A DNA stretch of 64,000 nt from IMG/VR virus record IMGVR_UViG_3300028048_000124, positions 12,294 through 76,293 of that record, one strand, 5' to 3'. The DNA comes from a virus. Lineage: Duplodnaviria > Caudoviricetes. Below, in pieces: positions 1 through 64,000 of this stretch. Every line of letters starts with the position of its first letter. Positions within the stretch are counted from its first letter, which is position 1. A program made the position numbers and the translations under genes. The notes beneath the pieces were generated by a model that did no database searches, had not been told where the DNA came from, and saw only the letters and a list, made by a program, of their open reading frames with translations.

Positions 1-1203
1 CTGCTCAATCAGGTCTATGCACCTCTCTACCTTGCTCGACTTTATGTTGTTCGTGGTCAAGATGGTTGGACAGACCGTCGCCTGTCTCAGCCTGGTAATC
101 ATTGACAACAGGTTATTTGGGTGGAGTCTGACCTTATCCACTTCCCTCTTGAGACCATTACACACATCGGAGTAGAACCTCGCCTGGTCGTCGTTCATGT
201 CCACGATTTCGTTGATTACCGTTTTCTCCGGCAAATCAAGCAAATCCTTCGTCCTTCTGAGCGAACAGCAATCCAACTCGTCCTTAAGCAAATCGAGGTT
301 CTTGTATCCAACGACCTCGTGTCCGCTTACGCCGCCGTAGACGCAATACTGGGCCTCGAACGTCCCCAGCGTGGCTGAATCGTTGTCGGTCCATTTAAGA
401 GGCACGAACAAATCGGTCGGCTTATTGAGCATCGGGGTTCCTGTCAATCCAATCTTGTATTTGGCATCCAACTTAAGCAACCCCTTGCCCTGCTGTGATT
501 CGGAATCCTTGCACTTATGGCATTCGTCGACGACAATCATGTCAATCTTGTTCTTGGACTTCTTGAACGCCTTAATCATCCTTTCGTCCCTGAACGATTC
601 TATGTTCGTGATGATGAAGAACTCGTCGATTGGGTTCTTGAGTTGCTCGGCCCTCTTCTCGATTGAATCGTAGACCACTGAGCCCGTCGAAGTCACCCTT
701 TCGCCGAGAATCACGCACGTCTCGTCGCTGTGTTTCTCTATTTCCCTCTTCCAGTTCGTCTTAAGCGTGTTGACGCAGCAAATCACCAAGCAGTGGGAAA
801 TCCCCCTCTGGGCCTTCAACTCGCGTGCCAGGCCTATCATCTGGGCCGTCTTACCCAAGCCCATCTCATCGAGCAACAGCCACTTGTCAGAACCAAGTCC
901 ATATTTGATTCCCTCCTCCTGGTATTTGGAGAGTTTCAACTTGTAGTCCTGCGTCAGTTCATGCTCTTCCCTCTCGTCATCGTATTCGAGTACCTTAAGT
1001 TCGACGTCGTCGATATGCGAGAAATAGTCAATCATGTCGGCGAGTTCTAGAAGAGGGAGTTCCCACGCCTTGAGTTCCGGATGGTAATATGAAACCCTAA
1101 ATGACTTCAGGTAATTGACTATGTCCTGCCTAAAGGAAAAGGTGACAAATACCGAGTATCTGCCACTTACCTTCATCGGTTTCGCTACCGTTAGGTTAAT
1201 CAT
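1..1203 (-). CDS. SNF2/SWI2-family helicase, partial (C-terminus runs off the window); absent from the ORF track
   Basis: Manual translation from ATG at 1203 (overlaps the upstream stop) is open to base 1: Walker A LLLDEMGLGKT, motif II IVVDECH, motif III GLTGTP, LRRTKDLLDLP, LLSMITRLRQA. Confidence 0.9.
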   Translation of the reverse strand, partial: MINLTVAKPMKVSGRYSVFVTFSFRQDIVNYLKSFRVSYYHPELKAWELPLLELADMIDYFSHIDDVELKVLEYDDEREEHELTQDYKLKLSKYQEEGIKYGLGSDKWLLLDEMGLGKTAQMIGLARELKAQRGISHCLVICCVNTLKTNWKREIEKHSDETCVILGERVTSTGSVVYDSIEKRAEQLKNPIDEFFIITNIESFRDERMIKAFKKSKNKIDMIVVDECHKCKDSESQQGKGLLKLDAKYKIGLTGTPMLNKPTDLFVPLKWTDNDSATLGTFEAQYCVYGGVSGHEVVGYKNLDLLKDELDCCSLRRTKDLLDLPEKTVINEIVDMNDDQARFYSDVCNGLKREVDKVRLHPNNLLSMITRLRQATVCPTILTTNNIKSSKVERCIDLIEQ

Positions 1204-1510
1204 TTTCTTCCTTCAATTCCGTTCTGTCTTCGTTGAAGACCGGTGATTTGTAATCGTGTTCGAAATCGTGGATGTCGCATTTATCGGTGACGAACCCCAT
1301 ATGGCATTCGACCTTGAACGTGTGGTTGCAGTAATCGCAAGTGTATTCCTCTTCGTACTTCGGCATTTCGCCCAACGTGTGTTCTATCTTGCCAGATTCC
1401 GATTTGGTTATGTCGAAGGCACCGTCCAAAAGGTCCTCCGGAAAGTAAACCTCGCTGGGCATGTATTCGGCTCCGCAATAAGGGCATTTGATGATTCCTT
1501 TTGTTTCCAT
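1196..1510 (-). CDS. small Zn-finger protein (CxxC...CxxC)
   Basis: CPYC and CDYC pairs; coupled to the helicase by start/stop overlap; lies just downstream of a sigma70-type promoter. Confidence 0.65.
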   Translation of the reverse strand: METKGIIKCPYCGAEYMPSEVYFPEDLLDGAFDITKSESGKIEHTLGEMPKYEEEYTCDYCNHTFKVECHMGFVTDKCDIHDFEHDYKSPVFNEDRTELKEEND

Positions 1511-1546
1511 GATAATTAAAAATCCTGCTTATATACCTTTCTGATA

Positions 1547-1577
1547 TATTATACAGGATTTTAAGATAAAATATAAA
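1547..1577 (-). promoter_or_regulatory. sigma70/sigmaA-type (early) promoter
   Basis: Minus strand TTTATA-N18-TATAAT with TG immediately 5' of the -10; 16 bp identical to 10053-10068. Confidence 0.6.
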
Positions 1578-1599
1578 TATATTTTATTCGTATTGTGTA

Positions 1600-4032
1600 T
1601 TACCAGTATACAGGTTTGCCCAATTTTCTAAAATATAGAATATAGGGTTTATTGGCATCAATATGTGAATTTGATGTATCTATTAAATTGGTTAAATTTA
1701 CCGTCTCCGGTGAGCCCACAGGGGCAGCCGATTGGGAAGATGGCGTATGTGCGTATAATACCAGGCCAGTTCCACTTCCACTAATACTTCCTGAATATTG
1801 GTATTCAATACCAAAAGTTACATCACACCCTGTTCCACCGAACTCCGGTATATAAGCACCATAACACTTCAATCTTCCATTCTCCCCGGACCCATATATA
1901 GTATCAGGAAGGACATGTGACGGCGGTACAGAAAATGTTCCGAGTGGAATAATATGACTCATGGCTGGATGTGGGTTATACCAACTTTGGCCCACTCCAT
2001 TTCTCCTTATTACAAGAACAAACTCGAACGTTGCACCCGAACCGGAGGAGGAACCCATGTCTACAAAACCATCAAACGGTCCAGTATCAATCAAATAATT
2101 GCCATAGACTTCATTAATTTTGTCAACATATGACCAAGACCCATCGAAAGGATTTGCCGTAAACACCCTAGGCACGGGAATTCCAGGGTTATATTTTTTG
2201 CCAATCAATATAAGTCCAATTTTAGAACCTGTTACTTGACTTCCATCATAATCAACCGAGTACACATCCATGCTCTCATGTCCCGATGATATAGTATTAA
2301 ACAACAACTCGCTGAAAATAAATGCGGGAGACCTATTTCCAGACGCCGATACTGTTTTTGATAATCCGAACCTACAGAGAAACACCCTCGGCGTAGCAGC
2401 AGCAATGGTCGTTGATGCCGTATCTCTTATGACAACGACGAACGGAACTGTCGAGTTTGGAATATTTGCGGCCCCAGAATTCTTCTCTTGCTCAGACAAT
2501 TTCGAGTATAATTCCGACAATGTAGTATCATACGTGACATATTTAGAATGTGTCGACCCGATTAATTCAGAATATACATTTATTTTTTGATTCAAATCAA
2601 GAGTATTATTCGTACTGGAATATGGAACACTAAAAGCCTCGCCATTAATTTTGACATAATTAACCTTTGGGATATATGCGTCTCCTACCTCATTTCCTTT
2701 CCAACTCTTTATCAAATCATACCCAAGATAGATATTATGGTTTTGGAAATCACCGACCATGGCAAATGTGCCTGTTCTTGGTGAAATTGGTGCACCTGTA
2801 TCCGGGTCATATTCCTCTGGCAACTCAGGAAGAGTGAACTCCCTTTCCGCCGCAGTCGAAGGTGCTTTAATCTTATTGTTGTTATTATTTCCAGGCATCA
2901 AAACGAAATTCCCACGAGCAAGGCAATTTGCATCACTGATGATTGAGCCCGCTTCTAGGTTGCCTGGTGTGGATATTGAGCCAGCCTCTATTAGGCCTTC
3001 CGCGGTTATTGAGCCTGCCTCTATTTCGTCTTCAGTGGTTATCGGCCCTGTCGCTGCTATTGAGCCTGCTTCTATTCTGCCGTCTGTGGTTATTTCGTCT
3101 GCCGCTAATATTGAGCCCGCGTCTATATGGCCATCTACCGTCAAATTCTGACCTACCTGTAAGCCTCCTCTGACATACCCATCTCCATCGACAGTTAAAT
3201 TGTCACCAATGGTTGCTACCTGGGCATCCAAACCACCGCGTACCTGTAAGTCTCTTGATACTTCCCCAGAACCGTTGATTGTTAAATCTCCAATAACATC
3301 AAAGTCACCCCCAACTAATGTTCCACCGGAAATTTCCAATGGATACTCTTGGTATTGTCCAGCCTTAAGTGTAACACCGGCAACGTTTAATTCGTCAGTT
3401 GTGAATTTTCTATGGATTGGGCTTCCGTCTGTGTTCTTGACGGCAGAAGAAGGAAGAATCAGTTTCGATTTTTCTGGGATTTCCCACTTAGATGATGTGG
3501 AATTGTATTCCAACAATGCCAACGTATATTTCGTGCTGGCTGCCATCGGCTGGGTTCCCCTGGTGATTGCGACGCCTCCGAACTTCGCGACGTCGCCGGA
3601 GATGTTATCCAACGGCGCACCTGTTGTGGTTGAACCTGACGCGTCAGTGCTGACCAACGTGAATGCTTTGTATTTCGTGTTCGAGCCTTCGTCATTCGTG
3701 AATGGCAAAACCTGGATTTGACCCCAAATGGTGTCGCCGTTCGATGGGTCTGAGAATAAGTCTGAATAATCGCTTGCGCTCAACGTTGCCTTGAAATAGT
3801 ATCCGTGAATCAGGAAAATCAAAACCTTTGACGTCGAATTCCAAGAAACCACGAAACTTCCGGATTTGCTTCCTACGGCCGCATAGTTGTCATTACCTAA
3901 GAGCCTGAACCTGTTCGTTAGGTTGAATTCTGTATTGAGCCTTGATTCGGGATTGTAATTACTGGTTCCTACTTTGTCCCTAAACGCCGTAGGATATACT
4001 TGGATGTGTTCGCTCTTAATTTTCATGTGCAA
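1600..4032 (-). CDS. baseplate-associated tail fibre/spike-like structural protein
   Basis: Last gene of the baseplate operon; Gly/Val-rich beta-helix-like repeats (V.GDL.V.G, IEAGSI x5); AT-richer C-terminal part. Confidence 0.55.
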   Translation of the reverse strand: MHMKIKSEHIQVYPTAFRDKVGTSNYNPESRLNTEFNLTNRFRLLGNDNYAAVGSKSGSFVVSWNSTSKVLIFLIHGYYFKATLSASDYSDLFSDPSNGDTIWGQIQVLPFTNDEGSNTKYKAFTLVSTDASGSTTTGAPLDNISGDVAKFGGVAITRGTQPMAASTKYTLALLEYNSTSSKWEIPEKSKLILPSSAVKNTDGSPIHRKFTTDELNVAGVTLKAGQYQEYPLEISGGTLVGGDFDVIGDLTINGSGEVSRDLQVRGGLDAQVATIGDNLTVDGDGYVRGGLQVGQNLTVDGHIDAGSILAADEITTDGRIEAGSIAATGPITTEDEIEAGSITAEGLIEAGSISTPGNLEAGSIISDANCLARGNFVLMPGNNNNNKIKAPSTAAEREFTLPELPEEYDPDTGAPISPRTGTFAMVGDFQNHNIYLGYDLIKSWKGNEVGDAYIPKVNYVKINGEAFSVPYSSTNNTLDLNQKINVYSELIGSTHSKYVTYDTTLSELYSKLSEQEKNSGAANIPNSTVPFVVVIRDTASTTIAAATPRVFLCRFGLSKTVSASGNRSPAFIFSELLFNTISSGHESMDVYSVDYDGSQVTGSKIGLILIGKKYNPGIPVPRVFTANPFDGSWSYVDKINEVYGNYLIDTGPFDGFVDMGSSSGSGATFEFVLVIRRNGVGQSWYNPHPAMSHIIPLGTFSVPPSHVLPDTIYGSGENGRLKCYGAYIPEFGGTGCDVTFGIEYQYSGSISGSGTGLVLYAHTPSSQSAAPVGSPETVNLTNLIDTSNSHIDANKPYILYFRKLGKPVYW
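2941..3128 (-). repeat. five coding repeats (I/L)(E/D)AGSI
   Basis: ATTGAGCC core at 2942, 2975, 3008, 3059, 3110 (spacing 33, 33, 51, 51 nt). Confidence 0.8.
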
Positions 4033-4037
4033 TCTCC

Positions 4038-4574
4038 TTATTTATTTGAAACCCTTAACGACCACGTTAGGATTATGTTTGATTTTCCGTCTGCCTCAAT
4101 ATTGTCGAATGCTCCATCTTCATCGAACAACGTGACCCAGGCGCAACAGCCACTCAAATCGTCCCACCTAGCATTTGAATTATATAGCCTCAGGTGGTTT
4201 ATCTTTGCACCGGATGAAACGGTTGAGAACGGTACGACGAACTTATATGTGCAAACACTGTATTCGTCATCCTGTCCGGATGGTGACGTGGTTGTCCCGA
4301 CCTCGGTGTACGGAATTGGTGTCAACGATACAGCCTCTGCCCCGCTCATCGACGACGGGTTATTTGTGAATCCAATCATCAGGAACTTAGGTGCGGCGTC
4401 ATATTGTCCGGACGAGAAGTTTCCGGCCAAACACTTCGCTATGAAGGTGAATAGTGGAAGCCTTCCGGCATTCTTGGCGGTGACGTGCTTTATCACCTTG
4501 TCACCCCTCACCAGTTTTATATCGACTACCCCGGAATATCCGAGATTGTTTTCAGATACGATTGCGTTCTTCAT
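4038..4574 (-). CDS. baseplate/tail-fibre-associated hypothetical structural protein
   Basis: 178-aa ORF with RBS, between wedge and fibre genes; beta-rich. Confidence 0.5.
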   Translation of the reverse strand: MKNAIVSENNLGYSGVVDIKLVRGDKVIKHVTAKNAGRLPLFTFIAKCLAGNFSSGQYDAAPKFLMIGFTNNPSSMSGAEAVSLTPIPYTEVGTTTSPSGQDDEYSVCTYKFVVPFSTVSSGAKINHLRLYNSNARWDDLSGCCAWVTLFDEDGAFDNIEADGKSNIILTWSLRVSNK

Positions 4575-5278
4575 TGCGTTTCCTCCACTATTTGCTCATT
4601 TCCGCGGATAACTGCGGTGTTGTCCGTGATTCCGGCGTCTGCGTTTTCCGCATTTTCTATTTCGTCCTCGGACAACGTGACTCTTCCGCGGGTGACGCTA
4701 CCGAGTTGAGGAGTTGATATATTGCCTGAGTAGTTGATTTCTGCGGCGTATCCAATATCCGTAACAGGTTTTTGTTTTACGACGGTTGCGGTAACGATTT
4801 CATAAGTGAACCCAGCCGGTAATACATAGTCCAACATATCCTCCAACAAGGCGATGTCCCCAACTGAACTTGGAACGTAAATGGTAACACTCCTATCGAA
4901 CACGGTATCATCTCCATTAAGAATGTCCGTTTGAATGATAACATCGAATTTTTCGTTGATGTTTTGCGATTTAAGCAAAACCCTGACGCAGTCCTCAATG
5001 GCCTTCTTCGTGCCCTTTATCCTTAGGATTGAGGCAAACGAATTACATAGTGCCTTAAGGTCGTTAACGTCATATGGATGCTTTGACTCAAACCCGAACG
5101 TGGTTGCCACCAAGTCCAACAACCTCGGGTCTGAATCCCTTGACAACGGATTGTTCTTCAAGCAATCTATCGCGGTTTTAGAATGATTAAGGACAGCCTC
5201 AAAGATACGACCAATGAATTGGAAGTCCCTTGATTCGTTGTAATAGTACTCCGGTACCTGTCTGTAAGTCTTAATCAT
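4571..5278 (-). CDS. baseplate wedge protein (P2 gpI / T4 gp7-like)
   Basis: Follows the J-like gene; LLDLVATTFGF...LRIKGTKKAIE pattern typical of gpI-like proteins. Start moved to MIKTYR at 5278 because the track start overlaps the upstream gene. Confidence 0.6.
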   Translation of the reverse strand: MIKTYRQVPEYYYNESRDFQFIGRIFEAVLNHSKTAIDCLKNNPLSRDSDPRLLDLVATTFGFESKHPYDVNDLKALCNSFASILRIKGTKKAIEDCVRVLLKSQNINEKFDVIIQTDILNGDDTVFDRSVTIYVPSSVGDIALLEDMLDYVLPAGFTYEIVTATVVKQKPVTDIGYAAEINYSGNISTPQLGSVTRGRVTLSEDEIENAENADAGITDNTAVIRGNEQIVEETQ

Positions 5279-5280
5279 AA

Positions 5281-8200
5281 TTATAACTTGGATGTCCTCA
5301 CTATTTCGATACTTGAATTCGAGAAGTCTATTTGGCAAAGAGTGAACTTGTTAGCCAGATTGTTCGAATCGAACATCGACAACGGGTCCGACAAGTCACT
5401 GCTCTCTATTGCCGAGTAAGCGTCGATGTCGTTGTTATAGTAGAATAGGTCAACGCCGTCGCATGTCCCCGATTCCCTCAATAAATTTAGCAGACCGTCG
5501 CTGGCCTCAATCCTCGCATCGGTTAGGATTTCGCCGTTCAACGCCTTATTATAACCGCTGGTTACCTTAATCTTGCTGATTTGCAAATAGTCGTTTGAAT
5601 TCTCATCGACCTTAATCTTAAGTCCGATTGTTCCGGATGCGCCGTAAATCTGAATGACGTTGATTCCAGCGTGCAAGTCATATGAGGAGCCAGTCCAAGA
5701 CGATGGGTCATTATATGCCTTTGCGTACATTCCCGAAGGAAGTGTCAAGGAGACGGTCGCAGTTGAGCCGACCGGTTTTTCCCAGAAAAACATTATCAAC
5801 TCCGTATTTGACGCAGGTGACGAACTTGTGTATTCGACCGGTGTCTTCAAGTCGATGACTGCGTAATCACCTGAGGTTTTCTTGAGGTTTCTGCAACCTA
5901 ATTGTAAGTATCCAGATAACTCCCTTTCCAACGTGACGGTTCTTTCCCCTCCGGAAACTATTTCCACATAACTTGGTGCCTCATAATTGAATGAGTATGC
6001 GCATACGTCGTATCCGACCTTTCCGTCCAAGTAGGTGACTGATGTATCGATATCCTTTTCTCCGCCGCATTGAATCAACGTGTTGAACACGAATTCAGTC
6101 TGTGTCAACTTTACGTCTTTGGTGACTACCGAGATGATGTTTCCCGCCGAATCCGTGGTATAACTGTCAAGTAAACTGAGCGTCAACGATTGCTCGCAGG
6201 CATCGGTCGTCTTCAATTTCTGCCTTAATTCGGGACCTGCGTTGATGTCCAACCTCGAACGCAATTTCCAGTTGGTTGAACTATATGAAGGCAAAGTCTC
6301 GGTCTCTCCGCCGACCGTGTATTCGATTTCGTATCCGTCAGGCAAGTCCCTCCAGTCATTGGTGATGTATCCAGTAAACGTCGCCGGGCTTGAACCTGCG
6401 ACGAATCTGATGGAGTCGCCCTCGACCAAAGTCAAAATCGTCATTTCCTCAATGGTCAGGTTCTTCTCACCTGCTGTAGTCGGAGTGTCGGTGAAGTTCT
6501 TGTATTTCCAGTTGAATTGCGAGAATGCGGCGAGTCCGTTTTGGCTGATGTCCTCGATTTCGATTTTCTCGTCGGATGCAATCTTCCATGTGGATAGGTC
6601 CTCTTCTTCGACGCAGTTCAACGTCAATCTCGTTCCACTTCCTAAAACCTCCAACTCGGTCAATGCCGTATTGGAGTAGATGAAGTATTCGTTCTCCCCC
6701 AAAACGATTTGGTATCCCAAGAAGTTATCGTCTTCATCGTAAATCTTGTCGTTGTCCGTGAACAACGCGTTGTCTTGGTTGTTAGTAATCCAGTAGCAAG
6801 GAAGAGACGATGACGTCAAAGTCGACTTGACCCTCTTTCTCTTTTGGATTTCCTCGCTGGTTCCGAGCGAATAGAATCCGAGTGTGACTCCCTCGACCTT
6901 AATCCACTTTGTCGTGCTTCTTCTGTTGGTGGTGCTGTATTCCGCCCAAGGCTTCAAATCCAAACCGCTTGGCTTGAAGATGTTTTCGGCACCATCCGTC
7001 AATATGTATTCCTGGCCGACCAACGTCGCGACGTGAACCGATTTGCTATCCTCGATGATTACCTCGTCGGAAACGCTGTAGGTCTTGATTCCGGTTGCCG
7101 TGTATATTGTAAGGATGTCTTTGTCGTTGCTGTCCGTTCTGTCGATGTAAAGAACGTCTGTTCCGGCCAACTTGTGTTCTGTCTCATCTGCGATGTCGTT
7201 GCCATCCCACCTGTAGTTGACGTAGGCGGGGAAAATGACTTCTGTGACCAAACTCGGGGCGATTGCCTGGAAGACCTCGTTTTCGCCCAATTTGTATCCC
7301 GTCTTCAAAGAGGACACTGCCATCTTTGCCTCGGGCGTCATCTTAACGATTTTATCGTGCAGGAACTGTCCACTCGATTCCCCAACAGGGGTGAACAACG
7401 TTGGGGTTTGACCGAATTCGAAATTGAATCTCGTGTCATAATCAAATAATGACATTCTTCCGGCCAGGATGTTCTTTGCGGCCAATTTAGTATATGCACT
7501 GATATCGAAACTGCCTCCGCTTGACAAATTGTACAAAGGCCTCTCATTGCCGTCGTATGTCATGACTACTGTGTGTTGCTCGGGCTCGGGCATCGAAACG
7601 TTTTTGATTCTCGCGTCGGCACCCAAAATTGCCTCGTAGATGAGGTCGTAGTCAATCTCGTAGCCATAGTCGACATTCCTTGCGTTGAATGCCTCGTACA
7701 AGGCCTTATTGACGTTTTCGAGGATTGACTTCTGCTCGTATGCGTTCACTTTGTAGGAAGTGGTCAATTGCGCATTCAGCGTGTAATAGTTTTTGTAGAG
7801 GTAAACGTCGTCACTCTTCAATGACGTAGTATCATTCTTATATGTGTGTGAGATTGTCTTCTTGCTCTCGATTCCGGCCTCGATGTCTGATAAATCCTTC
7901 AAAGGCTTGAATGATTTATTGTATGTGTCGATTGTGTATGACGTCGTGATTGGATTCAAAGGATACAAGCACAAATCGAACGGGGTGATTGTAGTATTCT
8001 GTGTATTCGAAACCTTGGTTACGCCTTGGTTTGTAAAGGTAACCACGTTATTAGAATAGTTGATATCCGTCCTTCTGTCCGCCACCTGAACGTTAGATAC
8101 GACGTCGTGCCCTTCGTCTGAAACAAGATTGTAGATTGCGTTTGCATAGTCTCTGCATGTGACCAAAGTATCGAATGTGCCGACTACCTTCTTGAAGGAA

Positions 8201-9189
8201 TTATATGCCTCGTCGATGCTTTCAGGATTGCTTCCGTTCGATGTAGCGGAGAGGTTCGAGATAACCAAAACGGTTCCTTCGACAGTTTCTCCACCTTCAG
8301 TCGTATCCGGGTAAACCTGCACTGACGAATCACCTTCCAAGTATAGATTACCCGGTGATGAAAGCGTCGTCAGGAAACCGGACCTGATGTTTCCGCTCAC
8401 GCCGAGTGTCCTGAAATACCTGATTGACAATCCGCTCTCAATAAGATTGGCGATGTCGTCGGGGAATTCCACGTAAGGAAGCCCACGACTGGAATCGTAT
8501 CCGAATTTATATACGTAACTTCCCGGCTCCACTGTATTCAGGTTAGTCACCGCTTCCCAATGTTCGTCTCCCGAATCGGCACCTTCGTTTAAAATGAACA
8601 CGCCGTTTTCGGCGACCATCTTCTCGGGGAAGTATATCCTGTTGTTGTCATCCAAATTCTCTAGATGGATTACATTGCTCCCGCCGACGCTCAAAGAAAC
8701 GCACGTTCCCTCCATGGCCAAGGCTGAGACCGATTTATACCTTTCGGTCAATCTGCAGTCCTTTACCAATGTATACTTGATTGAGTTGTCGACGTCCACC
8801 ACGACGGTGTCGAATGCCTTCAACGCGATGGCATCCGAAGTGCCTTTTAACTTCGAACCGGTGTACATGAATGACACGTTGGTCGTCGCGGACCTATAAT
8901 ACTTCGGACTATACCCGCTTGCCTCACAGAGATTCCTCATGGATGACTCCTGGGTCGCGGAAGGCATGAAGCACTCCAAGGTGTTCTTGTCGCTGTTGTA
9001 GTTCAACTTGTCTCCCATGAAGCCAAGCAATTTCAACAACACCACGCCGGGGTCGCTTTCGTTGGACGATTGCGGGTCCCATCTCGCAGACAACTTCTTG
9101 GCCAACGACAAAATCTCAGGATACAGCGACTGGAAATCCTTATTGATGTAACTCTTGTTGCTGATGTTCAATTCTTCTGTGTTAATCAT
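5281..9189 (-). CDS. baseplate wedge protein (T4 gp6 / baseplate J-like), 1302 aa
   Basis: N-terminal NKDFQSLY...DPGVVLLKLLGFMGDKLNY...SATQESSM...GYSPK; SNGSNPESIDEAY and LVTCRDY motifs; directly after the gp25-like gene. Confidence 0.8.
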   Translation of the reverse strand: MINTEELNISNKSYINKDFQSLYPEILSLAKKLSARWDPQSSNESDPGVVLLKLLGFMGDKLNYNSDKNTLECFMPSATQESSMRNLCEASGYSPKYYRSATTNVSFMYTGSKLKGTSDAIALKAFDTVVVDVDNSIKYTLVKDCRLTERYKSVSALAMEGTCVSLSVGGSNVIHLENLDDNNRIYFPEKMVAENGVFILNEGADSGDEHWEAVTNLNTVEPGSYVYKFGYDSSRGLPYVEFPDDIANLIESGLSIRYFRTLGVSGNIRSGFLTTLSSPGNLYLEGDSSVQVYPDTTEGGETVEGTVLVISNLSATSNGSNPESIDEAYNSFKKVVGTFDTLVTCRDYANAIYNLVSDEGHDVVSNVQVADRRTDINYSNNVVTFTNQGVTKVSNTQNTTITPFDLCLYPLNPITTSYTIDTYNKSFKPLKDLSDIEAGIESKKTISHTYKNDTTSLKSDDVYLYKNYYTLNAQLTTSYKVNAYEQKSILENVNKALYEAFNARNVDYGYEIDYDLIYEAILGADARIKNVSMPEPEQHTVVMTYDGNERPLYNLSSGGSFDISAYTKLAAKNILAGRMSLFDYDTRFNFEFGQTPTLFTPVGESSGQFLHDKIVKMTPEAKMAVSSLKTGYKLGENEVFQAIAPSLVTEVIFPAYVNYRWDGNDIADETEHKLAGTDVLYIDRTDSNDKDILTIYTATGIKTYSVSDEVIIEDSKSVHVATLVGQEYILTDGAENIFKPSGLDLKPWAEYSTTNRRSTTKWIKVEGVTLGFYSLGTSEEIQKRKRVKSTLTSSSLPCYWITNNQDNALFTDNDKIYDEDDNFLGYQIVLGENEYFIYSNTALTELEVLGSGTRLTLNCVEEEDLSTWKIASDEKIEIEDISQNGLAAFSQFNWKYKNFTDTPTTAGEKNLTIEEMTILTLVEGDSIRFVAGSSPATFTGYITNDWRDLPDGYEIEYTVGGETETLPSYSSTNWKLRSRLDINAGPELRQKLKTTDACEQSLTLSLLDSYTTDSAGNIISVVTKDVKLTQTEFVFNTLIQCGGEKDIDTSVTYLDGKVGYDVCAYSFNYEAPSYVEIVSGGERTVTLERELSGYLQLGCRNLKKTSGDYAVIDLKTPVEYTSSSPASNTELIMFFWEKPVGSTATVSLTLPSGMYAKAYNDPSSWTGSSYDLHAGINVIQIYGASGTIGLKIKVDENSNDYLQISKIKVTSGYNKALNGEILTDARIEASDGLLNLLRESGTCDGVDLFYYNNDIDAYSAIESSDLSDPLSMFDSNNLANKFTLCQIDFSNSSIEIVRTSKL

Positions 9190-9191
9190 GT

Positions 9192-9581
9192 TTAGTTATC
9201 TTCCTCTCCCGTGAATAGCGTGATGTTAAACATATTGGTCGTGAAGTCTAGCCTGTTCGTTACCCTGATGTTCGCGGATATCGTCGCCAACCTTCCGTTT
9301 CTGTTCGTAACTAACTGTATGTCCGACCTCTTTACAATCAACTGCGGCATGAACACCGTAATCTTCGTGTATATCTCATCGATTATGATGTCCCTCAAAA
9401 GGTGGTCGTTTTGCTCGTAGATGTATTTCTTTACAGAAGTCCCGAATGCCGGGTCTCCCTTGAAATCCCCGGACTCGGAACCAAGCAACGCACAAAGGTT
9501 CTGCATCGTCGCAGAATCGTCGTAAACGACGTTTGTGGAACTTGATTTGAACATCTTCGGGAATTCTATTGACGTTAGCAT
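9192..9581 (-). CDS. gp25: baseplate wedge gp25/GPW-like (sheath initiator)
   Basis: GDFKGDPAFGT..KKYIYE motif, 129 aa, position before the gp6-like gene. Confidence 0.8.
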   Translation of the reverse strand: MLTSIEFPKMFKSSSTNVVYDDSATMQNLCALLGSESGDFKGDPAFGTSVKKYIYEQNDHLLRDIIIDEIYTKITVFMPQLIVKRSDIQLVTNRNGRLATISANIRVTNRLDFTTNMFNITLFTGEEDN

Positions 9582-9597
9582 TTAGGTCTCCTTACAC

Positions 9598-9612
9598 TCA
9601 TTTAATTTAGCA
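9598..9612 (-). promoter_or_regulatory. phage late promoter motif TGCTAAATTAAATGA
   Basis: Exact copy upstream of gp25. Confidence 0.75.
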
Positions 9613-9613
9613 C

Positions 9614-10048
9614 TCAATGTTCGCCGAGTCTCGCTTTCAGTTTGTCTATTTCCTCCTCAAGGTATTCTATTTTCCTCAAGGCTTTTAGGAGGTCATCGGC
9701 GGTTACCTCCCCTATCAACGTGTTCTGTGGAAGCACCGCCTTATTCGTTACCTCCATATCCACGTTATGCTGATATGCCGCCGGCTCGTCTTCAAGGCCC
9801 CTGACATACAGTTTTCCGATTATCACCGGCAACGACCTCCTGTTGTTCTCAAACGCGACGAACACGCAGTCGTTTTCCTTATACCCCTCAAACGTCCCAG
9901 GATTGTAACATACGGCACATTCGTATGTGGACGAGAATATCGAATCCGTCCCGCAATCGATGCCGGGTGACTCGAAGAACGGAATCCTTACCAGGTATTT
10001 ATTGTCGTAAGTACTTGACTTACCTATTACGTATCCTTTAACTACCAT
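9614..10048 (-). CDS. short baseplate spike (gp5/gpV OB-fold N-terminal domain)
   Basis: KYLVRIP...VFVAFENN..SLPVIIG OB-fold pattern; between hub and gp25; no lysozyme domain. Confidence 0.6.
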   Translation of the reverse strand: MVVKGYVIGKSSTYDNKYLVRIPFFESPGIDCGTDSIFSSTYECAVCYNPGTFEGYKENDCVFVAFENNRRSLPVIIGKLYVRGLEDEPAAYQHNVDMEVTNKAVLPQNTLIGEVTADDLLKALRKIEYLEEEIDKLKARLGEH

Positions 10049-10052
10049 ACAT

Positions 10053-10083
10053 TATTATACAGGATTTTTCTAGTTAATGTAAA
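10053..10083 (-). promoter_or_regulatory. sigma70/sigmaA-type promoter ahead of the spike gene
   Basis: TTTACA-N18-TATAAT with TG before the -10; 16 bp identical to 1547-1562. Confidence 0.55.
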
Positions 10084-11350
10084 CAGAACCAGAACTATTG
10101 TCCTCTCCTATTCTCGTTAGCGTCAACGTCGTCCTATATCCGGATGAGTCTATTTGGTCCTTTTGGGACGTGATTATGTACAACCCGGAACTGATGTGCT
10201 TCCTTCCGTAGTAATACACGTTGAGCCTTACGTTCGTCATCAGGATTGCCGGCCTCAACAACCCCTTCAATGTTATTTCCGCGCTAATTGGGTATTTTGT
10301 GGCCTTTTTCCACCAGGTTTCGTCGTCCGCGAACGTTTCCCTGTACGGATTCCCGGATGTGGCTACCGGTGCGAATACGTTTTCCAGTTCCCCATTGTCG
10401 TTTATCCTCTGGACATACTCAGCGTCGTTTATGCTGTTTTGGTATTTGTAGAACAACGAATACGTCTCGTTGTTGTTTACGGAGAACGATGTGACGATGT
10501 TCTGAGACGGATAGCCGATGTCAATCTGATATGTCTGGAAGTCGTCACCGTTTTCAATGGAAACAACCTTAAAATACGTGCCACCGTAATCGCCAGTTAC
10601 GTCATCGACGACCTGCAACACATATGCCGCACCTGTCCCATCGTCGATGCATGAAACGAGATATGATAGATACTCGAATGCCGAGGAGTCGCCCAAATCC
10701 TTCAAAACGACGGATTGCTCCTGTCCGTTGATTACCATGCACTTGAAGAACGTGTTCTTATCCGACATCCCCGGGAACACTTCGAGCAAACCGGCGGCAG
10801 GGGTCTCATATAGCAACTGATATATGACATCTGTTGGTTTTGCCCTGCCGGGATGGATTGGGGGAAGTTTGGTCGATGTCGACAGGAAACTAGAACTTAC
10901 CGCGGAAACGGTGTATGTGATTATCGAATTCATCGCGGAAAACTGGGTTTGGATGGCTGTGATTATCGCTTCCTCGTCCCTGAAAATATAGGAAGGGACA
11001 GACATATCGCCATAACTGAATTTTATATGACGTGTCTCGCTCACCGAACCGAATATCTTCTCAAAGAAATTCGGGTCATCGCCTGCGTGAATCGGGTAAT
11101 TCAATACCAAGGTGTATTGGTTTACCTTGCCGTTTACCTTCACGATGCTCAACGACGTTATGAAGTTGGGATACTTCACGCCAACGTATTTGTACTTCCT
11201 TCCATCTGAACTTATCTCTTCGGGGCTGGATTGCTGGAATACGCCGAAAACATAGTCACCGATAGTGACTTGAACAAATGGAACCTCAACCCTGCTCGCA
11301 CTTGACAGCAGGTCGAGATTCCCGCCTCTCCAAAGTTCAGAATCCGCCAT
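10070..11350 (-). CDS. baseplate hub protein (T4 gp27 / gpD-like)
   Basis: C-terminal AEITLKG...SGLYIITSQKDQI..SGYRTTLTL pattern; lies between the LysM protein and the spike. Confidence 0.7.
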   Translation of the reverse strand: MADSELWRGGNLDLLSSASRVEVPFVQVTIGDYVFGVFQQSSPEEISSDGRKYKYVGVKYPNFITSLSIVKVNGKVNQYTLVLNYPIHAGDDPNFFEKIFGSVSETRHIKFSYGDMSVPSYIFRDEEAIITAIQTQFSAMNSIITYTVSAVSSSFLSTSTKLPPIHPGRAKPTDVIYQLLYETPAAGLLEVFPGMSDKNTFFKCMVINGQEQSVVLKDLGDSSAFEYLSYLVSCIDDGTGAAYVLQVVDDVTGDYGGTYFKVVSIENGDDFQTYQIDIGYPSQNIVTSFSVNNNETYSLFYKYQNSINDAEYVQRINDNGELENVFAPVATSGNPYRETFADDETWWKKATKYPISAEITLKGLLRPAILMTNVRLNVYYYGRKHISSGLYIITSQKDQIDSSGYRTTLTLTRIGEDNSSGSVYIN

Positions 11351-11364
11351 GTGTAATCTCCTAA

Positions 11365-11694
11365 TTAATTAAACTTAAACGCGACCTGTCCAAGACTTGG
11401 AATCCTGATGGTCGTCCTGTTTGGTTTCAACAGCGGTTCAAGTGGGTCCTGAATCCTGTTGAAATCCGCTATAATCCAGAAATAGTCCGGTCTCCCGTAA
11501 TAACGCAAGGCCAACGAATCGAGCGTGTCTCCCATGATTAAGTGGTGGTCGACATATTCGACTCCGTTCACCGCCAATTGCCTTTCGAGGCCATATATGA
11601 ACTTATCGTCCTCAGTGTGATAATAATATGGGATGACGGCGTATCTCGACAATGCGTCGTAAGACCTCATCGTTTTGTCTTTTAACTTATCCAT
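11365..11694 (-). CDS. LysM-domain baseplate protein (gp53/gpX-like)
   Basis: GDTLDSLALRYYGRPDYFWIIADFNRI LysM/tail-X motif. Confidence 0.8.
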   Translation of the reverse strand: MDKLKDKTMRSYDALSRYAVIPYYYHTEDDKFIYGLERQLAVNGVEYVDHHLIMGDTLDSLALRYYGRPDYFWIIADFNRIQDPLEPLLKPNRTTIRIPSLGQVAFKFN

Positions 11695-11705
11695 GACTGA
11701 ACCTC

Positions 11706-12338
11706 CTACCTGGCGTCCTTTCCGTCGCGTGTGTTCTTGAGGATGTTGTTCGTAGACACCAATCCCCTGAACGAACCCTTAAGCCCGATTGTGGGTGCGT
11801 CATACGGGTCAACCTCGGTGACGGTGAAACTTATCGACACCTGGGCGTATTTCGATTCATGGCCGTTGACCATGATGATTGGTTTCTTATATGTCACGCC
11901 GATGGGACCGTTGACGATTCCCTTGATGAATATCTCGTCCCCGAACCTTACCGCAATCATCGGTGGCTCGACCGTCTTGGACGAATCGGCCATGTATCTC
12001 GGAACTGAAATCGATTGCAGTTTCTTAATCAGGACATCTACATAATCGTCGCCTAGGTTTCCGCCTTTGACAGCGGTTCCGGTCGCGTCGTTTATCTTCA
12101 GATTCGAATAACCGATGTTGACATCGTCCATCATGTCCCTGTGCAAATCGAGCGTGACCTGGACGGTTCTCGGACCTGAGTTGCTGTATGAGAACACGGG
12201 GGCACTTCTGCTCAACGCGTTCGCTTGCGCGAATGAGGAGGACATCGAATCCGTTATCGACTCTGGGTACGAAGGGAGGATTACGAATTCGTCCGTGTGG
12301 TAGAGATAAATATAGTTTTTGATGAAATCAAATGCCAT
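11706..12338 (-). CDS. tail tube initiator (contractile-system tube initiator-like)
   Basis: PESITDSM...LSRSAPVFSYSNSGPRTVQVTL...PPMIAVRFG...VSISFTVTEV pattern; precedes LysM. Confidence 0.65.
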   Translation of the reverse strand: MAFDFIKNYIYLYHTDEFVILPSYPESITDSMSSSFAQANALSRSAPVFSYSNSGPRTVQVTLDLHRDMMDDVNIGYSNLKINDATGTAVKGGNLGDDYVDVLIKKLQSISVPRYMADSSKTVEPPMIAVRFGDEIFIKGIVNGPIGVTYKKPIIMVNGHESKYAQVSISFTVTEVDPYDAPTIGLKGSFRGLVSTNNILKNTRDGKDAR

Positions 12339-12340
12339 AG

Positions 12341-13699
12341 TTATGCCTCCTTATAGTCGCCGATAATCTTCTCGGCATCTTTGTCGACGTAGCCAATCTG
12401 GTCGTATCTGCTTCCGCTTCTCGAATTAATCATGGAACTTCCGTTCCTGACAATCTCATAGCAGATGTTCCTCAGTTTCGTATCCCACACACCTGAATGG
12501 CCGCTTGGGTATCTCATCCCGAGTTTTCCTTCCAAATATCTTTGAAGCAACCTCTTCTGAATCCTGACCACGTCATCCCTGATTTCGTCGTCGTCCTTGA
12601 TTACGTTTCCGAATATGTATTCTATTAGCCTATCGGCAAACGGATGGCTGACATACGTATTGTAGGATAACAACTGGGGCATCGAATAGTATGTCTTCTC
12701 GAACTTCGCCCCGTCTGGCGTTTCGTAATTGTTAAGTTCCAACGTGGGGACCCTGAATGACAATCCCTTGTCGTTCAAGCACATCCGCCCGTCCACCTTG
12801 TGTTCGACGTCCGGGAAATTCAATTCGCCGAATTCGGAGAAGTCACCCTCCAACACGGTTATCGAAGACCTCAATGTGGTGGGGACCTTAATGAACAACT
12901 TAAGTACGTGTTCGTGCTGATATAGCGTTTTGGTCAAACTTCCGGAGAACGAGAAATCCTTCAACTTACTGTAAAGAACCGGTCTCGACATCCTCGTGTT
13001 CGACTCCCTAATATACGTTTTAGTGTAGACGTTTTCCTCTTCTTTTCCAGGAAGTGAGACTATCTTTCCGTTATCGTAGAACCCCGCCACAATCTCAACC
13101 GTTCCGCTGCAGTCGATTCCTATCGTGTAATCCTCGAAGAATCTGACCGGGACGGCATAGATGACGGATTCGCTTGAGTTTATCATCTCGATGTCTTTTG
13201 TTGTGATTTCTTGTGTTGTGCTGTCTTTTGTGCTGACCTTGAATTTCAACGCCATGGACTTGACCATCTCGTCGCAGTAGCAATTGTACATGGACATCAA
13301 ATCTATTCCGACGTAATCCTTGTAGAACCTCAGATATTCACCAAGGTATTTATGTGTATATGAATCGTAGTATAGGCCGTTTATGATTAAATTTTTGGTG
13401 ATGTTCAAGAGGTCTTCGCCGTATTTGTAGGAACATACGAACTCGAATGCCCTCTTCTCAACCGTCTTGATGACGCCGTCGACTTCCTCCTGCACCGTAT
13501 ACGTCGTGTCAATGTCATCCAATACCGTGCCGTCGGTGACAATGTTTGAAACCCTGTATATTCCGCTTCCGTAAACGTAAAGGCATCCCGAAAACACGGG
13601 AAGTTCTGGTCTCCACACCCTGCATTTGGGGAGATTGAATTCCTTGAGGAACTGTTTTATCTCACCGGTTATGATGTTATTGTTATTGAAATTCAACAT
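12341..13699 (-). CDS. hypothetical tail/baseplate protein
   Basis: 452-aa ORF with RBS, directly after the tape measure gene; no clear family recognised. Confidence 0.5.
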   Translation of the reverse strand: MLNFNNNNIITGEIKQFLKEFNLPKCRVWRPELPVFSGCLYVYGSGIYRVSNIVTDGTVLDDIDTTYTVQEEVDGVIKTVEKRAFEFVCSYKYGEDLLNITKNLIINGLYYDSYTHKYLGEYLRFYKDYVGIDLMSMYNCYCDEMVKSMALKFKVSTKDSTTQEITTKDIEMINSSESVIYAVPVRFFEDYTIGIDCSGTVEIVAGFYDNGKIVSLPGKEEENVYTKTYIRESNTRMSRPVLYSKLKDFSFSGSLTKTLYQHEHVLKLFIKVPTTLRSSITVLEGDFSEFGELNFPDVEHKVDGRMCLNDKGLSFRVPTLELNNYETPDGAKFEKTYYSMPQLLSYNTYVSHPFADRLIEYIFGNVIKDDDEIRDDVVRIQKRLLQRYLEGKLGMRYPSGHSGVWDTKLRNICYEIVRNGSSMINSRSGSRYDQIGYVDKDAEKIIGDYKEA

Positions 13700-13713
13700 T
13701 TACGGTTCCCTCC

Positions 13714-16023
13714 TTATGCGGTCAATCCACCGGGCAATACCCCAGTGCCATATCCAAGCAACGCCGATAGGTTCTCTATGTTCACCCTGATTGTCCCATC
13801 CGACAATATCCTCTTAATCGCATTGACGGAATCTGAAATCTCATCCAATTTCTTTTGGGTATATGGACGCTCCACGGCCTGTGACACTGCGATGGCCGTT
13901 CCGTACTCGAACTTATCGAGCAACGCTGTGTTGTCCTCTCCCCAGGTCGTAGAACGGACGTTATATCCGGCGAGTGCGCCGACCATCTGAACGATTGAGT
14001 TCATCTTCGGGTCAAACAGGTCAACCAAGTAATTATAGATATCGGTTGCGTATTTCTCGTTCGATTCCTGTCTCTTTTGCTCCGCCGTTATCGCCGCGTC
14101 GTCCTGTGCCCCGGAAAGTGCCTGTTCGGCAATCTCGCCGCTGGCACTCTGTCCGCTATACGAACTCTGCGAGGTTCCCAACGCGGAACTCAATTTCCTT
14201 ACAAGAGGCCTTCCGGTTTTCCTGTTTAGTTGGTTTCTGTATTCGGCGAAACCGCTTCCACGGCCTGTCGTGGTCAATGTCCTAAGTGCGTTTGCCCCAC
14301 CGAAGTTCTGGTTCATCAATCCACCCATGTTGGTGGCGTTTCCAAGGCCGGTGAAGAAATCGCCGATTTTACCCAATGTGGAGACGCCGACGATACCGGT
14401 CTTGATTAAGTTTTCGACCGTTGTCTCCAAGTCGACCATGTTACCCATGATGGAGATTGCCGGAATCGCGATGCCGCCGGTGACGTTTTGAATCAAATCG
14501 GTTATCTGCCAGATTGCGTTAAGTCCGGCATTCGTTGCGATTCCCTGACCGATGCCGTATTTGATGTTGGTCATCATGTTGTTGAACTTCTCGGCAAGCG
14601 ACGTTCTGCTGTCGATTTGCCCCAACTGATACTCCAACTCGCCTATTGCGTCGTTGAACCCCATAATGCTCTTACTCAATTCCGTGATGTCGTCAGCACC
14701 GAGGTTGATTGATGCCCTCAAATCGGACATCGTCATGCCGAACACTGATGCGTATTGGCTTCTTACTACGTTGTTGTCGCTTGATGCGATTTCCTGCAAA
14801 TACCCAACCAACGACGCCATTAATCTGTTTACGTCGTTCGCCGCCATTCCACCCTGTGCCAATCCGGCATAGTCAAGACCTGCCCTGGATGCGGCCATGA
14901 CCAAAAGGTTTTGCATCTCCGAGCCGACCTCCGTGATATTGCCGCTTGCCAACTGGCCCAAGGCCCCGGCGATTGACGAAATGGCATTGGACGACATACC
15001 GACGCTTGATAAGGCACCCAACCACTTTTGGACCTGATATTCAAATCCTATTGATGACTGTGCATCCATGGTCGCTGTGGCTTCCATCAACGCCTCGGTG
15101 ACGGAATCGAATTCGTTGCTTAGATATTCCGTATTCTGGAACTGTTCGTTCAAATACCTGGTTAGATATGCCTCCATACCCAAACGTGCGGCTGAGGAGT
15201 CGGCCTGTTGCAATCTGACTATCCTCAGCAAAGATGAGTTTGCGACCTCAAACGTCGTGGCAATCTTATCGCTGATTGTGTCCAAGAAAGCCCTTTGCTC
15301 GACGTTGAACGCGATGCCTTCGGCAACCAAGTCGTTCAAACTATCCAACATCTCAGACGTCTTGAAGTACGGTGACATCCCAAGTGTTCCGGTAAGTTTC
15401 TTCTCAATCGCTGAGAAGGTCTTTTGTGAGCCCTGCAACCTAGTGTCGATTGCAGCCTGATATTCAGAGTATGCCGAAATGACGGCATTGATTTCCCCGC
15501 TTAACGCGTCGCCTAAATTCGCAAGACCCTTCGTGATGCTCTTCTTGGTGTCTTCTAGGCTACCCTTGAGAGTATCGAGGTTCTCCTTGAGGTCTGCCTT
15601 AATCGTATCCTTGATTTGCTGTCCTTTTGATTTATCGGTTCCATCCTCGTTGATGGATGCCCTCAACTTGGCAATCTCAAGTTCCCTATCAAGTTGCTTA
15701 TCCTGCTTCTCACGCTCTTTTTGGGCTTGTTTGCCATACTCCTTGAAATATTCTATGACAGCCTTCTTGGCCGCTATGGCATCATCCCTATCCTGTTTCT
15801 GCTTATAGTCCCTTAGGAACTTTGCCCTAAACGCCTCAGTGACCTTGATATTGTTTTGTTGCAAACCCAAAACAAAGGCAGCGAGTGCTTCCTCCTGCTT
15901 CTCTCGTTCTTCCTTTTCCTTCTGACGCCTTTTCTTATCGTTTTTGATGCCAACCTGAAGAAGCATATCCTCAACGGTTACAGCATCGTCGATTGTCTCG
16001 GGTCTGCCACTTTTTCTTGCCAT
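13714..16023 (-). CDS. tape measure protein
   Basis: 769 aa, Ala/Leu/Gln-rich and helical with an N-terminal coiled coil; canonical position after the tail chaperones. Confidence 0.75.
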   Translation of the reverse strand: MARKSGRPETIDDAVTVEDMLLQVGIKNDKKRRQKEKEEREKQEEALAAFVLGLQQNNIKVTEAFRAKFLRDYKQKQDRDDAIAAKKAVIEYFKEYGKQAQKEREKQDKQLDRELEIAKLRASINEDGTDKSKGQQIKDTIKADLKENLDTLKGSLEDTKKSITKGLANLGDALSGEINAVISAYSEYQAAIDTRLQGSQKTFSAIEKKLTGTLGMSPYFKTSEMLDSLNDLVAEGIAFNVEQRAFLDTISDKIATTFEVANSSLLRIVRLQQADSSAARLGMEAYLTRYLNEQFQNTEYLSNEFDSVTEALMEATATMDAQSSIGFEYQVQKWLGALSSVGMSSNAISSIAGALGQLASGNITEVGSEMQNLLVMAASRAGLDYAGLAQGGMAANDVNRLMASLVGYLQEIASSDNNVVRSQYASVFGMTMSDLRASINLGADDITELSKSIMGFNDAIGELEYQLGQIDSRTSLAEKFNNMMTNIKYGIGQGIATNAGLNAIWQITDLIQNVTGGIAIPAISIMGNMVDLETTVENLIKTGIVGVSTLGKIGDFFTGLGNATNMGGLMNQNFGGANALRTLTTTGRGSGFAEYRNQLNRKTGRPLVRKLSSALGTSQSSYSGQSASGEIAEQALSGAQDDAAITAEQKRQESNEKYATDIYNYLVDLFDPKMNSIVQMVGALAGYNVRSTTWGEDNTALLDKFEYGTAIAVSQAVERPYTQKKLDEISDSVNAIKRILSDGTIRVNIENLSALLGYGTGVLPGGLTA

Positions 16024-16034
16024 AGACTATCTCC

Positions 16035-16262
16035 TTAATTCCCTGCCTTCGCAGATGCTCTTGCCCTTTCGATTTGCTCTTGTTGTCTCTGGTACTCCGC
16101 TTGCAGGAAGTCCAGGTAATACTCCCTTTCGACCGGCGTCATACCCATCACATCGGAATATGTGACACCGGCGTTTTTCGTGAGTGTGTAACACTCGTTT
16201 ACGATTTGTTTATACCTAATCGGCCCGTATGGTTTCCCATCGCTAGTCAATTGAGGGTCCAA
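16035..16262 (-). CDS. tail/hub assembly chaperone, C-terminal part (T4 gp51-like); probable frameshift extension
   Basis: MTPVEREYYLDFL motif typical of the short post-chaperone ORF; overlaps the upstream ORF at TTTTTTG and has no good ATG/RBS of its own. Confidence 0.6.
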   Translation of the reverse strand: MDPQLTSDGKPYGPIRYKQIVNECYTLTKNAGVTYSDVMGMTPVEREYYLDFLQAEYQRQQEQIERARASAKAGN

Positions 16263-17007
16263 AAAATTCAGGTGTGAAGCGAAACGTGGTGACCACATTG
16301 TAACCACATGAGCCACACTTTGCCACAACAGAAGTGTCTAGGCCTACCTTTCCGTTTAACTTTCTGGCAGTCTGTAAGAGCACGTTGGCGTCCCTCATCG
16401 GGAGTTTTCTTACAAAGGTCTCCAATGCCGCGGCATTTGGAATCTCGCCGTCAACCCTATAAATCAATGATTCGAGGGTTACCATCAAACCGGGGTCATA
16501 GGTTAAGTCAGGTGATTTCCTCTTGATTTCCTTTACCCTAGCCTCGTTCTGGTCGAGAATCCTTGGGGTTTGAATCCTGAGTTCGATTTCCTTGCCGGTC
16601 TGAGGCAACTTGACCTTCCTCAACTTATTGATTTCCTCTTCGTTATATTCAAGGACCGTGAGGTCATCCAAGTTGATGTTGACCACAGTCGACTCACCGC
16701 AATTGGGGCAACTGATGACCATCTTGTAATCGGGTCCGTATGTGACGACCCTCAACTTATGCAATAGGAATTGATAGTCGCCGACGCATAGGTCATAGAC
16801 ATGCATTCCAATAGGAGTCGTCAAGCATGACTCAATCAAATCGCTCATCACCTTATAAGGTGTGTCCGTTTGGGAGAGCCTCTTCATCTCCTCAATCGTC
16901 GTCATCGAACGAATCGTCACGTGCGGGTCTATTGGCGTATCGTAAATCTTTCCCTGCGATGGCAAGATGTATGATTCCGATATAGTATAATTACTAGCAT
17001 TACTCAT
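16243..17007 (-). CDS. baseplate hub/tail assembly chaperone (T4 gp26-like)
   Basis: LPSQG.IY, CPNC and CGSC Zn pairs, ends FRFTPEFFGP; start probably MSNAS at 17007 (AAGGAAG upstream) or 17031. Confidence 0.7.
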   Translation of the reverse strand: MSNASNYTISESYILPSQGKIYDTPIDPHVTIRSMTTIEEMKRLSQTDTPYKVMSDLIESCLTTPIGMHVYDLCVGDYQFLLHKLRVVTYGPDYKMVISCPNCGESTVVNINLDDLTVLEYNEEEINKLRKVKLPQTGKEIELRIQTPRILDQNEARVKEIKRKSPDLTYDPGLMVTLESLIYRVDGEIPNAAALETFVRKLPMRDANVLLQTARKLNGKVGLDTSVVAKCGSCGYNVVTTFRFTPEFFGPSID

Positions 17008-17023
17008 TGTCTTTTGCTTCCTT

Positions 17024-17245
17024 TCATTCATTATCCATATCATTTAATTTAGCAACGATATTGGTGCTCTCATTTGATTGTGGTGAGAGTAGCCACGAAT
17101 TCAAGACAACCCTAATCAGCGTCGAAATCGTCATGCACTCGCGGTCTGCCACCTTCTTCAGGTTGGCATACATCTCCATCGGCAATTGGACTCCGACAAT
17201 CTTCTTCTCCGCCGGTTTCGTCGTTTCCTGTATGTGTAGTTCCAT
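17024..17245 (-). CDS. ribbon-helix-helix (CopG/Arc-like) DNA-binding protein
   Basis: KKIVGVQLPMEMYANLKKVADRECMTISTLIRVVL fits the RHH pattern; RBS AAGGAA upstream. Confidence 0.7.
   Translation of the reverse strand: MELHIQETTKPAEKKIVGVQLPMEMYANLKKVADRECMTISTLIRVVLNSWLLSPQSNESTNIVAKLNDMDNE
17040..17054 (-). promoter_or_regulatory. phage late promoter motif
   Basis: Exact TGCTAAATTAAATGA inside the 3' end of the RHH gene, upstream of the chaperone-tape measure-baseplate operon. Confidence 0.75.
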
Positions 17246-17267
17246 AGTAGTAAGGTTCCTTTCCTGT

Positions 17268-17282
17268 ACAACTAATTTAGCA
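17268..17282 (-). promoter_or_regulatory. variant late promoter (TGCTAAATTAGTTGT)
   Basis: First 10 nt match the consensus; upstream of the RHH gene. Confidence 0.5.
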
Positions 17283-17320
17283 CCGATATTTTTTAAAAAA
17301 TTTTAAAAAATTTAAAAACA

Positions 17321-17348
17321 AAATAAAAGAGCAGCGATTAAACTGCTC
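17321..17348 (-). terminator. intrinsic terminator after the tail tube gene
   Basis: GAGCAG-N8-CTGCTC stem followed by a T-rich run on the minus strand. Confidence 0.65.
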
Positions 17349-17370
17349 AAATTATTCATTGTTTTGGGAT

Positions 17371-18015
17371 TTATTCAGCGGGTTTGATTTCATCGCCGAT
17401 GACAGGGAATGCCTTGTCGTATCTGATTGTCGCGGTGATGGTTCTCTTGCTGTTGTCTTCCATTGAGTACTCAGGTTCCGAGATGCCTTTTACCCAACAT
17501 CCCTTCAATTCCCAGGTACGGACCAATTCGTAGTCCGGGGTGTATTCCATCAAGAGGCAATCCCTCTTGTAGTCTTTCATACGACCGACCTTCTCGGTTC
17601 TTGCGTCGTATGATAGTTTCTGCCAAGCCAATAAGACCGATTTGGATTGTGCGCCGATGAAGTCGTTGACTTCCAACGTCCCATCGCCAAACGTGGGAAC
17701 GCCTGCGGCGTACATCTTATCGTTGCCCCTGGTCACGACGATTTCCTCTTGCGTGAAGTGGGGAACGCTTGCCTTGACGACCGACAACCTGATTGATTCC
17801 TTGGCATCTTCCAACTCAATCTTGTCTTCCGGTTGCGCGTTTGTTCTGTCCCTGGTGATACCTGCCCTTAAAAGTGGGTCGTTTTCCCTGGGTTTCTTAG
17901 TAACGGGGTCAACTCCGTCGAATTGAATAACGAATTCGAAGTTATTAGAACGAGCGACCTCGAACTTCTCAGGGTTATCAGCCAAGTGATATGTACCGAT
18001 TTTTTCTGCTGCCAT
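17371..18015 (-). CDS. gp19: tail tube protein (T4 gp19-like)
   Basis: RSNNFEFVI, SVPHFTQEEI, W.L.GCW...I...EYS, ITATIRYD motifs; follows the sheath gene. Confidence 0.85.
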   Translation of the reverse strand: MAAEKIGTYHLADNPEKFEVARSNNFEFVIQFDGVDPVTKKPRENDPLLRAGITRDRTNAQPEDKIELEDAKESIRLSVVKASVPHFTQEEIVVTRGNDKMYAAGVPTFGDGTLEVNDFIGAQSKSVLLAWQKLSYDARTEKVGRMKDYKRDCLLMEYTPDYELVRTWELKGCWVKGISEPEYSMEDNSKRTITATIRYDKAFPVIGDEIKPAE

Positions 18016-18036
18016 AGTTATAATTTCTCCTTATCA

Positions 18037-19176
18037 TTATTCACTGACGGATGCTCTGTTGTCGTTGTCGAGAACGATTGTCAACTCGAAGTCTTCGACT
18101 GCCTCGATAGGAGTGATGACTACCCTTGCCTTCAACCTTGCCTTAGCGTCAGTCGCTTCCTTGACGATGTTATAGGAAGTGATGCCCTGTCCGGACAACA
18201 TCGAATCGAGCATAGGGGTCAATAGACCCTTAAACGTTGCCCAAAGAATATCCGAGTTTTGTTCGAATGTCAATTTTCTTGATGCCGAGTATAATGTCTT
18301 GCTGATTTCGCAAACGAGGTTCCTGACGTTCAAGAACGATGTAGCCTTCGTGGCACCGTCATTCTTCTTCAAGGTTCTGTTTCCGTAAATCATATAACCA
18401 TAAGGTCTGACATAGCAAATCGGGTTGACCGCGACGCCGATGTTATCACCTTCGCCATCCAATTCCTCAGCCCTGCATTGCAGGATATCCTGAGCGGCCG
18501 TTCCGTATTCGACCAAAGGTGCGGTCAAATTGGGAACGGTGCCCCTCAAAGCACCGGCAGTTGCGAACCAGACAGGATTGGAGACGATTGAAGCGGCATA
18601 TGCACTCAAGAACGCGAATGAACCGGGAAGTTCATTTGTAGCGGAATCGCCATCGATTGATAACTTTGTGAATTTGCACCAAGGGGCGAACATTGCGCCG
18701 AACTCACCGTTGCCGAGGTTTTGGACCAAGTTATGGACAAGCGTTGCGTTCACGGTTGCCTTCGGGGCATCCAACAATGCGAAGCAATCTCCCCTTGCAG
18801 CAGCACATGAAAGCATGTCCTGATAGATTTCGCTCTTTCCGGCGAAGTCCCCAGCCGTGATGAATCTGATGTCATATAATGACTTATCGCGCAATCCTTC
18901 CCTTCCGAAATCGATGCTTGATTCTGCCTCGACAGCATCAACTAAAACCCTCATGCCCAAAGCGAGAAGCCTGTAGGCCATGCTCCAGCCAATACCGGTA
19001 TTCGTTTCCCCGCAGCCATCTGTGACGCTCATGAAGTCGTCGATTGTCGTGAACAAAGTGGGCTTCGTGATTTTGATGCTTGCAGCCTTCTTCAAAGGAA
19101 TGTATACGGTATTGTCTACACCAGGTAATACGGAAGAGCCAGTATTGTCTAATTCTTTGATTTTAATTTTTGGCAT
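18037..19176 (-). CDS. gp18: tail sheath protein (compact, 379 aa)
   Basis: ARGDCFALLD, PVWFATAGALRG, VNPI, IYGNRTL, FLNVRNL, FEQNS..LW sheath motifs. Confidence 0.9.
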   Translation of the reverse strand: MPKIKIKELDNTGSSVLPGVDNTVYIPLKKAASIKITKPTLFTTIDDFMSVTDGCGETNTGIGWSMAYRLLALGMRVLVDAVEAESSIDFGREGLRDKSLYDIRFITAGDFAGKSEIYQDMLSCAAARGDCFALLDAPKATVNATLVHNLVQNLGNGEFGAMFAPWCKFTKLSIDGDSATNELPGSFAFLSAYAASIVSNPVWFATAGALRGTVPNLTAPLVEYGTAAQDILQCRAEELDGEGDNIGVAVNPICYVRPYGYMIYGNRTLKKNDGATKATSFLNVRNLVCEISKTLYSASRKLTFEQNSDILWATFKGLLTPMLDSMLSGQGITSYNIVKEATDAKARLKARVVITPIEAVEDFELTIVLDNDNRASVSE

Positions 19177-19214
19177 ATATTCTCTTTCTCCTTAATCTGA
19201 TTGAATTCTGCTGT

Positions 19215-19253
19215 TCATTTAATTTAGCACAAACATTATCATTTAATTTAGCG
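19215..19253 (-). promoter_or_regulatory. tandem late promoter pair upstream of the sheath gene
   Basis: Exact copy at 19215-19229 and a 1-mismatch copy at 19239-19253. Confidence 0.75.
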
Positions 19254-19259
19254 ATAATT

Positions 19260-19916
19260 TTACCTCTTGTTTCCATTGTCAAGGGGTATCTCGTGAACCT
19301 CGTCCTCCGTCGAAGGCGTGCCATCCGTGTGGACTCTTACCTCCGCGGCGACGACTTTCTTGACGTCCTTGATTGGGATATTGAACAAGTAGCAGTCATC
19401 AATGTAAAGTTTTATTGTGAATCTGGTGAACTGACCAGAGAACAATCTTTGCGGGATGTCGCTCGTATCGGAGATGGTTTCCTCCATCCTGACGTTTGCG
19501 ACGTGTTCCTCGTCTACTCCGTTGTATTTCAGATGGACGGTCATCTTCGGGTAGTTTATGATGTTGAAGATGAAGTTCCTCAAATACTCATCGGCCTCCC
19601 AGAACTCCTTCGTATAGATGTCAAGTTGGTATCTTACGTTGATTGGAATTGCCGTAACTGCCGTCGTTTTGTTTTGGTTCGCGGCAATCCTTCCGCCGCT
19701 GAAGGACAGTGCCCTTTTGTTTGTCTGAAGGATATCTATATCGCTGTCCCTGCTTAACGCGATAAGAGGTAAGGTAATGGGTTTATCGTCTGTCTTGTCC
19801 GCGACGACTTGGAATAATCTGGCTGTTTCGTTCGGTTTCAGGATTGTCATGTTCTCATCCTTAACCCAACCTTTTATCTTTTCAAACAATGCGTCATCGA
19901 TGTGTCTTACTCCCAT
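19260..19916 (-). CDS. tail completion/terminator protein (T4 gp15-like)
   Basis: LPLIALSR...IPINVRYQLDIYT pattern; position before the sheath gene. Confidence 0.55.
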   Translation of the reverse strand: MGVRHIDDALFEKIKGWVKDENMTILKPNETARLFQVVADKTDDKPITLPLIALSRDSDIDILQTNKRALSFSGGRIAANQNKTTAVTAIPINVRYQLDIYTKEFWEADEYLRNFIFNIINYPKMTVHLKYNGVDEEHVANVRMEETISDTSDIPQRLFSGQFTRFTIKLYIDDCYLFNIPIKDVKKVVAAEVRVHTDGTPSTEDEVHEIPLDNGNKR

Positions 19917-20314
19917 TATTGCACCTCATTTCTTGCTTCGTATACCCTTCTTATCGTCAACATGTTCTCGGAGATGGCGTCGAACACCGACCCCAGAACA
20001 TCATATCCCTTAACATCTGCTGTCCCGAACTTAAACAGGGATGCCAATGTGTCGAGATTGTATTTCGAGTTGGGGAACATCTTGTTCTTATCGACCTCAA
20101 GAACGTACTTACCTCCGACCTTATAGGCCTTCAGGTTATGGACGATGTACACAAGCACATCGTACATATCCCCGCCTATTCCCAACTCCCTGAGTTTTCG
20201 GTTCATCGCACGTGCCCTGGCCTTACTGTAATAATCGCCGATATAGGCTTCGATAAGGGAAGGTATGTATTGCGTCGCGAATATCCTTGAGGGTGAATCG
20301 AGGACAAGTCTCAT
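19916..20314 (-). CDS. hypothetical protein (neck operon)
   Basis: 132-aa ORF coupled to its neighbours. Confidence 0.5.
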   Translation of the reverse strand: MRLVLDSPSRIFATQYIPSLIEAYIGDYYSKARARAMNRKLRELGIGGDMYDVLVYIVHNLKAYKVGGKYVLEVDKNKMFPNSKYNLDTLASLFKFGTADVKGYDVLGSVFDAISENMLTIRRVYEARNEVQ

Positions 20315-20318
20315 AGGC

Positions 20319-21638
20319 TTACCTCTTCAAATCATATAAGACGTAGGACAATATTTCATCGTCAGTCAATCCACTGCCCTTTAGTCTCTCAATTCCCTGT
20401 TGAATGGCTGTCTTCCTAGCACCGTTCCTCAATCTCTTGACGGGATTGCCGTTCACGACATATGAACCGCTGGATTTAACGACTGCGGAAGTCGTCGTTT
20501 TCTTTGATTTGTCCTCCGCGGACAACTGGTCTTTTCTGGTAATGATTTCATTTAAGTTTGCGATTGTGTGGTCTTTCGGACTCTTCGATACGGTGCAAGA
20601 AGCCAACAACAATCTGTCATTCGCCTTCGACAAATCCAACTTCTGGCCTCCGACGATTGTCTTTGCCGCTGCGGCATTTAGGTTCTCATATCCATCCAAT
20701 ACCCACTCGAATACATCGAATATCTCAGATGCTTCTGACCACTTCAACGTTCCTGTCAAATAATTGCTTGCATTCGGTCCGTGCAACAATAGGAAATCAT
20801 ATCTGCTGTTCGGTCCAACCAGGTCTTTTCTTTCCAATTCCCCGCCGCTGTATAGGTTATTCAAAATCGTAAAACCGCTTCTGGTTATATCGACTCTGCA
20901 CCTAATAAGGAACTTAAGAATAGGATTGTTGACAGATATGTCGGATTGTATGACCGAACCAATCAACAAATCCAAATAACCGTATGATTTCAACGTGTTC
21001 AATCCGGATAAATCAGCCGGAGTCGTTCCGTCTTTATATGCAGTTTTTCCAAACAATACTTCGCTAATCATGGCGGCAACGACGGCATCCTGCTCGGTGG
21101 CGGCATAGTTTCCGCCCTCACGTCTGTCCGTCTCCTCGTAATCGGCCACCTTGACGCCCTTTGTGTTCTTCGCGGCCTGCACTATCCAAATAGCGTCTTC
21201 TCTATTGAATTTGCTTGCCTTTGCCCTATCCTTTTCGATTACGAACCTATATTTCCCGTTGTTTATCGGTGCTGAACCTGTGGTGCCGTAAACTGGAAGG
21301 AACCCTTCAATCGGGAAGGATTTAATCGACTTATCGAAAGACGTACCGCTTTCCAACTTCAAATATCCCTCTGACGCCGTTTTCGCGTAGTCGACGTTAT
21401 TGCCGTTGAAAAACCTCGACATATCCTTTTGCTCCGGTGCGAATTCGACGTATATCGCATACAAAACCTCGCCCGAGGATGTGTTTATGTCCGCCTGGGC
21501 AAAGGCCTCTTCCCATCTTCCGGCCTTCATCAACGCAATCGTGTCGTTACTAAAATTGACGTCTTTGAAGTCCTTGCTCTGAAACGTCCTTTTTTCGGTT
21601 AAGACCGTTTTCGATTCATTCAGTTTATTCAAAAGCAT
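20319..21638 (-). CDS. hypothetical protein, probably head-internal
   Basis: N-terminus MLLNKLNESKTVLTEK carries LxE sites as seen in T4-type head proteins. Confidence 0.5.
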   Translation of the reverse strand: MLLNKLNESKTVLTEKRTFQSKDFKDVNFSNDTIALMKAGRWEEAFAQADINTSSGEVLYAIYVEFAPEQKDMSRFFNGNNVDYAKTASEGYLKLESGTSFDKSIKSFPIEGFLPVYGTTGSAPINNGKYRFVIEKDRAKASKFNREDAIWIVQAAKNTKGVKVADYEETDRREGGNYAATEQDAVVAAMISEVLFGKTAYKDGTTPADLSGLNTLKSYGYLDLLIGSVIQSDISVNNPILKFLIRCRVDITRSGFTILNNLYSGGELERKDLVGPNSRYDFLLLHGPNASNYLTGTLKWSEASEIFDVFEWVLDGYENLNAAAAKTIVGGQKLDLSKANDRLLLASCTVSKSPKDHTIANLNEIITRKDQLSAEDKSKKTTTSAVVKSSGSYVVNGNPVKRLRNGARKTAIQQGIERLKGSGLTDDEILSYVLYDLKR

Positions 21639-21640
21639 TA

Positions 21641-22141
21641 TCAGTCGTCCTCCTCGTTGTTCAATAGGTTGAAGTCGTTATCTTCGTGTTCTGCCTGTCC
21701 CTTTTCGAAGACGTCCTCGAACTCAGGTGCCAACTCACACGCGATGCTTGCCGGATACACCGATTTCATCGACATCTTGACGACACGGAACACCCTACCA
21801 TCAGAGTTATCGATTCCACTTGGGAGAATGAACAATGCACCGACTTGCAGATTCTTTAGGTTATACGGGACGTAGATAACCGGGGCGGTATCGTTTTGCT
21901 CTGCGTTCCACCCCAGTTTCTTCATCGTCCATATCGTCGGGTGTTCGTCGAAGATGCATCCGACTACCACAGGCTCATAGTAAAAGGTGTCAAGTTCCCC
22001 ATACCTATCCCAGGTCTTGCCTTCCCTCGGGGCACGGTATATCACCATGATTCCCAAGAGCCTGCACATTTCCTCGAAATACTGTCTGTGCAACTTGATA
22101 TTGTCAGCGTTTAACAATAATCCTGTGCTTGAGTTTTCCAT
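21641..22141 (-). CDS. head closure/neck protein (T4 gp14-like)
   Basis: YFEEMCRLLGIMVIYRAP...FDEHPTIWTMKKLGW pattern; in the operon with the gp13-like gene. Confidence 0.6.
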   Translation of the reverse strand: MENSSTGLLLNADNIKLHRQYFEEMCRLLGIMVIYRAPREGKTWDRYGELDTFYYEPVVVGCIFDEHPTIWTMKKLGWNAEQNDTAPVIYVPYNLKNLQVGALFILPSGIDNSDGRVFRVVKMSMKSVYPASIACELAPEFEDVFEKGQAEHEDNDFNLLNNEEDD

Positions 22142-24243
22142 TAGATTTTCTTAGGTCCTTCGACTCTTCCCTTGATTACCTTATCGTTCTCGGAATACCT
22201 GTAGGTGAGGCTTTCGCTCAAGAGTTTCGTGCCACTCAACTCACAGGTCAATCCGAAGGCTTTCTTGTTGGAGAACGTCTCGTTCAACCCGAACAATTTG
22301 ATTTTGCCCTTCTTTGTTATTTCCTTAGCCTCGAAGACGAACTTAGTGGTTCTTTCCTTTCCGCTGTTGAATTTGATTTTCCCTTCCAATACGACCTTGT
22401 TTTCGTTTTCGTCGATTGAACCGGACGTGGTTTCATATCCGCTTACGTTCGAATAGTTTTCCCTAAGGTACTTGGTGATTAACATATCGAACTTGCCTTC
22501 GTCCAATTCATTTGCCTCGACGTCCTTATATTGTAAAGATTCCTCTTTCTTCTCCTCTTCGGGCTCTTCCTCGTCGCCAATCATTTGCGGTCTCTTGGAT
22601 TCGCCTTCTTCCTCTGCCGGAGTCACTTCGCCGGTTTCTAGGTCGAGTGTCGCCTCTTCGCCTTCTGCCGGAACCTCTTCAGCCGGTGTTTCCTCGACGG
22701 GTGCTTCCTCATGGGTTTCCTCAGGTACAGAGGTATCCAAATCGGCATCCGGATTTGCCTCGGGGTCTACGTCGACAGCGGCGATTTGACCGATTACGAT
22801 ATACCCGGAATCGCTTCCGCAATGCGTGCATGCTTCGCCGACATTGTAAAGGGGCTTTCCTGATGTTTGGTCGATGTCATTCTCAGACTTCTCCAATTTA
22901 TCCCTGTCAGCGTATCTTATTGTTCCGCAAACCGGGCATTGCAACCCGATGCTTCCGATGTATGATTGCTTTAGGTCATCGACGGAATCGGCTGATACGT
23001 CGACGATTTGCTCGACGTGCTCATCCTCTTCGTTCTTGTCCAAGAGTTCCTTCGCTTCCTCCGCGTCTTGCTTGTCGTTGATATCGAATTCCTTCGATTC
23101 CTTCAATGATTCGTCGGTTGATTCCGAGCCTTTGTTTCTCACTCTGAAGAACTTGGAGTCCTTCTTTGCCCTTGCGTGGCCGCGGGCTTTGTTTTCGACT
23201 TCCTCATCGACGGGATGCTCTTCCTCTGCAGCAGGGGTTTCCTCTGGGGCGGGTTCCCCTTCATCTTCGCCTTCCTTCTTCAATTTGATGTTCTTGTCGG
23301 GTTCATCCGAATCCAACACATCGAATGCGAAATTGACGACTATGTGGTTCGTTTCGTCTTGGAGTCTGCTTCCGATTTCCTTTCTCAATTCCTCTTCGTC
23401 AGGGATGTCTTTGACTTTGATGTCGAGTTCAGCCGGAAGTTCCGCTGCCTCTTCGTCTTCCACGCCCTCCAAATCGTATTCGATTCCGTAGACGTGCAAA
23501 GACAACTCGCCTTCCCCGGCCTCGTCTTTATGTTCTTCCTCGCCTTCAGGATGGTCGTAGACGGCCTCTGGGTCATCCTTCAGTTTTCCAAGGAATTCCT
23601 TGTGTGCCTCTTCCTCGTCCTTGATGTGGGTCAATTGCTTCTTTGCGTTTCCGTCGACCTTTGAGATTACCTTATCGTATCCGTCGATTGCCTCGTCTTC
23701 GTCGTCGGCTAGGAAATCCATTTGCCCTTCGAAGTCGTCGGGAACCTCCGTATCGTCTTCCTTTGCCTCAGTGACCGTGTCGATTGATTCCTCGTCGTCT
23801 GCCTCGTATTCGTCCAAGCCGTTGCCCGGTCTTTCCCCTAAGGCGGCCCTTGCTTTCTCCTCGACCATTTCAAGCGGAGTGTCCAGAGTGAAAACGCCAT
23901 CCTCGGGTTTTATGGATGCGAGGAAGTCATGCCCATCGTCCAACAATTCCACCAAAACCTCATCGATGTTGTCGATTTTGAATTCGTCGAAAATGACGCT
24001 GCATGCCTCGCCTTCGTTTAATCCTTCGAAGAATAGGTAGTAGGTGCCGTCACCGACGGGCAACTCCCTGTCCAACACATAGGCCTTGCTGTCCTCGAAC
24101 AATCCCCTGATGTCGTTTGCCTTTTCCTCTCCCTCTTCACCGTCTTCAACGGCCTCAATCAATTTCTTCCTGATGGAAGGGTTGATTTTGACGACGCAGA
24201 GTTCGTCAAGTGATTGGAATGCGTTCTTCAATAATTCGCTCAT
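22141..24243 (-). CDS. acidic multi-module head/prohead-core protein (half-ferritin-like hairpin, Zn ribbon)
   Basis: Very acidic; DEDEAIDGY...HIKDEEEAH motif; CPVC...CTHC; repeated LxE sites. Confidence 0.6.
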   Translation of the reverse strand: MSELLKNAFQSLDELCVVKINPSIRKKLIEAVEDGEEGEEKANDIRGLFEDSKAYVLDRELPVGDGTYYLFFEGLNEGEACSVIFDEFKIDNIDEVLVELLDDGHDFLASIKPEDGVFTLDTPLEMVEEKARAALGERPGNGLDEYEADDEESIDTVTEAKEDDTEVPDDFEGQMDFLADDEDEAIDGYDKVISKVDGNAKKQLTHIKDEEEAHKEFLGKLKDDPEAVYDHPEGEEEHKDEAGEGELSLHVYGIEYDLEGVEDEEAAELPAELDIKVKDIPDEEELRKEIGSRLQDETNHIVVNFAFDVLDSDEPDKNIKLKKEGEDEGEPAPEETPAAEEEHPVDEEVENKARGHARAKKDSKFFRVRNKGSESTDESLKESKEFDINDKQDAEEAKELLDKNEEDEHVEQIVDVSADSVDDLKQSYIGSIGLQCPVCGTIRYADRDKLEKSENDIDQTSGKPLYNVGEACTHCGSDSGYIVIGQIAAVDVDPEANPDADLDTSVPEETHEEAPVEETPAEEVPAEGEEATLDLETGEVTPAEEEGESKRPQMIGDEEEPEEEKKEESLQYKDVEANELDEGKFDMLITKYLRENYSNVSGYETTSGSIDENENKVVLEGKIKFNSGKERTTKFVFEAKEITKKGKIKLFGLNETFSNKKAFGLTCELSGTKLLSESLTYRYSENDKVIKGRVEGPKKI

Positions 24244-24264
24244 AGTTTGTTATCTCCTATTTCA

Positions 24265-24990
24265 TTAGTCTATCGGATATATAATCTGACTGTTCGTCGT
24301 TAGCATGTCCCTAAGGCTCGCCAACTCCTCGTTGGCCTCGCTCAACAACGTATCGCCGTCCTGCTCCCACAAGGCGGAAGATTGTTTGTATCTGCTACGT
24401 ATTCTTCCCAATATCAACTTCGTCTGGGCTATCGAGAGTTTCAATAGGATGTCAATCCAATAGTCGCTCTTAACCTCATCGACGTTTTCGAATACCGGGA
24501 CGTATTCAATCGTGATGCTTTGCGGCGTATCCGTCGCGCAGTTCACGTAAAGTTTCTGTTCGTACCTGTCCTGCTTGAACGCCAAGTCCGTGCTCGTGGT
24601 GTTCCTCATCTGCAACAGCGTGTTGTAACTCATGTAGTTCAACAGGTAGTCCTGTAGGTTGTACATGGTTCCGCCGTTGGTGAACGCCATCCATGTTTGC
24701 GCGTACATCGGGTCGATTACGGTCGATGGCTTCCTTCCGTCCCCGCACGTGGTATCGCCGTTGAACCCCTCCGTCCTGAATACCCTTGACACGGAACTAA
24801 CTTTGCTCCCAGACAAATCGATGCAGGACGCGAACGGGACCGTTATCAACCTGGTCTCGTCGATGAACCTTTGGAGTTCCTTCAACGATTTGTACACGAC
24901 CTTCTCGATGGTAGAGTCTGGAATCTCAAGGTTAAGTATCCCGCCGGTCAATTCCAACTTAATATTTTCAATGTAATCCTTTATTTTCAT
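24265..24990 (-). CDS. gp13: neck/head-tail adaptor (T4 gp13-like)
   Basis: IKLELTGG, ends LGRIRSRY...LWEQDGDTLLSEANEELASL, typical of gp13-like adaptors. Confidence 0.75.
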   Translation of the reverse strand: MKIKDYIENIKLELTGGILNLEIPDSTIEKVVYKSLKELQRFIDETRLITVPFASCIDLSGSKVSSVSRVFRTEGFNGDTTCGDGRKPSTVIDPMYAQTWMAFTNGGTMYNLQDYLLNYMSYNTLLQMRNTTSTDLAFKQDRYEQKLYVNCATDTPQSITIEYVPVFENVDEVKSDYWIDILLKLSIAQTKLILGRIRSRYKQSSALWEQDGDTLLSEANEELASLRDMLTTNSQIIYPID

Positions 24991-25020
24991 TGCTACCGAA
25001 CATCCTTTTGCTAAACTCTA

Positions 25021-25035
25021 TCATTTAATTTAGCA
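25021..25035 (-). promoter_or_regulatory. phage late promoter motif
   Basis: Exact copy upstream of the neck operon. Confidence 0.75.
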
Positions 25036-25052
25036 TCAAATTATCCAATAAG

Positions 25053-25080
25053 AAAAGCGGGAATTTCACCAATCCCCGCC
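25053..25080 (-). terminator. intrinsic terminator closing the four-gene cargo operon
   Basis: GCGGGGATT/AATTCCCGC stem followed by TTTT. Confidence 0.65.
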
Positions 25081-25098
25081 CCGTTGATTATGGTTTTG

Positions 25099-25962
25099 TC
25101 AGTCTTCGTCGGACTGGAACATCTTGTGGAATCCGTCCAAAGTGCTTTGCATATCGCCCGTCGAATCCTCGACGAAATACCAGATATGCTGTGCTTCGTA
25201 CCAATCGGATTCGGATTCACCGACCGTAACAGAATCGTGTCTCGCGATTGCCCACTTGTGTTCCCTTGCGAACTTGGCGACGATTTCCTCCGTAGCCCAA
25301 TGGTCGTGCTTCCAGTCTCCGTCGATGTACATTTCCAACTTGAGGTCTGCCAACGAATTGTCCGAGTTCATGAATGTCCCGTCTTCGGGATGGATTCCGT
25401 ATTTTGCCAATTCGTCGAACAGTTCCTTTTCGAATGCGGCCAATTCCTCGTGTGTGTATTCGCCTTCCTTGCCGCTTAGGAATCCCTCTTCCACAGGAGG
25501 TTCCTCCTTTGGCTCATCTTCCTTGGGCTCGTCATCCAAATCGACTTTGCCTTCGTCTCCCTTGTTCCAATCGATGACGCCGTCCTCACCGACGTCGAAT
25601 CCCTTGACTTCCTCATACTCGTTTAGGAGTTGCGATGCCAAGGCCTTGTAATCCTCGTCTTTGAGGATTCCCCTCGATTCTATGATGATATCGCCGGTTT
25701 CCTTGTCCGTGAGCATCTTCCACTCGTCAGGCGTATCGTTCTTATTGAATACCTTGATACAGGCGCAAAGTGCCCAGTCCAGGTCATCCTCGTCCTGGAT
25801 TACGTCCTGTCTCTGTTCCTTGCCCCAACCGGGTTCCCAGTTGACCGTGACGGCCAATGGACCGTCATCCAACATGACCCAGCCTCCGACATAGTCCTTA
25901 TTGGCCAAAAGGAATTCGACTTCTTCCTTGAGCCATTTTTCCAATTTCTTTACAGCGTTCAT
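25099..25962 (-). CDS. acidic two-module hypothetical protein (C-terminal GDWKHDH module)
   Basis: 287 aa; two globular segments joined by DEPKEDEPKEEPPVEE. Confidence 0.55.
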   Translation of the reverse strand: MNAVKKLEKWLKEEVEFLLANKDYVGGWVMLDDGPLAVTVNWEPGWGKEQRQDVIQDEDDLDWALCACIKVFNKNDTPDEWKMLTDKETGDIIIESRGILKDEDYKALASQLLNEYEEVKGFDVGEDGVIDWNKGDEGKVDLDDEPKEDEPKEEPPVEEGFLSGKEGEYTHEELAAFEKELFDELAKYGIHPEDGTFMNSDNSLADLKLEMYIDGDWKHDHWATEEIVAKFAREHKWAIARHDSVTVGESESDWYEAQHIWYFVEDSTGDMQSTLDGFHKMFQSDED

Positions 25963-28900
25963 TCCTTTATCTCCTTTAAGAGGGTTTTCAAACCCTCAAG
26001 TGCCTGCTCGTAATTGACGGTGGCATCCTCGTCAAAGTCCGGGTTCACGACTTCCGTTCCGTTCTTGACGTCCCAGATTGAATATTGGTTGAACAACCTC
26101 GCCAAGTTCATTGCGAGTTGCCCGTCTTCCAAGTGATATGAGATTTCTGGCTCACCGTAAACGCCGAGGTATTCCACACCCAATTTAGCACCGACCGTTG
26201 ACCTTACGGCCGCGATATCCTCATCGGTTATCTCCGGCCTGAAGTAACTTACGAAGAACCCGTCATCGAATTCCTCCTTGCTTACCTTGCCGTCTTTCAG
26301 GGAGTAGGTACCGTCTTCCGGCAACTTATCCTTGAGTGCGTTCAACTTGTCGTGGGTGATTTCGTCCATGTCCAATTCCTCGCCCAGACGCTCCAACGAA
26401 AGTTCCTTCGATAGGCATGCTTTCCTGGAATCCTTCAGGTCATCCAGATATCCGAGGTTTCTGAACTCCTTGAATATGAGGTTCCCAAGGCCATATTCGC
26501 CGTCTGAGGCGATTGAGGACTTACGGAGGTCATATATGTCGGTGATGAATTCATTCACGTCCTGAGAGGTCGGATTCGAGTCCTTGAGTGCGAAGTATTT
26601 GTCTTCCCATTCCGTGAATTCCTTATCGAACGATTCTTCGTCCAAATCCGGGATATCGGTTTGTTCCGGTTCCTTAATCCACTTTCCGTCCTTGACTGAG
26701 TAGATTCCGTTTGACCTCAATCCGTCCAGGTTATCCAATTCGACGAATATCTCTACCGGGATTCCGAAGAAGTTTATGTCGTAGTTCTTATTGAATATGG
26801 AGCGATATGCACCATATAGTTTATCCGTCAATTCCTTTGGACACTCCAATTTGGTCGAGTCGGCGATGATGTGCACGTCGACGTCGCTGTCCTTTGTGTA
26901 GTTGTATGAGACGTTGCTTCCAACCAACACGATGTCCTTGACCGCGATGTTGACACCGTCTTCCTTCAACTCATCGACAAACGTATTCACGATGTTGTCG
27001 ATTGCCTCGGCGACGTCCGGCTTCAATGCGTTTCCGTCAAACAACGTGGGATTCAACGTGTCGTGCTTTTCGATGTCCTCGTCGATTCCAGCCTCGGCCG
27101 CTTCCTTGGCCTCCATCAATGCCCTGTAAACGTTCACATAGGCATCGTGCCTCGTCGTATCCACGCATTCGATTATGCAATACTTAGCGGACGGATGCTC
27201 ATCGAAGAACTTCTTGACCCCCAAAAGGACTTCCCTGTTCTTCCTCTTTCTGAGCAAAGGCTCATCCCTGTAGGTATCCCTGGACACCTTCATGCAGATT
27301 TCCGGGACCCTGGAATAGAAAATCCTCTTACGTGTATTGGCGTCGTCATCGTATTTATATGACATCCTGGTGAATTTGTTGGACGGGGAGAATATGAACT
27401 TATACGGTCTCTTGAATTCCAAGTCGGAGATTTCATCTTCGGCGTCTTCCGCCAATGCGGCACCGCCTTCCCCGCATCCTTCGCAGCCACTTGCTTGGGC
27501 ATCGTTTCCCATCGCGTGGTTGAAGAACGCGATGTTGTGCTCGACGTCACCTGCGTTATAGTTCACGAACCAGCCTTGTGCGCCTTTCTTGTTCGTTCTG
27601 GCGTGCTTCTTGGCCGTTTTCTTGAGGATGTCCTTAAGTGCGGTTCCCTCATCGAGGTTCTCCCCGAGGGTCCCTTCCCTCAATTCGTCTATGAACTGCC
27701 TGTTAACATGGCATGGCTCAAAATCATCGAGGTCGTTGACGACTATCTTGAACGGGAATTCCCTTGCCTCTTCCTCGTCTCCGAACTCCTCCATCGCATG
27801 GTCCAGGTCGTACATTATTACGATGCTATCGACGACTGGGCTTAATATATAATCGTATCTTCCGTCGTCTGCGCCGACGCAAAGCATATCGTATAATTTC
27901 CGATACTTTTCCTTTGGTACCTCGTATACCCAATCGGAATCGTCGTTTGACGGCTCGAAGTCTATGTCGTCGACATTGTCTTCCGACTCCAACGATTCGT
28001 TCGTTCCCTTGGTCGCTCCCCAATGGACGACGAGTCTGTTTCCTTCCCTGTCTTCCTTATAGTTCCAACCAAACGGATTTTGCCATGTGCTCGGCTGCCT
28101 CGGTGCTTGGATGTAGATGTGGACCTTTTCATCCTCCGCGATGTCTCTGCCGTAATCGTATTGACTTGCGAGTTCAAGGCCCTCGGAACCAACTGAGGTT
28201 ACGTTATTGGGAACGAATAACCCGCTCAAGTTCATGCAGCGTTCAAACGAACCCCTGCCGATTGCGACGTCGCATGACGGGAATTCGAATTTGGACATCG
28301 CGCACCTTGAGAACGCCTGGTCCCCAATCGTCAACGATGACGGTTCCTCCCTGAATTTAACCTCTATTAATGTCGAATTTTCACAGAATGCACGGCTTCC
28401 AATCGACGTACAGGTCTTAGGCAACGTGACAACCCTGACGGGGGTTCCAGAGAACACCTCATAGGAAACCGCCTTCACCCCGTCTGGAACGTCGATTTGT
28501 TCGAGAACCTCATGGGTAGGATTATAGTAGTATCTCAGAATATTATCCGTGATTCCGAATTCCACCGATGTGTCGATGGTGAACACGTCGTCGATGGAAT
28601 CCATGTATTTCCATGCGGAATCCACGAACGACATAATCTCATCCGTATCATTGTTTTCGAGGTTATACTTCCTGAATACCTTCTCGACGTTGTTGATTAA
28701 CTCGTCGCTGTTATATCCCCAACTGTACCTCGAATACTGGTTTGCGAAATCCGCGGTGAACACAGGGGTTCCGTTAACCTCGGCCTTCTTGACGTCCTTC
28801 GATGCGAATGTGTTTCCGCCAACCACGTATTCCAAGGTGACCATAATCTCCGGCGTCGCCTTCGTTTCCGGGTTGTAGTTCGAAATGACGACGAGTTGTC

Positions 28901-29342
28901 TCCACTTCGCCCCCTCGATTCTCCTTGCGTCCTTCTCCCTGACGAAGGTGAACGTGATTCCGCCGCTCTTCCTGGATACGGATATGCCGGACTTCTTAGT
29001 CGGTTCCTTGAATCCCTTTTCAATCAATTCCTTTGACAATTTCTCCAGGAAACCGTTTCCATTCAAAATCTCGATGCCGGATGATTTGACGGACGAGGTG
29101 TCGATTGCGCCCAACTTCCTGCAGAAGTTCTTGACGGTGTCGTTGTATTTATATAGGTTGTTGCCTATTTTGACGATGCGGAAATAACCGGTCTCTCCGC
29201 CGATTATCGCCTCATATTGTCTCAATGGAACCATGGCCTTCATCGCCTCCTCGAAAGAGTAGACGGCCGTTTCCATGTTATCGCTATATCCCTTCGGGAA
29301 ATAGACTGCGTTTGTTTTTATCCTTGAATTGCCGATTCCCAT
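25959..29342 (-). CDS. large polyvalent protein: BspA-type LRR, Pol-beta-family nucleotidyltransferase, C-terminal SAM-lyase-like module
   Basis: LRR VTLPKTCTSIGSRAF; NTase IVLVGSNVSYNYTKDSDVDVH and GEYGLGNLIFKEFRNLGYL; C-terminal FFVSYFR...LGVYG.PEIS...LARLFNQYSIWD. Confidence 0.75.
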   Translation of the reverse strand: MGIGNSRIKTNAVYFPKGYSDNMETAVYSFEEAMKAMVPLRQYEAIIGGETGYFRIVKIGNNLYKYNDTVKNFCRKLGAIDTSSVKSSGIEILNGNGFLEKLSKELIEKGFKEPTKKSGISVSRKSGGITFTFVREKDARRIEGAKWRQLVVISNYNPETKATPEIMVTLEYVVGGNTFASKDVKKAEVNGTPVFTADFANQYSRYSWGYNSDELINNVEKVFRKYNLENNDTDEIMSFVDSAWKYMDSIDDVFTIDTSVEFGITDNILRYYYNPTHEVLEQIDVPDGVKAVSYEVFSGTPVRVVTLPKTCTSIGSRAFCENSTLIEVKFREEPSSLTIGDQAFSRCAMSKFEFPSCDVAIGRGSFERCMNLSGLFVPNNVTSVGSEGLELASQYDYGRDIAEDEKVHIYIQAPRQPSTWQNPFGWNYKEDREGNRLVVHWGATKGTNESLESEDNVDDIDFEPSNDDSDWVYEVPKEKYRKLYDMLCVGADDGRYDYILSPVVDSIVIMYDLDHAMEEFGDEEEAREFPFKIVVNDLDDFEPCHVNRQFIDELREGTLGENLDEGTALKDILKKTAKKHARTNKKGAQGWFVNYNAGDVEHNIAFFNHAMGNDAQASGCEGCGEGGAALAEDAEDEISDLEFKRPYKFIFSPSNKFTRMSYKYDDDANTRKRIFYSRVPEICMKVSRDTYRDEPLLRKRKNREVLLGVKKFFDEHPSAKYCIIECVDTTRHDAYVNVYRALMEAKEAAEAGIDEDIEKHDTLNPTLFDGNALKPDVAEAIDNIVNTFVDELKEDGVNIAVKDIVLVGSNVSYNYTKDSDVDVHIIADSTKLECPKELTDKLYGAYRSIFNKNYDINFFGIPVEIFVELDNLDGLRSNGIYSVKDGKWIKEPEQTDIPDLDEESFDKEFTEWEDKYFALKDSNPTSQDVNEFITDIYDLRKSSIASDGEYGLGNLIFKEFRNLGYLDDLKDSRKACLSKELSLERLGEELDMDEITHDKLNALKDKLPEDGTYSLKDGKVSKEEFDDGFFVSYFRPEITDEDIAAVRSTVGAKLGVEYLGVYGEPEISYHLEDGQLAMNLARLFNQYSIWDVKNGTEVVNPDFDEDATVNYEQALEGLKTLLKEIKE

Positions 29343-29353
29343 AGTTCCTCTCC

Positions 29354-31357
29354 TTATAAGTGGTCAACGACCCTGACGTCTGAGAATCCGTCATCAACGT
29401 CGCCTTCTTCGGTATAGCCCCATTCGACGGGGATGTTGTCCGGGTTCCACTCCTCGTCCCAGCCTTCAGGCTTCGATTCGGCCTCGGCCTTGATTTTGAG
29501 GTTTCCGCATTTATAGAACGCGTAGACGCCGACGTAAGTGACTTCCTTTGGGATGATTACCTCTGTCAACTCAGTCTTGCCGGCGAAGCAAAGGTCCTCG
29601 ATTCCGGTGATTCCGTCTGGAATGATTGCGGTTCCCTTGGTCTTCCTTCTGAATTCGATTACCGTGTTATCCTGATAGATATAGTCATCCAAATCGGTGA
29701 ACACGTAACCCAATTGCTTTGCGTTCTTCAGGTGGGGAAGGTTCTTACGCTTCCTTGCCATCGCAGGAGGTAGGAATACGCCGTCGACTGCCGGTGCGTC
29801 CTTCAATTCCTTATTGATTTGGGTTTTGTTCATCCACTCGTCCTTCGCGTTGTAAACCGCGCGGTTTCCGTTTGGGTATATCGCGAAGGCGAATTTATCC
29901 GTCTCGTCCTTCCTTAGGAAGAAGTAGAATTGGACGTTGTCCCTCTTCGTGTATTGGTCCCAGTAGGTCTCTGGCTGCATATCGCCCCTGACCCATCTCT
30001 TTGAACCTGAGATGCACCATTGTGCGTTCTTTCCGTATTTCTGCGATGCCGCGAATGTGTTGATTTTATAGACTTCCCAATTCTCGTTCTCGGCGACTTT
30101 CTCAGCACCGGCCTTGGCCTCCGCGTCGGATTGTGAACGTGTCTTCTTACCTTCCAATTCGGTCAGGATTGCATCCAACTCGTCGGGCGTATGCGGATTC
30201 TTCTTTGAAGTCCAATACATGATGTCCTTTTGCTGTCCCTGCAATCTGTTCTTCTGCTTCAGGAACCTGTCGTAAAGTTCCTGGCCTCCCCATTCGATGA
30301 ATCTGTCGATGTCGGCCTTAGCCTCGTTCAAAAGGCTCTCGATGACCTTGACGTCGTCGAGTTTCAATTCCTTTTTGACCCTCTTGACGAAATCGTCGAT
30401 TGACTCGTCAGGGATTTCCCTGCCTTCGTTCAACGATTCGTCCACAGAACCGTCGTCGAGTGCTATATCGGTGTATTCCAATTTCTCCTGCTTTTCCCTG
30501 ATGTCCAAACCGGCCGTGATTGTACCATCATCAGTCAAGCCGAAAGAGTATGTGAATTGGACGTTGTTCTCATCCCTCCAGGACTCCAACTCCTCGCTGA
30601 TTTCATCCATCGCGTTGTTGAATGCCTCTTGGGTTACGGCGATTTTGAAATTCGATTTTATTTGAAGATGCCAATAATGGACGCTCTCATCGAATATCGA
30701 AGGATATTCCCTGCAGGATTCTATTTCGAAATCCAAGGAAATCAATTTCTGCTTGAATGACTCAACCTCATCCTCGGTGGCTTGCACAAGGGTATATTCC
30801 GAGCCGTTCTCCTCAAAGATGTTTCCGTTCCTGGGCTTTCTCCTGAACGAGCCTTTGCCCTTCTTTGCCTTGAATGTCTGTGAACGTGTTCTGCCCCACA
30901 TAGCCTTTGCGTTTGGGTCACCCGCTTTCTTCGCCTGTGGTTTCTTACGCTTTCCCTCTTCGACCGATAACCTTGACTTCGCCTCGTCTTCGTAATTCGA
31001 GATTATCTCCTTGGCCTTCGATTCGACCTCGTCTTTGTCTAGGCCTTCCTTCAGACCGTATCTCTTGATTGTGGGCTTCGTCTCATAGAACGATTCGTAT
31101 AATCCGGAGATGTCGTCAAGTGCGTCCTCATCGTCAGTGATGACGTAATCGCCGATGATTTCGTCCGTAGGCTCAACGACGAAAACGACGAAACCCTTTT
31201 CGTTGGCAAGTCTCGCGACGTCTTCCTCGGGAAGTCCGGAATCGCCGACTATGTCCCTGGCGAAACAGAACTGATGGTCGCGGCAACCGTCATCGTCACA
31301 GCGTCCCCTCAACGCCTTTGCCAAAAGGTTCAATAAGTAACTGTTCTTTGTATCCAT
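29354..31357 (-). CDS. polyvalent protein: ArfA-like peptide, PcfJ-like domain, BspA-type LRR
   Basis: KKGKGSFRRK; WEVYKINTFAASQKYGKNAQWCIS; IIPDGITGIEDLCF...VGVYAFYKC..KPEGWDEEWN. Confidence 0.7.
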   Translation of the reverse strand: MDTKNSYLLNLLAKALRGRCDDDGCRDHQFCFARDIVGDSGLPEEDVARLANEKGFVVFVVEPTDEIIGDYVITDDEDALDDISGLYESFYETKPTIKRYGLKEGLDKDEVESKAKEIISNYEDEAKSRLSVEEGKRKKPQAKKAGDPNAKAMWGRTRSQTFKAKKGKGSFRRKPRNGNIFEENGSEYTLVQATEDEVESFKQKLISLDFEIESCREYPSIFDESVHYWHLQIKSNFKIAVTQEAFNNAMDEISEELESWRDENNVQFTYSFGLTDDGTITAGLDIREKQEKLEYTDIALDDGSVDESLNEGREIPDESIDDFVKRVKKELKLDDVKVIESLLNEAKADIDRFIEWGGQELYDRFLKQKNRLQGQQKDIMYWTSKKNPHTPDELDAILTELEGKKTRSQSDAEAKAGAEKVAENENWEVYKINTFAASQKYGKNAQWCISGSKRWVRGDMQPETYWDQYTKRDNVQFYFFLRKDETDKFAFAIYPNGNRAVYNAKDEWMNKTQINKELKDAPAVDGVFLPPAMARKRKNLPHLKNAKQLGYVFTDLDDYIYQDNTVIEFRRKTKGTAIIPDGITGIEDLCFAGKTELTEVIIPKEVTYVGVYAFYKCGNLKIKAEAESKPEGWDEEWNPDNIPVEWGYTEEGDVDDGFSDVRVVDHL

Positions 31358-31372
31358 GCGATAAACCCTTCC

Positions 31373-32329
31373 TTAATTGTATCTATAGGCGTAATATCCG
31401 CCGTCCAATGAAATCTCGTTGTCGTCGTATCCTCCGACGTATCCGCCGAAACTGCTTACCCGCAATTCATCCTCGATATATGCGTCGGCATCGAATAAAT
31501 CCGGATTGTTATTGACTTCATATCTCAAGTCCCTTTCGCCGTACATATCCATGAACCATTCTATTCCGTTTGAATATATGCTGTAGTAGTGGTCGATTAA
31601 CTTATCCCTCAGGGAATCCATCGATATATTGCAGTCATAATTATCCCTGTCGGAGTCATCGAAATCCTCATCCTCGGTATCGACGTCAGGTTTAAGCGTG
31701 AAATCGTCCGGGAAATTGATAACACCTTCATCGATTGCCTCGTCGATTACTTCATCGTCATCCATGTAGTCGACCCTTTCACGGCAATTATCCTCATACA
31801 TTTCATTGAATGCTTCTTCGTTTAGGTAATCTTCGTATCCATTGAATTCCGCCGGTCCAGAATCGTAAAGCATATCCCTGAGGTATTCCTCCGCAGCAGC
31901 ACGTGCCTCATCATATGTCAAGACATAATAGGATTCGGCGGCATGGTAGGAGTCGACTTCCTCCGAGACCTCATAGACGTGTTTCATATGCGGGTCCTCG
32001 GTGATTGCCTCAGGGTCTACCTCAAGGTAATCTGCCAGGGCGATAATCCTATCGTCAACACCACTGTAATCTGGTGATTGGAAATCGATGTCGGAGATAT
32101 CGTCATCATCATCGACGTCCTCGGTAACGGACTCATCGTCACCTAATTCCTGAAGTATATCCAACTTGAAGTCCTGTCTGACTTTGTGTCCCTTGTCGTC
32201 GAAATCGACGAACACCGTCGCAACGTCCTCGTCTATGTATTCTATGGTGCCTTCCTTGCCGTCCCAGGCGTTTCCGGCGTTTACGAGTTTGATTCTTTGC
32301 CCTTTATCCATGTTATTCCTCTCATACAT
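31373..32329 (-). CDS. SH3/KOW-like N-terminal module plus highly acidic module (candidate DNA mimic)
   Basis: GQRIKLV..WDGKEGTIEYI; the C-terminal ~250 aa are about 31% Asp+Glu by hand count. Confidence 0.55.
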   Translation of the reverse strand: MYERNNMDKGQRIKLVNAGNAWDGKEGTIEYIDEDVATVFVDFDDKGHKVRQDFKLDILQELGDDESVTEDVDDDDDISDIDFQSPDYSGVDDRIIALADYLEVDPEAITEDPHMKHVYEVSEEVDSYHAAESYYVLTYDEARAAAEEYLRDMLYDSGPAEFNGYEDYLNEEAFNEMYEDNCRERVDYMDDDEVIDEAIDEGVINFPDDFTLKPDVDTEDEDFDDSDRDNYDCNISMDSLRDKLIDHYYSIYSNGIEWFMDMYGERDLRYEVNNNPDLFDADAYIEDELRVSSFGGYVGGYDDNEISLDGGYYAYRYN

Positions 32330-32356
32330 TAAAATTCCGAAGATAATTATACCGTA

Positions 32357-32371
32357 TCATTTAATTTAGCA
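32357..32371 (-). promoter_or_regulatory. phage late promoter motif
   Basis: Exact copy driving 32329-25099. Confidence 0.75.
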
Positions 32372-32449
32372 CCAAAATATCATATCGGTAAAGCACGAAG
32401 TGCGGATATCTTTAGATATCGTTATAGTATATTATATAGTATATATTAG

Positions 32450-32516
32450 ACGTTACATATATTATACGTTACATTTATATGTTACATATATAGACGTTAC
32501 ATATATAACGTTACAG
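32450..32516. repeat. five A(C/T)GTTACA direct repeats in an AT-rich intergenic region (candidate origin/operator)
   Basis: Copies start at 32450, 32466, 32479, 32494 and 32508 within a 273-bp non-coding gap. Confidence 0.75.
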
Positions 32517-32544
32517 AAAAGAAAAGAGAAATATATATAAAGAG

Positions 32545-32573
32545 AAAACAAAAGGACCCACCGAAGTGGGCCC
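32545..32573 (-). terminator. intrinsic terminator after the major capsid gene
   Basis: GGGCCCAC-TTCG-GTGGGTCC stem with UUCG loop, followed by TTTT. Confidence 0.85.
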
Positions 32574-32602
32574 TAAGTATTCCGTCAAGTAGTCGGTCAA
32601 GA

Positions 32603-33931
32603 CTATTCGCCAACGATTTCCGTTGAGACGATTTGCTTCTTAGCAACGACTTTACCAGCGATTAAGAGGTCTGCGTTGAGCATCTCCAATGCGTAGAGGG
32701 TTGAGAAGCCTTGAGACATACCACCGTCGGCATAACCTAACAATTGGGTCGGAACGACTGCCATGTAAGGTGCGTAGACAGCGGCGGATGACATCATATC
32801 GTCACCATTGACACCGAGGACGAACTTACCTGCTTCGATGTTAGGTGTAACGAACACCTTGACACCGTTTAAGGTACCTGCCAAGTAAGGACCGTTGATG
32901 TGAGCGGTCGATGCGGCTCTGAATCCTTTGATGAAGGTCAAGATAGGCAACACGTTTGATGCGATGAGCATGTAGTTAGGAGCATATCTCTTAGTTGCAT
33001 CGTAGATTTTTTGTTTACCGATTTCGACGATTTCACTGAATCCTTCGTAGTGTTCTGCTTTGGAAACACCTGCGGGAAGAGTCTTGTTGAATTCCAATTC
33101 GGCATCCTCTTTTGCGTTGGCAATCAAGAGGTCGGTGATTTCGGTGTCGATTTCATAGGACAACTGACCGACGGCCTTTTCTGCCAATTGGTCGCCCAAG
33201 TCGAAGCCGTAGTCCTGTTTGCCTTGGAAAGCGGCGATTTGTGAGTAGTAGACTGCAACACGTCTTGCTTTGGCAATCAAAGGAATAGACTTGATTTGTG
33301 CGTTGACGATAGGTAAATCGTGTTGAGGAATGACGACGTTGTCGTAGGTGTATGCGATTCTACCGGAGGCAGTGACGGTGACCTTGCCGCCAACGATGGG
33401 CAATTCGCTCTTTGTACCGTCTTCGGCGATGAATGTTGCCTTGTCGCCAACGACAGGAGTCCATGCTAATGTGACTTCCTTGGATTCCTCGCCGGAGGCC
33501 AATGTGACGGGTTCAACGACCGGGGCACCGGTGTAGTTGACGTCGACCTTGCCAAGTCTGAACGGGTCATTGAAGATGTCGCCACGTGAGGTTTCACCTT
33601 TGTTTGAACCTGCGGTGTATTGGACGTAGGTGATGTAGCCGCTCATTGAGGCCATAGGTTGGACGATGACTAATTCAGGGGCGATTAACGTAGGAAGTGC
33701 GACTGTGGTTAAGTTCAAGCAGAATCTCTTCCATTCGCCTAAATCAGCACGTTGAGTACCGACTGAGTTATTGAATTGTTCATTCAAGAATTTAGCAGTG
33801 TTGTCAATAACCTGAGCAATTGCTAATTTACGGGTGTTGTCCATTGTAGCACCTTCGTGGGTTCTGGAATAAACGGATTCAGTAACAGCGATTCTCTTTT
33901 GATAAGTTTCAAGTAATCTGTTGTTATTCAT
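32603..33931 (-). CDS. gp23: major capsid protein (T4 gp23-like)
   Basis: ELVIVQPMASMSGYITY, SYEIDTEI, AAVYAPY motifs; follows the protease gene. Confidence 0.93.
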   Translation of the reverse strand: MNNNRLLETYQKRIAVTESVYSRTHEGATMDNTRKLAIAQVIDNTAKFLNEQFNNSVGTQRADLGEWKRFCLNLTTVALPTLIAPELVIVQPMASMSGYITYVQYTAGSNKGETSRGDIFNDPFRLGKVDVNYTGAPVVEPVTLASGEESKEVTLAWTPVVGDKATFIAEDGTKSELPIVGGKVTVTASGRIAYTYDNVVIPQHDLPIVNAQIKSIPLIAKARRVAVYYSQIAAFQGKQDYGFDLGDQLAEKAVGQLSYEIDTEITDLLIANAKEDAELEFNKTLPAGVSKAEHYEGFSEIVEIGKQKIYDATKRYAPNYMLIASNVLPILTFIKGFRAASTAHINGPYLAGTLNGVKVFVTPNIEAGKFVLGVNGDDMMSSAAVYAPYMAVVPTQLLGYADGGMSQGFSTLYALEMLNADLLIAGKVVAKKQIVSTEIVGE

Positions 33932-33964
33932 TTTGTTCTCCTTAATAAAGATGTACTTAATAAA

Positions 33965-35536
33965 TTAGTTTTTGATTTTCGCGATTCCAAGGAGCGTACT
34001 GTCGATGTCATCATCGTCGTTGTGGGCCTTAGCCATTGGCTCCTTAGCGGATTCGCGAATCTTGACTTTGACTTTTCGGTCAAAATTGAACGGGATTTTG
34101 GTCATGTTCAATTCATAGTCCAGCAAGTCCTCGCAGACTGCGTCGATGTCGTCCAGCGTATAGGATTCTGGTAATCTGTTCCTGATGTCGTTCTCAGTGA
34201 CGCCGTACATGACGGCTTTGCTTGAGATGTAACGGGCAACGGTCTCAGTTGATAACCTCTTCCATCCGCTTGCTGACCTCTTCGCCTTCGCAAGGCTCTC
34301 GCTCAATTCCTTCTCTTTTGATTCAGAGTCAGACTTGACGGCGTTGAGTTCCTCCGTCAACCTTGAGATTTCGGCGGCGTGTTCCTTCTCCTTATCGGCG
34401 ATGCTCTCCTTCAACGACAGGATTTCCCTGTCCTTTCCGGCAAGCGATTCGTTCAATCCGGCTGAGGATGTGTTGCCAGCCTTGACCTTTTTGGTCAACG
34501 TCGTAATCAAACCGTCTTTGGATTCAATAGTTTGTGTTTTAACTTTGAGTTCTTCTTCTAAAGTTGATACCTTCGATTCGAGCGTTCTCTTCTCTTTGGC
34601 AGCGACAGTCAAACGCGTTACCGCTTTCTTGTATTTACCAAGTTCTTCATTAAGTCGATTAGATTCGGCATCGCTGACTGCTAACTTCTCCTGAAGTTCC
34701 TTGACCTGCTTTTTGAGGGAGTCACTTTCCTTTAATGCATCCTGCAAACTCTTGATTAGTTCATCCGACCCATCATTATTGGCTTCATCTGCTTCAATAG
34801 TTTGTTCAGAGGAGTTACTCTCTGCTTTTTTATCTGCAGGACTTTCGTCCATTGCATTCTTAGTTTCGGCACTTTCCTCCTCGGAAAGTTTGATTCCGAG
34901 GTTGTTTAACGTCTCGGTCATAATCTTCTTATCCTCCTCGGACGAAGACTTGAGGCTTTCGTTAAGTGCCTTCGTTAAATTTAGCGTGTCCTTTTTGTCC
35001 TTCTCCAACGATTCGGACACATATTGTAGCCTGGCGGACTCGACGGCTGGCACCAAAACGATGTCGAAGCATTCGCAATCGTAGGTGTCCGGGTCGACGT
35101 AATCGTTTCCGTCCTCGTCGGTCAATACCTCTCCGGTTCCCCTCGATGACACGCCTAGCGTGGAACCGTAGTCGCATAACGCCTTAAGAATCTTCCCGTT
35201 TGGGGTTGGAAGGATGTCGAAGACGGCCTTAAGGGTTCCGTCCTTGTCCTTCTTCGGAGGTTCGGCCATGCAGACCGCGACCTTCTCCATGTCGGTTTCC
35301 GTCCTGTCAGCGGGATGGCCCAGTTCACCGTACATGACTTTGTTTTTGAACTTCTCCTTCATGATAGGATTGTCGAAAACCTTTTCCCAAAGAGTTTCGT
35401 TGTACATCCTACCATTGCGAGTGGGGTTGAGGAAATCGGCGACGTTACCGACAAGGCGGCCCAAAATGCCACGCTTTTTGATTTCGTCTTCCGTCAGACT
35501 TTCGTATGTATAGTTGTTATTCAATCTTTCTAACAT
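33965..35536 (-). CDS. gp21: prohead protease (gp21-like) fused to a coiled-coil scaffold
   Basis: NGRMY, GELGHP, GVSSRGTG, FDIVLVPAV in the first ~175 aa, followed by a long coiled coil with many LxES sites. Confidence 0.88.
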   Translation of the reverse strand: MLERLNNNYTYESLTEDEIKKRGILGRLVGNVADFLNPTRNGRMYNETLWEKVFDNPIMKEKFKNKVMYGELGHPADRTETDMEKVAVCMAEPPKKDKDGTLKAVFDILPTPNGKILKALCDYGSTLGVSSRGTGEVLTDEDGNDYVDPDTYDCECFDIVLVPAVESARLQYVSESLEKDKKDTLNLTKALNESLKSSSEEDKKIMTETLNNLGIKLSEEESAETKNAMDESPADKKAESNSSEQTIEADEANNDGSDELIKSLQDALKESDSLKKQVKELQEKLAVSDAESNRLNEELGKYKKAVTRLTVAAKEKRTLESKVSTLEEELKVKTQTIESKDGLITTLTKKVKAGNTSSAGLNESLAGKDREILSLKESIADKEKEHAAEISRLTEELNAVKSDSESKEKELSESLAKAKRSASGWKRLSTETVARYISSKAVMYGVTENDIRNRLPESYTLDDIDAVCEDLLDYELNMTKIPFNFDRKVKVKIRESAKEPMAKAHNDDDDIDSTLLGIAKIKN

Positions 35537-35584
35537 CTCGATTCAATCCTCTTTGTACAAATAATCGGTGAAACATAGCCTTAT

Positions 35585-35599
35585 TCATTTAATTTAGCA
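35585..35599 (-). promoter_or_regulatory. phage late promoter motif
   Basis: Exact copy upstream of the protease-capsid operon. Confidence 0.75.
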
Positions 35600-35615
35600 C
35601 GTGAAAATACTGAAA

Positions 35616-37211
35616 TTATTGATAACGTTTGATGTGTTTCTTAAGGAAATCCAATTCCTTGGTGTTGCCGGTGATTGTCCTTGCGCCTACCTTGATGTAG
35701 ATAATCAGGTCGTCTGCGCAGTTGTAGAAGGCCCTATATCCAATCTTGGTGATTCTCTCGGGCAACCAAATCTTGTGCATGTTCTCGCATCCGTTGAACG
35801 CGAACGCCTTGATTTCGTCGCCTTCGTAATCGTCGGACACGATTGCCTCCCTAATCATCGTCTTGAACTTCTGAGGTACGGGTTCGCCGATGTACTTATA
35901 TGGTTCACCGGCTTCCAATCTCTCCATCGTCTCGATGTCGAGCAAGGATTGGCAGTTCTTGAACTCGGAGTTCTTGATGACGTCGACCAATCCCTCTTCC
36001 TTCAGGAACCTCGCGAATTCGTCCGCGGTATTGGCACTGTAGCCGCCGCTGTAATACGAACTGTTGTTCGAGTGGTTGAATTGGCTTACTTTGTATCTTG
36101 ATTCGTCATCGAACGTAATCAACGCCTTGTTGTTTGGCCTCGGTTCGTTCTTGTTCTTTTGCTGGAAGCACACATAGCATCCCTTTCCGCCGTGTAGGTA
36201 GTGGGGATAATAGTTCTCCGCCGAGCGTTTTCCTTCGTCGCCTTTGTATCCGAATCCTCCGACGCACCACTTCGCGCCGTCGCCCCATTGGTCGAAGACG
36301 AATGCACCCAAAGGTGATTTCACCTTCCAGACTTCCCACTTCTCGTTTTCGCCGATGAATTCCATGTGGTCCTCATACGTCCCGGTCACATCGTCAGGCC
36401 AGGTGAGTTTCTTGCATAACGCAGGGAAGTCGGCCAAGTCCTGCTTGAAGTCCGACATCGAGCCTGAGGATTTCCTTTCCTCGCCGCCCTCTTCGGCACC
36501 TTCCTCGCCGGCTTGTTTCTCCGGTTCTTCCATACCGCGTGTAGCGACCAGGTTGACCAAGTCCTGCAATGACTTTACCTGCATGATGTCACGCTTGTTC
36601 TCGGGCAATCTCTTTCTCTTCTTCAAGTCGTCGAACGCCCCGAGTTGGTCTTTGTATTCGTGGACGGCGACCATCATCTCCCTGAACGTGGTGACTTTGG
36701 TCTTCAACAACTTAATCAACCATTCGATGTAAGTTCCGCCTTCGTTCGAGTTTTCCTTATGTGTGGGGTCGATGTTGGCCAATTTCATGAAATCCCTTTC
36801 CGAGACTCCCAATTCCTGGAACATCGATTTGTTCTTGTTGCTGTTGTAGTAGTCTTTGATGTTGGTGATTTTCTCGTCGAGGACCTCTTCCTTCAACGAT
36901 TCGTCATCCCTGCATTCGCTTTCCGCATCGGCGAGGATTCCCTCGGCTGTGCTTGCGTCTTTCTCGTCGACCAAAAGCCCGTTGTCACCAACTTCGTATT
37001 CGATTCCGTTGGCGTCGAAGTACATTTCCAAATCGCTCATGTCGACGCATGAGTTTGTAGTCTTGATACAAACCTTCTTGCCCCACGGATTTTTATCCTC
37101 TTTCTTAGGCTCGAGTTTTTCGTTCAATTGCTTTTTCTGTCTTGTCTTGACCACGCCGGAGGTCTCTTCCCTCAAGTCGTCCAAGGCCTCTAATATCATT
37201 CTACTACGCAT
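35616..37211 (-). CDS. polyvalent protein with PcfJ-like domain and BspA-type LRR
   Basis: WEVWKVKSP...WGDGAKWCVG; EIKAFAFNGCENMHKIWLPERITKIGYRAFYNC; N-terminal ILE/LNE sites. Confidence 0.65.
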   Translation of the reverse strand: MRSRMILEALDDLREETSGVVKTRQKKQLNEKLEPKKEDKNPWGKKVCIKTTNSCVDMSDLEMYFDANGIEYEVGDNGLLVDEKDASTAEGILADAESECRDDESLKEEVLDEKITNIKDYYNSNKNKSMFQELGVSERDFMKLANIDPTHKENSNEGGTYIEWLIKLLKTKVTTFREMMVAVHEYKDQLGAFDDLKKRKRLPENKRDIMQVKSLQDLVNLVATRGMEEPEKQAGEEGAEEGGEERKSSGSMSDFKQDLADFPALCKKLTWPDDVTGTYEDHMEFIGENEKWEVWKVKSPLGAFVFDQWGDGAKWCVGGFGYKGDEGKRSAENYYPHYLHGGKGCYVCFQQKNKNEPRPNNKALITFDDESRYKVSQFNHSNNSSYYSGGYSANTADEFARFLKEEGLVDVIKNSEFKNCQSLLDIETMERLEAGEPYKYIGEPVPQKFKTMIREAIVSDDYEGDEIKAFAFNGCENMHKIWLPERITKIGYRAFYNCADDLIIYIKVGARTITGNTKELDFLKKHIKRYQ

Positions 37212-37235
37212 GCAAAATTCTCCTTGATTAGTTTA

Positions 37236-37250
37236 TCATTTAATTTAGCA
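37236..37250 (-). promoter_or_regulatory. phage late promoter motif
   Basis: Exact copy directly upstream of 35616-37211. Confidence 0.75.
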
Positions 37251-37266
37251 CGAAAATTCACATTCA

Positions 37267-38277
37267 TTACGGTGCGTACAACGACATGCTCCTATAGAGT
37301 GCCTTCCTAGCCTTCTCCTTCATATTCTCCGGGAGTTTCTCAAGTAGCATCTCAATCCTCTCCTCCTGGAATTCCGACAGTTTGGCTGGAACGTCAGACC
37401 TTTCGTATTTGCTTCTTTGCGGGAATCTTGCCTTGAACCAATCGAACAGTTTTTGGTTTTCGTATATCAACTCGCCGCCTGTGTCCTGAAGGCACAGCAC
37501 CGCGAACCTCTGTGCCAATCCGTCGAGATTCACGTTGGGATTGGAGGAACTGATGGTCGTGCACCTAAATGTCTCCTTATCGACCTTTAACCCGCGTTTT
37601 CGTTGATAATGGTCATGGAGATAGACGTTAAGGTTATTGACCTGCCTGAACTTGCTGATTGAGGCGTCGATTGCCTCCTTGTGTTCCTTATAGCATCTTT
37701 CCATCTCGGATTTGAAATACGGTCTGAAGGAGTGATGCACAGTTATCGATTTGTCCTCAATCTTCCCATATATCTCCCTGTAGGTGTTGTCAAGGTGATG
37801 CCCGTACATCGTGTCCATCCTGGTCACGCCGTAGAATCTCGTATATTCCTCGTCGACTCCGTTGAAGAACATCGCCGGTGTCAACGCGCCGATTGCGAAT
37901 ACGTCGTCGTTGGCGTAGATGAATCTGTTGTTCACGCCAGGTATATTCCAGAGGAACATCTCTATCGCCGTGCTGTTGAACGTAGGCAAATACTCTTCAG
38001 GTATGAATTCCTTGTGAAGGACGACGTGTACCTTGCTTCTGTCAATCCACTCCGGGACCTGCGATTCGCTTTGGACGAGAAGGTGAATCTTTCCAATCCA
38101 GGGCATGTTCTTTTCCACGCACCTGAAGAAAAATCTGAAAAACTCTCCCTGACCCCTGAATCTGTTCGGTGCATCGACTCCCTCCTCATTGAGGTGTGGG
38201 CTGTATATCTCAAACAGTTTTTGCCATTCCGGGTCGGAGGAATCGACGTATGGCACTACTAAATCAATTGGCTCCAT
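37267..38277 (-). CDS. Stealth-family hexose-1-phosphate transferase (CpsY/SacB/XcbA-like)
   Basis: CR1 IDLVVPYVDSSDPEW; CR2 RF..GE.FRFFFRCVEKNMPWI..IHLL, LPTFNSTAIE, FIYANDD. Confidence 0.9.
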   Translation of the reverse strand: MEPIDLVVPYVDSSDPEWQKLFEIYSPHLNEEGVDAPNRFRGQGEFFRFFFRCVEKNMPWIGKIHLLVQSESQVPEWIDRSKVHVVLHKEFIPEEYLPTFNSTAIEMFLWNIPGVNNRFIYANDDVFAIGALTPAMFFNGVDEEYTRFYGVTRMDTMYGHHLDNTYREIYGKIEDKSITVHHSFRPYFKSEMERCYKEHKEAIDASISKFRQVNNLNVYLHDHYQRKRGLKVDKETFRCTTISSSNPNVNLDGLAQRFAVLCLQDTGGELIYENQKLFDWFKARFPQRSKYERSDVPAKLSEFQEERIEMLLEKLPENMKEKARKALYRSMSLYAP

Positions 38278-39664
38278 TGTTCAATACCTCCTTCACCTTC
38301 CTCAGGAATTGGGCATGGCTTATCTCCACCCCAGGCCCCCTGATGATATTGTCGGAGATTGTAAGGCATTTGAGTTTTCTTTCCTTCGCAATCCTATCCA
38401 TCTCGTCGGACCACCAGTTGGCGGTGCCCTGTATGTTCACAGTTTTGGTCTGAACGAATATTGTCTTATCAAGTACTCCCATCTCCTTGAGATAGTCGAC
38501 GGTTTCCAAAAAATATTCCCTTGACATCTCGTGGCTCACGTTGTCTATGTCATACATGTTCAGGCACACCACGAAGAAATAATTGTCCCTGGCCTTCAGG
38601 CATTCATAAAACGTGTTGAATGTGTTGACCCTTTCGTAAATCTCGTCGAGATACTTCTTCTCGGTAGGGACGTTGTGGATAATCTGGGCGAATGGGTAAT
38701 CGTATCCTATAGTCTGGTCTCCTGCGAAACTCGGCTTCCTCTTGAATTCCTCCGGCTTAACCCTATTCAATTCCGCATAATATTTGTTGTTCAACAGAAG
38801 TTCGGCCATCGCCTTCCCCTTCGTCAATACATTGTCGACCGGTCCTCTGAGCCTGTTCGCCCCAAGGTATCCGATGTCAGAGCAATTGCCGAGAAGTTGG
38901 ATGTAATGCCTTCCGTCCTTGTCGATGTGCCTTTCAAGGAACACGTCGAGATTCGGAACCTCGTGGTATTTGGAGATGTAATCCTCGATTTCAGTTGTGT
39001 TCCTCCGCATCTTCCTCCACTCATACTTCCGTTCGTTTGACCATGTGCTTGGCGCGGTCTCGTTGGCGTTCTTGAAGTGGATGCACCTTATCGTGCTAGG
39101 TGCCTTGAATTCCATGTCCGCATACTTAAAGTGCAAAAGTGTAGACCAGATTCTGTCCTCGAAGCCCTCAGACTTCTGCGGGTCCACGTTAGGCAACGGC
39201 TCCCTTTCGTAGATGTATCTTGAGATTGCGCACAGGTTCAACTGCGAATCGTTATACTTCGTGTATTTGCTACTTCCGTTTCCGTCGATGAAGCAGAATC
39301 CGTTCGGATGCTTATCGAGTTCGTTCATATATGCCACATTGGCGTCTTTCGTGTCACATTGTAGTATAGCGTCGTCGTCGAACATGATGAGATAGTCGAA
39401 GTCTGATTCCAGGAACTTCTCCCTTAGTTTGTTCCTAGCCCCCATGATTCCGAGTTTTCCGAAGTCGTATCTGAAAACCTTGTTTTTGCATTTACCGTTT
39501 AGGTTGTAAAATTTCCACTGTTGTGCTATAATAATGATTGGGACGTCCGGCCAGAGGCTGGAAAGTTGACCGACGAGCCTGTCCAGTCTGTCTTGCCTCT
39601 CCTTCCTTTCTGGCTGTCCCCATGGGAAATAACTCACTATTCCAAAGCAGGGTTTAGTTTTCAT
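38264..39664 (-). CDS. GT-A glycosyltransferase with an extra C-terminal domain (LGNC motif, DUF1796-like)
   Basis: LGIMGARNKL..FL...DYLIMFDDD; C-terminal IQLLGNC...LRGPVD. Confidence 0.7.
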   Translation of the reverse strand: MKTKPCFGIVSYFPWGQPERKERQDRLDRLVGQLSSLWPDVPIIIIAQQWKFYNLNGKCKNKVFRYDFGKLGIMGARNKLREKFLESDFDYLIMFDDDAILQCDTKDANVAYMNELDKHPNGFCFIDGNGSSKYTKYNDSQLNLCAISRYIYEREPLPNVDPQKSEGFEDRIWSTLLHFKYADMEFKAPSTIRCIHFKNANETAPSTWSNERKYEWRKMRRNTTEIEDYISKYHEVPNLDVFLERHIDKDGRHYIQLLGNCSDIGYLGANRLRGPVDNVLTKGKAMAELLLNNKYYAELNRVKPEEFKRKPSFAGDQTIGYDYPFAQIIHNVPTEKKYLDEIYERVNTFNTFYECLKARDNYFFVVCLNMYDIDNVSHEMSREYFLETVDYLKEMGVLDKTIFVQTKTVNIQGTANWWSDEMDRIAKERKLKCLTISDNIIRGPGVEISHAQFLRKVKEVLNNGAN

Positions 39665-40287
39665 TTAAGTTCCTCCGTTCTCCTGAGCATATCATTCAGG
39701 TCTTGTCCATTGAACCAGGTTGACAACGGGTCGTTCGCTCCGACAGACGTTTCGCCTAAATCGGTGTTTCTTGGGAATTTATATACGGAATTTGCGAACT
39801 TTCCGCAAATGTCGCTCACAAAAAGCGTGTCTTCGAACCCTTCGCCATCCTCGGGATTCACATCCCTGAAGTCCACTTGCGACATGATGTCCTTGCTTAT
39901 GGCGAACAGTTTAAGTTGCGGACCCTTGAAAAGACCTGCACCGCTTGGATGCTTTTCTATTTCCCTCAAGTACGAATCCGCCGCAGACTTCGACCCGACT
40001 ATGTTGCAGTCGTCGTCAAGCATTATAAGATAATCGTAGCCGGAACAAAGGAACGTTCTCCTCAGTTCCCTTCTGGCCCCGACTATGCCCAGCCTATTAA
40101 TATGACTAAAGACCTTGCAGTTGACAAGGTCTGGTTTATAGTCTTTCCAATTTTGAGCGATTATGATTATCGGGAGGTTGAACAACTCGTTGCACTTGGC
40201 CACGAGCCTTTCCAGTTTCTCCTTCCTCTTCGCGGAAATCGATTCGTCATCGGGGAGATATGAGATTATTCCTATCACCTTCTCCAT
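39661..40287 (-). CDS. GT-A glycosyltransferase (paralog of the downstream gene)
   Basis: LGIVGARRELRR.FL..GYDYLIMLDDD; shares PIIIIAQ.WK and EGFED with 38264-39664. Confidence 0.7.
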   Translation of the reverse strand: MEKVIGIISYLPDDESISAKRKEKLERLVAKCNELFNLPIIIIAQNWKDYKPDLVNCKVFSHINRLGIVGARRELRRTFLCSGYDYLIMLDDDCNIVGSKSAADSYLREIEKHPSGAGLFKGPQLKLFAISKDIMSQVDFRDVNPEDGEGFEDTLFVSDICGKFANSVYKFPRNTDLGETSVGANDPLSTWFNGQDLNDMLRRTEELK

Positions 40288-40304
40288 GACAGTCCCTCCG
40301 CGTG

Positions 40305-40757
40305 TTATCTTATGCTTTCGAATGCCTTTAAATCAGCCCTTATCAGTTTTCTCAACGTGAGGGCAGGCTCAAGGTCATACGTAGTGTAGTAGTTGTTGAG
40401 CACCCTCGTGATTTCCTCCGCCCTGCTGTGGGACAGGAACATCGTTGGGTTATCCAAATGCTTCGCGTAAAGGTTGATTTGGAGAATCAACGCGGATAGG
40501 GTAGTCAACACTTCGGTGGGTTCCTTCATCTCCTCCTTGACGAGGTTTATGTAGAGCGAACTCCTTTTCGCGTTGTAACTCTTTCTGAGTTGTTCGTAGA
40601 AACCGGTCACGTCAAGATGCCTTGAGTCGTTGATGACCTTCACGACATCCATCGGGATTTCGGGGGAGGTTGCGACTTTCCTCAACAACGAGGTCACGTC
40701 CTTGCCTTCCTCCTGCATTTGAGTCAATAAGATAATTAAATCGTTTTTCTTTAGCAT
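40305..40757 (-). CDS. hypothetical helical protein after portal
   Basis: 150-aa ORF with RBS. Confidence 0.55.
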   Translation of the reverse strand: MLKKNDLIILLTQMQEEGKDVTSLLRKVATSPEIPMDVVKVINDSRHLDVTGFYEQLRKSYNAKRSSLYINLVKEEMKEPTEVLTTLSALILQINLYAKHLDNPTMFLSHSRAEEITRVLNNYYTTYDLEPALTLRKLIRADLKAFESIR

Positions 40758-40786
40758 TGCTCCGTTCCTTTCTTTAATATCTTAGA

Positions 40787-42727
40787 TTAGAATTGTGAAT
40801 TGTCCGTCCCATCTGGCACGCCTAACTCATCAAACGAAGGTAAGTATGATTCCTCGCCTTCGGTGCTGGGCTGCTCTTCGGTCGGAGGTACTTCCTCAGG
40901 TGGAGGCGGTAATTCACTTCCTGGTTCCTCTGGAGGAGTCTCAGTGCTCAACTCGGTCGGTCCTTCCCCGGACGTTTCAGGTTCCTTGCCCTCCTCGACT
41001 TCGTTCTCAAGAGAGTCAATGTAGTCCTGCAACAATGAGACGACCTCTGTATCAGCGATTGACTCAGCCAACAACGACTTCAGAATCTTCAACTTGATGA
41101 TTGGGTCTTGGATATCCGCCAATTGAACCATGATGTCGTTGATGACGCCGACTTTGTTCTTCTTGTTCTCACGTCTGTCCAACTCCTCTTGGGTGACAGG
41201 TGCCTGCATCCTGATTGTGAATTTGTTGACGTATCCGAAAAGTTTTCTGTCCATCAACATCAGGTTGACCAAATCGGTAATCATCTGGCACATCGTGTTT
41301 TGGACCCTCTTGACTGATTTGCCGTAACGAGAGGATTGGATTGACAGCGAAGTGCCGCCGTTGAATCCGGCACCGTCGTCGGTTACGCCGAAGAACGCCT
41401 TAGGGACGCCCAAGGCACCGAACAACTTGTCTTGGAAGTGGTCGATATCGGTGAATTGCTTTGGGTCGAAGTCACCGCCTACCGTGGTGGTCGTGATGTT
41501 TCCGATTCCTCCGTGTGTAGGGGCGTAGATGAAGTTCTCGACCGGTGCCGGGTTGTTATACTCGGTCATCGAGTGGTCTTTGTCCAACGAAATCTTCTGC
41601 TCCATCAATTGCTTGATTGACTGCAGGTGTGCGCCGATTTGCTCTTTCGGCATGTTTCCGACTTCGACGTTGACGATTCTAAGGATTGATGACTTTGTGA
41701 TTCTGTTCAACAACGCGGAATCCTCAAGCAACGTCAATTGCCTCCAAATCTTGAAGACGGTGGCCAACTCGGATTGGCCTCTTTTTACTTTGTATGTCCT
41801 TGCTCCGGTGTTGTTCTTGTAGTCGTCGTCATTGGTGAAGATGTCGACTTCCTCCGGAACCCTGCTCGAATTGTCTTCCAAACAGGCATGGACGAAATCG
41901 GTGGCGCCGTAAACCTCTATGTCCCTTTTCTTCAATTTGTATTGCAAAAGGGAATTGTACATCATGTCAGATTGCTTTGAGTATTGGATGTTGATTGGGG
42001 CTTTGACGAATCCCATCGTCTTGCCGAACTTGGTCAACTCGAACATCTCGCCGGGGTTTGGCACCATCTCGACGTAATTGACGTAATGGTCTCCCTGCTC
42101 ATGTAAAACGACGTTGACGTTCTCCTTCAACGATTCGACTTTCTCGGCATCCTTGACTGGGTCCAAACCCTCGTCGATTGAATCCAGGTTAAAACCTTCG
42201 TTAAGTTTTTCCCTTTCGTCTATTTTCTCCTTGTCGAACAATTCGTCTTCCTTTTCGTAGTCGGATTGTCTGTAAAGCCTTAGGTACAAATCACCGTATT
42301 TAATCAATGAGTGCATCCATCTGTATGCGTTTTTGTCGACGTTCATGCTGTCCAACAGATACGAAACGTATTTGCCGCAGTTGGCGTCGTCCGATTCGGC
42401 CCAGATGATTTGTCCGGCGTCGTTCGTTTCGACCGCGTCTTCGGCGACCGTCTTCAAATACGATGCCAAAATCGGGTCCTCCGACATGGTGTCAATCAAT
42501 CTGTAGATGTATTCCCTGTTTTGTGAGACGGTAGAAAAGCCCTCCAACTTAGAGATGTCTATGTTGGAATTGATTGCAGCACTGACGATATTGCTCAACA
42601 ACGTCTCATCCGTGTCGATGCCAATCTCGGCAGGCTCTTTCGGAACCGCTGTGACTTTGGTTCCGACTAATGGGTTTTCGGTAGTTTTCTTTTCCTCTGC
42701 CATCTTATTCTCCTTCCGCAATGTCAA
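40787..42727 (-). CDS. gp20: portal protein (T4 gp20-like)
   Basis: RSLIKYGD-like MHSLIKYGDLY, WRQLTLLEDSALLNR, V.VGNMPK, LFGALGVPKAF motifs; follows terminase. Confidence 0.9.
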   Translation of the reverse strand: MTLRKENKMAEEKKTTENPLVGTKVTAVPKEPAEIGIDTDETLLSNIVSAAINSNIDISKLEGFSTVSQNREYIYRLIDTMSEDPILASYLKTVAEDAVETNDAGQIIWAESDDANCGKYVSYLLDSMNVDKNAYRWMHSLIKYGDLYLRLYRQSDYEKEDELFDKEKIDEREKLNEGFNLDSIDEGLDPVKDAEKVESLKENVNVVLHEQGDHYVNYVEMVPNPGEMFELTKFGKTMGFVKAPINIQYSKQSDMMYNSLLQYKLKKRDIEVYGATDFVHACLEDNSSRVPEEVDIFTNDDDYKNNTGARTYKVKRGQSELATVFKIWRQLTLLEDSALLNRITKSSILRIVNVEVGNMPKEQIGAHLQSIKQLMEQKISLDKDHSMTEYNNPAPVENFIYAPTHGGIGNITTTTVGGDFDPKQFTDIDHFQDKLFGALGVPKAFFGVTDDGAGFNGGTSLSIQSSRYGKSVKRVQNTMCQMITDLVNLMLMDRKLFGYVNKFTIRMQAPVTQEELDRRENKKNKVGVINDIMVQLADIQDPIIKLKILKSLLAESIADTEVVSLLQDYIDSLENEVEEGKEPETSGEGPTELSTETPPEEPGSELPPPPEEVPPTEEQPSTEGEESYLPSFDELGVPDGTDNSQF

Positions 42728-42742
42728 TCATTTAATTTAGCA
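42728..42742 (-). promoter_or_regulatory. phage late promoter motif
   Basis: Exact copy upstream of the portal-GT-Stealth operon. Confidence 0.75.
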
Positions 42743-42747
42743 ACCTA

Positions 42748-44826
42748 TTACCAAACTATTATCCCCTGGCCAAGGTAAGGTTGCGACACAGGCTTTGCCG
42801 GTGGGATTGCACTTTGGTGCTGCGGTTGCGCCGGCTGCGGGTTGTTGCCGGCTGGTTGCGGATTGTCATTTCTTCCTATTCCAGCCAAGGGGTCGAGTGC
42901 CCTCTTCATCTCCTCCTCGAAATCGACAACCATTTGATTTACGGAAACGCCTTTCTCGGAGTTAACCTGCTTGACCACGTCTATCGTTTCACCGTGGTCG
43001 AATGCGAATTCCTCCGCGTATAACGACGCGTTGTATAACGCACCGCACACGGCGTCGGCTTGGTCTTTTGAGTTTATGCCAGCCGGGCTGTGGTCTATCT
43101 TGCCGTTTCCGTCCCTTACCAATCCGATGATTTCGTCGGTGAGCAGTTTCGTTTCGTATGTTTCGATACGCTCTTCGTAGATTGCGTTCTTGAACGTTAT
43201 GTACGGTTTGCACTGTCTGTTCTCAAGCCTATCGACCGAGATTACCTTGCAATCGAATCCCTGGGCGGATAGTTGTTGAGCCAAGTCAGCGGATTGGAAA
43301 GTATCGTAACTGATTCCCTTGATGTTGAATCCCTGTTCCCTAAGCCAATATATGAACTGTCTGTTCTTCTCGAATGACACCTGGTGTCCCTTCGGTGCCT
43401 TGATTGACACCGAGAACGCCAACTGATAATACAGTTCCTTTGAGTCCGGCACGCCGTCGACGTGTGGTTTCTTACCTTTAATCCACACGCCTGCGATACC
43501 TGTTTTGTCGCCGGACATGGACATGTCGAGGTGGATGTACAACGGCATCGAGACCATGTTTTGGTCTATCAATCCCATGTCGAAGAAATCCTTGTACTGT
43601 GTGTTGTCATCGGTTCCGTCTCCGACGACCAGTATTTCCTTGGTGAATGGGTTCTTGTGTCCTTCCTTGCGACACCTCGCCCAACGGACGCCGCTGATGT
43701 AACTCATGCTGTTAGACGTCGAGATGCCTGCGATATCCGTCAAGGCGATATCAAGGTCATCTGTGAAGTTCTCATAATATCCCATCGGGACCATTAGGAT
43801 TGTGTATCCCCTGTCCCTGTATATCTGCATCTCCTTCTCGGTTATCCCGAGTGGCAAGACCTCGCTGTCAAGGAATTTGTTGCCGACGGCGACCGCGAAT
43901 TTCCTCGGGCTGTCCTTATCGGTACGGATGACCCATTGGGGCTCATCGACGATGAGTGTCGTCTTGGATTCGTTCTTCCTCTTCATGTCGATATACGTTT
44001 CGAGGAACGATTGGTCGGTTCTCTTGGACGATGCCAAAATGTGTAATGTAGGAAGTTTCTCGCCCTTCATGAAACGGGATTGCATACGGGCGTCGATGGA
44101 ACTGATTAACTGCTTTGCCTTGGCCTTCTGCTTTTCGACGTCTTGGTTCTGGATGAACGAGATTTCGTCCTCGAACGACGCGAATATGGCACGACCGATG
44201 ACGTGCCTTGGCTGTGAGCCGTAAATCAACTCCACGCCTTTGTTAGGTTGCCATACGGGCTCCTGTGCCTTGTTGACCGTTCCGTGGGCCATGAACCAGG
44301 GGCTTGATTGAAGCAACTCCTGAATCTTGCTCCAGGCGACGCCTTTGGCGGCATCCAACGTGATGTTAATCAAGGATACCGTGATGTGGTCGATTGGCTG
44401 CAACCCGAAATGTTTGTATGGGTCCTTCAGGCAAAGCAATCTGTAAAGCATGTAAAGCAAACAGATGACGGCGAAGAAGGATTTACCGAGACCGATGGCA
44501 CCTGACAATACCACGGTGTTGTACGCAGTGTCGACGTTATTCGGGAAAATCTCATGGAGTTTCTCAACCCAATACGGGAATACCGTGAACTTACCTTCGT
44601 CGTTCACGAGGCCGTTTCCAAGGTATTTGGGGTCGCGCAAAAAAGTCTCCACGTCAACTGGAATCTCAGCGTAGTCGGCGTAAAGCAAATCCTCGTATAA
44701 CTTGGATTTGCCGGACTCCGACATCTCCTTCAATATCTTAAGGGCGACTTCCCTCTCAGCGGGAGACAAGGCGTCCAAGGCCTCTGTGTTCAATTTTGTA
44801 ATGTCCAAGGAATTTCCTCCATCCAT
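42748..44826 (-). CDS. terL: terminase large subunit
   Basis: Walker A GAIGLGKS, Walker B-like FEDEISF, LASSK, nuclease IHLDMSMSGD, SYDTFQS, SKDQADAV. Confidence 0.92.
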   Translation of the reverse strand: MDGGNSLDITKLNTEALDALSPAEREVALKILKEMSESGKSKLYEDLLYADYAEIPVDVETFLRDPKYLGNGLVNDEGKFTVFPYWVEKLHEIFPNNVDTAYNTVVLSGAIGLGKSFFAVICLLYMLYRLLCLKDPYKHFGLQPIDHITVSLINITLDAAKGVAWSKIQELLQSSPWFMAHGTVNKAQEPVWQPNKGVELIYGSQPRHVIGRAIFASFEDEISFIQNQDVEKQKAKAKQLISSIDARMQSRFMKGEKLPTLHILASSKRTDQSFLETYIDMKRKNESKTTLIVDEPQWVIRTDKDSPRKFAVAVGNKFLDSEVLPLGITEKEMQIYRDRGYTILMVPMGYYENFTDDLDIALTDIAGISTSNSMSYISGVRWARCRKEGHKNPFTKEILVVGDGTDDNTQYKDFFDMGLIDQNMVSMPLYIHLDMSMSGDKTGIAGVWIKGKKPHVDGVPDSKELYYQLAFSVSIKAPKGHQVSFEKNRQFIYWLREQGFNIKGISYDTFQSADLAQQLSAQGFDCKVISVDRLENRQCKPYITFKNAIYEERIETYETKLLTDEIIGLVRDGNGKIDHSPAGINSKDQADAVCGALYNASLYAEEFAFDHGETIDVVKQVNSEKGVSVNQMVVDFEEEMKRALDPLAGIGRNDNPQPAGNNPQPAQPQHQSAIPPAKPVSQPYLGQGIIVW

Positions 44827-44833
44827 TCATATA

Positions 44834-44848
44834 TCACTTAATTTAGCA
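44834..44848 (-). promoter_or_regulatory. late promoter motif (1 mismatch)
   Basis: TGCTAAATTAAGTGA upstream of terL. Confidence 0.65.
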
Positions 44849-44867
44849 ATCGTTTTTTAAAATTTTT

Positions 44868-44892
44868 AAAAAAGACCGGGATTAACCCGGCC
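44868..44892 (-). terminator. intrinsic terminator
   Basis: GGCCGGG-TTAAT-CCCGGTC followed by TTTTTT. Confidence 0.75.
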
Positions 44893-44893
44893 T

Positions 44894-47566
44894 TTATGCT
44901 TTTCTGCTTAATACGGAAATGAAGTCTTCGTAACCGTACTTCTCCGTGTCTTCCTCGCTCGGTGCGAACGCCAGGACGAACGTTTCGCCTTCCGCCAGGT
45001 CATAATCCAAGAAGATTTCAAGTGCCTGCTCGAACGTGAAGAACCCGGCGAACTCGGCGGGGTCGATGTTTCCGTCAATCCAATCTCCGCTGCTCGTCTC
45101 GAGGCTAAAGAACCATGCATCCTCCTCAAGCAAATCCTTTTTGTCTAGGATTTCCCTCCTGTCTTCGTGGACGATGTATTTGTTGATGATTTCTTCGGAT
45201 GAATCTCCTCCCGCTCTAAATTCGATGTCAGAGAGATTGTTTTCATCTTCAACTCCATCGACAATCGCTCCATCTTCCTCTTCCAACGGAATTCCTCCAT
45301 CATCTCCGCGTGCGTCTTCTTCACCATCATCCAAATCTATCTCCCCAAATCCTTCGAACGCGTTTATGTCCTCTTGCCACTCGTTGTTCTCGAACACGGC
45401 GAAGTAAACCTGCTGTCCGGTATGCATGTCGGATACGACGAGTGCTACACCCTGCTCCATATACCCGCTGTAGATTTGTTCCTCTATGGCTGCCTTCCAC
45501 TGCGGAATCGCGGCCTGAACGTCCTCAAACGAATCGACGTAGCATAAACCGGAAGGATAATCGTATCCGTATTTATCCAATACTTCCTTGACGAACTCCG
45601 GGTCATAGTCCTCGGTGATTGGTCCTCCCAATCTCCTCGTGACCTTCGCTTCGTTTGTTCCGTCGCTCTCATCTGTTCCATCATCGAGTTCCAATTCCGC
45701 GGAACTTCCGATTATGTCGTCCTTCCTGTCCTTCAACTCATCTGAGGCCAGTTCCCAGACGAGGTCGTTTATCTTCTCGCTTAGCCAATCGTTATTATAC
45801 AAATCGCTGCCGATTTGCCGGGCCAAAACACTCTTCTCGTCATCAGATAGGTTGCAGTAGATGAACGTGCACTCCAATGCCGTGTCGCCGTTGGCAAACG
45901 GATTGGACCATTCCTCTTCGGTGTAATTCGCTTTGTCGAAATAATAGTCAAGCGAATCCTTTGCCAAGATTGCCCACATATTCTCGATATCGCTGTAATC
46001 GTAGTCTGTGTACCAGTCTTCATTGAGAATCCTTTGGTCATGGCACGCCTTGATTTTCTTTGCCGCCTCGACCATTATCCTCTTGAAAGGCACTTTGTTT
46101 TCCTTTAGTTTCGCGATATAATCATTCAATTTCTCCGGTGTCAATGATTCGCCGACGTCATCCGTTCCGTCATCCAAATCGAATTCGACGTATTCGGCGA
46201 CGTCGATTGGGCCGACCCTATCAATCAACTCATCCAACAATTCGGCGAACGATTCCTCGAACCACTCCTGGTCGAATTCGTTCCACCCATAGTAAGGCTC
46301 CCTGAATTCGAATTCCTCGCAGATGTCCTCTATGACCTGCGTCTCTATGTTCGCTTGCAAATCGGCTGAGTAATATCCGAACTGTTCGACGAAATTTAAT
46401 AGGTTCGTGTCATCCGTCAGGTAGTTCCTATCCACGGAAACCGATATCTTTCTGCTCCCGTCGAACCCGTTCGTCAATTCTACTCCGGTAGGCAAGGCGT
46501 CCCTGAACGCCTCTTTGAAAGCCTCTTCCGCCTGGTTGCATGAACCTGACTCCACGCCTCTGTTATACGCTTCCGTGTAAACGCTGATTAATTCGTCCTT
46601 GATGTCGTCCTCGATTCTTCCCTCGTACCCTTCTTTGTCAGTTAGGATATTGCAGAAATCCTCGGCTGAGATTCCCAATCTCTCAACCATCTCGTCAGTG
46701 ACGTGGTACTGCATTTGATTTAGGTCCGCCGCATCATACCCGCCGAAATAATTCCACAAATCCCCGACGATTGCGTCTTCGAGGAACTCCTCGGATAAAT
46801 CTGTGTGACCCTTATCCGCCAAATCGCGTGCCGTGACCTCGACTTGAAGATGGTCGTTCTCGCCCAATATCTTATCTATCTCCTGGATGAGTTTTTCCTT
46901 TAGTTTTGGATTGTCCGTCAAATCGCTTTCGGTTTCAATCATCCCGGCCACATCGTTGGCATCCAGCATATCCAATATATTCTCGTTTTCAACCAAGTAG
47001 TTAAATACGTCTTTGAAATCCCTGTGGAGTGACCACCAGTTGATGGAGTATCCCCTGTTGTCTATGCAGTACTTCCTCTTGAAGTCAAGTAGGAATCTGT
47101 ATTCCGGGCTGTTCTTGTCGACCAATACGAATGCTCCGTCATCGACGCATTTCTGATAATCCCCGTCGGAAAAATCCCATCTGGTAGGTTCCTCAAGCAG
47201 CCTATAGGCATCGAGTGTCTTTGGCCTCAACAGCAAAGTGTCGTCGTTTTCATAGACCAAATCGCACTCTTCCAGAATCCTGCTCGATTTTATTTCCTGT
47301 ATGTCCTTGATGAAATCGTCGGCGGAACGGTATGAATCGATTGACCTGAATCCCCTCTTATCCTTCAGATACATCTGCAGTCCTGTTTTCACCGCCTTGT
47401 AATTGTCGTAAGTCAGGCTGTCGTCCTTGATGAGGCTTACGAGCCACTCGCAAAAATCGCCTGTGGTCATGTCGTCGTTGTTCGAAGTTGGGTCGGCGTA
47501 TATCGCCAAGCCCAAATCGGAATCGTTGATATCCGGGTATTTGTTTTTCAATTCCTGCCACGTCAT
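44894..47566 (-). CDS. large acidic polyvalent protein (degenerate PcfJ-like N-terminus, several small modules)
   Basis: Modules separated by xLDDG...ES/NE linkers; LLLRPKT...TRWDF resembles the PcfJ-like core of its paralogs. Confidence 0.6.
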   Translation of the reverse strand: MTWQELKNKYPDINDSDLGLAIYADPTSNNDDMTTGDFCEWLVSLIKDDSLTYDNYKAVKTGLQMYLKDKRGFRSIDSYRSADDFIKDIQEIKSSRILEECDLVYENDDTLLLRPKTLDAYRLLEEPTRWDFSDGDYQKCVDDGAFVLVDKNSPEYRFLLDFKRKYCIDNRGYSINWWSLHRDFKDVFNYLVENENILDMLDANDVAGMIETESDLTDNPKLKEKLIQEIDKILGENDHLQVEVTARDLADKGHTDLSEEFLEDAIVGDLWNYFGGYDAADLNQMQYHVTDEMVERLGISAEDFCNILTDKEGYEGRIEDDIKDELISVYTEAYNRGVESGSCNQAEEAFKEAFRDALPTGVELTNGFDGSRKISVSVDRNYLTDDTNLLNFVEQFGYYSADLQANIETQVIEDICEEFEFREPYYGWNEFDQEWFEESFAELLDELIDRVGPIDVAEYVEFDLDDGTDDVGESLTPEKLNDYIAKLKENKVPFKRIMVEAAKKIKACHDQRILNEDWYTDYDYSDIENMWAILAKDSLDYYFDKANYTEEEWSNPFANGDTALECTFIYCNLSDDEKSVLARQIGSDLYNNDWLSEKINDLVWELASDELKDRKDDIIGSSAELELDDGTDESDGTNEAKVTRRLGGPITEDYDPEFVKEVLDKYGYDYPSGLCYVDSFEDVQAAIPQWKAAIEEQIYSGYMEQGVALVVSDMHTGQQVYFAVFENNEWQEDINAFEGFGEIDLDDGEEDARGDDGGIPLEEEDGAIVDGVEDENNLSDIEFRAGGDSSEEIINKYIVHEDRREILDKKDLLEEDAWFFSLETSSGDWIDGNIDPAEFAGFFTFEQALEIFLDYDLAEGETFVLAFAPSEEDTEKYGYEDFISVLSRKA

Positions 47567-47580
47567 AGTTTATTCCTCAA

Positions 47581-47595
47581 TCATTTAATTTAGCA
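47581..47595 (-). promoter_or_regulatory. phage late promoter motif
   Basis: Exact copy upstream of 44894-47566. Confidence 0.75.
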
Positions 47596-47600
47596 CAATA

Positions 47601-47627
47601 AAAGCCTCCCAACGATGTGGAAGGCTT
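47601..47627 (-). terminator. intrinsic terminator closing the holin cassette
   Basis: AAGCCTTCCA/TGGGAGGCTT stem followed by T-run. Confidence 0.7.
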
Positions 47628-47642
47628 GTGGTTTTCGCTTTA

Positions 47643-48743
47643 TCAGAGCATCGTGGTCAAGAGAAGTTGTTCGTTGACTCCTTCGTCTTCGTCCGTGTCG
47701 ATGCCACCCTCGTCGTTATCTGGATGGTTGTTGTCCCTGACTTGGATGTTTGGCATATTGGTCCTGACCCAATCCCTCAATCTGTCCGCATCATAGAACT
47801 CGACTTGCACGAATTCGTGAGGTCCGCGTTGTGCGTACAACGGGCTTGCCTCGCCGTTTCTGAATAGGAACAACGTGAATCTGCCGTTTTCCAACTTGGC
47901 GATTGCGAATCCGTCATCCAACTCGCTTTCAAGGGTCATGTTGAATTGAGCCAATGCGTCTTCCAAGGAGTCCGCCTCGACCTGTCTCGGTTCTACTTGG
48001 ACCATTTCCATTTCCGGCTGTGCGGGCTCTTCGGGTTCGTCTACGGGTACCGGTGCGTCCTCGTCGTCTTCGTATTCGTCGTCGTAGTCGTCTTCGCGTT
48101 TCTCGATTCTGAGTCCGGCCAATTCAGGAACGGCTGTCGCCAGGTCAGCGGGTCCGTCCGGAAGGTATCCGATGTTGTGGTCAGGGGCGTTCCAGACATC
48201 GCATCCGCTTCCGGAGATGTGTGGGCAGATGCAGTATTTCTCGTCGCCGTTCTTGATTGCGATATAATATCCCTTGTATTGTGCGTAGTCGCCGCCCTCC
48301 AGGTATTTGTCGAAGAACTCCTGTCCCCTGTTTTCGTAACCTGGGTATCTGCCAGTGATGCACCATCTGGTCTGTGCGCCGTATTTGACGGCCGCTTCGT
48401 AGGTGGTGATGTGGTAGACCTTCCATTGGTCTCCGCCGTATTCTCCCTCGTAGACGAGTTCGGCACCCTCTTCGGCCGTGCGTCTCCTCTGCGAATTCGT
48501 GGGTTTGTTTTCGAGGTTGGATAGGAACGTCTCCAACTCGGCGACTGCAGCATCGCCTTCGTTGTTCTTCTTGCCAATCCAGTAACCCATGTCGTTCTCT
48601 GGTGCCCTCATCCTGTTCTTCTGGGCCTTGAATCTGGCCAACATGTCTTCACCGAAAGCACTGATGAAGTTGTTGTCCATCTGCCTCGATTCCTCAAGTT
48701 CGTCCCTTTCAAATGCCTCGTTTAACATTCTGAAATAATTCAT
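47643..48743 (-). CDS. PcfJ-like domain protein
   Basis: WKVYHITTYEAAVKYGAQTRWCITG; helical N-terminus shared with 29354-31357 (F..QKNR....D..YW). Confidence 0.65.
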   Translation of the reverse strand: MNYFRMLNEAFERDELEESRQMDNNFISAFGEDMLARFKAQKNRMRAPENDMGYWIGKKNNEGDAAVAELETFLSNLENKPTNSQRRRTAEEGAELVYEGEYGGDQWKVYHITTYEAAVKYGAQTRWCITGRYPGYENRGQEFFDKYLEGGDYAQYKGYYIAIKNGDEKYCICPHISGSGCDVWNAPDHNIGYLPDGPADLATAVPELAGLRIEKREDDYDDEYEDDEDAPVPVDEPEEPAQPEMEMVQVEPRQVEADSLEDALAQFNMTLESELDDGFAIAKLENGRFTLFLFRNGEASPLYAQRGPHEFVQVEFYDADRLRDWVRTNMPNIQVRDNNHPDNDEGGIDTDEDEGVNEQLLLTTML

Positions 48744-48756
48744 GTCAGATATCTCC

Positions 48757-49098
48757 TTACTTTGTCATGTCGTTGACGAACTTGACGGTGCTGTCGATGT
48801 AATCGCTCAACTGGTCGATGAACGCGTCCAAGTCAACCCCGGCCGCCTTGCAACTGGCCTTGACCGATGCGATGACCATCTCCTTCTTTTCCTTGCCGGC
48901 CTTTCCGGATTTCTCCGCTTCCTTGATTGCCGCATCAGCCATCGCCATAATCATCGCCCAGATTTCGGACGCCGATTTCTCCTTCATGGCCTTGATGAGG
49001 TTCTTGATTGCGAAGAACGCACCGATGCCGGTTCCGATTAATCCGCATAAGCCGGTGATTAATGCGATAAGTCCGTTCGCTGTAGTAATCCAATCCAT
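48757..49098 (-). CDS. holin (single-TM, LL-H-like)
   Basis: N-terminal hydrophobic helix GLIALITGLCGLIGTGIGAFFAI, then AIKEAE..G..G.EKKEMV. Confidence 0.65.
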   Translation of the reverse strand: MDWITTANGLIALITGLCGLIGTGIGAFFAIKNLIKAMKEKSASEIWAMIMAMADAAIKEAEKSGKAGKEKKEMVIASVKASCKAAGVDLDAFIDQLSDYIDSTVKFVNDMTK

Positions 49099-49115
49099 AT
49101 TCGTTCTCCTTTACC

Positions 49116-49568
49116 TTACTTCTTGGTTTCGTTTAACCTTTGTCTAGGTCTTGGTTTAGGTTTTGGCGTCTCATCCATCTGCATCACCGTGTCGTGCATG
49201 CTGTCGGCGACGCCGTTTTTACCCAGGTTATGATACGACCAGTAGATTGAATCGTAATCCCTTTTATCACCTACGGTGCAATATCCCCGTTCCTTGTATT
49301 CGTTATATAGGCGAACCAAGTCGACGTACAGGTCTTTCTGCAACCCGTTCTTCACGAGTCCCAAGTCGTTCTTTATGCATCCGACCTCTTCCTTCACTGG
49401 TTCCAGTTCGTCTCGTATGACTTCCCTGAATTCCTCCTGTCTGTCTTTCTTGATTTGCTCTATGTGTTTCTTGCTTCTGTGCTTTATTGACTTGTATATA
49501 TCCGCCACTACCAAGCCGATGAGCGAACTGCCGCCCAAGGCTAATAGGATTTGTAACCATACCGGCAT
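49116..49568 (-). CDS. lysis-cassette membrane protein
   Basis: N-terminal TM, coiled coil, and Y..RG.......Y..Y..YHNLGKNG motif common upstream of Firmicutes phage holins. Confidence 0.6.
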   Translation of the reverse strand: MPVWLQILLALGGSSLIGLVVADIYKSIKHRSKKHIEQIKKDRQEEFREVIRDELEPVKEEVGCIKNDLGLVKNGLQKDLYVDLVRLYNEYKERGYCTVGDKRDYDSIYWSYHNLGKNGVADSMHDTVMQMDETPKPKPRPRQRLNETKK

Positions 49569-49586
49569 AATCCGCCCCTCCCTATC

Positions 49587-49601
49587 TCATTTAATTTAGC
49601 A
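49587..49601 (-). promoter_or_regulatory. phage late promoter motif
   Basis: Exact copy upstream of the holin cassette. Confidence 0.75.
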
Positions 49602-49626
49602 TCGCGAAAACCGTCGCGAAAACATA

Positions 49627-49992
49627 TTATTCGACTATGAAGAATTTGCGCTTAGGCACCAAGGTAACTACTTGACTGGAGCCGTCAGCGTACTTCCTCT
49701 CCAACTTGATTGAATAATAGTATGTTCCGGTCAGAAGGTTCTCCGTGTCCTCGGGATTGAACCGGATTCTGATGTCGCCGTATTGGTTCAAATCATCCCT
49801 CTTATACGCTTTCCTGATGATTGCGTTCTCGAATGGCTGATTCGCCTCCATGACGCCGACGTAGACCGTATCGTCGTCGTTTAACGGATACCTCATCGGA
49901 ACCATCTTGGTCCCGCAATTGATAAAGAAGTTGAATTCGAAGGTGTCTCCCCTGTTGATTGTTATCAATTGATTAGATGAAATGCCTGACAT
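49627..49992 (-). CDS. BppU-N-like Ig-fold structural protein
   Basis: ITINRGDTFEF...L.PEDTENLLTGTYYYSIKL pattern. Confidence 0.55.
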   Translation of the reverse strand: MSGISSNQLITINRGDTFEFNFFINCGTKMVPMRYPLNDDDTVYVGVMEANQPFENAIIRKAYKRDDLNQYGDIRIRFNPEDTENLLTGTYYYSIKLERKYADGSSQVVTLVPKRKFFIVE

Positions 49993-51617
49993 TATTCCTC
50001 TCCTCCTTCATCCTCGTCCTCTTCCGGACCCCTGAACGTTTTCCTTTTGTTGTCGTATGTGAACAGATGTCCCTGTCCTTCCGGTTCCTCTTCCTGGACA
50101 CCCGGTTTCTTTTGGAACCTGTATTCGTTTCCCTTTCTGAACTTGCCCCTTTCATCCTTTCCGATGAAGCCCCTGTTAGTCGCTGCCTTCATCGTTTCCT
50201 TATCATCTAAGAACATTCCCTCGCCGCTGCCGTCCTCCTGGTCGAACAACGACAACTGAACCGCCTTGTCGTAAGGCATCCCGTAGATTTGCGGGAAGAT
50301 GTAATCGGCGTAATTCCTTTGCATGTAATCCTTGCAATACTTGACGTAGTTGTTGATGACCGACGCAATCTTCATGCACCAACTCAAATTGCCCAAGACC
50401 AGGTTGACGTGCTTGCATCCGGCACCTTTGTCATCCAGGTTGTTGGCCCCTATCGCACCGCCTTGTCCCTCCGGCTTAGGTGCGTATGTGGCACCGCCGA
50501 CCGCGCTGTCGTAGCGGCCCTGCTTTGCCCACCAGTCCATCCTGTATTTCCAGTCCGGGCAGGTGCAGGACACGTACACGTCTCCGGTGTTCAACGACTT
50601 CATCAACGATTTGATTACGGTGCTGAACTCGAACTTCATGTTGTTCCTCTTGACTTCGTCCTGTATGTTCTTCAGGATGTTCTCGAAAGTGACCCTGACG
50701 ACATAGTCGTCGGTCTCGCCGTGGACGTTGATGTCGAAGTCGAGTATATCGCCCTTCCAGAACGCGTTCATGTCGATTCTGTTGTAGTCCCTGACAGAGG
50801 TGGCTACACGTGAGTGAAGCCTTCTCTCCCATCTGTTTTTGCCTTTCGATTTATCGCCACGGTATTCGGCCCCGCCTTTTGATTTGTTAATCAAATCCTG
50901 CCTGGTTTTCTCAAGGAGCAACGATTCCGTGACCCTTGCCGGTTCCCTGATTCCGAGTTCCGCCAAGGTCTTGTTTCCGCCTTGCCTGTTAATTGGCATG
51001 ATGTGGTGGTCTATTAGGATGTCGGCAACCTCCTCGTCGTCCAACAACCTGTTGACCTTCATCTGTCCGGTGATAATCCAGGGGACGGTATCAGGTCTAG
51101 GATTCGTCCTGTATCTATAATAACCGTGGCTGGGTATCTTCGTCAAGCCTGCGAGCGAATGCTGATACCTGTCGCTTCTGTATGTCCTGACGTTTCCGTC
51201 GTCATCCATCTTGGTCCTCATGAACCCCTGTTCGTCGGACTCCGGTTGATAGTCGACGTCCATTGCGTATTCGCACTCGGCCCAAACGAAATCGGCTGGG
51301 AATTCAGGTTCCCCCGTTTCCTTGTTCTTTCTATCGAACTGAGGTGCCCTCGGGACATCGCCCAAGTGCCAACCGGGGCGATAGGAAAGCGTTCCGCTGC
51401 CGGTCGATTTGACCTGTTGCCTTCCGGTCTTCGACAATCCGGCCAACTCCCCTTCCTCGGCGTCAAGCCATACCCCGATGGGAGTATCCTCCCCGCCAGG
51501 ATTCGCTACCATGGGAGGATAGAGTTTTCCGTTCTTGACCCTGAAGACCTTGTATGCCACGCCCGTTTTTCCGGGTGCGTATCCGTCTTTCGCTTTTCTT
51601 TCCAGTATATCAGCCAT
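49992..51617 (-). CDS. two-module protein: RPGWH-motif domain plus SWIM Zn-finger domain
   Basis: AYKVF...KLYPPM...YRPGWHLG; linker VTESLLLE; SCTCPDWKY...GCKH. Confidence 0.6.
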   Translation of the reverse strand: MADILERKAKDGYAPGKTGVAYKVFRVKNGKLYPPMVANPGGEDTPIGVWLDAEEGELAGLSKTGRQQVKSTGSGTLSYRPGWHLGDVPRAPQFDRKNKETGEPEFPADFVWAECEYAMDVDYQPESDEQGFMRTKMDDDGNVRTYRSDRYQHSLAGLTKIPSHGYYRYRTNPRPDTVPWIITGQMKVNRLLDDEEVADILIDHHIMPINRQGGNKTLAELGIREPARVTESLLLEKTRQDLINKSKGGAEYRGDKSKGKNRWERRLHSRVATSVRDYNRIDMNAFWKGDILDFDINVHGETDDYVVRVTFENILKNIQDEVKRNNMKFEFSTVIKSLMKSLNTGDVYVSCTCPDWKYRMDWWAKQGRYDSAVGGATYAPKPEGQGGAIGANNLDDKGAGCKHVNLVLGNLSWCMKIASVINNYVKYCKDYMQRNYADYIFPQIYGMPYDKAVQLSLFDQEDGSGEGMFLDDKETMKAATNRGFIGKDERGKFRKGNEYRFQKKPGVQEEEPEGQGHLFTYDNKRKTFRGPEEDEDEGGEE

Positions 51618-51633
51618 CGCAATGCTATCCTTA

Positions 51634-51648
51634 TCATTTAATTTAGCA
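51634..51648 (-). promoter_or_regulatory. phage late promoter motif
   Basis: Exact copy. Confidence 0.75.
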
Positions 51649-51652
51649 ACAG

Positions 51653-51682
51653 AAAAAATCTACCGCTGTGACACGATAGATT
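51653..51682 (-). terminator. intrinsic terminator
   Basis: AATCTATCG/CGGTAGATT stem followed by TTTT. Confidence 0.6.
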
Positions 51683-51695
51683 GTATTTCCGGGAT

Positions 51696-52055
51696 TTAGG
51701 CGTTCAATTCCGCCTCTAACCTATTGATTTCCTCTCTCCAGGACTGACGGTCTGCCTTTGCCTTTTCGAATTCCTCTTCCGAAACCAAACCCTCAAGATG
51801 CTTGACGATTATGTAATCGGTATCAGCCAACTTTTTCTTGAGTCCTAAGATGATTCCGAACTTATGTGCGTGGTCCAATGCTTTATTGTAAGCCTCGTCG
51901 TCAACAACGATTTCGCCGTCAATAAACTTATCGAAACCGACATGAATCGTTTCTGGGTCATCAACCTCCACGATTGGCAATGACTCGTCCAATGGTGACG
52001 CAATCCATCCGTGGATTACGTTGTTCTCGTCCGTAAAAATGTTAACCTTTACCAT
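51696..52055 (-). CDS. tail fibre assembly chaperone-like protein
   Basis: LADTDYIIVK..EG....EEF......RQSWREEIN motif; follows a fibre gene. Confidence 0.7.
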   Translation of the reverse strand: MVKVNIFTDENNVIHGWIASPLDESLPIVEVDDPETIHVGFDKFIDGEIVVDDEAYNKALDHAHKFGIILGLKKKLADTDYIIVKHLEGLVSEEEFEKAKADRQSWREEINRLEAELNA

Positions 52056-52056
52056 A

Positions 52057-54318
52057 TTAATAAACTCCTAAAATCTGCGTGATGTAGAATTTGCCCTTCT
52101 CCGATGAGTCACCATATGTGGGATATGTGTACCACGATAGGGTTTGTCCGTCTGCGCTGCATGAGAACCTGATTTTGAATGGCCATCCGGCATCGCTATC
52201 GGAACCAAGGGCTGAGCAATATACCGACACGTCGGCAGTTCCTGCTGCGATTAACTGAGGCATCAACACGAATTCAGCCTGGTTAGGCTCGGATACACCG
52301 AACTTATAACCGTGGCAGATGATGAATTTGTATTTCGTGATTCTGCTCATCGCGATTGAATCCAACTTTCCGCTGTCGACCTCAAGCACCGATTTTGGTG
52401 CGTATGTGTTCTGGACGGTGGTCTTGTAGGTTTCAAGTGCCGTCGAGATTGCGTCCGCATATGATTTGTTTGCGACGTCGTTGTTTTCCTTAGGCGTACC
52501 CGACTTCAACACGACTTCGTTGTCGGATGTGGTATGGTATTCTGCGACAGCACCGTCCATAGGTGTAGTCGTCGCAATCTTGGTCGTCTCAACGTCATCC
52601 TTCGAAATGGCATACAGGAGGTCATGTTCCTCGGAATGCTGTTTCTTGTCTACCTTTTTCTCCAAACCATACAAAACGGTTTCGTTCAAAATGGTATTCA
52701 ATTCGTTAATCAACGATTGTAGATGCTCCTCGGCTGCCGCTGCCCTGACTGCCTCCCCAGAGATTGAGCCTGACAATTCGGTGTCCCTTGCCAAACGGGT
52801 CGACGCTTCGCTTTGGATTGCGACCGTTAGGTTATCGACCGCTCCGTTAACTTTCGTGTTAACTCTTCCTTCAAGTTCCGTGTCGGCTGCCTGTCTCGCC
52901 GTCTTTTCTGCCAAGACCGCTGCGGCCCTGTCCGTGATTTCTGTATCTATCCTTGCACCCAAGGTGGTGTCGGCGTTGGCCCTTAAAGTCGCTTCGGCAC
53001 CAACGGCTTGGGTTCTTGCTGTCTCTTCTGCGTGCACCAGTGCCTCTACTGCTTGGTCACAGGCGATTCTTGCCGTCTCCTCAAGGTCTATGTTATGTTG
53101 TAATGCAGAGTCTGCGGCGTCCCTCACCGATGCTTCGTGGTTGATTCCTGCCAATAGGTCAGCCTCTTTTCCCTGTGCCCTATTGATTTCTCCGGTTAGA
53201 TTAGTAGCAAGAGTGGTGTCTCCGGCATTTCTCAAATCCCTCTCATCCATGATTGAATTGGCGAGTGCCGTCTCGGCTGCCTGAGCCCTGTCCTCTTCGT
53301 CCTCGACGGCGGCGATTGACGCTGCGTCCCCGGCGACCCTCGCGTTCGTTTCGGTGTCGATTCTGGTTCCGAGTGCAGAGTCTCCGGCCAACCTTGATGA
53401 TGCCTCGGACGTGATGTTCAATTGCAAGGCGTTGTCGTTTGCGATTCTAGTGTTCTGCTCGTCAGTGATTCTCGTGCTCAATGATGCGTCCGCAGATGCC
53501 CTTGCCGACTCTTCGGCAGCCAAGTTGTCGCTGATTATTCCCTCTGCCTCTTCTGCCCTGGCCCTTTCCTCTCCGACCTTGGTTTCGATTTCTACGGTGA
53601 TTGCCGCACCGCCGTTCTCAAGTGCGGTGACCCTGTCTGACAAAGCCGAGTCCGCGGCCTGTCTTGCCGCCGTCTCGTCCGAGATGTATCCGGAAAGTTC
53701 CCTGTCTCCGGATTCCCTTGCGGATTCCTCCGCGATTAATCTGTTGGATAATGCCTCTTCGGCCAAAGATGCCCTTGCGGATTCGTCTGCCAAGTCACCA
53801 GACAACTCGGATTCGGCTGCCATGGCCCTTGTCTTCTCCGCCTCGACTTTGTTATTGGCGAACGATTGCAGTCCGCCCAACGCACAGAACAGTTTACCGC
53901 TGTCCAACGTGAATTCCAAGTAGAAGTCTCCGACCGCCAATCCCGATAAAGGAATGCCGGCGGTTTCGCACATATTCATAGCGACGCCCTTCAATGAGTC
54001 GCTGAATGGAATCTCGATTGATGAACCTTGGACGACTTCGCTGTCGCCGATGAAAAGTGCGTATTTCTTGGCGAATTCGGTCGTTTCAATTTCCCTGATG
54101 AAATAATCGTTGATGTTGATTCTCAACTCTTCGAAACCATTGTATTCCCTAATGGCCGAACCGTCCTCGATGAACAAGGATTTGGGAAGCCTGGTGAAAT
54201 CGACGGCAATGGTTCTCTTACCGTTGTCTACGGTGACCTTTGCGGAATCCGTCTTGACTCCCTCGTAGTCCACGTTAACTAAATTCCTATTTAATTCACT
54301 GTATACGTAATCTGACAT
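52057..54318 (-). CDS. coiled-coil tail fibre protein
   Basis: Long E..RA..AE..L heptad repeats (aa ~150-540); downstream chaperone gene. Confidence 0.7.
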   Translation of the reverse strand: MSDYVYSELNRNLVNVDYEGVKTDSAKVTVDNGKRTIAVDFTRLPKSLFIEDGSAIREYNGFEELRININDYFIREIETTEFAKKYALFIGDSEVVQGSSIEIPFSDSLKGVAMNMCETAGIPLSGLAVGDFYLEFTLDSGKLFCALGGLQSFANNKVEAEKTRAMAAESELSGDLADESARASLAEEALSNRLIAEESARESGDRELSGYISDETAARQAADSALSDRVTALENGGAAITVEIETKVGEERARAEEAEGIISDNLAAEESARASADASLSTRITDEQNTRIANDNALQLNITSEASSRLAGDSALGTRIDTETNARVAGDAASIAAVEDEEDRAQAAETALANSIMDERDLRNAGDTTLATNLTGEINRAQGKEADLLAGINHEASVRDAADSALQHNIDLEETARIACDQAVEALVHAEETARTQAVGAEATLRANADTTLGARIDTEITDRAAAVLAEKTARQAADTELEGRVNTKVNGAVDNLTVAIQSEASTRLARDTELSGSISGEAVRAAAAEEHLQSLINELNTILNETVLYGLEKKVDKKQHSEEHDLLYAISKDDVETTKIATTTPMDGAVAEYHTTSDNEVVLKSGTPKENNDVANKSYADAISTALETYKTTVQNTYAPKSVLEVDSGKLDSIAMSRITKYKFIICHGYKFGVSEPNQAEFVLMPQLIAAGTADVSVYCSALGSDSDAGWPFKIRFSCSADGQTLSWYTYPTYGDSSEKGKFYITQILGVY

Positions 54319-54349
54319 ATTTAGTTAATTCTCCTTGCCTTTGTGCCTA

Positions 54350-54364
54350 TCATTTAATTTAGCA
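54350..54364 (-). promoter_or_regulatory. phage late promoter motif
   Basis: Exact copy upstream of the fibre gene. Confidence 0.75.
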
Positions 54365-54445
54365 GGGAAAGTTCGGCCTCCATGGAATTAATTCACGTTT
54401 GCTTATGCCTAAATGATTGTTGTAGTTGATAGGTTCGTGTTTCAT
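54359..54445 (-). CDS. 28-aa small ORF MKHEPINYNNHLGISKRELIPWRPNFPC
   Basis: Manual translation; GGAGG SD 8 nt upstream. Confidence 0.3.
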   Translation of the reverse strand: MKHEPINYNNHLGISKRELIPWRPNFPC

Positions 54446-54448
54446 GGT

Positions 54449-54568
54449 TTAATCCTCCATTGTGTTAAAAACTAAAGAATGGGGCGATACCACGGGAGTA
54501 GTAGGCGTTGCCGTGCCTAGCACGGCCATAGCCGTGCCTGCACCGCCTATAATCAATTCGTCTTTCAT
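54449..54568 (-). CDS. 39-aa small ORF MKDELIIGGAGTAMAVLGTAT..., possible holin-like remnant
   Basis: Manual translation; GAGGTG SD; hydrophobic N-terminus. Confidence 0.35.
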   Translation of the reverse strand: MKDELIIGGAGTAMAVLGTATPTTPVVSPHSLVFNTMED

Positions 54569-54581
54569 TGGTTGCACCTCT

Positions 54582-55145
54582 TTAATCATCATATGTAATT
54601 CTTACATCACTATATAGCAACAATGGATGATAGAGATACGACGATATATTTGAAGTTGTTATTAGTGTGCCATCAAAACTTCGTAATGTTCCTGTGATAG
54701 AGGCTACACCACCACCAATACTTGTTAGAACAATAAATATTGCATATCTATATTGCTCCTTAGCCGGTAGATATGATAAATAATGATATCCAAATAAAAT
54801 ATCATCAACATTTCCTCCACTAGTTGATTCCTTATAGCCTAAATAATAAATCGGTCCACCAAATCCACCATTAGAAATATCAAATTTATAGGGAATATTT
54901 GGTAAAATTCTAAAATGATATTCATAACTTGAATAATTCAAGTCATCAATTACAACATTTCCTGTTACTCCGTTTATTGAGGTAACACCGCCACCGCCAC
55001 CGCCTTGCGGGGTTTGCCACGATAAATTGGTTCCGTCACTTGTGAGAACCTGTCCGTTCGTTCCGACGGTTGCGGGCAATTTGTCCGCTTTGTTTAGGAT
55101 GCTTTGGACTTGTGCCCCAGTTTGAGTCAATGTTGTGTTTGCCAT
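54582..55145 (-). CDS. fibre/decoration-array protein (LTQTG anchor plus variable C-terminus)
   Basis: MANTTLTQTGAQVQ shared with 59566; TVGTNGQVLTSDG fibre repeat. Confidence 0.6.
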   Translation of the reverse strand: MANTTLTQTGAQVQSILNKADKLPATVGTNGQVLTSDGTNLSWQTPQGGGGGGVTSINGVTGNVVIDDLNYSSYEYHFRILPNIPYKFDISNGGFGGPIYYLGYKESTSGGNVDDILFGYHYLSYLPAKEQYRYAIFIVLTSIGGGVASITGTLRSFDGTLITTSNISSYLYHPLLLYSDVRITYDD

Positions 55146-55184
55146 AAATTATTTTCTCCTTTTATGTTTGTCATTCAATGTAGG

Positions 55185-56000
55185 TTAATCGTTTGATAAA
55201 TAACTATATGCAGTGTTAGCCAGAATAATGTCATCAGAATTAACACGATTTGAACCAAGCGCAACAGCATATGCAGCGTCCGAGGTTACAATACGTCTAC
55301 TACTAACAGTTTTAAATCTGCCTTTATCATATGCTGTATAAACCCAAGTAAACCAATCCATACCAGCCTCCGCTTGATATGTATCCCCTTCAATTGTGAA
55401 CGAAATTAGTGTAACCGTGGTTACCAGATAACCGCCATCGCTGGTAAGCAACGCTCCGTCTCGAACGAGCAATGCGTTTTCAGGGATTGGTTCGGTCGCG
55501 CTTTCCCATATGAGCGAATTTCCGAGATATATTTTATTCACCTGTCGCGTGCCGAAGAACATATTGGCGATAGGGAGGTTGCCGATGGAGAAGGTGTTGG
55601 ATTGCTCTTGGATTTGCGTGGCATTGGCTTGAAGCCAAGAAATTAAATCACTATTAGTAACATCTTGCCCCCCAGTAATAGAAATAGTAGGTGGGGTAGA
55701 ACCTTTTATGTAAGTATAACCAGACGTTTCCGGGTCATAGACAGAATAATACCAACCTTCCCCATCAGAAACTTGACTATATAAGCCATCAGTAGAAGCA
55801 CAATAAAAACCACTTAACCCGTGCTCCAATAAAATCGTTTGAACAACCGCCCCCCTAAAAGAATAAGGTGACCTTAAAATAGTTCTTTCAACATTATCAT
55901 AAGAAGAAGTATAAGTAATATTAAAACCTTTGGTTGCACCAGCGGACGTGCACGTATCATTAAATCGCCACTTAGTACCCGTCAAATCGGTCACAGCCAT
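55185..56000 (-). CDS. fibre/decoration-array protein (TDLTGTKW, IYLG and beta-grasp-like modules)
   Basis: Paralog of 62949-63902; ends with the ISFTI.G.TYQAE module. Confidence 0.6.
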   Translation of the reverse strand: MAVTDLTGTKWRFNDTCTSAGATKGFNITYTSSYDNVERTILRSPYSFRGAVVQTILLEHGLSGFYCASTDGLYSQVSDGEGWYYSVYDPETSGYTYIKGSTPPTISITGGQDVTNSDLISWLQANATQIQEQSNTFSIGNLPIANMFFGTRQVNKIYLGNSLIWESATEPIPENALLVRDGALLTSDGGYLVTTVTLISFTIEGDTYQAEAGMDWFTWVYTAYDKGRFKTVSSRRIVTSDAAYAVALGSNRVNSDDIILANTAYSYLSND

Positions 56001-56653
56001 TATGAGTTACTCCCCGTGATGATGTAGAGATAGCCGTCATAACGCGTTGCAGGTTCGGAGGATAGGACGACTATTTTGATGTTACTAGCCCAATCGGGGT
56101 TGTTGGAGGTTGGAACGTCCACTGAATAGTCTACTGTTTCTGATGTATATGACCTATAGGCACTGGCAATACGAGTGTCAGCGAACTTTACTGTTGCGAT
56201 TTTCGTCGAAACGTCTATGGCAATACTATTAAAATCAGTCTCTTCTTCGCTAGTTGCCGTGCCAGCATAGAGGAACACAAAGTGCATAATATTCGTTCCA
56301 TTGTTATTATACGTTCCGTTATAATCCGCAACCACAACAGGCATATTCAAAGCGGACGCGTCTAATAAAACCGAGTGTCCATTCATTGTCGTGTATTGTT
56401 CATTGGTTAACTGAATTTGGAGAGGGCTTTGCGAAATCACCTGCGACACCGCGATTGTGATTGTGGGGATACCCCCCGCGCCGGCGATTGCCGAATCCAC
56501 CTGCGCCTTGGTGTAGACGTCGGAGGAATTCGCCTTCGCCGAAAGAAGCCCGTCTGCGGCGGTTTTGTCGTATACGTCGGCTTTCTTCGCATACGTGGTG
56601 TCGAGTTTGGACTTAAACGTTGTAAGTCCGGTTAAATCTAGGTATTTTGACAT
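56000..56653 (-). CDS. fibre/decoration-array protein (KYLDLTGL anchor)
   Basis: MSKYLDLTGL; PTITIA.SQVISQ module; ends RYDGYLYIIT. Confidence 0.6.
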   Translation of the reverse strand: MSKYLDLTGLTTFKSKLDTTYAKKADVYDKTAADGLLSAKANSSDVYTKAQVDSAIAGAGGIPTITIAVSQVISQSPLQIQLTNEQYTTMNGHSVLLDASALNMPVVVADYNGTYNNNGTNIMHFVFLYAGTATSEEETDFNSIAIDVSTKIATVKFADTRIASAYRSYTSETVDYSVDVPTSNNPDWASNIKIVVLSSEPATRYDGYLYIITGSNS

Positions 56654-56674
56654 TTTCTAAGTCCTCCTTTTGGG

Positions 56675-57100
56675 TTAGTTGGAACCGCCACCATAGGCGA
56701 CGCGTCTATATGTGGTATCAGCAACGATGACGTCAGAAGGAGCAACATCGATAACCGAATAGTGCAAGTCTGAGGATTTAACAGAATCGCCCTCCACTAC
56801 ATAATCACCATCTGTGTTATACGTGCTATTGACCCATTCAGTCCAAGTCATTCCTTCTTCCGCTTGATAGGTAGTTCCGTCAATAGTGAACGAAATTAAC
56901 GTGACCTCGACGAATAAGGCTTCTATCTCAGCGTTCGTAATCGAATCGACCTCGATTGCGATGTTCCCGCTTCCAAGTAGGCTATTGCCGTTGACGGTTT
57001 TGATGTTCGTCCCGCTGACGAGGGCATCCTGCTTTCCCGACACGGCATCCAATCTGTCGTCGATTTCCTGACCTGTGTATTTGCTTGTGTATTTTCCCAT
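56675..57100 (-). CDS. fibre/decoration-array protein ending in a beta-grasp-like module and GGG-SN
   Basis: YTSKYTGQEID anchor; KQDALVSGTNIKTVNGNSLLGSGNI fibre motif. Confidence 0.6.
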   Translation of the reverse strand: MGKYTSKYTGQEIDDRLDAVSGKQDALVSGTNIKTVNGNSLLGSGNIAIEVDSITNAEIEALFVEVTLISFTIDGTTYQAEEGMTWTEWVNSTYNTDGDYVVEGDSVKSSDLHYSVIDVAPSDVIVADTTYRRVAYGGGSN

Positions 57101-57158
57101 AAATCGTTTTCTCCTCTTATTAGATTTTAGCGTTTATGTTTGATGTTTCCCTTAATGA

Positions 57159-59318
57159 TTAGCCAATCGGCTGCCATGCGCCGTTGGCATATAACGCACT
57201 TTCAACGTATTCTCCACTATCGTTTGAATCTCCGATGTAGACTTGCTTCGGCTTCGCTTCGATTACAAGTGCGTTGCTGTTTACGAGGTTGAATGAGGTT
57301 GACCCCGTATCGAGAAGCAATAGGTTGTTTTCGGGTAGGGCAAATGAGACGGTGAAACGGTAAATTATACTTGAATATGTGTCAGGGTCAGTTTGCCCAC
57401 CGAATATGTAAATCTTTGTTCCAACAACACCACTCGCCATACGATAAATTACAGTTGGTAAGGTTGTGGATAATGTAGTTATTGTTTCCGTGACAGTGTC
57501 GAAGCAGTATATTGTGTTTAAAGCAACATTCCCAACAAACCCACCAAATAAGTAGATTTTTGTTCCAACAACACAACTCACCATATCTAGCATATATTTT
57601 GGAAGTTGAGTTGATAAAGTTGTGATTGTTTCAGTGGTTGTGTCGAAGCGATAGATTTTGTTTGAATAATTTGAACCACCAGAAACGTCGGTTGCACCAC
57701 CGAATATGTAAATCTTTGTTCCAACAACACCACTCGCCATACGATAAATTACATCTGGAAGGGTTGTAGATAGTGTTGTGATTGTTTCAGTGGTTGTGTC
57801 GAAGCGATAGATTTTGTTTGAATTTACTGAACCGCTAGACTCGTCAGCCTTTCCACCGAATAAGTAGATTTTCGTTCCCACAACACCGCTCGTCATATTA
57901 TGGAGTATTGTTGGCAACCTAGTGGATAGTATTGAAATCGTTTCGGTTTCGGTGTCAAAACAATAGATTTTGTCTGAATTCGTGCTGTGTGTAGTTAAAC
58001 CACCGAATATGTAAATCTTTGTTCCAACAACACCACTCGTCGTTCGATTGAGTGCATCTGGAAGGGTTGTAGATAGTGTTGTGATTGTTTCAGTGGTTGT
58101 GTCGAAGCGATAGATTTTGTTTGAATAACCACTTGAAGAACCACTAGCAAATCCACCAAATATATAAATCTTCGTCCCAACGACACCACTCACCATAACA
58201 CTAATTGCGGTAGGCAATGTTGCATCCAATGTGGAAATCGTCTCCGCCCCCAAAGCCAAGTCCTTGCTCACCGAAACCTTTTCTGGTTCGGTGTCCGTCT
58301 TGACCCACAATTTGGATGTGTCGCTAGGCGCGGTCGTTGACGAATAATGTATATTCAGTTCCACGCCTCCGCCACCGGTCTCGATGGCGGCGATTTCATT
58401 GGCGAAGTTCACGGGATACAGCGGGTCGCTCTTGCCCGTCTTGGCCCTAATCGCATTGGCGACGTCGGTGAAAATGTCGTTAAGATTCGGGTTCGATGGC
58501 GTAGGTTCGGGTTCAGGTTCGGGTTCTTCTTCCTCGATTTGCGTGGCATTGGCTTGAAGCCAAGAGATGAGGTCGGAATTGGTTACATCAGTTCCGCCTG
58601 TGATTTCGATTGTTGTTTCAATATCACCAAGGTTTAAAGTGTCATCGGAAGCCGCTTGAAACTGGACATAACTACTATTATTAGAAGGACTACAAAATAT
58701 AACAAACCTTGGATAAACAATAGGCGTGGCTGTAGCAAATAAACAGCCAGCAAATGAGCCTGTGGAACTATCAAATTGTTGTCGAATCCTAAATTCATTT
58801 TGTACAGCCGATTCATAAGTACTAGCATACATTTTATATACTAAATCAACCGAAGTTATTTTAACATACCCTTCTTCAAAACCAACACCGATAAATTCAC
58901 TAGGTTTTTTAATGAGCCACTTAGTTCCCGTCAAATCGGTTATTGCCGGTTCAACAACTTGCGTTGCGTTTGCCTGAAGCCAGGAAATTAAAGTTGCGTT
59001 TGTAGCATCAGTTCCACCTGTAATTTCAATAGTTCGAAAGGCTTCGGAGAGCCAGGCTTGCTTCCCTTGATAAACAATATTTTGTTGCTCAGAACTATCC
59101 CAATAAGAAAGTTCATCAAGAAGACCAAGTCCTAAAAGAATATAGTTAACCCCATCGCAATTAAAAGAAATTTTATAATCCACCGAACCAGTAAGGTCAA
59201 TTTCGCTATTAAAGAACCATTTAGTCCCCGTCAAATCGGTTATCGAATTGGTTGCTGTCTCTTGATAGTTGATTGTGATTGAACTCCCAATAACTGGTCC
59301 TGGTATATTTATTGGCAT
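57159..59318 (-). CDS. array protein with two TDLTGTKW modules and a six-bladed Kelch beta-propeller
   Basis: Six SGVVGTKIY(I/L)FGG...IY(R/C)FDT.TETI..L...LP repeats. Confidence 0.85.
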   Translation of the reverse strand: MPINIPGPVIGSSITINYQETATNSITDLTGTKWFFNSEIDLTGSVDYKISFNCDGVNYILLGLGLLDELSYWDSSEQQNIVYQGKQAWLSEAFRTIEITGGTDATNATLISWLQANATQVVEPAITDLTGTKWLIKKPSEFIGVGFEEGYVKITSVDLVYKMYASTYESAVQNEFRIRQQFDSSTGSFAGCLFATATPIVYPRFVIFCSPSNNSSYVQFQAASDDTLNLGDIETTIEITGGTDVTNSDLISWLQANATQIEEEEPEPEPEPTPSNPNLNDIFTDVANAIRAKTGKSDPLYPVNFANEIAAIETGGGGVELNIHYSSTTAPSDTSKLWVKTDTEPEKVSVSKDLALGAETISTLDATLPTAISVMVSGVVGTKIYIFGGFASGSSSGYSNKIYRFDTTTETITTLSTTLPDALNRTTSGVVGTKIYIFGGLTTHSTNSDKIYCFDTETETISILSTRLPTILHNMTSGVVGTKIYLFGGKADESSGSVNSNKIYRFDTTTETITTLSTTLPDVIYRMASGVVGTKIYIFGGATDVSGGSNYSNKIYRFDTTTETITTLSTQLPKYMLDMVSCVVGTKIYLFGGFVGNVALNTIYCFDTVTETITTLSTTLPTVIYRMASGVVGTKIYIFGGQTDPDTYSSIIYRFTVSFALPENNLLLLDTGSTSFNLVNSNALVIEAKPKQVYIGDSNDSGEYVESALYANGAWQPIG
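57360..58260 (-). repeat. Kelch repeats with near-identical DNA copies
   Basis: About 65 bp exact repeat at ~57758 and ~58060; unit 47-52 aa. Confidence 0.8.
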
Positions 59319-59330
59319 AATAAATCCTCC

Positions 59331-59552
59331 TTAGTCATTAGAGCCACCTGAGGCATATATCACAATGTCAGAATCGGAAATGTCTACCGTATCACCATTG
59401 GAATAGTAAGCCGAGTTGACTTCAAATGACGCGCCATATATGTTTGTGCTCGCCACTATCACGTCACCGTTGTGCAATTCGTATCCGCTTGACACTGTTG
59501 TTCCGTTGACTGTGCAGGTCACATTGCTACTGAATGTAAGATAATGAGCCAT
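59331..59552 (-). CDS. small array protein (divergent B-repeat-like) ending GG-SND
   Basis: Paralog of 62174-62410. Confidence 0.55.
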   Translation of the reverse strand: MAHYLTFSSNVTCTVNGTTVSSGYELHNGDVIVASTNIYGASFEVNSAYYSNGDTVDISDSDIVIYASGGSND

Positions 59553-59565
59553 AATCTTTTCCTCC

Positions 59566-60276
59566 CTAATAAGAAGCGTTTATCGCCCCGGTAACCGCCG
59601 TCGCTATGGCAGAATCGACTTCTGCTTTGGTATAGACATTGGCACTGTTTGCCTTTGCCGCCAACAAAGTGTCGGTTTCCGTTTTGGTATAAGTCGTTGC
59701 CTTGTCGGCCTTAAGGTTCAACGCAGTCTGGGTGGCCGTGCTTATAGGCTTATTTAAGTCGCTTGTGTTGTCCACGTTTCCGAGGCCGACGTCGGATTTA
59801 TCCAAAGAAACATCATAAGCATGGTTGGCTTTGGCGGGATAAGTGTTATTGAACTGCAATTCAGCGACTTTCGTAGAGGTGTTTACGAAGATTGTATGGA
59901 AATAAAGGTAGTCGGTATCCTCGCTGTAGACGAATGCGAATTTCAGGTGCCTAATATCATTATCATCGGTATAGGAGCCGATGTAATCCGCGACCACGGT
60001 GGTCATCCCCAATGCGGTTCCGTCGAATATGACGGAGCGTTCGCTCATCGCCGTGTATTGTTCGTCGGTGAGTTGCACCTGCATCGGGTCTTGCGAAATC
60101 ACCTGTGATTGTGCGATGGCGACGGTCGGAAGGCCTGAACCTCCGCTTGCACTCAATTCGCCGGAAGAGGAAAGGGTGAGTCCGCTTCCCACGGTCTTGA
60201 TTTCGGCCATGCCTTCGACTTTGTTCAAATCCGCCTGGACTTGTGCCCCAGTTTGCGTTAAAGTTGTGTTTGCCAT
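59566..60276 (-). CDS. fibre/decoration-array protein
   Basis: LTQTG anchor; VGLGNVDNTSDLNKPISTATQTAL fibre motif. Confidence 0.65.
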   Translation of the reverse strand: MANTTLTQTGAQVQADLNKVEGMAEIKTVGSGLTLSSSGELSASGGSGLPTVAIAQSQVISQDPMQVQLTDEQYTAMSERSVIFDGTALGMTTVVADYIGSYTDDNDIRHLKFAFVYSEDTDYLYFHTIFVNTSTKVAELQFNNTYPAKANHAYDVSLDKSDVGLGNVDNTSDLNKPISTATQTALNLKADKATTYTKTETDTLLAAKANSANVYTKAEVDSAIATAVTGAINASY

Positions 60277-60297
60277 AAATCATTTTCTCCTTTTATG

Positions 60298-61011
60298 TTA
60301 ATCATTTGAGCCACCACTGATATATGTTGCGTTAGCCACGATTTTAGCCGATTCCATCACTACCGAATGTTGTGCGTCTCTAATCTCTTCGCCACCCGGT
60401 CCGTAAATTCCATAGCCTCTCTGTGTAAATCCGTTAGTGTTATATTCGCTTGCAACCCATTCTCCCCAAGTCATTCCTTCCTCGGCTTGGTAGGTCGTTC
60501 CGCTAAATGTGAACGTAATCAACGTGACCTCCGTGGTTATCAGGTATCCGCCGCCATTTGCGAACAACTTACCGTCTTGTGCGAGCAAGGCGTTTTCCGG
60601 GACAGGTACTTCCCTCTCCCATATCAGTGAGTTGCCGAAGTATGCCTTAATGACATGTCTCGACCCGAAATGCATATCGGCGATTTTGAGGTTGCCGAAG
60701 AAGAATTTTGGTCTTTCTTGGGTAACTGCAACAGTATATCCCAAGTATCTGACTTCAGGACCAGTTGCTGTAATATTAAAAGTGTCTCCAACAGCGTTTC
60801 CTTCATCGGGAGTTGTTGCACCTTCTGTGTTTGCAAATCCTAAGAACACACCATCACCATCATATGTGTATACCGGTGATATGGCTGGGATGCCATCCAC
60901 AATCAACCCAGTCGATGTGATAAGAAACGTATATGTTTGCCCCTTGATTAAGTTAACATAATACTCGTCTCCATTTATTGCAAAACCAATTGGCATTGTC
61001 GTAATCGCCAT
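60298..61011 (-). CDS. array protein (IYLG-type module plus beta-grasp-like module) ending GG-SND
   Basis: MHFGSRHVIKAYFGNSLIWE; YQAEEGMTWGEWVASEYNT. Confidence 0.6.
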   Translation of the reverse strand: MAITTMPIGFAINGDEYYVNLIKGQTYTFLITSTGLIVDGIPAISPVYTYDGDGVFLGFANTEGATTPDEGNAVGDTFNITATGPEVRYLGYTVAVTQERPKFFFGNLKIADMHFGSRHVIKAYFGNSLIWEREVPVPENALLAQDGKLFANGGGYLITTEVTLITFTFSGTTYQAEEGMTWGEWVASEYNTNGFTQRGYGIYGPGGEEIRDAQHSVVMESAKIVANATYISGGSND

Positions 61012-61013
61012 AA

Positions 61014-62162
61014 TCAGTTACTCTCCGTTATGATGTAGAGCCAGCCATCATATTTGATAGCGGGGTCAAAATTTAGGACGGCTATTTTGAGAAGGTAACC
61101 AGTCGTATCTGCGGAGGTTGGTTGTTGTCCTTGATATCTAACTGCATATGTTGAATCTGATACCGTTGCTGACCTTGCCGTATCTGCTTCAACTGCTTGT
61201 TTTGGATACGTATTACCAAAATTTATGTTTGCGATTTTCGTTGAACAATTTACAAGAATTCTATTAAACTGAATAAAATTACCATCTGCATTATAGATGA
61301 ATACAAATTCTAGGTCACTAACAACGTCTGAGTCATCAGTTAAAGAACCATTATAATCCGCTACCACGGTTGGCACACCCAAAGCCGAGCCGTCAAATAT
61401 AACCGAGCCATGTTGCATTGTCGCATATTGTTCATCGGTTAACTGGATTTGTAACGGACTTTGCGAAATCACCTGTGACGCAGCAATCGTTATCGTCGGC
61501 AGACCGACGCTGGGCGTTGTCCATTCCGGTCCGTTCGTACCCGCAGTCAAAACCTGACCATTGGTGCCTCTGGCTAACCTTGTGGGAGTTCCGTTTGTAC
61601 CACCTACGACCAAATCGCCCTGCGTGGTCATAGGGTTGGCCATCTTAGTTGCCAAAAGTGCGTCTTCCTCTTCCTTGAAGACTGCGAGGTTGTCCAAGGT
61701 GATTAGTTTGTCAACTGAGGGTTCCGGTGTTGGCTCCGGTTCCGGTTCTGGGTCTTCGTCCTCGATTTGGGTGGCGTTGGATTGTAACCATGTGATTAAA
61801 TTCGAGTTAGTCGCATCAGTCCCGCCCGTGATTTCGATTGTGCGGTAGGCTTGATTTGACCATGTGCTAGTCCTTGAGTTATATGCATGTTCAAAATTAT
61901 TTGAGGAACCGGTTTGTGGAGTAGTCACAAAATATTTCAAACCGCGCCCACTGCCATAGAGGTCATCTGGGTCGGCAAATAAAGCGACAAAATTCTGGCT
62001 ATTGGAAGTAAACGAAATATTATAAGGTTCACCCCAAGCGTTTTCCGGTGCTTCATTTATCAGCCATTTAGTGCCTGTCAAATCGGTTATCGAACTGCTT
62101 GCGGTCTTGTGGTAGTTGATGGTGATTTGAGTGATTACTCTCTTTACTGGGTTAGTATTCAT
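61014..62162 (-). CDS. array protein (TDLTGTKW, anchor, fibre repeat and YDGWLY modules)
   Basis: Shares modules with 56000 and 57159; PEPEPEPTP linker. Confidence 0.6.
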   Translation of the reverse strand: MNTNPVKRVITQITINYHKTASSSITDLTGTKWLINEAPENAWGEPYNISFTSNSQNFVALFADPDDLYGSGRGLKYFVTTPQTGSSNNFEHAYNSRTSTWSNQAYRTIEITGGTDATNSNLITWLQSNATQIEDEDPEPEPEPTPEPSVDKLITLDNLAVFKEEEDALLATKMANPMTTQGDLVVGGTNGTPTRLARGTNGQVLTAGTNGPEWTTPSVGLPTITIAASQVISQSPLQIQLTDEQYATMQHGSVIFDGSALGVPTVVADYNGSLTDDSDVVSDLEFVFIYNADGNFIQFNRILVNCSTKIANINFGNTYPKQAVEADTARSATVSDSTYAVRYQGQQPTSADTTGYLLKIAVLNFDPAIKYDGWLYIITESN

Positions 62163-62173
62163 AATAAGCCTCC

Positions 62174-62410
62174 TTATTTAGAATCGGCACCGCCTGAGGC
62201 CGGTATGTAACTCACGCTTATACTCTTGTCGTAAACGTCAACCGTTTCCCCATTGATATGCCCTGCGTCGGAGTTGACTGAAATAGTACCTCCGGCCGAT
62301 GAGGCACTCACCACTATAACATCACCGTCGTGTAATTCATATCCACTGGAAACGGACGTCCCGTTGACTGTGCAGGTCACGGAACTATCGAATGTAAGAT
62401 AATCCACCAT
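62174..62410 (-). CDS. small array protein ending GG-ADSK
   Basis: Paralog of 59331-59552. Confidence 0.55.
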   Translation of the reverse strand: MVDYLTFDSSVTCTVNGTSVSSGYELHDGDVIVVSASSAGGTISVNSDAGHINGETVDVYDKSISVSYIPASGGADSK

Positions 62411-62447
62411 AATTCATTTTCTCCTTTTGGGTTAATTAGGTTATTGG

Positions 62448-62930
62448 TTAGCGGCTATCGCCACCGCTTGATGTAGCCGTATATGTAGTATTAGGTATGA
62501 TTTCGGTAGAAGAAGTAACGTTCTCAACACGTCTATTCCCGTCTGCGGTGTAAATATTATCATTCATCACTTTAAATCCGCCAGTATTGTATTCGCTTGC
62601 AACCCATTCTCCCCACGTCATACCTTCTTCGGCTTGATATGATTTGCTACTACCAATGTTAAACGAAATCAACGTAGGCGTGGTAGTTTCCGGTGTCGTA
62701 TCCGGTGTCGTTTCCGTATTCGTTTCCGGGGTAGTCGTCGTCCCGTTTCCGAACAACGCACGCACCTCCGCCTCTGTGGCGGTCTCATAGGAACCCCCGC
62801 TTGCGGAAATCTCCCCGCCTTCTGAGAGGGTTAATCCCGTGCCTATCGTTTTGATGTTGGCCAGTCCCTCGACCTTATTCAAATCGGCCTGCAGTTCGGT
62901 TCCGGTTTGTGTTAATCTGAAGTTTGACAT
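62448..62930 (-). CDS. array protein (LTQTG anchor, Thr/Pro linker, beta-grasp-like module) ending GG-DSR
   Basis: Shares the N-terminus with 59566 and the C-terminus with 60298. Confidence 0.6.
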   Translation of the reverse strand: MSNFRLTQTGTELQADLNKVEGLANIKTIGTGLTLSEGGEISASGGSYETATEAEVRALFGNGTTTTPETNTETTPDTTPETTTPTLISFNIGSSKSYQAEEGMTWGEWVASEYNTGGFKVMNDNIYTADGNRRVENVTSSTEIIPNTTYTATSSGGDSR

Positions 62931-62948
62931 TATTCATTTCCTCCTTTG

Positions 62949-63902
62949 TCATTCATCGTATACCTGTACGTCCTCGCCACCCCAAGTGGTCACGACCTCC
63001 CCGGCCGCGGTCTCCACGGAAATCACCCTTGTATCGAAGATTGCGCCATTGGAGCAGTAGAGGTAGTCGCCGTTATTTAGTAAGAAGTTCGAGTCCTCAA
63101 CGACCGGCTTGGCCTCGTATATAAGGATGTCCCCAAGGTATACCTTCATCACCGGCAACTCCCCGAAATATATGTTTTCGATTGGCAGGTTTCCGATGGA
63201 GAAGATGTTGGATGGTTCGGGTGAAGACATTTTTTCAAAAACATCCAAAAAAGAAATTGGAACTTCTAAACTTTCGTTAATAGTCAAGATTCTACCCAAA
63301 TCATAGCCAGTTCCCCACCCTATAGACCCTTGAACATTACTATACGGAATCGCATAAACTATATCAGAACCATTATAAAAACCAAGAGCATAAAGAGCCC
63401 CGTTCATCTTTTTAGTAAATAAAATTCGGTCAACATAATCAGATGCAAGATTGAAATTACCATAAATATCAAAAGTTAATAGTTGAATCTCATCCTTAAG
63501 TCTATAAGTTTCACCTGCGGTCAAATCGATTATTTGTGTCGCGTTTGCTTCTAGCCAAGTGATTAAATCGGAATTGGTGACGTCCGTTCCGCCTGTGATT
63601 TCGATTGTGGGAGGAGTGGACAATTTAACATAAGGGTTAACACTAGTGTCATACCACCCCTCTCCTTCACTAGCAGCACTATAAATTAGGTCATCACTCG
63701 TAATATAAGTTCCACTTGAACTATATCCAAGCATTATCGTAGATACTCGATAAACCCTTTCAAGGTAAGGTGATGATAAACTAGTCCGTTCTTCATTATC
63801 AACGGAGGAAATATAAGTAATGTTAAAACTAGAACTTGCCCCGGCGGACGTGCATACATCGTTAAACAACCATTTCGTTCCCGTCAAATCGGTCACTGCC
63901 AT
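62949..63902 (-). CDS. array protein (TDLTGTKW plus IYLG modules)
   Basis: Paralog of 55185-56000. Confidence 0.6.
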   Translation of the reverse strand: MAVTDLTGTKWLFNDVCTSAGASSSFNITYISSVDNEERTSLSSPYLERVYRVSTIMLGYSSSGTYITSDDLIYSAASEGEGWYDTSVNPYVKLSTPPTIEITGGTDVTNSDLITWLEANATQIIDLTAGETYRLKDEIQLLTFDIYGNFNLASDYVDRILFTKKMNGALYALGFYNGSDIVYAIPYSNVQGSIGWGTGYDLGRILTINESLEVPISFLDVFEKMSSPEPSNIFSIGNLPIENIYFGELPVMKVYLGDILIYEAKPVVEDSNFLLNNGDYLYCSNGAIFDTRVISVETAAGEVVTTWGGEDVQVYDE

Positions 63903-64000
63903 TATGAGTTACTCCCCGTGATTACGTACATATACCCGCTGTATCTGGTATCGGGTTCTGAAGGTAGGACGACTATGGTCAGGAAGCCGCTTGTGTTGTC
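63902..64000 (-). CDS. 3' end of a further array gene (partial)
   Basis: Manual translation ...LTIVVLPSEPDTRYSGYMYVITGSNS*, paralogous to the end of 56000-56653. Confidence 0.7.
   Translation of the reverse strand, partial: DNTSGFLTIVVLPSEPDTRYSGYMYVITGSNS

Follow-up and report, generated by a model that had tools for sequence, protein, structure and literature searches.

A conserved basic module with an ArfA-like C-terminal half between candidate prohead protease sites in a polyvalent protein of a T4-like phage

Results

Gene neighbourhood of the basic island

The window analysed here comprises the whole stretch of 64,000 nucleotides of a phage genome from the cattle gut. The phage carries matches to the Pfam families Peptidase_S77, Gp23 and Portal_T4 and to phrog_207 and phrog_138. 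The acidic protein P0002 is encoded between the capsid protein of gp23 type and a head-tail adaptor, and the S77 protease, which is the presumed processing enzyme of P0002, is encoded two genes off (Table 1). In the capsid protein the tripeptide L-G-E occupies residues 64-66, directly ahead of the Pfam Gp23 match. A search of the window for tRNA and tmRNA genes found none. According to the capsid and portal proteins the closest cultured phages infect Bacillota, a phylum from which we know of no report of ArfA. The ArfA/RF2 pairs are species-specific (PMC8012679).

The preliminary description of this DNA had pointed to a strongly basic island, aa 135-183, within an acidic protein and bounded by SVEE and IFEE. 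Translation and charge count bear this out. The minus strand of 30809-30955 translates exactly to the 49-mer quoted there, from GKRKK through NIFEE, and the net charge of this peptide is +14, compared with -50 for the remainder of P0002 and -36 for the entire protein. The plus-strand reading of the same interval is nonsense with a stop and was discarded. The sequence KGKGS is found at residues 32-36 of the 49-mer (30848-30862), as described, and the K-12 genome record confirmed KGKGS at residues 34-38 of E. coli ArfA together with the other strings cited from that protein. A further 484 residues of P0002 are located C-terminal to the module.

Confident blocks of the AlphaFold2 model of P0002 extend over residues of about 31-100, 181-290, 351-440, 461-530 and 551-650, and the last of them overlaps a BspA-type LRR match (Pfam LRR_5) at aa 578-621. 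Between confident domains, residues 122-178 show a pLDDT <50, with block means of 29-41 over 121-180. The module is thus predicted by the model to be intrinsically disordered and to be flanked by two folded acidic domains. Foldseek, run with the whole model, matched no PDB structure at E <= 0.001; the rows obtained with the model included the expected LRR resemblance and weak collagenase-peptidase-like and EpsL-like rows.

Table 1. Positions of the genes and of the elements of the module in the window.
Feature	Position	Strand	Basis
Prohead protease (T4 gp21 type, S77) with coiled-coil scaffold-like tail	33965..35536	minus	Peptidase_S77 35 bits; phrog_207 E = 9e-34
T4 gp23-type major capsid protein	32603..33931	minus	Pfam Gp23 E = 5e-33, residues 66-416
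667-aa acidic multi-domain ('polyvalent') protein P0002	29354..31357	minus	ORF and translation
V-E-E, aa 132-134, putative upstream prohead protease site, cut after Glu134	30956..30964	minus	hydrophobic-x-Glu
49-residue basic island, aa 135-183 of P0002	30809..30955	minus	translation, charge count, alignment
Lys/Arg-rich leader of the module, aa 135-146	30920..30955	minus	K-rich tract in all homologues
N-half motif D-P-N-A-K-A-M-W-G-R-T, aa 147-157	30887..30919	minus	most invariant part of the module
Half with very probable homology to ArfA, aa 158-186	30800..30886	minus	Pfam PF03889, hhalign, PDB profile search
I-F-E, aa 180-182, putative downstream prohead protease site	30812..30820	minus	hydrophobic-x-Glu
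1127-aa polyvalent protein with LRR_5, a second conserved basic module and a Pol-beta-type nucleotidyltransferase	25959..29342	minus	Pfam, PHROG

The module is shared by a small family of phage proteins

The module family is small, with 14 clusters among 1.84 billion proteins, and no other stretch of these phage proteins, whose remaining domains are shuffled, is as well conserved as the module. The partner domains in the relatives are DUF5661, DUF5824, LRR_5 and nucleotidyltransferase. The position of the gene next to the capsid and adaptor genes is conserved in relatives, in which the modules of the 1127-aa neighbour and the ArfA-like module share one gene. Single genes that match both window genes were identified at the syntenic position in L006 (1165 aa) and L008 (970 aa). 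In addition, the module exists with the same boundaries as a free-standing gene of 50 aa (a 62-member cluster, contigs of up to 136 kb). Relative to the landmarks of the embedded copies its N-terminus lies 13 residues upstream and its C-terminus 13 residues downstream, the latter counted from KGKGS.

Family alignments revealed stricter conservation in the N-terminal half than in the tail. In the N-terminal half the residues D, N, A, A and W are invariant, and the stricter family motif reads D-P/Y-N-A-x-A-M-W-G; KGKGS and the neighbouring residues are also invariant across the family. The tail behind the N-terminal motif is either ArfA-like or DUF7230-like, and in the variant L007 the motif was retained while the tail type was swapped.

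A tblastn search with the 667-aa protein and the 49-mer against 50,697 cultured-phage records gave no match, and the relative P0009 matched cultured phages solely via its other domains, DUF5661 and one further stretch (tblastn). A search for loci of the 49-mer in viral contigs confirmed none. Using a degenerate DNA pattern for the N-terminal motif, one viral and four metagenome loci were obtained. The locus L005 was rejected, since an ORF of the module is absent there and the DNA pattern was probably matched by chance. No publication on an ArfA encoded by a phage was found in the literature.

Sequence similarity of the C-terminal half to ArfA

In beta- and gammaproteobacteria, ArfA (YhdL; PF03889; structures 5MDV, 5MGP, 5U4I and 5H5U) acts as an alternative factor of ribosome rescue that depends on RF2. 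A segment of E. coli ArfA pairs with a beta-strand of RF2, and the KGKGS loop and the basic tail thread into the vacant mRNA entry channel when a ribosome has stalled where a broken mRNA ends. The search with the ArfA profile that had been proposed in the preliminary description did produce a match with the isolated 49-mer (22.9 bits, E = 5.9e-5), but its score lies under the Pfam gathering cut-off of 25.5 bits. The same is true for all other scores based on P0002, which amounted to 17.9 bits with the whole 667-aa protein and to 21.4 bits in a six-frame search of the genome. The match comprises 20 positions, aa 158-177 against profile positions 24-43 of 44. Identical profile positions were matched in every module-bearing relative scanned, 17 embedded and two free-standing ones of 50 aa, with scores of 13.7-25.4 bits, the best of which is also under the cut-off. 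Two relatives carry precomputed PF03889 matches and two are labelled 'ArfA' by JGI. NCBIfam contains no model that matches the module, nor one that matches E. coli ArfA itself. A BLASTP comparison of E. coli ArfA with the relative P0009 showed 16 identities in 28 positions (E = 4e-7).

Profile-profile comparisons gave higher significance. With hhalign, a profile of 18 module sequences was aligned with enterobacterial ArfA at a probability of 96.3% (E = 1.7e-9, score 46.1), compared with a score of 10.4 +/- 2.6 (maximum 21.7) for 200 column shuffles and of 11.1 for the reversed module. Against 30 diverse ArfAs taken from 401 Pseudomonadota genomes the value was 97.4% (E = 1.5e-11) across ArfA 26-56, and a second run of the module against ArfA gave 94.8%. 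When the module profile was searched against all PDB sequences, six ArfA constructs were found (E = 5e-6 to 1.6e-5) and no non-ArfA match at E <= 10. A PDB search with the single sequence had yielded ankyrin-repeat matches to 'DPNAK..GRT' (E = 0.017-0.2). Because the search with the module profile finds ArfA only, we rejected these matches as a short coincidence with the repeat consensus. The neighbours in the ESM Atlas are hypothetical proteins of 51-54 aa (about 10% with ArfA), which we regard as a lead only.

The aligned segment of ArfA spans Q27-E30, the KGKGS loop, the position of the KH motif and the aromatic-Glu pair. In the region of the Q27-E30 beta-strand P0002 has S-Q-T-F and the relatives have H-R-V-E, compared with Q-R-V-E in ArfA, and the loop sequence KKGKGS is identical. 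The KH motif is present in most relatives and is replaced by R-N in P0002, a substitution that also occurs in two genuine ArfAs (L114 and L115). Established roles of this part of ArfA are the beta-augmentation of RF2 by Q27-E30, the plugging of the channel by the loop and the KH motif (PMC8012679). Taken together, the tail of the module is very probably homologous to ArfA, and the ArfA-type channel-occupying KGKGS loop with its basic tail is present at the sequence level. That the module also binds the ribosome appears reasonably probable.

Sequence comparison of the N-terminal half

The preliminary description had considered the peptide to be ArfA-like, and to act as a ribosome-rescue factor or as a ribosome-binding inhibitor. 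Its homology to ArfA residues of about 26-56 was confirmed by hhalign and the PDB search; the N-terminal half, in contrast, is not significantly similar. In hhalign this half reached a score of 8.0 against ArfA, and the shuffles scored 6.4 +/- 1.7, with 20 of 200 reaching 8.0. A global alignment is collinear with ArfA and places an Ala opposite A18, yet the score was lowered. By sequence comparison, the half of the module that is collinear with the RF2-activating half of ArfA is thus not significantly ArfA-like. The N-terminal region of ArfA is needed to switch RF2 on, which is reflected in the A18T phenotype (PMC8012679). Therefore, activation of RF2 is not inferable for the module by homology, and the designation as a rescue factor is no better supported than that as a ribosome binder.

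Conserved Glu residues bracket the module

The gp21 protease of T4 cleaves after L/I-x-E (PMC9026906). With the upstream cut given in Table 1, a predicted cut after I-F-E would result in a 48-mer and a cut after the second Glu in a 49-mer. The proposal that Glu boundaries bracket the peptide stood up well, as these boundaries are kept in the embedded relatives, fit the gp21 rule and coincide with the limits of the free gene of 50 aa. A hydrophobic-x-E precedes the K-rich leader in all embedded copies (26 of 26). It ends 9-14 residues before D-P/Y-N-A in 25 of these and 3 residues before it in P0022, and it is located in otherwise unrelated contexts among the embedded homologues. The downstream hydrophobic-x-E ends 11-13 residues past KGKGS in 25 of the 26.

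P0002 contains 10 L/I-x-E sites in its 667 residues, the first at residue 42. L/I/V-x-E is a short motif and P0002 is Glu-rich. No capsid-targeting N-terminus and no short T4-like propeptide were identified in P0002. The downstream aromatic-Glu of the module aligns with W-E of ArfA; therefore, this Glu may be inherited and not selected as a cut site. Weighing these points, we lean slightly towards an excision of the module by the head protease. The presence of conserved motifs of the cut-site type on both sides suggests that the module is released as a free ribosome-targeting peptide.

Discussion

Proposed role of the module

Our best reading, which we consider a little better than evenly balanced, is that P0002 is a polyprotein associated with the head and that an ArfA-derived ribosome binder is released from it. 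The observed and computed basis for this reading is the homology of the tail, the conservation of the module and its flanks, the predicted disorder, the position of the gene and the presence of the protease. P0002 would be a 'polyvalent' protein of the cargo type, encoded in the head module of a T4-like phage. About 30 C-terminal residues of its basic module would share a common ancestor with ArfA residues 26-56, whereas the N-terminal residues (about 20) would form a separate motif that presumably touches a host partner at the A site. During maturation of the head, the gp21-type prohead protease would cut at the hydrophobic-x-Glu flanks. The basic peptide of about 48 residues freed in this way would remain with the packaged DNA, enter the cell alongside and dock on ribosomes that have no mRNA in the channel. 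In T4, small internal proteins of basic charge are packaged in hundreds of copies and later ejected (PMC9026906).

As the most likely outcome of such docking, a host release factor would be recruited and stalled ribosomes would be freed. Such ribosomes could arise when mRNA is cleaved, either by defences of the host or by the phage. We are, however, doubtful about rescue via a release factor and rate its probability somewhat below even. We consider it unlikely that the complete chain of events applies, in which a head polyprotein is cut into effectors and one of them, a rescue peptide of about 48 residues composed of the ArfA anchor and the N-terminal motif, is injected to serve in a host without ArfA. 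Under that reading D-P/Y-N-A-x-A-M-W-G would recruit the release factor of the ArfA-less host, and ribosomes stalled by RNA-cleaving defences or phage-induced mRNA decay would be freed before phage genes are expressed.

Alternative explanations

The peptide, or the module in situ, could instead fill the empty mRNA channel and the A site without activating a release factor. It would then compete with tmRNA-SmpB and the host rescue factors or stop vacant ribosomes from initiating, resulting in shut-off or anti-rescue. The detectable likeness to ArfA is confined to the ribosome-docking half, with another motif in place of the RF2-activating half, and ArfA(A18T) demonstrates that stable docking and recruitment of RF2 can occur without activation (PMC8012679). 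Tail-like peptides have also been proposed as possible inhibitors in a review (PMC8012679). On the other hand, the N-terminal half is stricter than the tail and was kept through the tail swap in L007, therefore a specific partner is favoured over a passive plug. Moreover, the phage uses the same ribosomes, and a stoichiometric blocker acting at infection would harm its own translation. We consider blocking to be improbable. Still less probable is that the module remains uncleaved and, as a flexible linker, docks the whole protein on ribosomes, with the neighbouring domains acting on ribosome-bound targets. This idea is consistent with the many relatives that join the module, the Pol-beta-type nucleotidyltransferase and other domains in one polypeptide, and the linker, predicted to be disordered, would permit docking. 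But the tail of ArfA must thread a narrow channel, and the alignment comes near to the active C-terminus of ArfA, whereas here the polypeptide continues for hundreds of residues. The hydrophobic-x-E motifs conserved at both ends of the module in unrelated contexts and the free version with the same limits also argue against a tether.

The peptide could also be a generic 'histone-like' internal peptide that neutralises packaged DNA or aids condensation or ejection, its likeness to ArfA being convergent or irrelevant. Its strong positive charge over only 49 residues would suit this purpose, and small basic internal proteins are packaged by T4 (PMC9026906). The similarity resides, however, in the order of the residues and not in the composition, since shuffles score 10 +/- 2.5 compared with 46, also when only the basic half is shuffled. 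In addition, ArfA is the sole PDB match, KGKGS and its neighbours are invariant, and neutralisation of charge needs no invariant D-x-N-A-x-A-x-W. We therefore regard a generic basic peptide as very unlikely. The poorest chances of all are those of a low-complexity match that arose by chance, with no relation to ArfA. The Pfam match is indeed short and below threshold, and the ArfA model matches 10 of 14 control genomes at E <= 10; at E <= 0.001, however, E. coli is the only control genome matched. The recurrence of the match at the same positions in the relatives, the shuffle controls, the reciprocal PDB search and the hhalign values of 95-97% all stand against chance. The release of an ArfA-derived ribosome binder from a head-associated polyprotein is the reading that we prefer to these alternatives.

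Significance

To our knowledge, small rescue peptides that recruit release factors (ArfA, BrfA, ArfT) are known solely as bacterial housekeeping back-up. If the proposed role is correct, the rescue of translation, or its sabotage, would join the functions that phages deliver with their DNA. A rescue peptide produced by proteolysis of capsid cargo would be on hand from the first moment of infection, and rescue would be linked to RNA-targeting defences such as tRNA and mRNA nucleases. The module would also represent a natural compact ligand of the ribosomal channel with a new N-terminal effector motif. With its swappable ArfA-like and DUF7230-like tails, this motif would define a family of viral rescue factors with a modular build of 'anchor plus activator'. 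Finally, hydrophobic-x-Glu brackets around conserved short modules could serve as a sequence rule to spot peptide effectors in phage polyproteins.

Comparison with known systems

Polyvalent proteins (PMC5512222) are large and have shuffled domains; their genes lie next to structural genes, and delivery together with the DNA is predicted for them. The P0002 family shares the large multi-domain proteins of variable, shuffled architecture and the location of their genes beside virion genes. It further resembles polyvalent proteins in the Pol-beta nucleotidyltransferase partner and in the fusion and fission of neighbouring genes. The classical marker domains (MuF, zincin, ART and others) were, in contrast, not found in the phage proteins studied here. 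The paper by Iyer, Burroughs, Anand, de Souza and Aravind (2017; PMC5512222) has 0 occurrences of 'ArfA' and no ribosome-rescue module.

The internal proteins of T4 (IPI, IPII, IPIII and Alt) and the core proteins processed by gp21 offer a parallel, as this phage has gp20-, gp21- and gp23-type genes, a candidate substrate in the head module, candidate cuts after hydrophobic-x-Glu and a predicted product that is small and basic. In contrast to these proteins, the phage protein lacks sequence similarity to any of them and has no recognisable capsid-targeting propeptide of 10 residues. The predicted peptide would originate from the middle of a polyprotein, whereas in T4 an N-terminal propeptide is removed.

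With ArfA the module has in common the identical KKGKGS loop at a nearly equal distance from the N-terminus (32-36 in the phage peptide, 34-38 in ArfA). The sizes are similar, about 48 aa for the predicted peptide and about 55 aa for active truncated ArfA, and we read the disorder predicted for the module as that of a peptide whose folding requires its target. Unlike ArfA, the phage module has 25 N-terminal residues that are not detectably related and is embedded in a protein of 667 aa, whereas ArfA is encoded by a small free gene (about 55-72 aa). ArfA is also controlled by tmRNA through a self-truncating non-stop mRNA, a regulation that the phage module does not have. The module furthermore differs in that it is phage-borne, comes from the cattle gut, has its nearest cultured phage relatives on Bacillota and carries R-N for KH.

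BrfA of Bacillus and ArfT of Francisella are small rescue factors that depend on release factors. A sequence match of such factors to the module did not appear in the PDB profile search, in which all chains at E <= 10 were ArfA. The likeness is one of design: a short peptide of basic character places its tail, which in BrfA includes a KH motif, in the mRNA channel, and a separate part engages the release factor. BrfA and ArfT demonstrate that this solution arose with different N-terminal parts.

Results

Position and limits of the ArfA-like module

Minus-strand translation of the described position returned exactly the 49-mer of the preliminary description, and the plus strand contains a stop in this segment (Table). 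The 49-mer is, as had been noted, a basic island in an acidic protein, with a net charge of +14 compared with -50 for the other 618 residues. It is preceded by S-V-E-E, ends with I-F-E-E and carries KGKGS at its positions 32-36. The features of E. coli ArfA given in the preliminary description were also found in the K-12 genome record, where KGKGS occupies 34-38 and the strings on either side agree. AlphaFold2 modelled the 667-aa protein with a mean pLDDT of 71; residues 122-178 fall below 50 (block means 29-41) and separate two confident domains, located at about 31-100 and 181-290. Because of this arrangement the module is predicted to be an exposed, disordered linker.

Coordinates of the genes and modules, with the window genes in local transcription order
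Feature	Position	Strand	Remarks
Large terminase			first in order
T4-type portal
Three further genes	37267-40757
531-aa LRR protein	35616-37211	-	BspA-type LRR_5
S77 prohead protease with coiled-coil tail	33965-35536	-
gp23-type capsid protein
318-aa acidic protein
667-aa protein with module	29354-31357	-	BspA-type LRR_5
ArfA-like module (49-mer)	30809-30955	-	aa 135-183 of 667-aa protein
1127-aa protein	25959-29342	-	LRR_5, Pol-beta nucleotidyltransferase
Second basic module	27447-27647	-	in 1127-aa ORF
Nucleotidyltransferase domain	26834-26983	-	aa 787-836 of 1127-aa protein
287-aa ORF			no family match
Head-tail adaptor			tail sheath further on
Fused gene, related locus L006	L006:3403-6900		1165 aa; matches window 25959-31357 (-)
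Fused gene, related locus L008	L008:228-3140		970 aa; matches window 25959-31357 (-)
Free-standing variant, related locus L007	L007:91-237	+	49 aa

Similarity to ArfA

The profile search proposed in the preliminary description was positive but sub-threshold: the isolated peptide matched positions 24-43 of 44 of the Pfam ArfA profile with 22.9 bits (cut-off 25.5; E = 5.9e-5). Identical positions were matched in each module-bearing relative scanned (13.7-25.4 bits), precomputed ArfA matches exist for two relatives, and two are labelled 'ArfA' by the JGI pipeline. Using BLASTP, E. coli ArfA aligned with the relative P0009 with 16/28 identities (E = 4e-7). A profile built from 18 phage modules was compared with enterobacterial ArfAs by hhalign, which gave a probability of 96.3% and a score of 46.1, compared with 10.4 +/- 2.6 (maximum 21.7) for 200 column shuffles, 9.7 +/- 2.4 when only the basic half was shuffled and 11.1 for the reversed module. 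Of 401 Pseudomonadota genomes, 37 yielded 30 diverse ArfAs, and with these the probability was 97.4% (E = 1.5e-11) over ArfA 26-56. In the reciprocal direction, a module profile retrieved six ArfA constructs from 177,635 distinct PDB sequences (E = 5e-6 to 1.6e-5) and no other match at E <= 10. The shuffling and reversal controls together with the reciprocal search indicate that the similarity, at the level of sequence, depends on residue order, holds in both directions and does not stem from composition.

A K-rich leader and D-P-N-A-K-A-M-W-G-R-T make up the N-terminal half of the module. This half runs collinear with ArfA 5-25, and when the alignment is forced an Ala falls opposite ArfA A18. 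In ArfA, the N-terminal half becomes ordered once on the ribosome and brings RF2 into the open form, a step that A18T blocks (PMC8012679). Forcing a global alignment of the module to ArfA lowered the score, and the N-terminal half alone showed no significant likeness to ArfA (8.0 versus 6.4 +/- 1.7 for shuffles, with 20 of 200 shuffles as high). RF2 activation thus does not follow by homology, since the score of the N-terminal half lies within the shuffles.

This half is nevertheless the most invariant portion of the phage module. The free-standing variant at L007 keeps it as G-D-P-N-A-K-A-M-W-G-R-T-R-S-Q, although its tail lacks KGKGS and instead matches Pfam DUF7230, a small basic family (30.2 bits, above cut-off), while retaining Y-x-R-K-x-K-H as in ArfA. 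Invariance of the N-terminal half and its presence next to a different tail suggest a design in two parts, in which the ribosome anchor can be exchanged and the effector motif is conserved. DUF7230 may represent a further family of small phage proteins that resembles the ArfA tail.

Flanking Glu motifs and the free-standing protein

A hydrophobic-x-Glu motif is located just ahead of the K-rich leader in 26 of 26 embedded copies, with otherwise unrelated upstream sequence, and again 11-13 residues past KGKGS in 25 of them. The T4 prohead protease gp21 has its cleavage site after L/I-x-Glu, and the small basic internal proteins of T4 are packaged and ejected (PMC9026906). In the capsid protein of the window L-G-E is found at 64-66, directly ahead of the start of the Gp23 match. 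The module also occurs as a free-standing 50-aa gene (P0147, P0154-P0167), whose 90%-identity cluster has 62 members, all of 50 aa, on up to 43 contigs each (longest 136 kb). At either end the protein extends 13 residues beyond the landmarks shared with the embedded module; it scores 19-22 bits against Pfam ArfA and has a C-terminus, D-W-E-E/A-D, that resembles N-W-E-A of ArfA. Because these limits match, what the Glu motifs mark off is found as an independent protein as well.

Family and gene neighbourhood

The family was defined by a word-index search together with HMMER, run in full over 1.84 billion representative proteins; only 14 clusters reached E <= 0.001 in the HMMER run. Its members are phage proteins of 450-1240 aa with shuffled architectures, drawn from an N-terminal 'FCFA' domain, DUF5661, DUF5824, an alpha/beta domain, a Trp-Cys domain, LRR_5, a second basic module and a nucleotidyltransferase; the best-conserved stretch is the ArfA-like module. 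No cultured phage with the family was found when the 667-aa protein and the 49-mer were compared with 50,697 cultured-phage records. The N-termini of the relatives P0005-P0008 contain a conserved basic motif, G-L-Y-A-N-I-H-A-K-R-x-R-I-K-x-G-S-G-E-R-M-R, and DUF5661. The latter is present in T4-like cyanophages and in Vibrio, Caulobacter and Flavobacterium phages as well and is another short module travelling between phage cargo proteins.

In the source record (76 kb, viral, about 44% complete) the genes are virtually all encoded on the minus strand. In L006 and L008 one gene corresponds to the adjacent 667-aa and 1127-aa genes of the window, indicating gene fission or fusion. This fused gene is in syntenic position, preceded by a homologue of the 318-aa protein (checked in L006) and followed in both loci by a conserved 241-aa adaptor and by 700-aa and 166-aa genes. 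LRR_5 repeats are present in the 531-aa, 667-aa and 1127-aa proteins, on both sides of the capsid and protease genes, and the 531-aa and 667-aa proteins have in common a domain recognisable by the signature W-E-V-Y/W-K ... W-C-x-x-G. The protease domain occupies residues ~39-163 and shares its polypeptide with an acidic, scaffold-like coiled-coil region of ~350 residues, whereas the T4 counterparts gp21 and gp22 are separate.

The nucleotidyltransferase domain matched Pfam NTP_transf_2 (24.1 bits) and phrog_36119 (E = 1.4e-30), and many relatives carry this Pol-beta-type domain in fusion with the ArfA-like module. The second basic module, also conserved in the fused relatives, where both modules are part of one polypeptide, has the motif K-K-H-x-x-T-x-K-K-G-A-x-G-W-F (here K-K-H-A-R-T-N-K-K-G-A-Q-G-W-F), followed by N-x-x-x-F-N-H. 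In the window it is preceded by L-D-E and its last residues are L-A-E; the relatives mostly have x-x-E ahead of it and often L-G-E at its end. It matched no Pfam family or PDB sequence and may be another peptide effector that can be excised.

Bovine-gut metagenomes of at least ten studies contain the sequence again, and no tRNA genes were found in the window. For capsid and portal alike, the five best cultured-phage matches are Bacillota phages (Bacillus, Listeria, Streptococcus; 25-33% identity), and a strong Shine-Dalgarno sequence of the AGGAG type precedes 37 of 43 long ORFs. From both observations we infer that the host is probably not a member of the Bacteroidota and may belong to the Bacillota.

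Discussion

The following model starts from what was observed: the homology of the tail, the conservation of the module, the motifs on its flanks, its predicted disorder, the position of the gene and the protease encoded by the phage. The 667-aa protein would enter the prohead and be cleaved by the gp21-type protease at Glu134 and Glu182/183. The basic ~48-mer would remain with the DNA and be ejected into the cell, where its ArfA-type tail would dock in ribosomes with an empty mRNA channel and its N-terminal motif would engage a host factor.

A pure chance match to ArfA is disfavoured by the controls. The aligned segment includes ArfA Q27-E30, which recruits RF2 via beta-strand augmentation, a loop blocking the mRNA entry channel and the KH motif that contacts this channel (PMC8012679). 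Release-factor recruitment, and with it true rescue, is in our view the most likely single outcome, although at less than even odds. A peptide that blocks the ribosome without activating a release factor is a serious rival, if an unlikely one. Less likely are an uncleaved tether that carries the neighbouring domains to ribosomes, to be set against the conserved Glu motifs, and a generic DNA-binding internal peptide, which would share the basic charge but not the order-specific similarity to ArfA.

ArfA is absent from a survey of polyvalent proteins (PMC5512222), a survey of release and rescue factors is silent on phage, and full-text literature searches returned no report of a phage ArfA. Taken together, the data confirm the preliminary observation and partly support its interpretation. 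The 667-aa protein would be a phage head cargo protein with an ArfA-derived ribosome anchor inside a protease-bracketed module. Judged by sequence, the anchor of the module is like that of ArfA, and so perhaps is its RF2 strand. The module departs from ArfA in scoring below the profile cut-off, in its N-terminal half, in not being a small free gene and in the lack of non-stop regulation. Its presumed route is that of the T4 internal proteins, and the architecture of the protein that bears it is that of polyvalent proteins.

What the first reader, a model, noticed from the sequence alone, without database searches (positions are those of the whole stretch)
55185..62930. Shared C-terminal Gly-Gly + 2-4 aa tag, mostly on ubiquitin-like (beta-grasp) modules, in virion-array proteins
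Seen: five array proteins end GG plus a short tail: AYGGG-SN (56675), ASGG-SND (59331), ISGG-SND (60298), ASGG-ADSK (62174) and SSGG-DSR (62448). A sixth (55185) keeps SND but has lost GG. Three of the five (plus 55185) end in the module ISFTIDGTTYQAEEGMTWGEWV...I.ANTTY, which parallels ThiS/ubiquitin (ILFNDQAMQCAAGQTVHELL...GDQILL...GG). The other two belong to a different small family, so the tag is not tied to one domain. Known: bacterial Ubls are often made with a short extension after GG, trimmed by JAB/DUB proteases and conjugated by E1/E2; the Bil defence system attaches a Ubl to phage tail proteins. Inference: a phage-encoded ubiquitin-like tagging system that covalently decorates virions with swappable modules, or decoys that soak up host Ubl-conjugation defences. 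No E1/E2/JAB is visible in this window, and a plain InlB-B-repeat-type adhesin fold is an alternative explanation.
Basis: partly seen in the sequence, partly recalled or inferred. Interest (0 to 1): 0.8.

Follow-up and report, generated by a model that had tools for sequence, protein, structure and literature searches.

The report
Gly-Gly tails on phage fibre tips
Several fibre proteins of this T4-like gut or rumen phage end in a small ubiquitin-shaped knob followed by a conserved Gly-Gly plus short polar tail, but no ubiquitin-type enzymes are present, so it is most likely an end-cap on receptor-binding tips and its role remains unexplained.

Summary
Five of the 12 genes in the minus-strand fibre array (54582-63902) end in GG plus 2-4 residues. 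A sixth keeps SND without GG. Chance gives P of about 3e-4.

Three of the five, plus the sixth, end in a ~70-aa module I call M. AlphaFold predicts a beta-grasp for it (pLDDT 89). M is a large family absent from Pfam, with 2357 representative homologues. It occurs as the single C-terminal tip of phage fibre or receptor-binding proteins. It also occurs as up to 16 tandem internal copies in surface proteins, some of which also carry BspA-type LRRs.

The tail (Y-x4-5-GG(G)-[S/A]-[N/D]) is conserved at protein level and is specific to copies that end the chain:
- C-terminal copies: 46 of 107 have it.
- Internal copies: 13 of 189 have it.
- About half of terminal copies lack it.

ThiF/E1, JAB, C39, Prok-E2_B and Pup-ligase gave no hit in this record. 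They also gave none in M-carrying viral records that include four at least 91% complete phages with GG tails. A phage-encoded ubiquitin-like tagging system is therefore not supported.

My best reading is a modular receptor-binding tip array whose terminal beta-grasp knobs carry a flexible Gly hinge and polar cap. The cap's function is unexplained. Use by host enzymes cannot be excluded.

The parts
62448..62930 (-). 160-aa fibre protein. N-terminus MSNFRLTQTGTELQ, a Thr/Pro-rich linker, and module M at the C-terminus (62451-62678). Ends SSGG-DSR.
62174..62410 (-). 78-aa small all-beta protein of family S. Ends ASGG-ADSK. Its stop lies 11 nt upstream of the start of the 382-aa fibre gene.
60298..61011 (-). 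237-aa fibre protein with module M at the C-terminus (60301-60528). Ends ISGG-SND.
59331..59552 (-). 73-aa family S protein. Ends ASGG-SND. Its stop lies 12 nt upstream of the start of the 719-aa Kelch fibre gene.
56675..57100 (-). 141-aa fibre protein. Fibre-type N-terminus with the SGTNIKTVNGNSLLGSGNI motif, and module M at the C-terminus (56678-56905). Ends YGGG-SN. This module was the one folded.
55185..56000 (-). 271-aa fibre protein with a divergent module M at the C-terminus (55188-55415). Ends SYL-SND with no GG.
61014..62162 (-). 382-aa fibre protein ending in a different C-terminal domain (family Y, YIITESN). The GAGAGT codons form the Shine-Dalgarno (SD, ribosome-binding) site of the next gene.
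56000..56653 (-). 217-aa fibre protein of family Y. Ends YIITGSNS. GGGGAG inside the last codons lies 9 nt before the overlapping ATG of the next gene.
57159..59318 (-). 719-aa fibre protein with a C-terminal Kelch beta-propeller. It has no GG tail and is context for the array.
59566..60276 (-). 236-aa protein with hits to PHROG tail fibre and minor tail families. Ends INASY and is context for the array.

Best explanation
The stretch is part of a modular fibre or receptor-binding gene array of a T4-like phage from gut or rumen metagenomes. The host is probably a member of the Clostridia (inferred). Four array proteins end in module M, a ~70-aa beta-grasp knob. M belongs to a large, un-annotated repeat family that serves as the distal tip of phage fibres and as tandem repeats in surface proteins, some of which also carry BspA-LRR. 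I infer that it acts as an adhesin-type ligand-binding module, like the InlB B-repeat or SLBB class of beta-grasps. The two small proteins (family S) are a separate, rare all-beta family. In all three cases seen, S is encoded directly upstream of a large fibre gene. The motif GG(G)-[S/A]-[N/D](D) is a real C-terminal extension conserved at protein level, and it is used only where the domain ends the polypeptide. I read it as a flexible glycine hinge with a polar or acidic end that stays on the mature tip as a terminal cap, not as a ubiquitin-type processing and conjugation site. Shown: the motif, its restriction to terminal copies, the predicted fold, the family's architecture, and the absence of conjugation enzymes from the phage genomes searched. 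Inferred: ligand binding by M, retention of the tail, and its capping role.
For: The phage is T4-like: Portal_T4, Gp23 major capsid protein and S77 prohead protease are in the window. The array has tail-fibre PHROG hits and a Kelch tip.

The AlphaFold2 model of M has pLDDT 88.8, order bb-a-bbb..b, and a low-confidence tail. Every top structural match is a beta-grasp, but all are weak: Foldseek E 0.06-0.2, and VIA Z 5.0 to Mth1743 and the transcobalamin beta domain, 4.4 to InlB B-repeat 2y5p (rmsd 2.2 over 55 residues), and 4.1-4.6 to ThiS and MoaD. Atlas structure neighbours are DUF4430, Fer2_4, ThiS and RnfH.

M has 2357 homologues at E<1e-3, with up to 16 matched stretches per protein. LRR_5 occurs in three of the nine large hits scanned.

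GG within 16 residues after the conserved Tyr is found in 46 of 107 C-terminal copies. It is found in 6 of 113 copies followed by another M and in 7 of 76 followed by other sequence (Fisher p=3e-13). Terminal copies fall into two classes: short hydrophobic ends, and Y-x4-5-GG(G) plus 1-3 residues. The last residue is N in 28 and D in 16 of 110.

In a complete 35-kb phage, the M-ended 501-aa protein sits just upstream of holin and endolysin, which I read as a usual place for a receptor-binding protein.

ThiF and Prok-JAB gave no hit in this record or in 19 M-carrying viral records, 8 of them at least 90% complete. JAB, C39, Prok-E2_B and Pup-ligase gave no hit in this record or in four at least 91% complete GG-tailed phages.

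By contrast, the C-terminal Gly of BilA is fully conserved in all homologues (10.1101/2023.09.04.556158).
Against: Beta-grasp, then the last strand, then GG, then 1-4 extra residues is exactly the layout of ubiquitin-like precursors. A passive cap does not explain three things:
- The motif is this conserved, and it is kept in the otherwise variable C-terminal half of family S.
- It recurs on at least three different domain types in this phage lineage: M, S, and the C-terminal domain of the 257-aa protein in L010.
- It is commoner on viral contigs (13/18) than on MAG contigs (3/18).

Host-encoded E1 or JAB enzymes were not and could not be examined. The window's record is only 44% complete. The Prok-E2_B search rang in no control genome, so that negative is uninformative. 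No experiment bears on whether the tail is retained.
Confidence: 0.55

Rival explanations
1. The tail is a recognition tag shared by several tip domains. It would be read by a phage or host assembly factor or modifying enzyme, for example glycosylation or phosphoglycosylation of virion proteins at flexible C-terminal tails.
For: The same [S/A]GGSND-type end sits on at least three different domain types in this lineage. It is conserved at protein level with varied codons. It is commoner on viral than on MAG contigs. A Stealth_CR2 hexose-1-phosphotransferase-type gene lies in the structural operon (37267-38277) and also in the 161-kb M-carrying record G001. From memory, not re-read here: mycobacteriophage capsid and tail-tube subunits are glycosylated near their C-termini (Freeman et al. 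2023, Cell Host Microbe). That paper is not held in the library.
Against: Three complete 35-38 kb phages with GG-tailed M proteins have no Stealth gene. Many tails have no Ser or Thr (GGGGAN, GGGAD, GGGGN, GGGI). No partner gene was identified.
Confidence: 0.12
2. The tails are ubiquitin-like (or MccA- or Pup-like) C-terminal tags. They would be trimmed and activated by host enzymes to cross-link fibres, or they would act as decoys that occupy host Bil/Bub-type conjugation defences.
For: M has a predicted beta-grasp with GG directly after the last strand. Weak local matches link S to MoaD, SAMP1 and ThiS, and Atlas neighbours are ThiS/MoaD-like. A short overhang after the Gly also occurs in 12 BilA homologues. 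The terminal Asn or Asp recalls MccA and Pup chemistry (my own knowledge).
Against: No E1, JAB, C39, Prok-E2_B or Pup-ligase hit appeared in this record or in near-complete GG-tailed relatives. GG is absent from about half of terminal copies and from nearly all internal tandem copies. The residues after GG are themselves constrained (S/A then N/D), which is unlike a discarded propeptide. The domains sit at the ends of 140-500-aa fibre proteins, not on free small modifiers.
Confidence: 0.07
3. The tails are a by-product of gene-boundary DNA: Shine-Dalgarno (SD) sites of tightly coupled downstream genes, or recombination junctions used for cassette swapping.
For: In family Y the terminal G/E-S codons (GGGGAG, GGAGAG) lie 9 nt before the next ATG, and GSN is kept in all 17 homologues that carry the domain. 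In L010 the GGAGGT of SGGSND lies 10 nt before an overlapping ATG. The array is clearly shuffled from modules.
Against: For M and S in the window the Gly codons are mostly GGT GGC, and each downstream gene has its own AAGGAG or GGAGG after the stop. Codons for G, S, N and D vary freely across homologues while the peptide is kept. Linkers after internal M copies are P/T/D/E-rich, not Gly-rich.
Confidence: 0.08

Closest known systems
InlB B-repeat / Flg_new-type beta-grasp adhesin repeats of Gram-positive surface proteins (PDB 2y5p; PMC8900821)
   Same: A small (~70 aa) beta-grasp-like domain that occurs singly or in tandem next to leucine-rich repeats in surface proteins, with no role in conjugation. 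VIA Z is 4.4, rmsd 2.2 over 55 residues, against the M model. Atlas structure neighbours of family S include Flg_new_2 proteins.
   Different: There is no sequence match to any Pfam family. M keeps the helix between beta2 and beta3, which the B-repeat lacks. M is used as the C-terminal tip of phage fibres and often carries the GG(G)-x-N/D tail.
Ubiquitin-like modifiers and sulfur carriers (ThiS, MoaD, SAMP, ubiquitin, BilA)
   Same: A predicted beta-grasp with Gly-Gly immediately after the last strand, sometimes with a short overhang.
   Different: No E1, E2 or JAB hit in the phage records searched. Gly is not obligatory. The domain also forms internal tandem repeats and sits at the end of fibre proteins. 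Structural scores are only Z 4-5, which is typical of a shared common fold.
Modular receptor-binding fibre arrays of large myoviruses (multiple fibre genes with swapped tip domains)
   Same: A run of co-oriented fibre genes built from shared N-terminal and exchangeable C-terminal modules, with a Kelch propeller and other tips. The same organisation is seen in relatives L001 and L010.
   Different: The tip domains (M, S, Y) are not in Pfam and are mostly not in PHROGs. The shared C-terminal peptide on different tip domains was not found described in the four paper searches run here.

Membership tests
Ubiquitin-like conjugated modifiers (Ub/ThiS/MoaD/SAMP/BilA type) | Beta-grasp fold | tested here: met
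   For M, the AlphaFold2 model has pLDDT 88.8 with order bb-a-bbb..b, and all top Foldseek and VIA matches are beta-grasps, though weak (E>=0.06, Z<=5.0). For S the result is inconclusive: the model is all-beta with no helix, and the best Z of 4.3 is a mix of multi-ubiquitin and Ig-like pilin domains.
Ubiquitin-like conjugated modifiers (Ub/ThiS/MoaD/SAMP/BilA type) | Obligatory, family-wide conserved C-terminal Gly (Gly-Gly) as the site of activation | tested here: not met
   GG is present in 46 of 107 terminal and 13 of 189 internal M copies. Many terminal copies end 1-6 residues after the conserved Tyr. Five of 7 S members have GG. In BilA the Gly is fully conserved.
Ubiquitin-like conjugated modifiers (Ub/ThiS/MoaD/SAMP/BilA type) | E1-like adenylating enzyme (ThiF family) encoded with it | tested here: not met
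   PF00899 gave no hit in this record or in 19 M-carrying viral records, 8 of them at least 90% complete. The same search rang in 12 of 14 control genomes. Host genomes were not testable.
Ubiquitin-like conjugated modifiers (Ub/ThiS/MoaD/SAMP/BilA type) | JAB/MPN or other peptidase to trim the overhang, and an E2 where used | tested here: not met
   PF14464 gave no hit in this record or the 19 viral records. PF01398 and PF03412 gave no hit in this record or in four at least 91% complete GG-tailed phages. The Prok-E2_B search is uninformative because no control genome rang.
InlB B-repeat / Flg_new (Pfam PF09479, PF18998) | Sequence match to the family model | tested here: not met
   No Pfam family at E<=10 except local Fer2_4 hairpin matches. 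No PDB sequence matched the A2 profile at E<=1.
InlB B-repeat / Flg_new (Pfam PF09479, PF18998) | Beta-grasp-like repeat used in tandem in surface proteins with LRR domains | tested here: met
   There are 5-16 tandem M copies in 700-2800-aa proteins, and LRR_5 occurs in three of the nine scanned. 2y5p matches at Z 4.4.
Phage tail fibre / receptor-binding proteins | Location in the virion or tail module, fibre-type N-terminal and shaft motifs, exchangeable C-terminal tip | tested here: met
   PHROG tail fibre, minor tail and virion structural protein hits are found in the array. The array lies in the same co-oriented gene block as T4-type portal, capsid and protease genes. An M-ended protein sits just before holin and endolysin in a complete small phage. 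One M-ended protein matches PHROG 7064, tail protein.

The most novel reading that the evidence does not exclude
The GG(G)-[S/A]-[N/D] end could be a true portable C-terminal tag. It would be placed on unrelated fibre-tip domains (M, S and a third domain in a relative) so that a host or undiscovered phage enzyme recognises and processes or activates them. That enzyme could be E1-, MccB- or PafA-like, or a peptidase. The outcome would be covalent attachment of swappable tips to the virion, or jamming of host ubiquitin-like antiphage conjugation.
Probability: 0.07. Interest if true: 0.85.

Novelty: new member of a known kind. Interest (0 to 1): 0.35.

Why it matters
The ubiquitin-like tagging idea would have been striking, and the tests available here do not support it. 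Three results remain useful.

First, there is a very large beta-grasp repeat family that Pfam does not cover. It has thousands of representatives in gut and rumen phage fibres and in surface proteins of gut and rumen bacteria (mostly Clostridia MAGs). It deserves a family definition and a structure.

Second, there is a clear, statistically solid and still unexplained C-terminal peptide motif, specific to terminal copies and shared by different tip domains. It is easy to test by mass spectrometry or mutagenesis.

Third, it is a caution: beta-grasp plus terminal GG is not enough to call a ubiquitin-like modifier.

Tried and rejected
- SD explanation for the GG codons. Rejected for M and S, because the codons are GGT GGC and a separate SD follows the stop. 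Kept only for family Y and one gene in L010.
- 'Vestigial inter-domain linker'. Rejected, because internal M copies are followed by P/T/D/E-rich linkers and only 7 of 76 have GG.
- Link between the Stealth glycosyl-phosphotransferase and the tails. Not supported, because three complete GG-tailed phages lack Stealth.
- tblastn of M against 50,697 isolated-phage records: no match.
- The A2 profile against PDB sequences: no match.
- Search for longer fused forms of family S: none found, which is weak evidence.
- Foldseek and VIA for S: no clear fold.
- Tree of 103 terminal M modules. GG state needs at least 23 changes against 34 ± 2.7 for shuffled labels. The trait is clustered but not one clade. 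The 66-column tree is too weak to say more.
- Complex prediction for a homotrimer of the 141-aa protein.
- The Freeman 2023 paper is not held in the library.
- The Prok-E2_B search rang in no control genome, so it is uninformative.
Full report
**What is there.** The window is bases 12294-76293 of a 76.3-kb linear IMG/VR virus record that CheckV rates 44% complete. Every gene I called is on the minus strand. The window carries a T4-type portal (40787-42727), a Gp23-type major capsid protein (32603-33931) and an S77 prohead protease (33965-35536). The phage is therefore a distant T4-like myovirus. From 54582 to the window end lies a run of 12 short-to-medium genes. They give PHROG hits to tail fibre, minor tail and virion structural proteins, and one has a Kelch beta-propeller. 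The genes are built from shared N-terminal motifs and exchangeable C-terminal domains. The same kind of array is present in two related contigs, L001 and L010.

**The observation.**
- Three GG-tailed proteins (160, 237 and 141 aa) and the GG-less 271-aa protein end in the same ~76-aa module, which I call M.
- The 73- and 78-aa proteins form a separate small family, S.
- In the window, GG plus 1-4 residues ends 5 of 12 array genes but only 2 of 44 other genes (p=0.003).
- Given the array's own GG frequency, five or more of 12 has P=3e-4.
- The Gly codons are mostly GGT GGC, and each downstream gene has its own Shine-Dalgarno (SD) site after the stop.
- Across homologues the codons for G, S, N and D vary while the peptide is kept. 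The conservation is therefore at protein level.

**Module M.** A full HMMER search of 1.84 billion representative proteins found 2357 proteins at E<1e-3. Many have 5-16 matched stretches in proteins of 700-2800 aa. Three of the nine large hits scanned also carry BspA-type LRR_5.

M matches no Pfam family apart from a local similarity of its first hairpin to Fer2_4. It matches no PDB sequence and no isolated-phage record.

With a 30-sequence alignment (A2), AlphaFold2 gives a confident model: pLDDT 88.8, pTM 0.78, order bb-a-bbb..b. The last six residues, the GGGSN tail, have low confidence.
- Foldseek finds nothing significant, but every top match is a beta-grasp (NuoG-type 2Fe-2S domain, SUMO2, ubiquitin, TGS; E 0.06-0.2).
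- An exhaustive VIA search gives Z 5.0 to Mth1743 and the transcobalamin beta domain, 4.6 to MoaD, 4.4 to the InlB B-repeat (rmsd 2.2 over 55 residues), and 4.1-4.2 to ThiS.
- The Atlas's own model has DUF4430, Fer2_4, ThiS and RnfH as neighbours.

I accept a beta-grasp topology. The scores are those of a shared common fold, not of a specific family.

**The tail in homologues.** I built an HMM of M up to its conserved C-terminal Tyr and classified 296 domain instances in the 150 best hits. The table gives how often GG occurs within 16 residues after the Tyr.

| Position of the M copy | Copies with GG |
|---|---|
| Ends the protein | 46 of 107 |
| Followed by another M | 6 of 113 |
| Followed by other sequence | 7 of 76 |

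Terminal against internal copies gives p=3e-13.

Terminal copies fall into two classes. One class stops 1-6 mostly hydrophobic residues after the Tyr. The other runs Y-x4-5-GG(G) plus 1-3 residues rich in S, A, N and D. The last residue is N in 28 and D in 16 of 110.

On IMG/VR contigs, 13 of 18 complete ORFs ending in M have the tail. On bacterial MAG contigs, mostly gut and rumen Clostridia, 3 of 18 do (p=0.002). On a weak tree of 103 terminal modules the trait needs at least 23 changes, against 34 ± 2.7 for shuffled labels.

The tail is therefore a real, recurrent and optional feature of terminal copies only. It is not a generic linker.

**Family S.** Only six database homologues were found. 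The N-terminal half is almost invariant and the C-terminal half is variable. SGG is kept in 5 of 7 members, followed by 3-4 varying residues.

The AlphaFold2 model (pLDDT 82) is all-beta without a helix. Foldseek gives only short local matches to MoaD, SAMP1 and ThiS (33 columns, E 0.6-1.7). VIA gives a best Z of 4.3, a mix of multi-ubiquitin and Ig-like pilin domains. Atlas structural neighbours include ThiS/MoaD and InlB-B-repeat (Flg_new_2) proteins at TM 0.45-0.55. The InlB B-repeat is itself a beta-grasp lacking the helix (PMC8900821), so S may be of that type. This remains inconclusive.

S lies 11-14 nt upstream of a large fibre gene whose product carries ITINY...SI(T/S)DLTGTKW near its N-terminus, in all three cases seen. 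No longer fused form was found.

**Other tails.** A third C-terminal domain, family Y (…YLYIITGSN), ends G/E-S-N in the window and in all 17 homologues that carry it. There the GGGGAG or GGAGAG inside the last codons lies 9 nt before the next, overlapping start codon. A DNA-level reason is therefore likely for that family.

In L010, a 257-aa protein has a Y domain followed by yet another domain that ends SRSGGSND. So the [S/A]GGSND end occurs on at least three different domain types in this lineage.

**Test of the ubiquitin-like reading.** ThiF/E1 (PF00899) and Prok-JAB (PF14464) gave no hit in this record. They also gave none in 19 viral records that carry M. Eight of those records are at least 90% complete. 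Four of these (G001, G010, G011, G017) have GG-tailed M proteins. Both searches rang in control genomes.

JAB/MPN (PF01398), peptidase C39, Prok-E2_B and Pup ligase also gave no hit in this record or in the four near-complete GG-tailed phages. The Prok-E2_B search had no positive control, so that negative is uninformative.

In the Bil system the terminal Gly of the Ubl is fully conserved and essential, although a few homologues carry 2-9-residue overhangs (10.1101/2023.09.04.556158). Here GG is optional. The residues after it are themselves constrained. The domain also occurs as internal tandem repeats without GG at the junctions.

A phage-encoded tagging system is therefore not supported. Use by host enzymes cannot be tested with these data.

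**Other ideas tested.** A Stealth_CR2 gene sits in the structural operon (37267-38277) and in the 161-kb M-carrying record G001. It is absent from three complete small phages with GG tails. Many tails also have no Ser or Thr. Tail glycosylation is thus possible in this lineage but cannot be the general explanation.

In a complete 35-kb phage the M-ended 501-aa protein lies immediately before holin and endolysin. This fits a receptor-binding protein.

**Verdict.** The fold guess for M is supported. The conjugation-system interpretation is not.

My best reading (0.55) is an array of alternative receptor-binding tips. Its beta-grasp knobs belong to a large un-annotated adhesin-type repeat family. 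When they end the chain, they often carry a flexible Gly hinge with a polar N/D end that stays on the protein.

Why that end is conserved is unexplained.

Noticed in passing
window 37267-38277 (-); L021 (G001:C1:24959-28276): A Stealth_CR2 (hexose-1-phosphotransferase-type) gene lies inside the structural operon next to the portal, at E 1e-29. A counterpart is present in the 161-kb M-carrying record G001.
   Followed up: partly
window 56678-56905, 60301-60528, 62451-62678, 55188-55415 (-); alignment A2: Module M is a large domain family absent from Pfam and from PDB sequences. It has 2357 representative proteins at E<1e-3, up to 16 matched stretches per protein, sometimes alongside BspA LRR_5, mostly in gut and rumen Clostridia MAGs and phages. 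It is a candidate for a new family definition.
   Followed up: yes
window 59331-59552 and 62174-62410 (-); L001:10001-10240: The small family S gene is always immediately upstream (11-14 nt) of a large fibre gene whose product carries ITINY...SI(T/S)DLTGTKW near its N-terminus (three of three cases). This suggests a fibre-associated partner or adaptor. No fused form was found.
   Followed up: partly
window 56000-56020 and 61014-61030 (-): In family Y (…YIITGSN/ESN) the last codons contain GGGGAG or GGAGAG 9 nt before the overlapping or adjacent start of the next gene. The conserved G/E-S-N end probably doubles as that gene's ribosome-binding site.
   Followed up: partly
L010:1361-2134: A 257-aa fibre protein in the 161-kb M-carrying record G001 has an internal Y-type domain (…YIYIITASNS) followed by a further unknown domain ending SRSGGSND. 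This is a third domain type with the same terminal peptide. Here GGAGGT is also the SD of the overlapping next gene.
   Followed up: no
window 57159-59318 (-); L010:91-1344: A fibre protein with a six-blade Kelch beta-propeller tip (Pfam E 2e-45) sits in the array. A shorter Kelch homologue occupies the matching place in the 161-kb record G001.
   Followed up: no
window 35616-37211 (-): A 531-aa protein among the head genes carries a BspA-type LRR_5 segment (E 4e-9). This is the same LRR type that accompanies tandem M repeats in three of the nine large hits scanned.
   Followed up: no
window 52057-54318 (-): A 753-aa protein has a long Ala/Glu/Ser-rich repetitive central region (…AEESARASAD…-type repeats), probably a coiled-coil or fibrous shaft. 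It lies just downstream of the short-fibre array.
   Followed up: no
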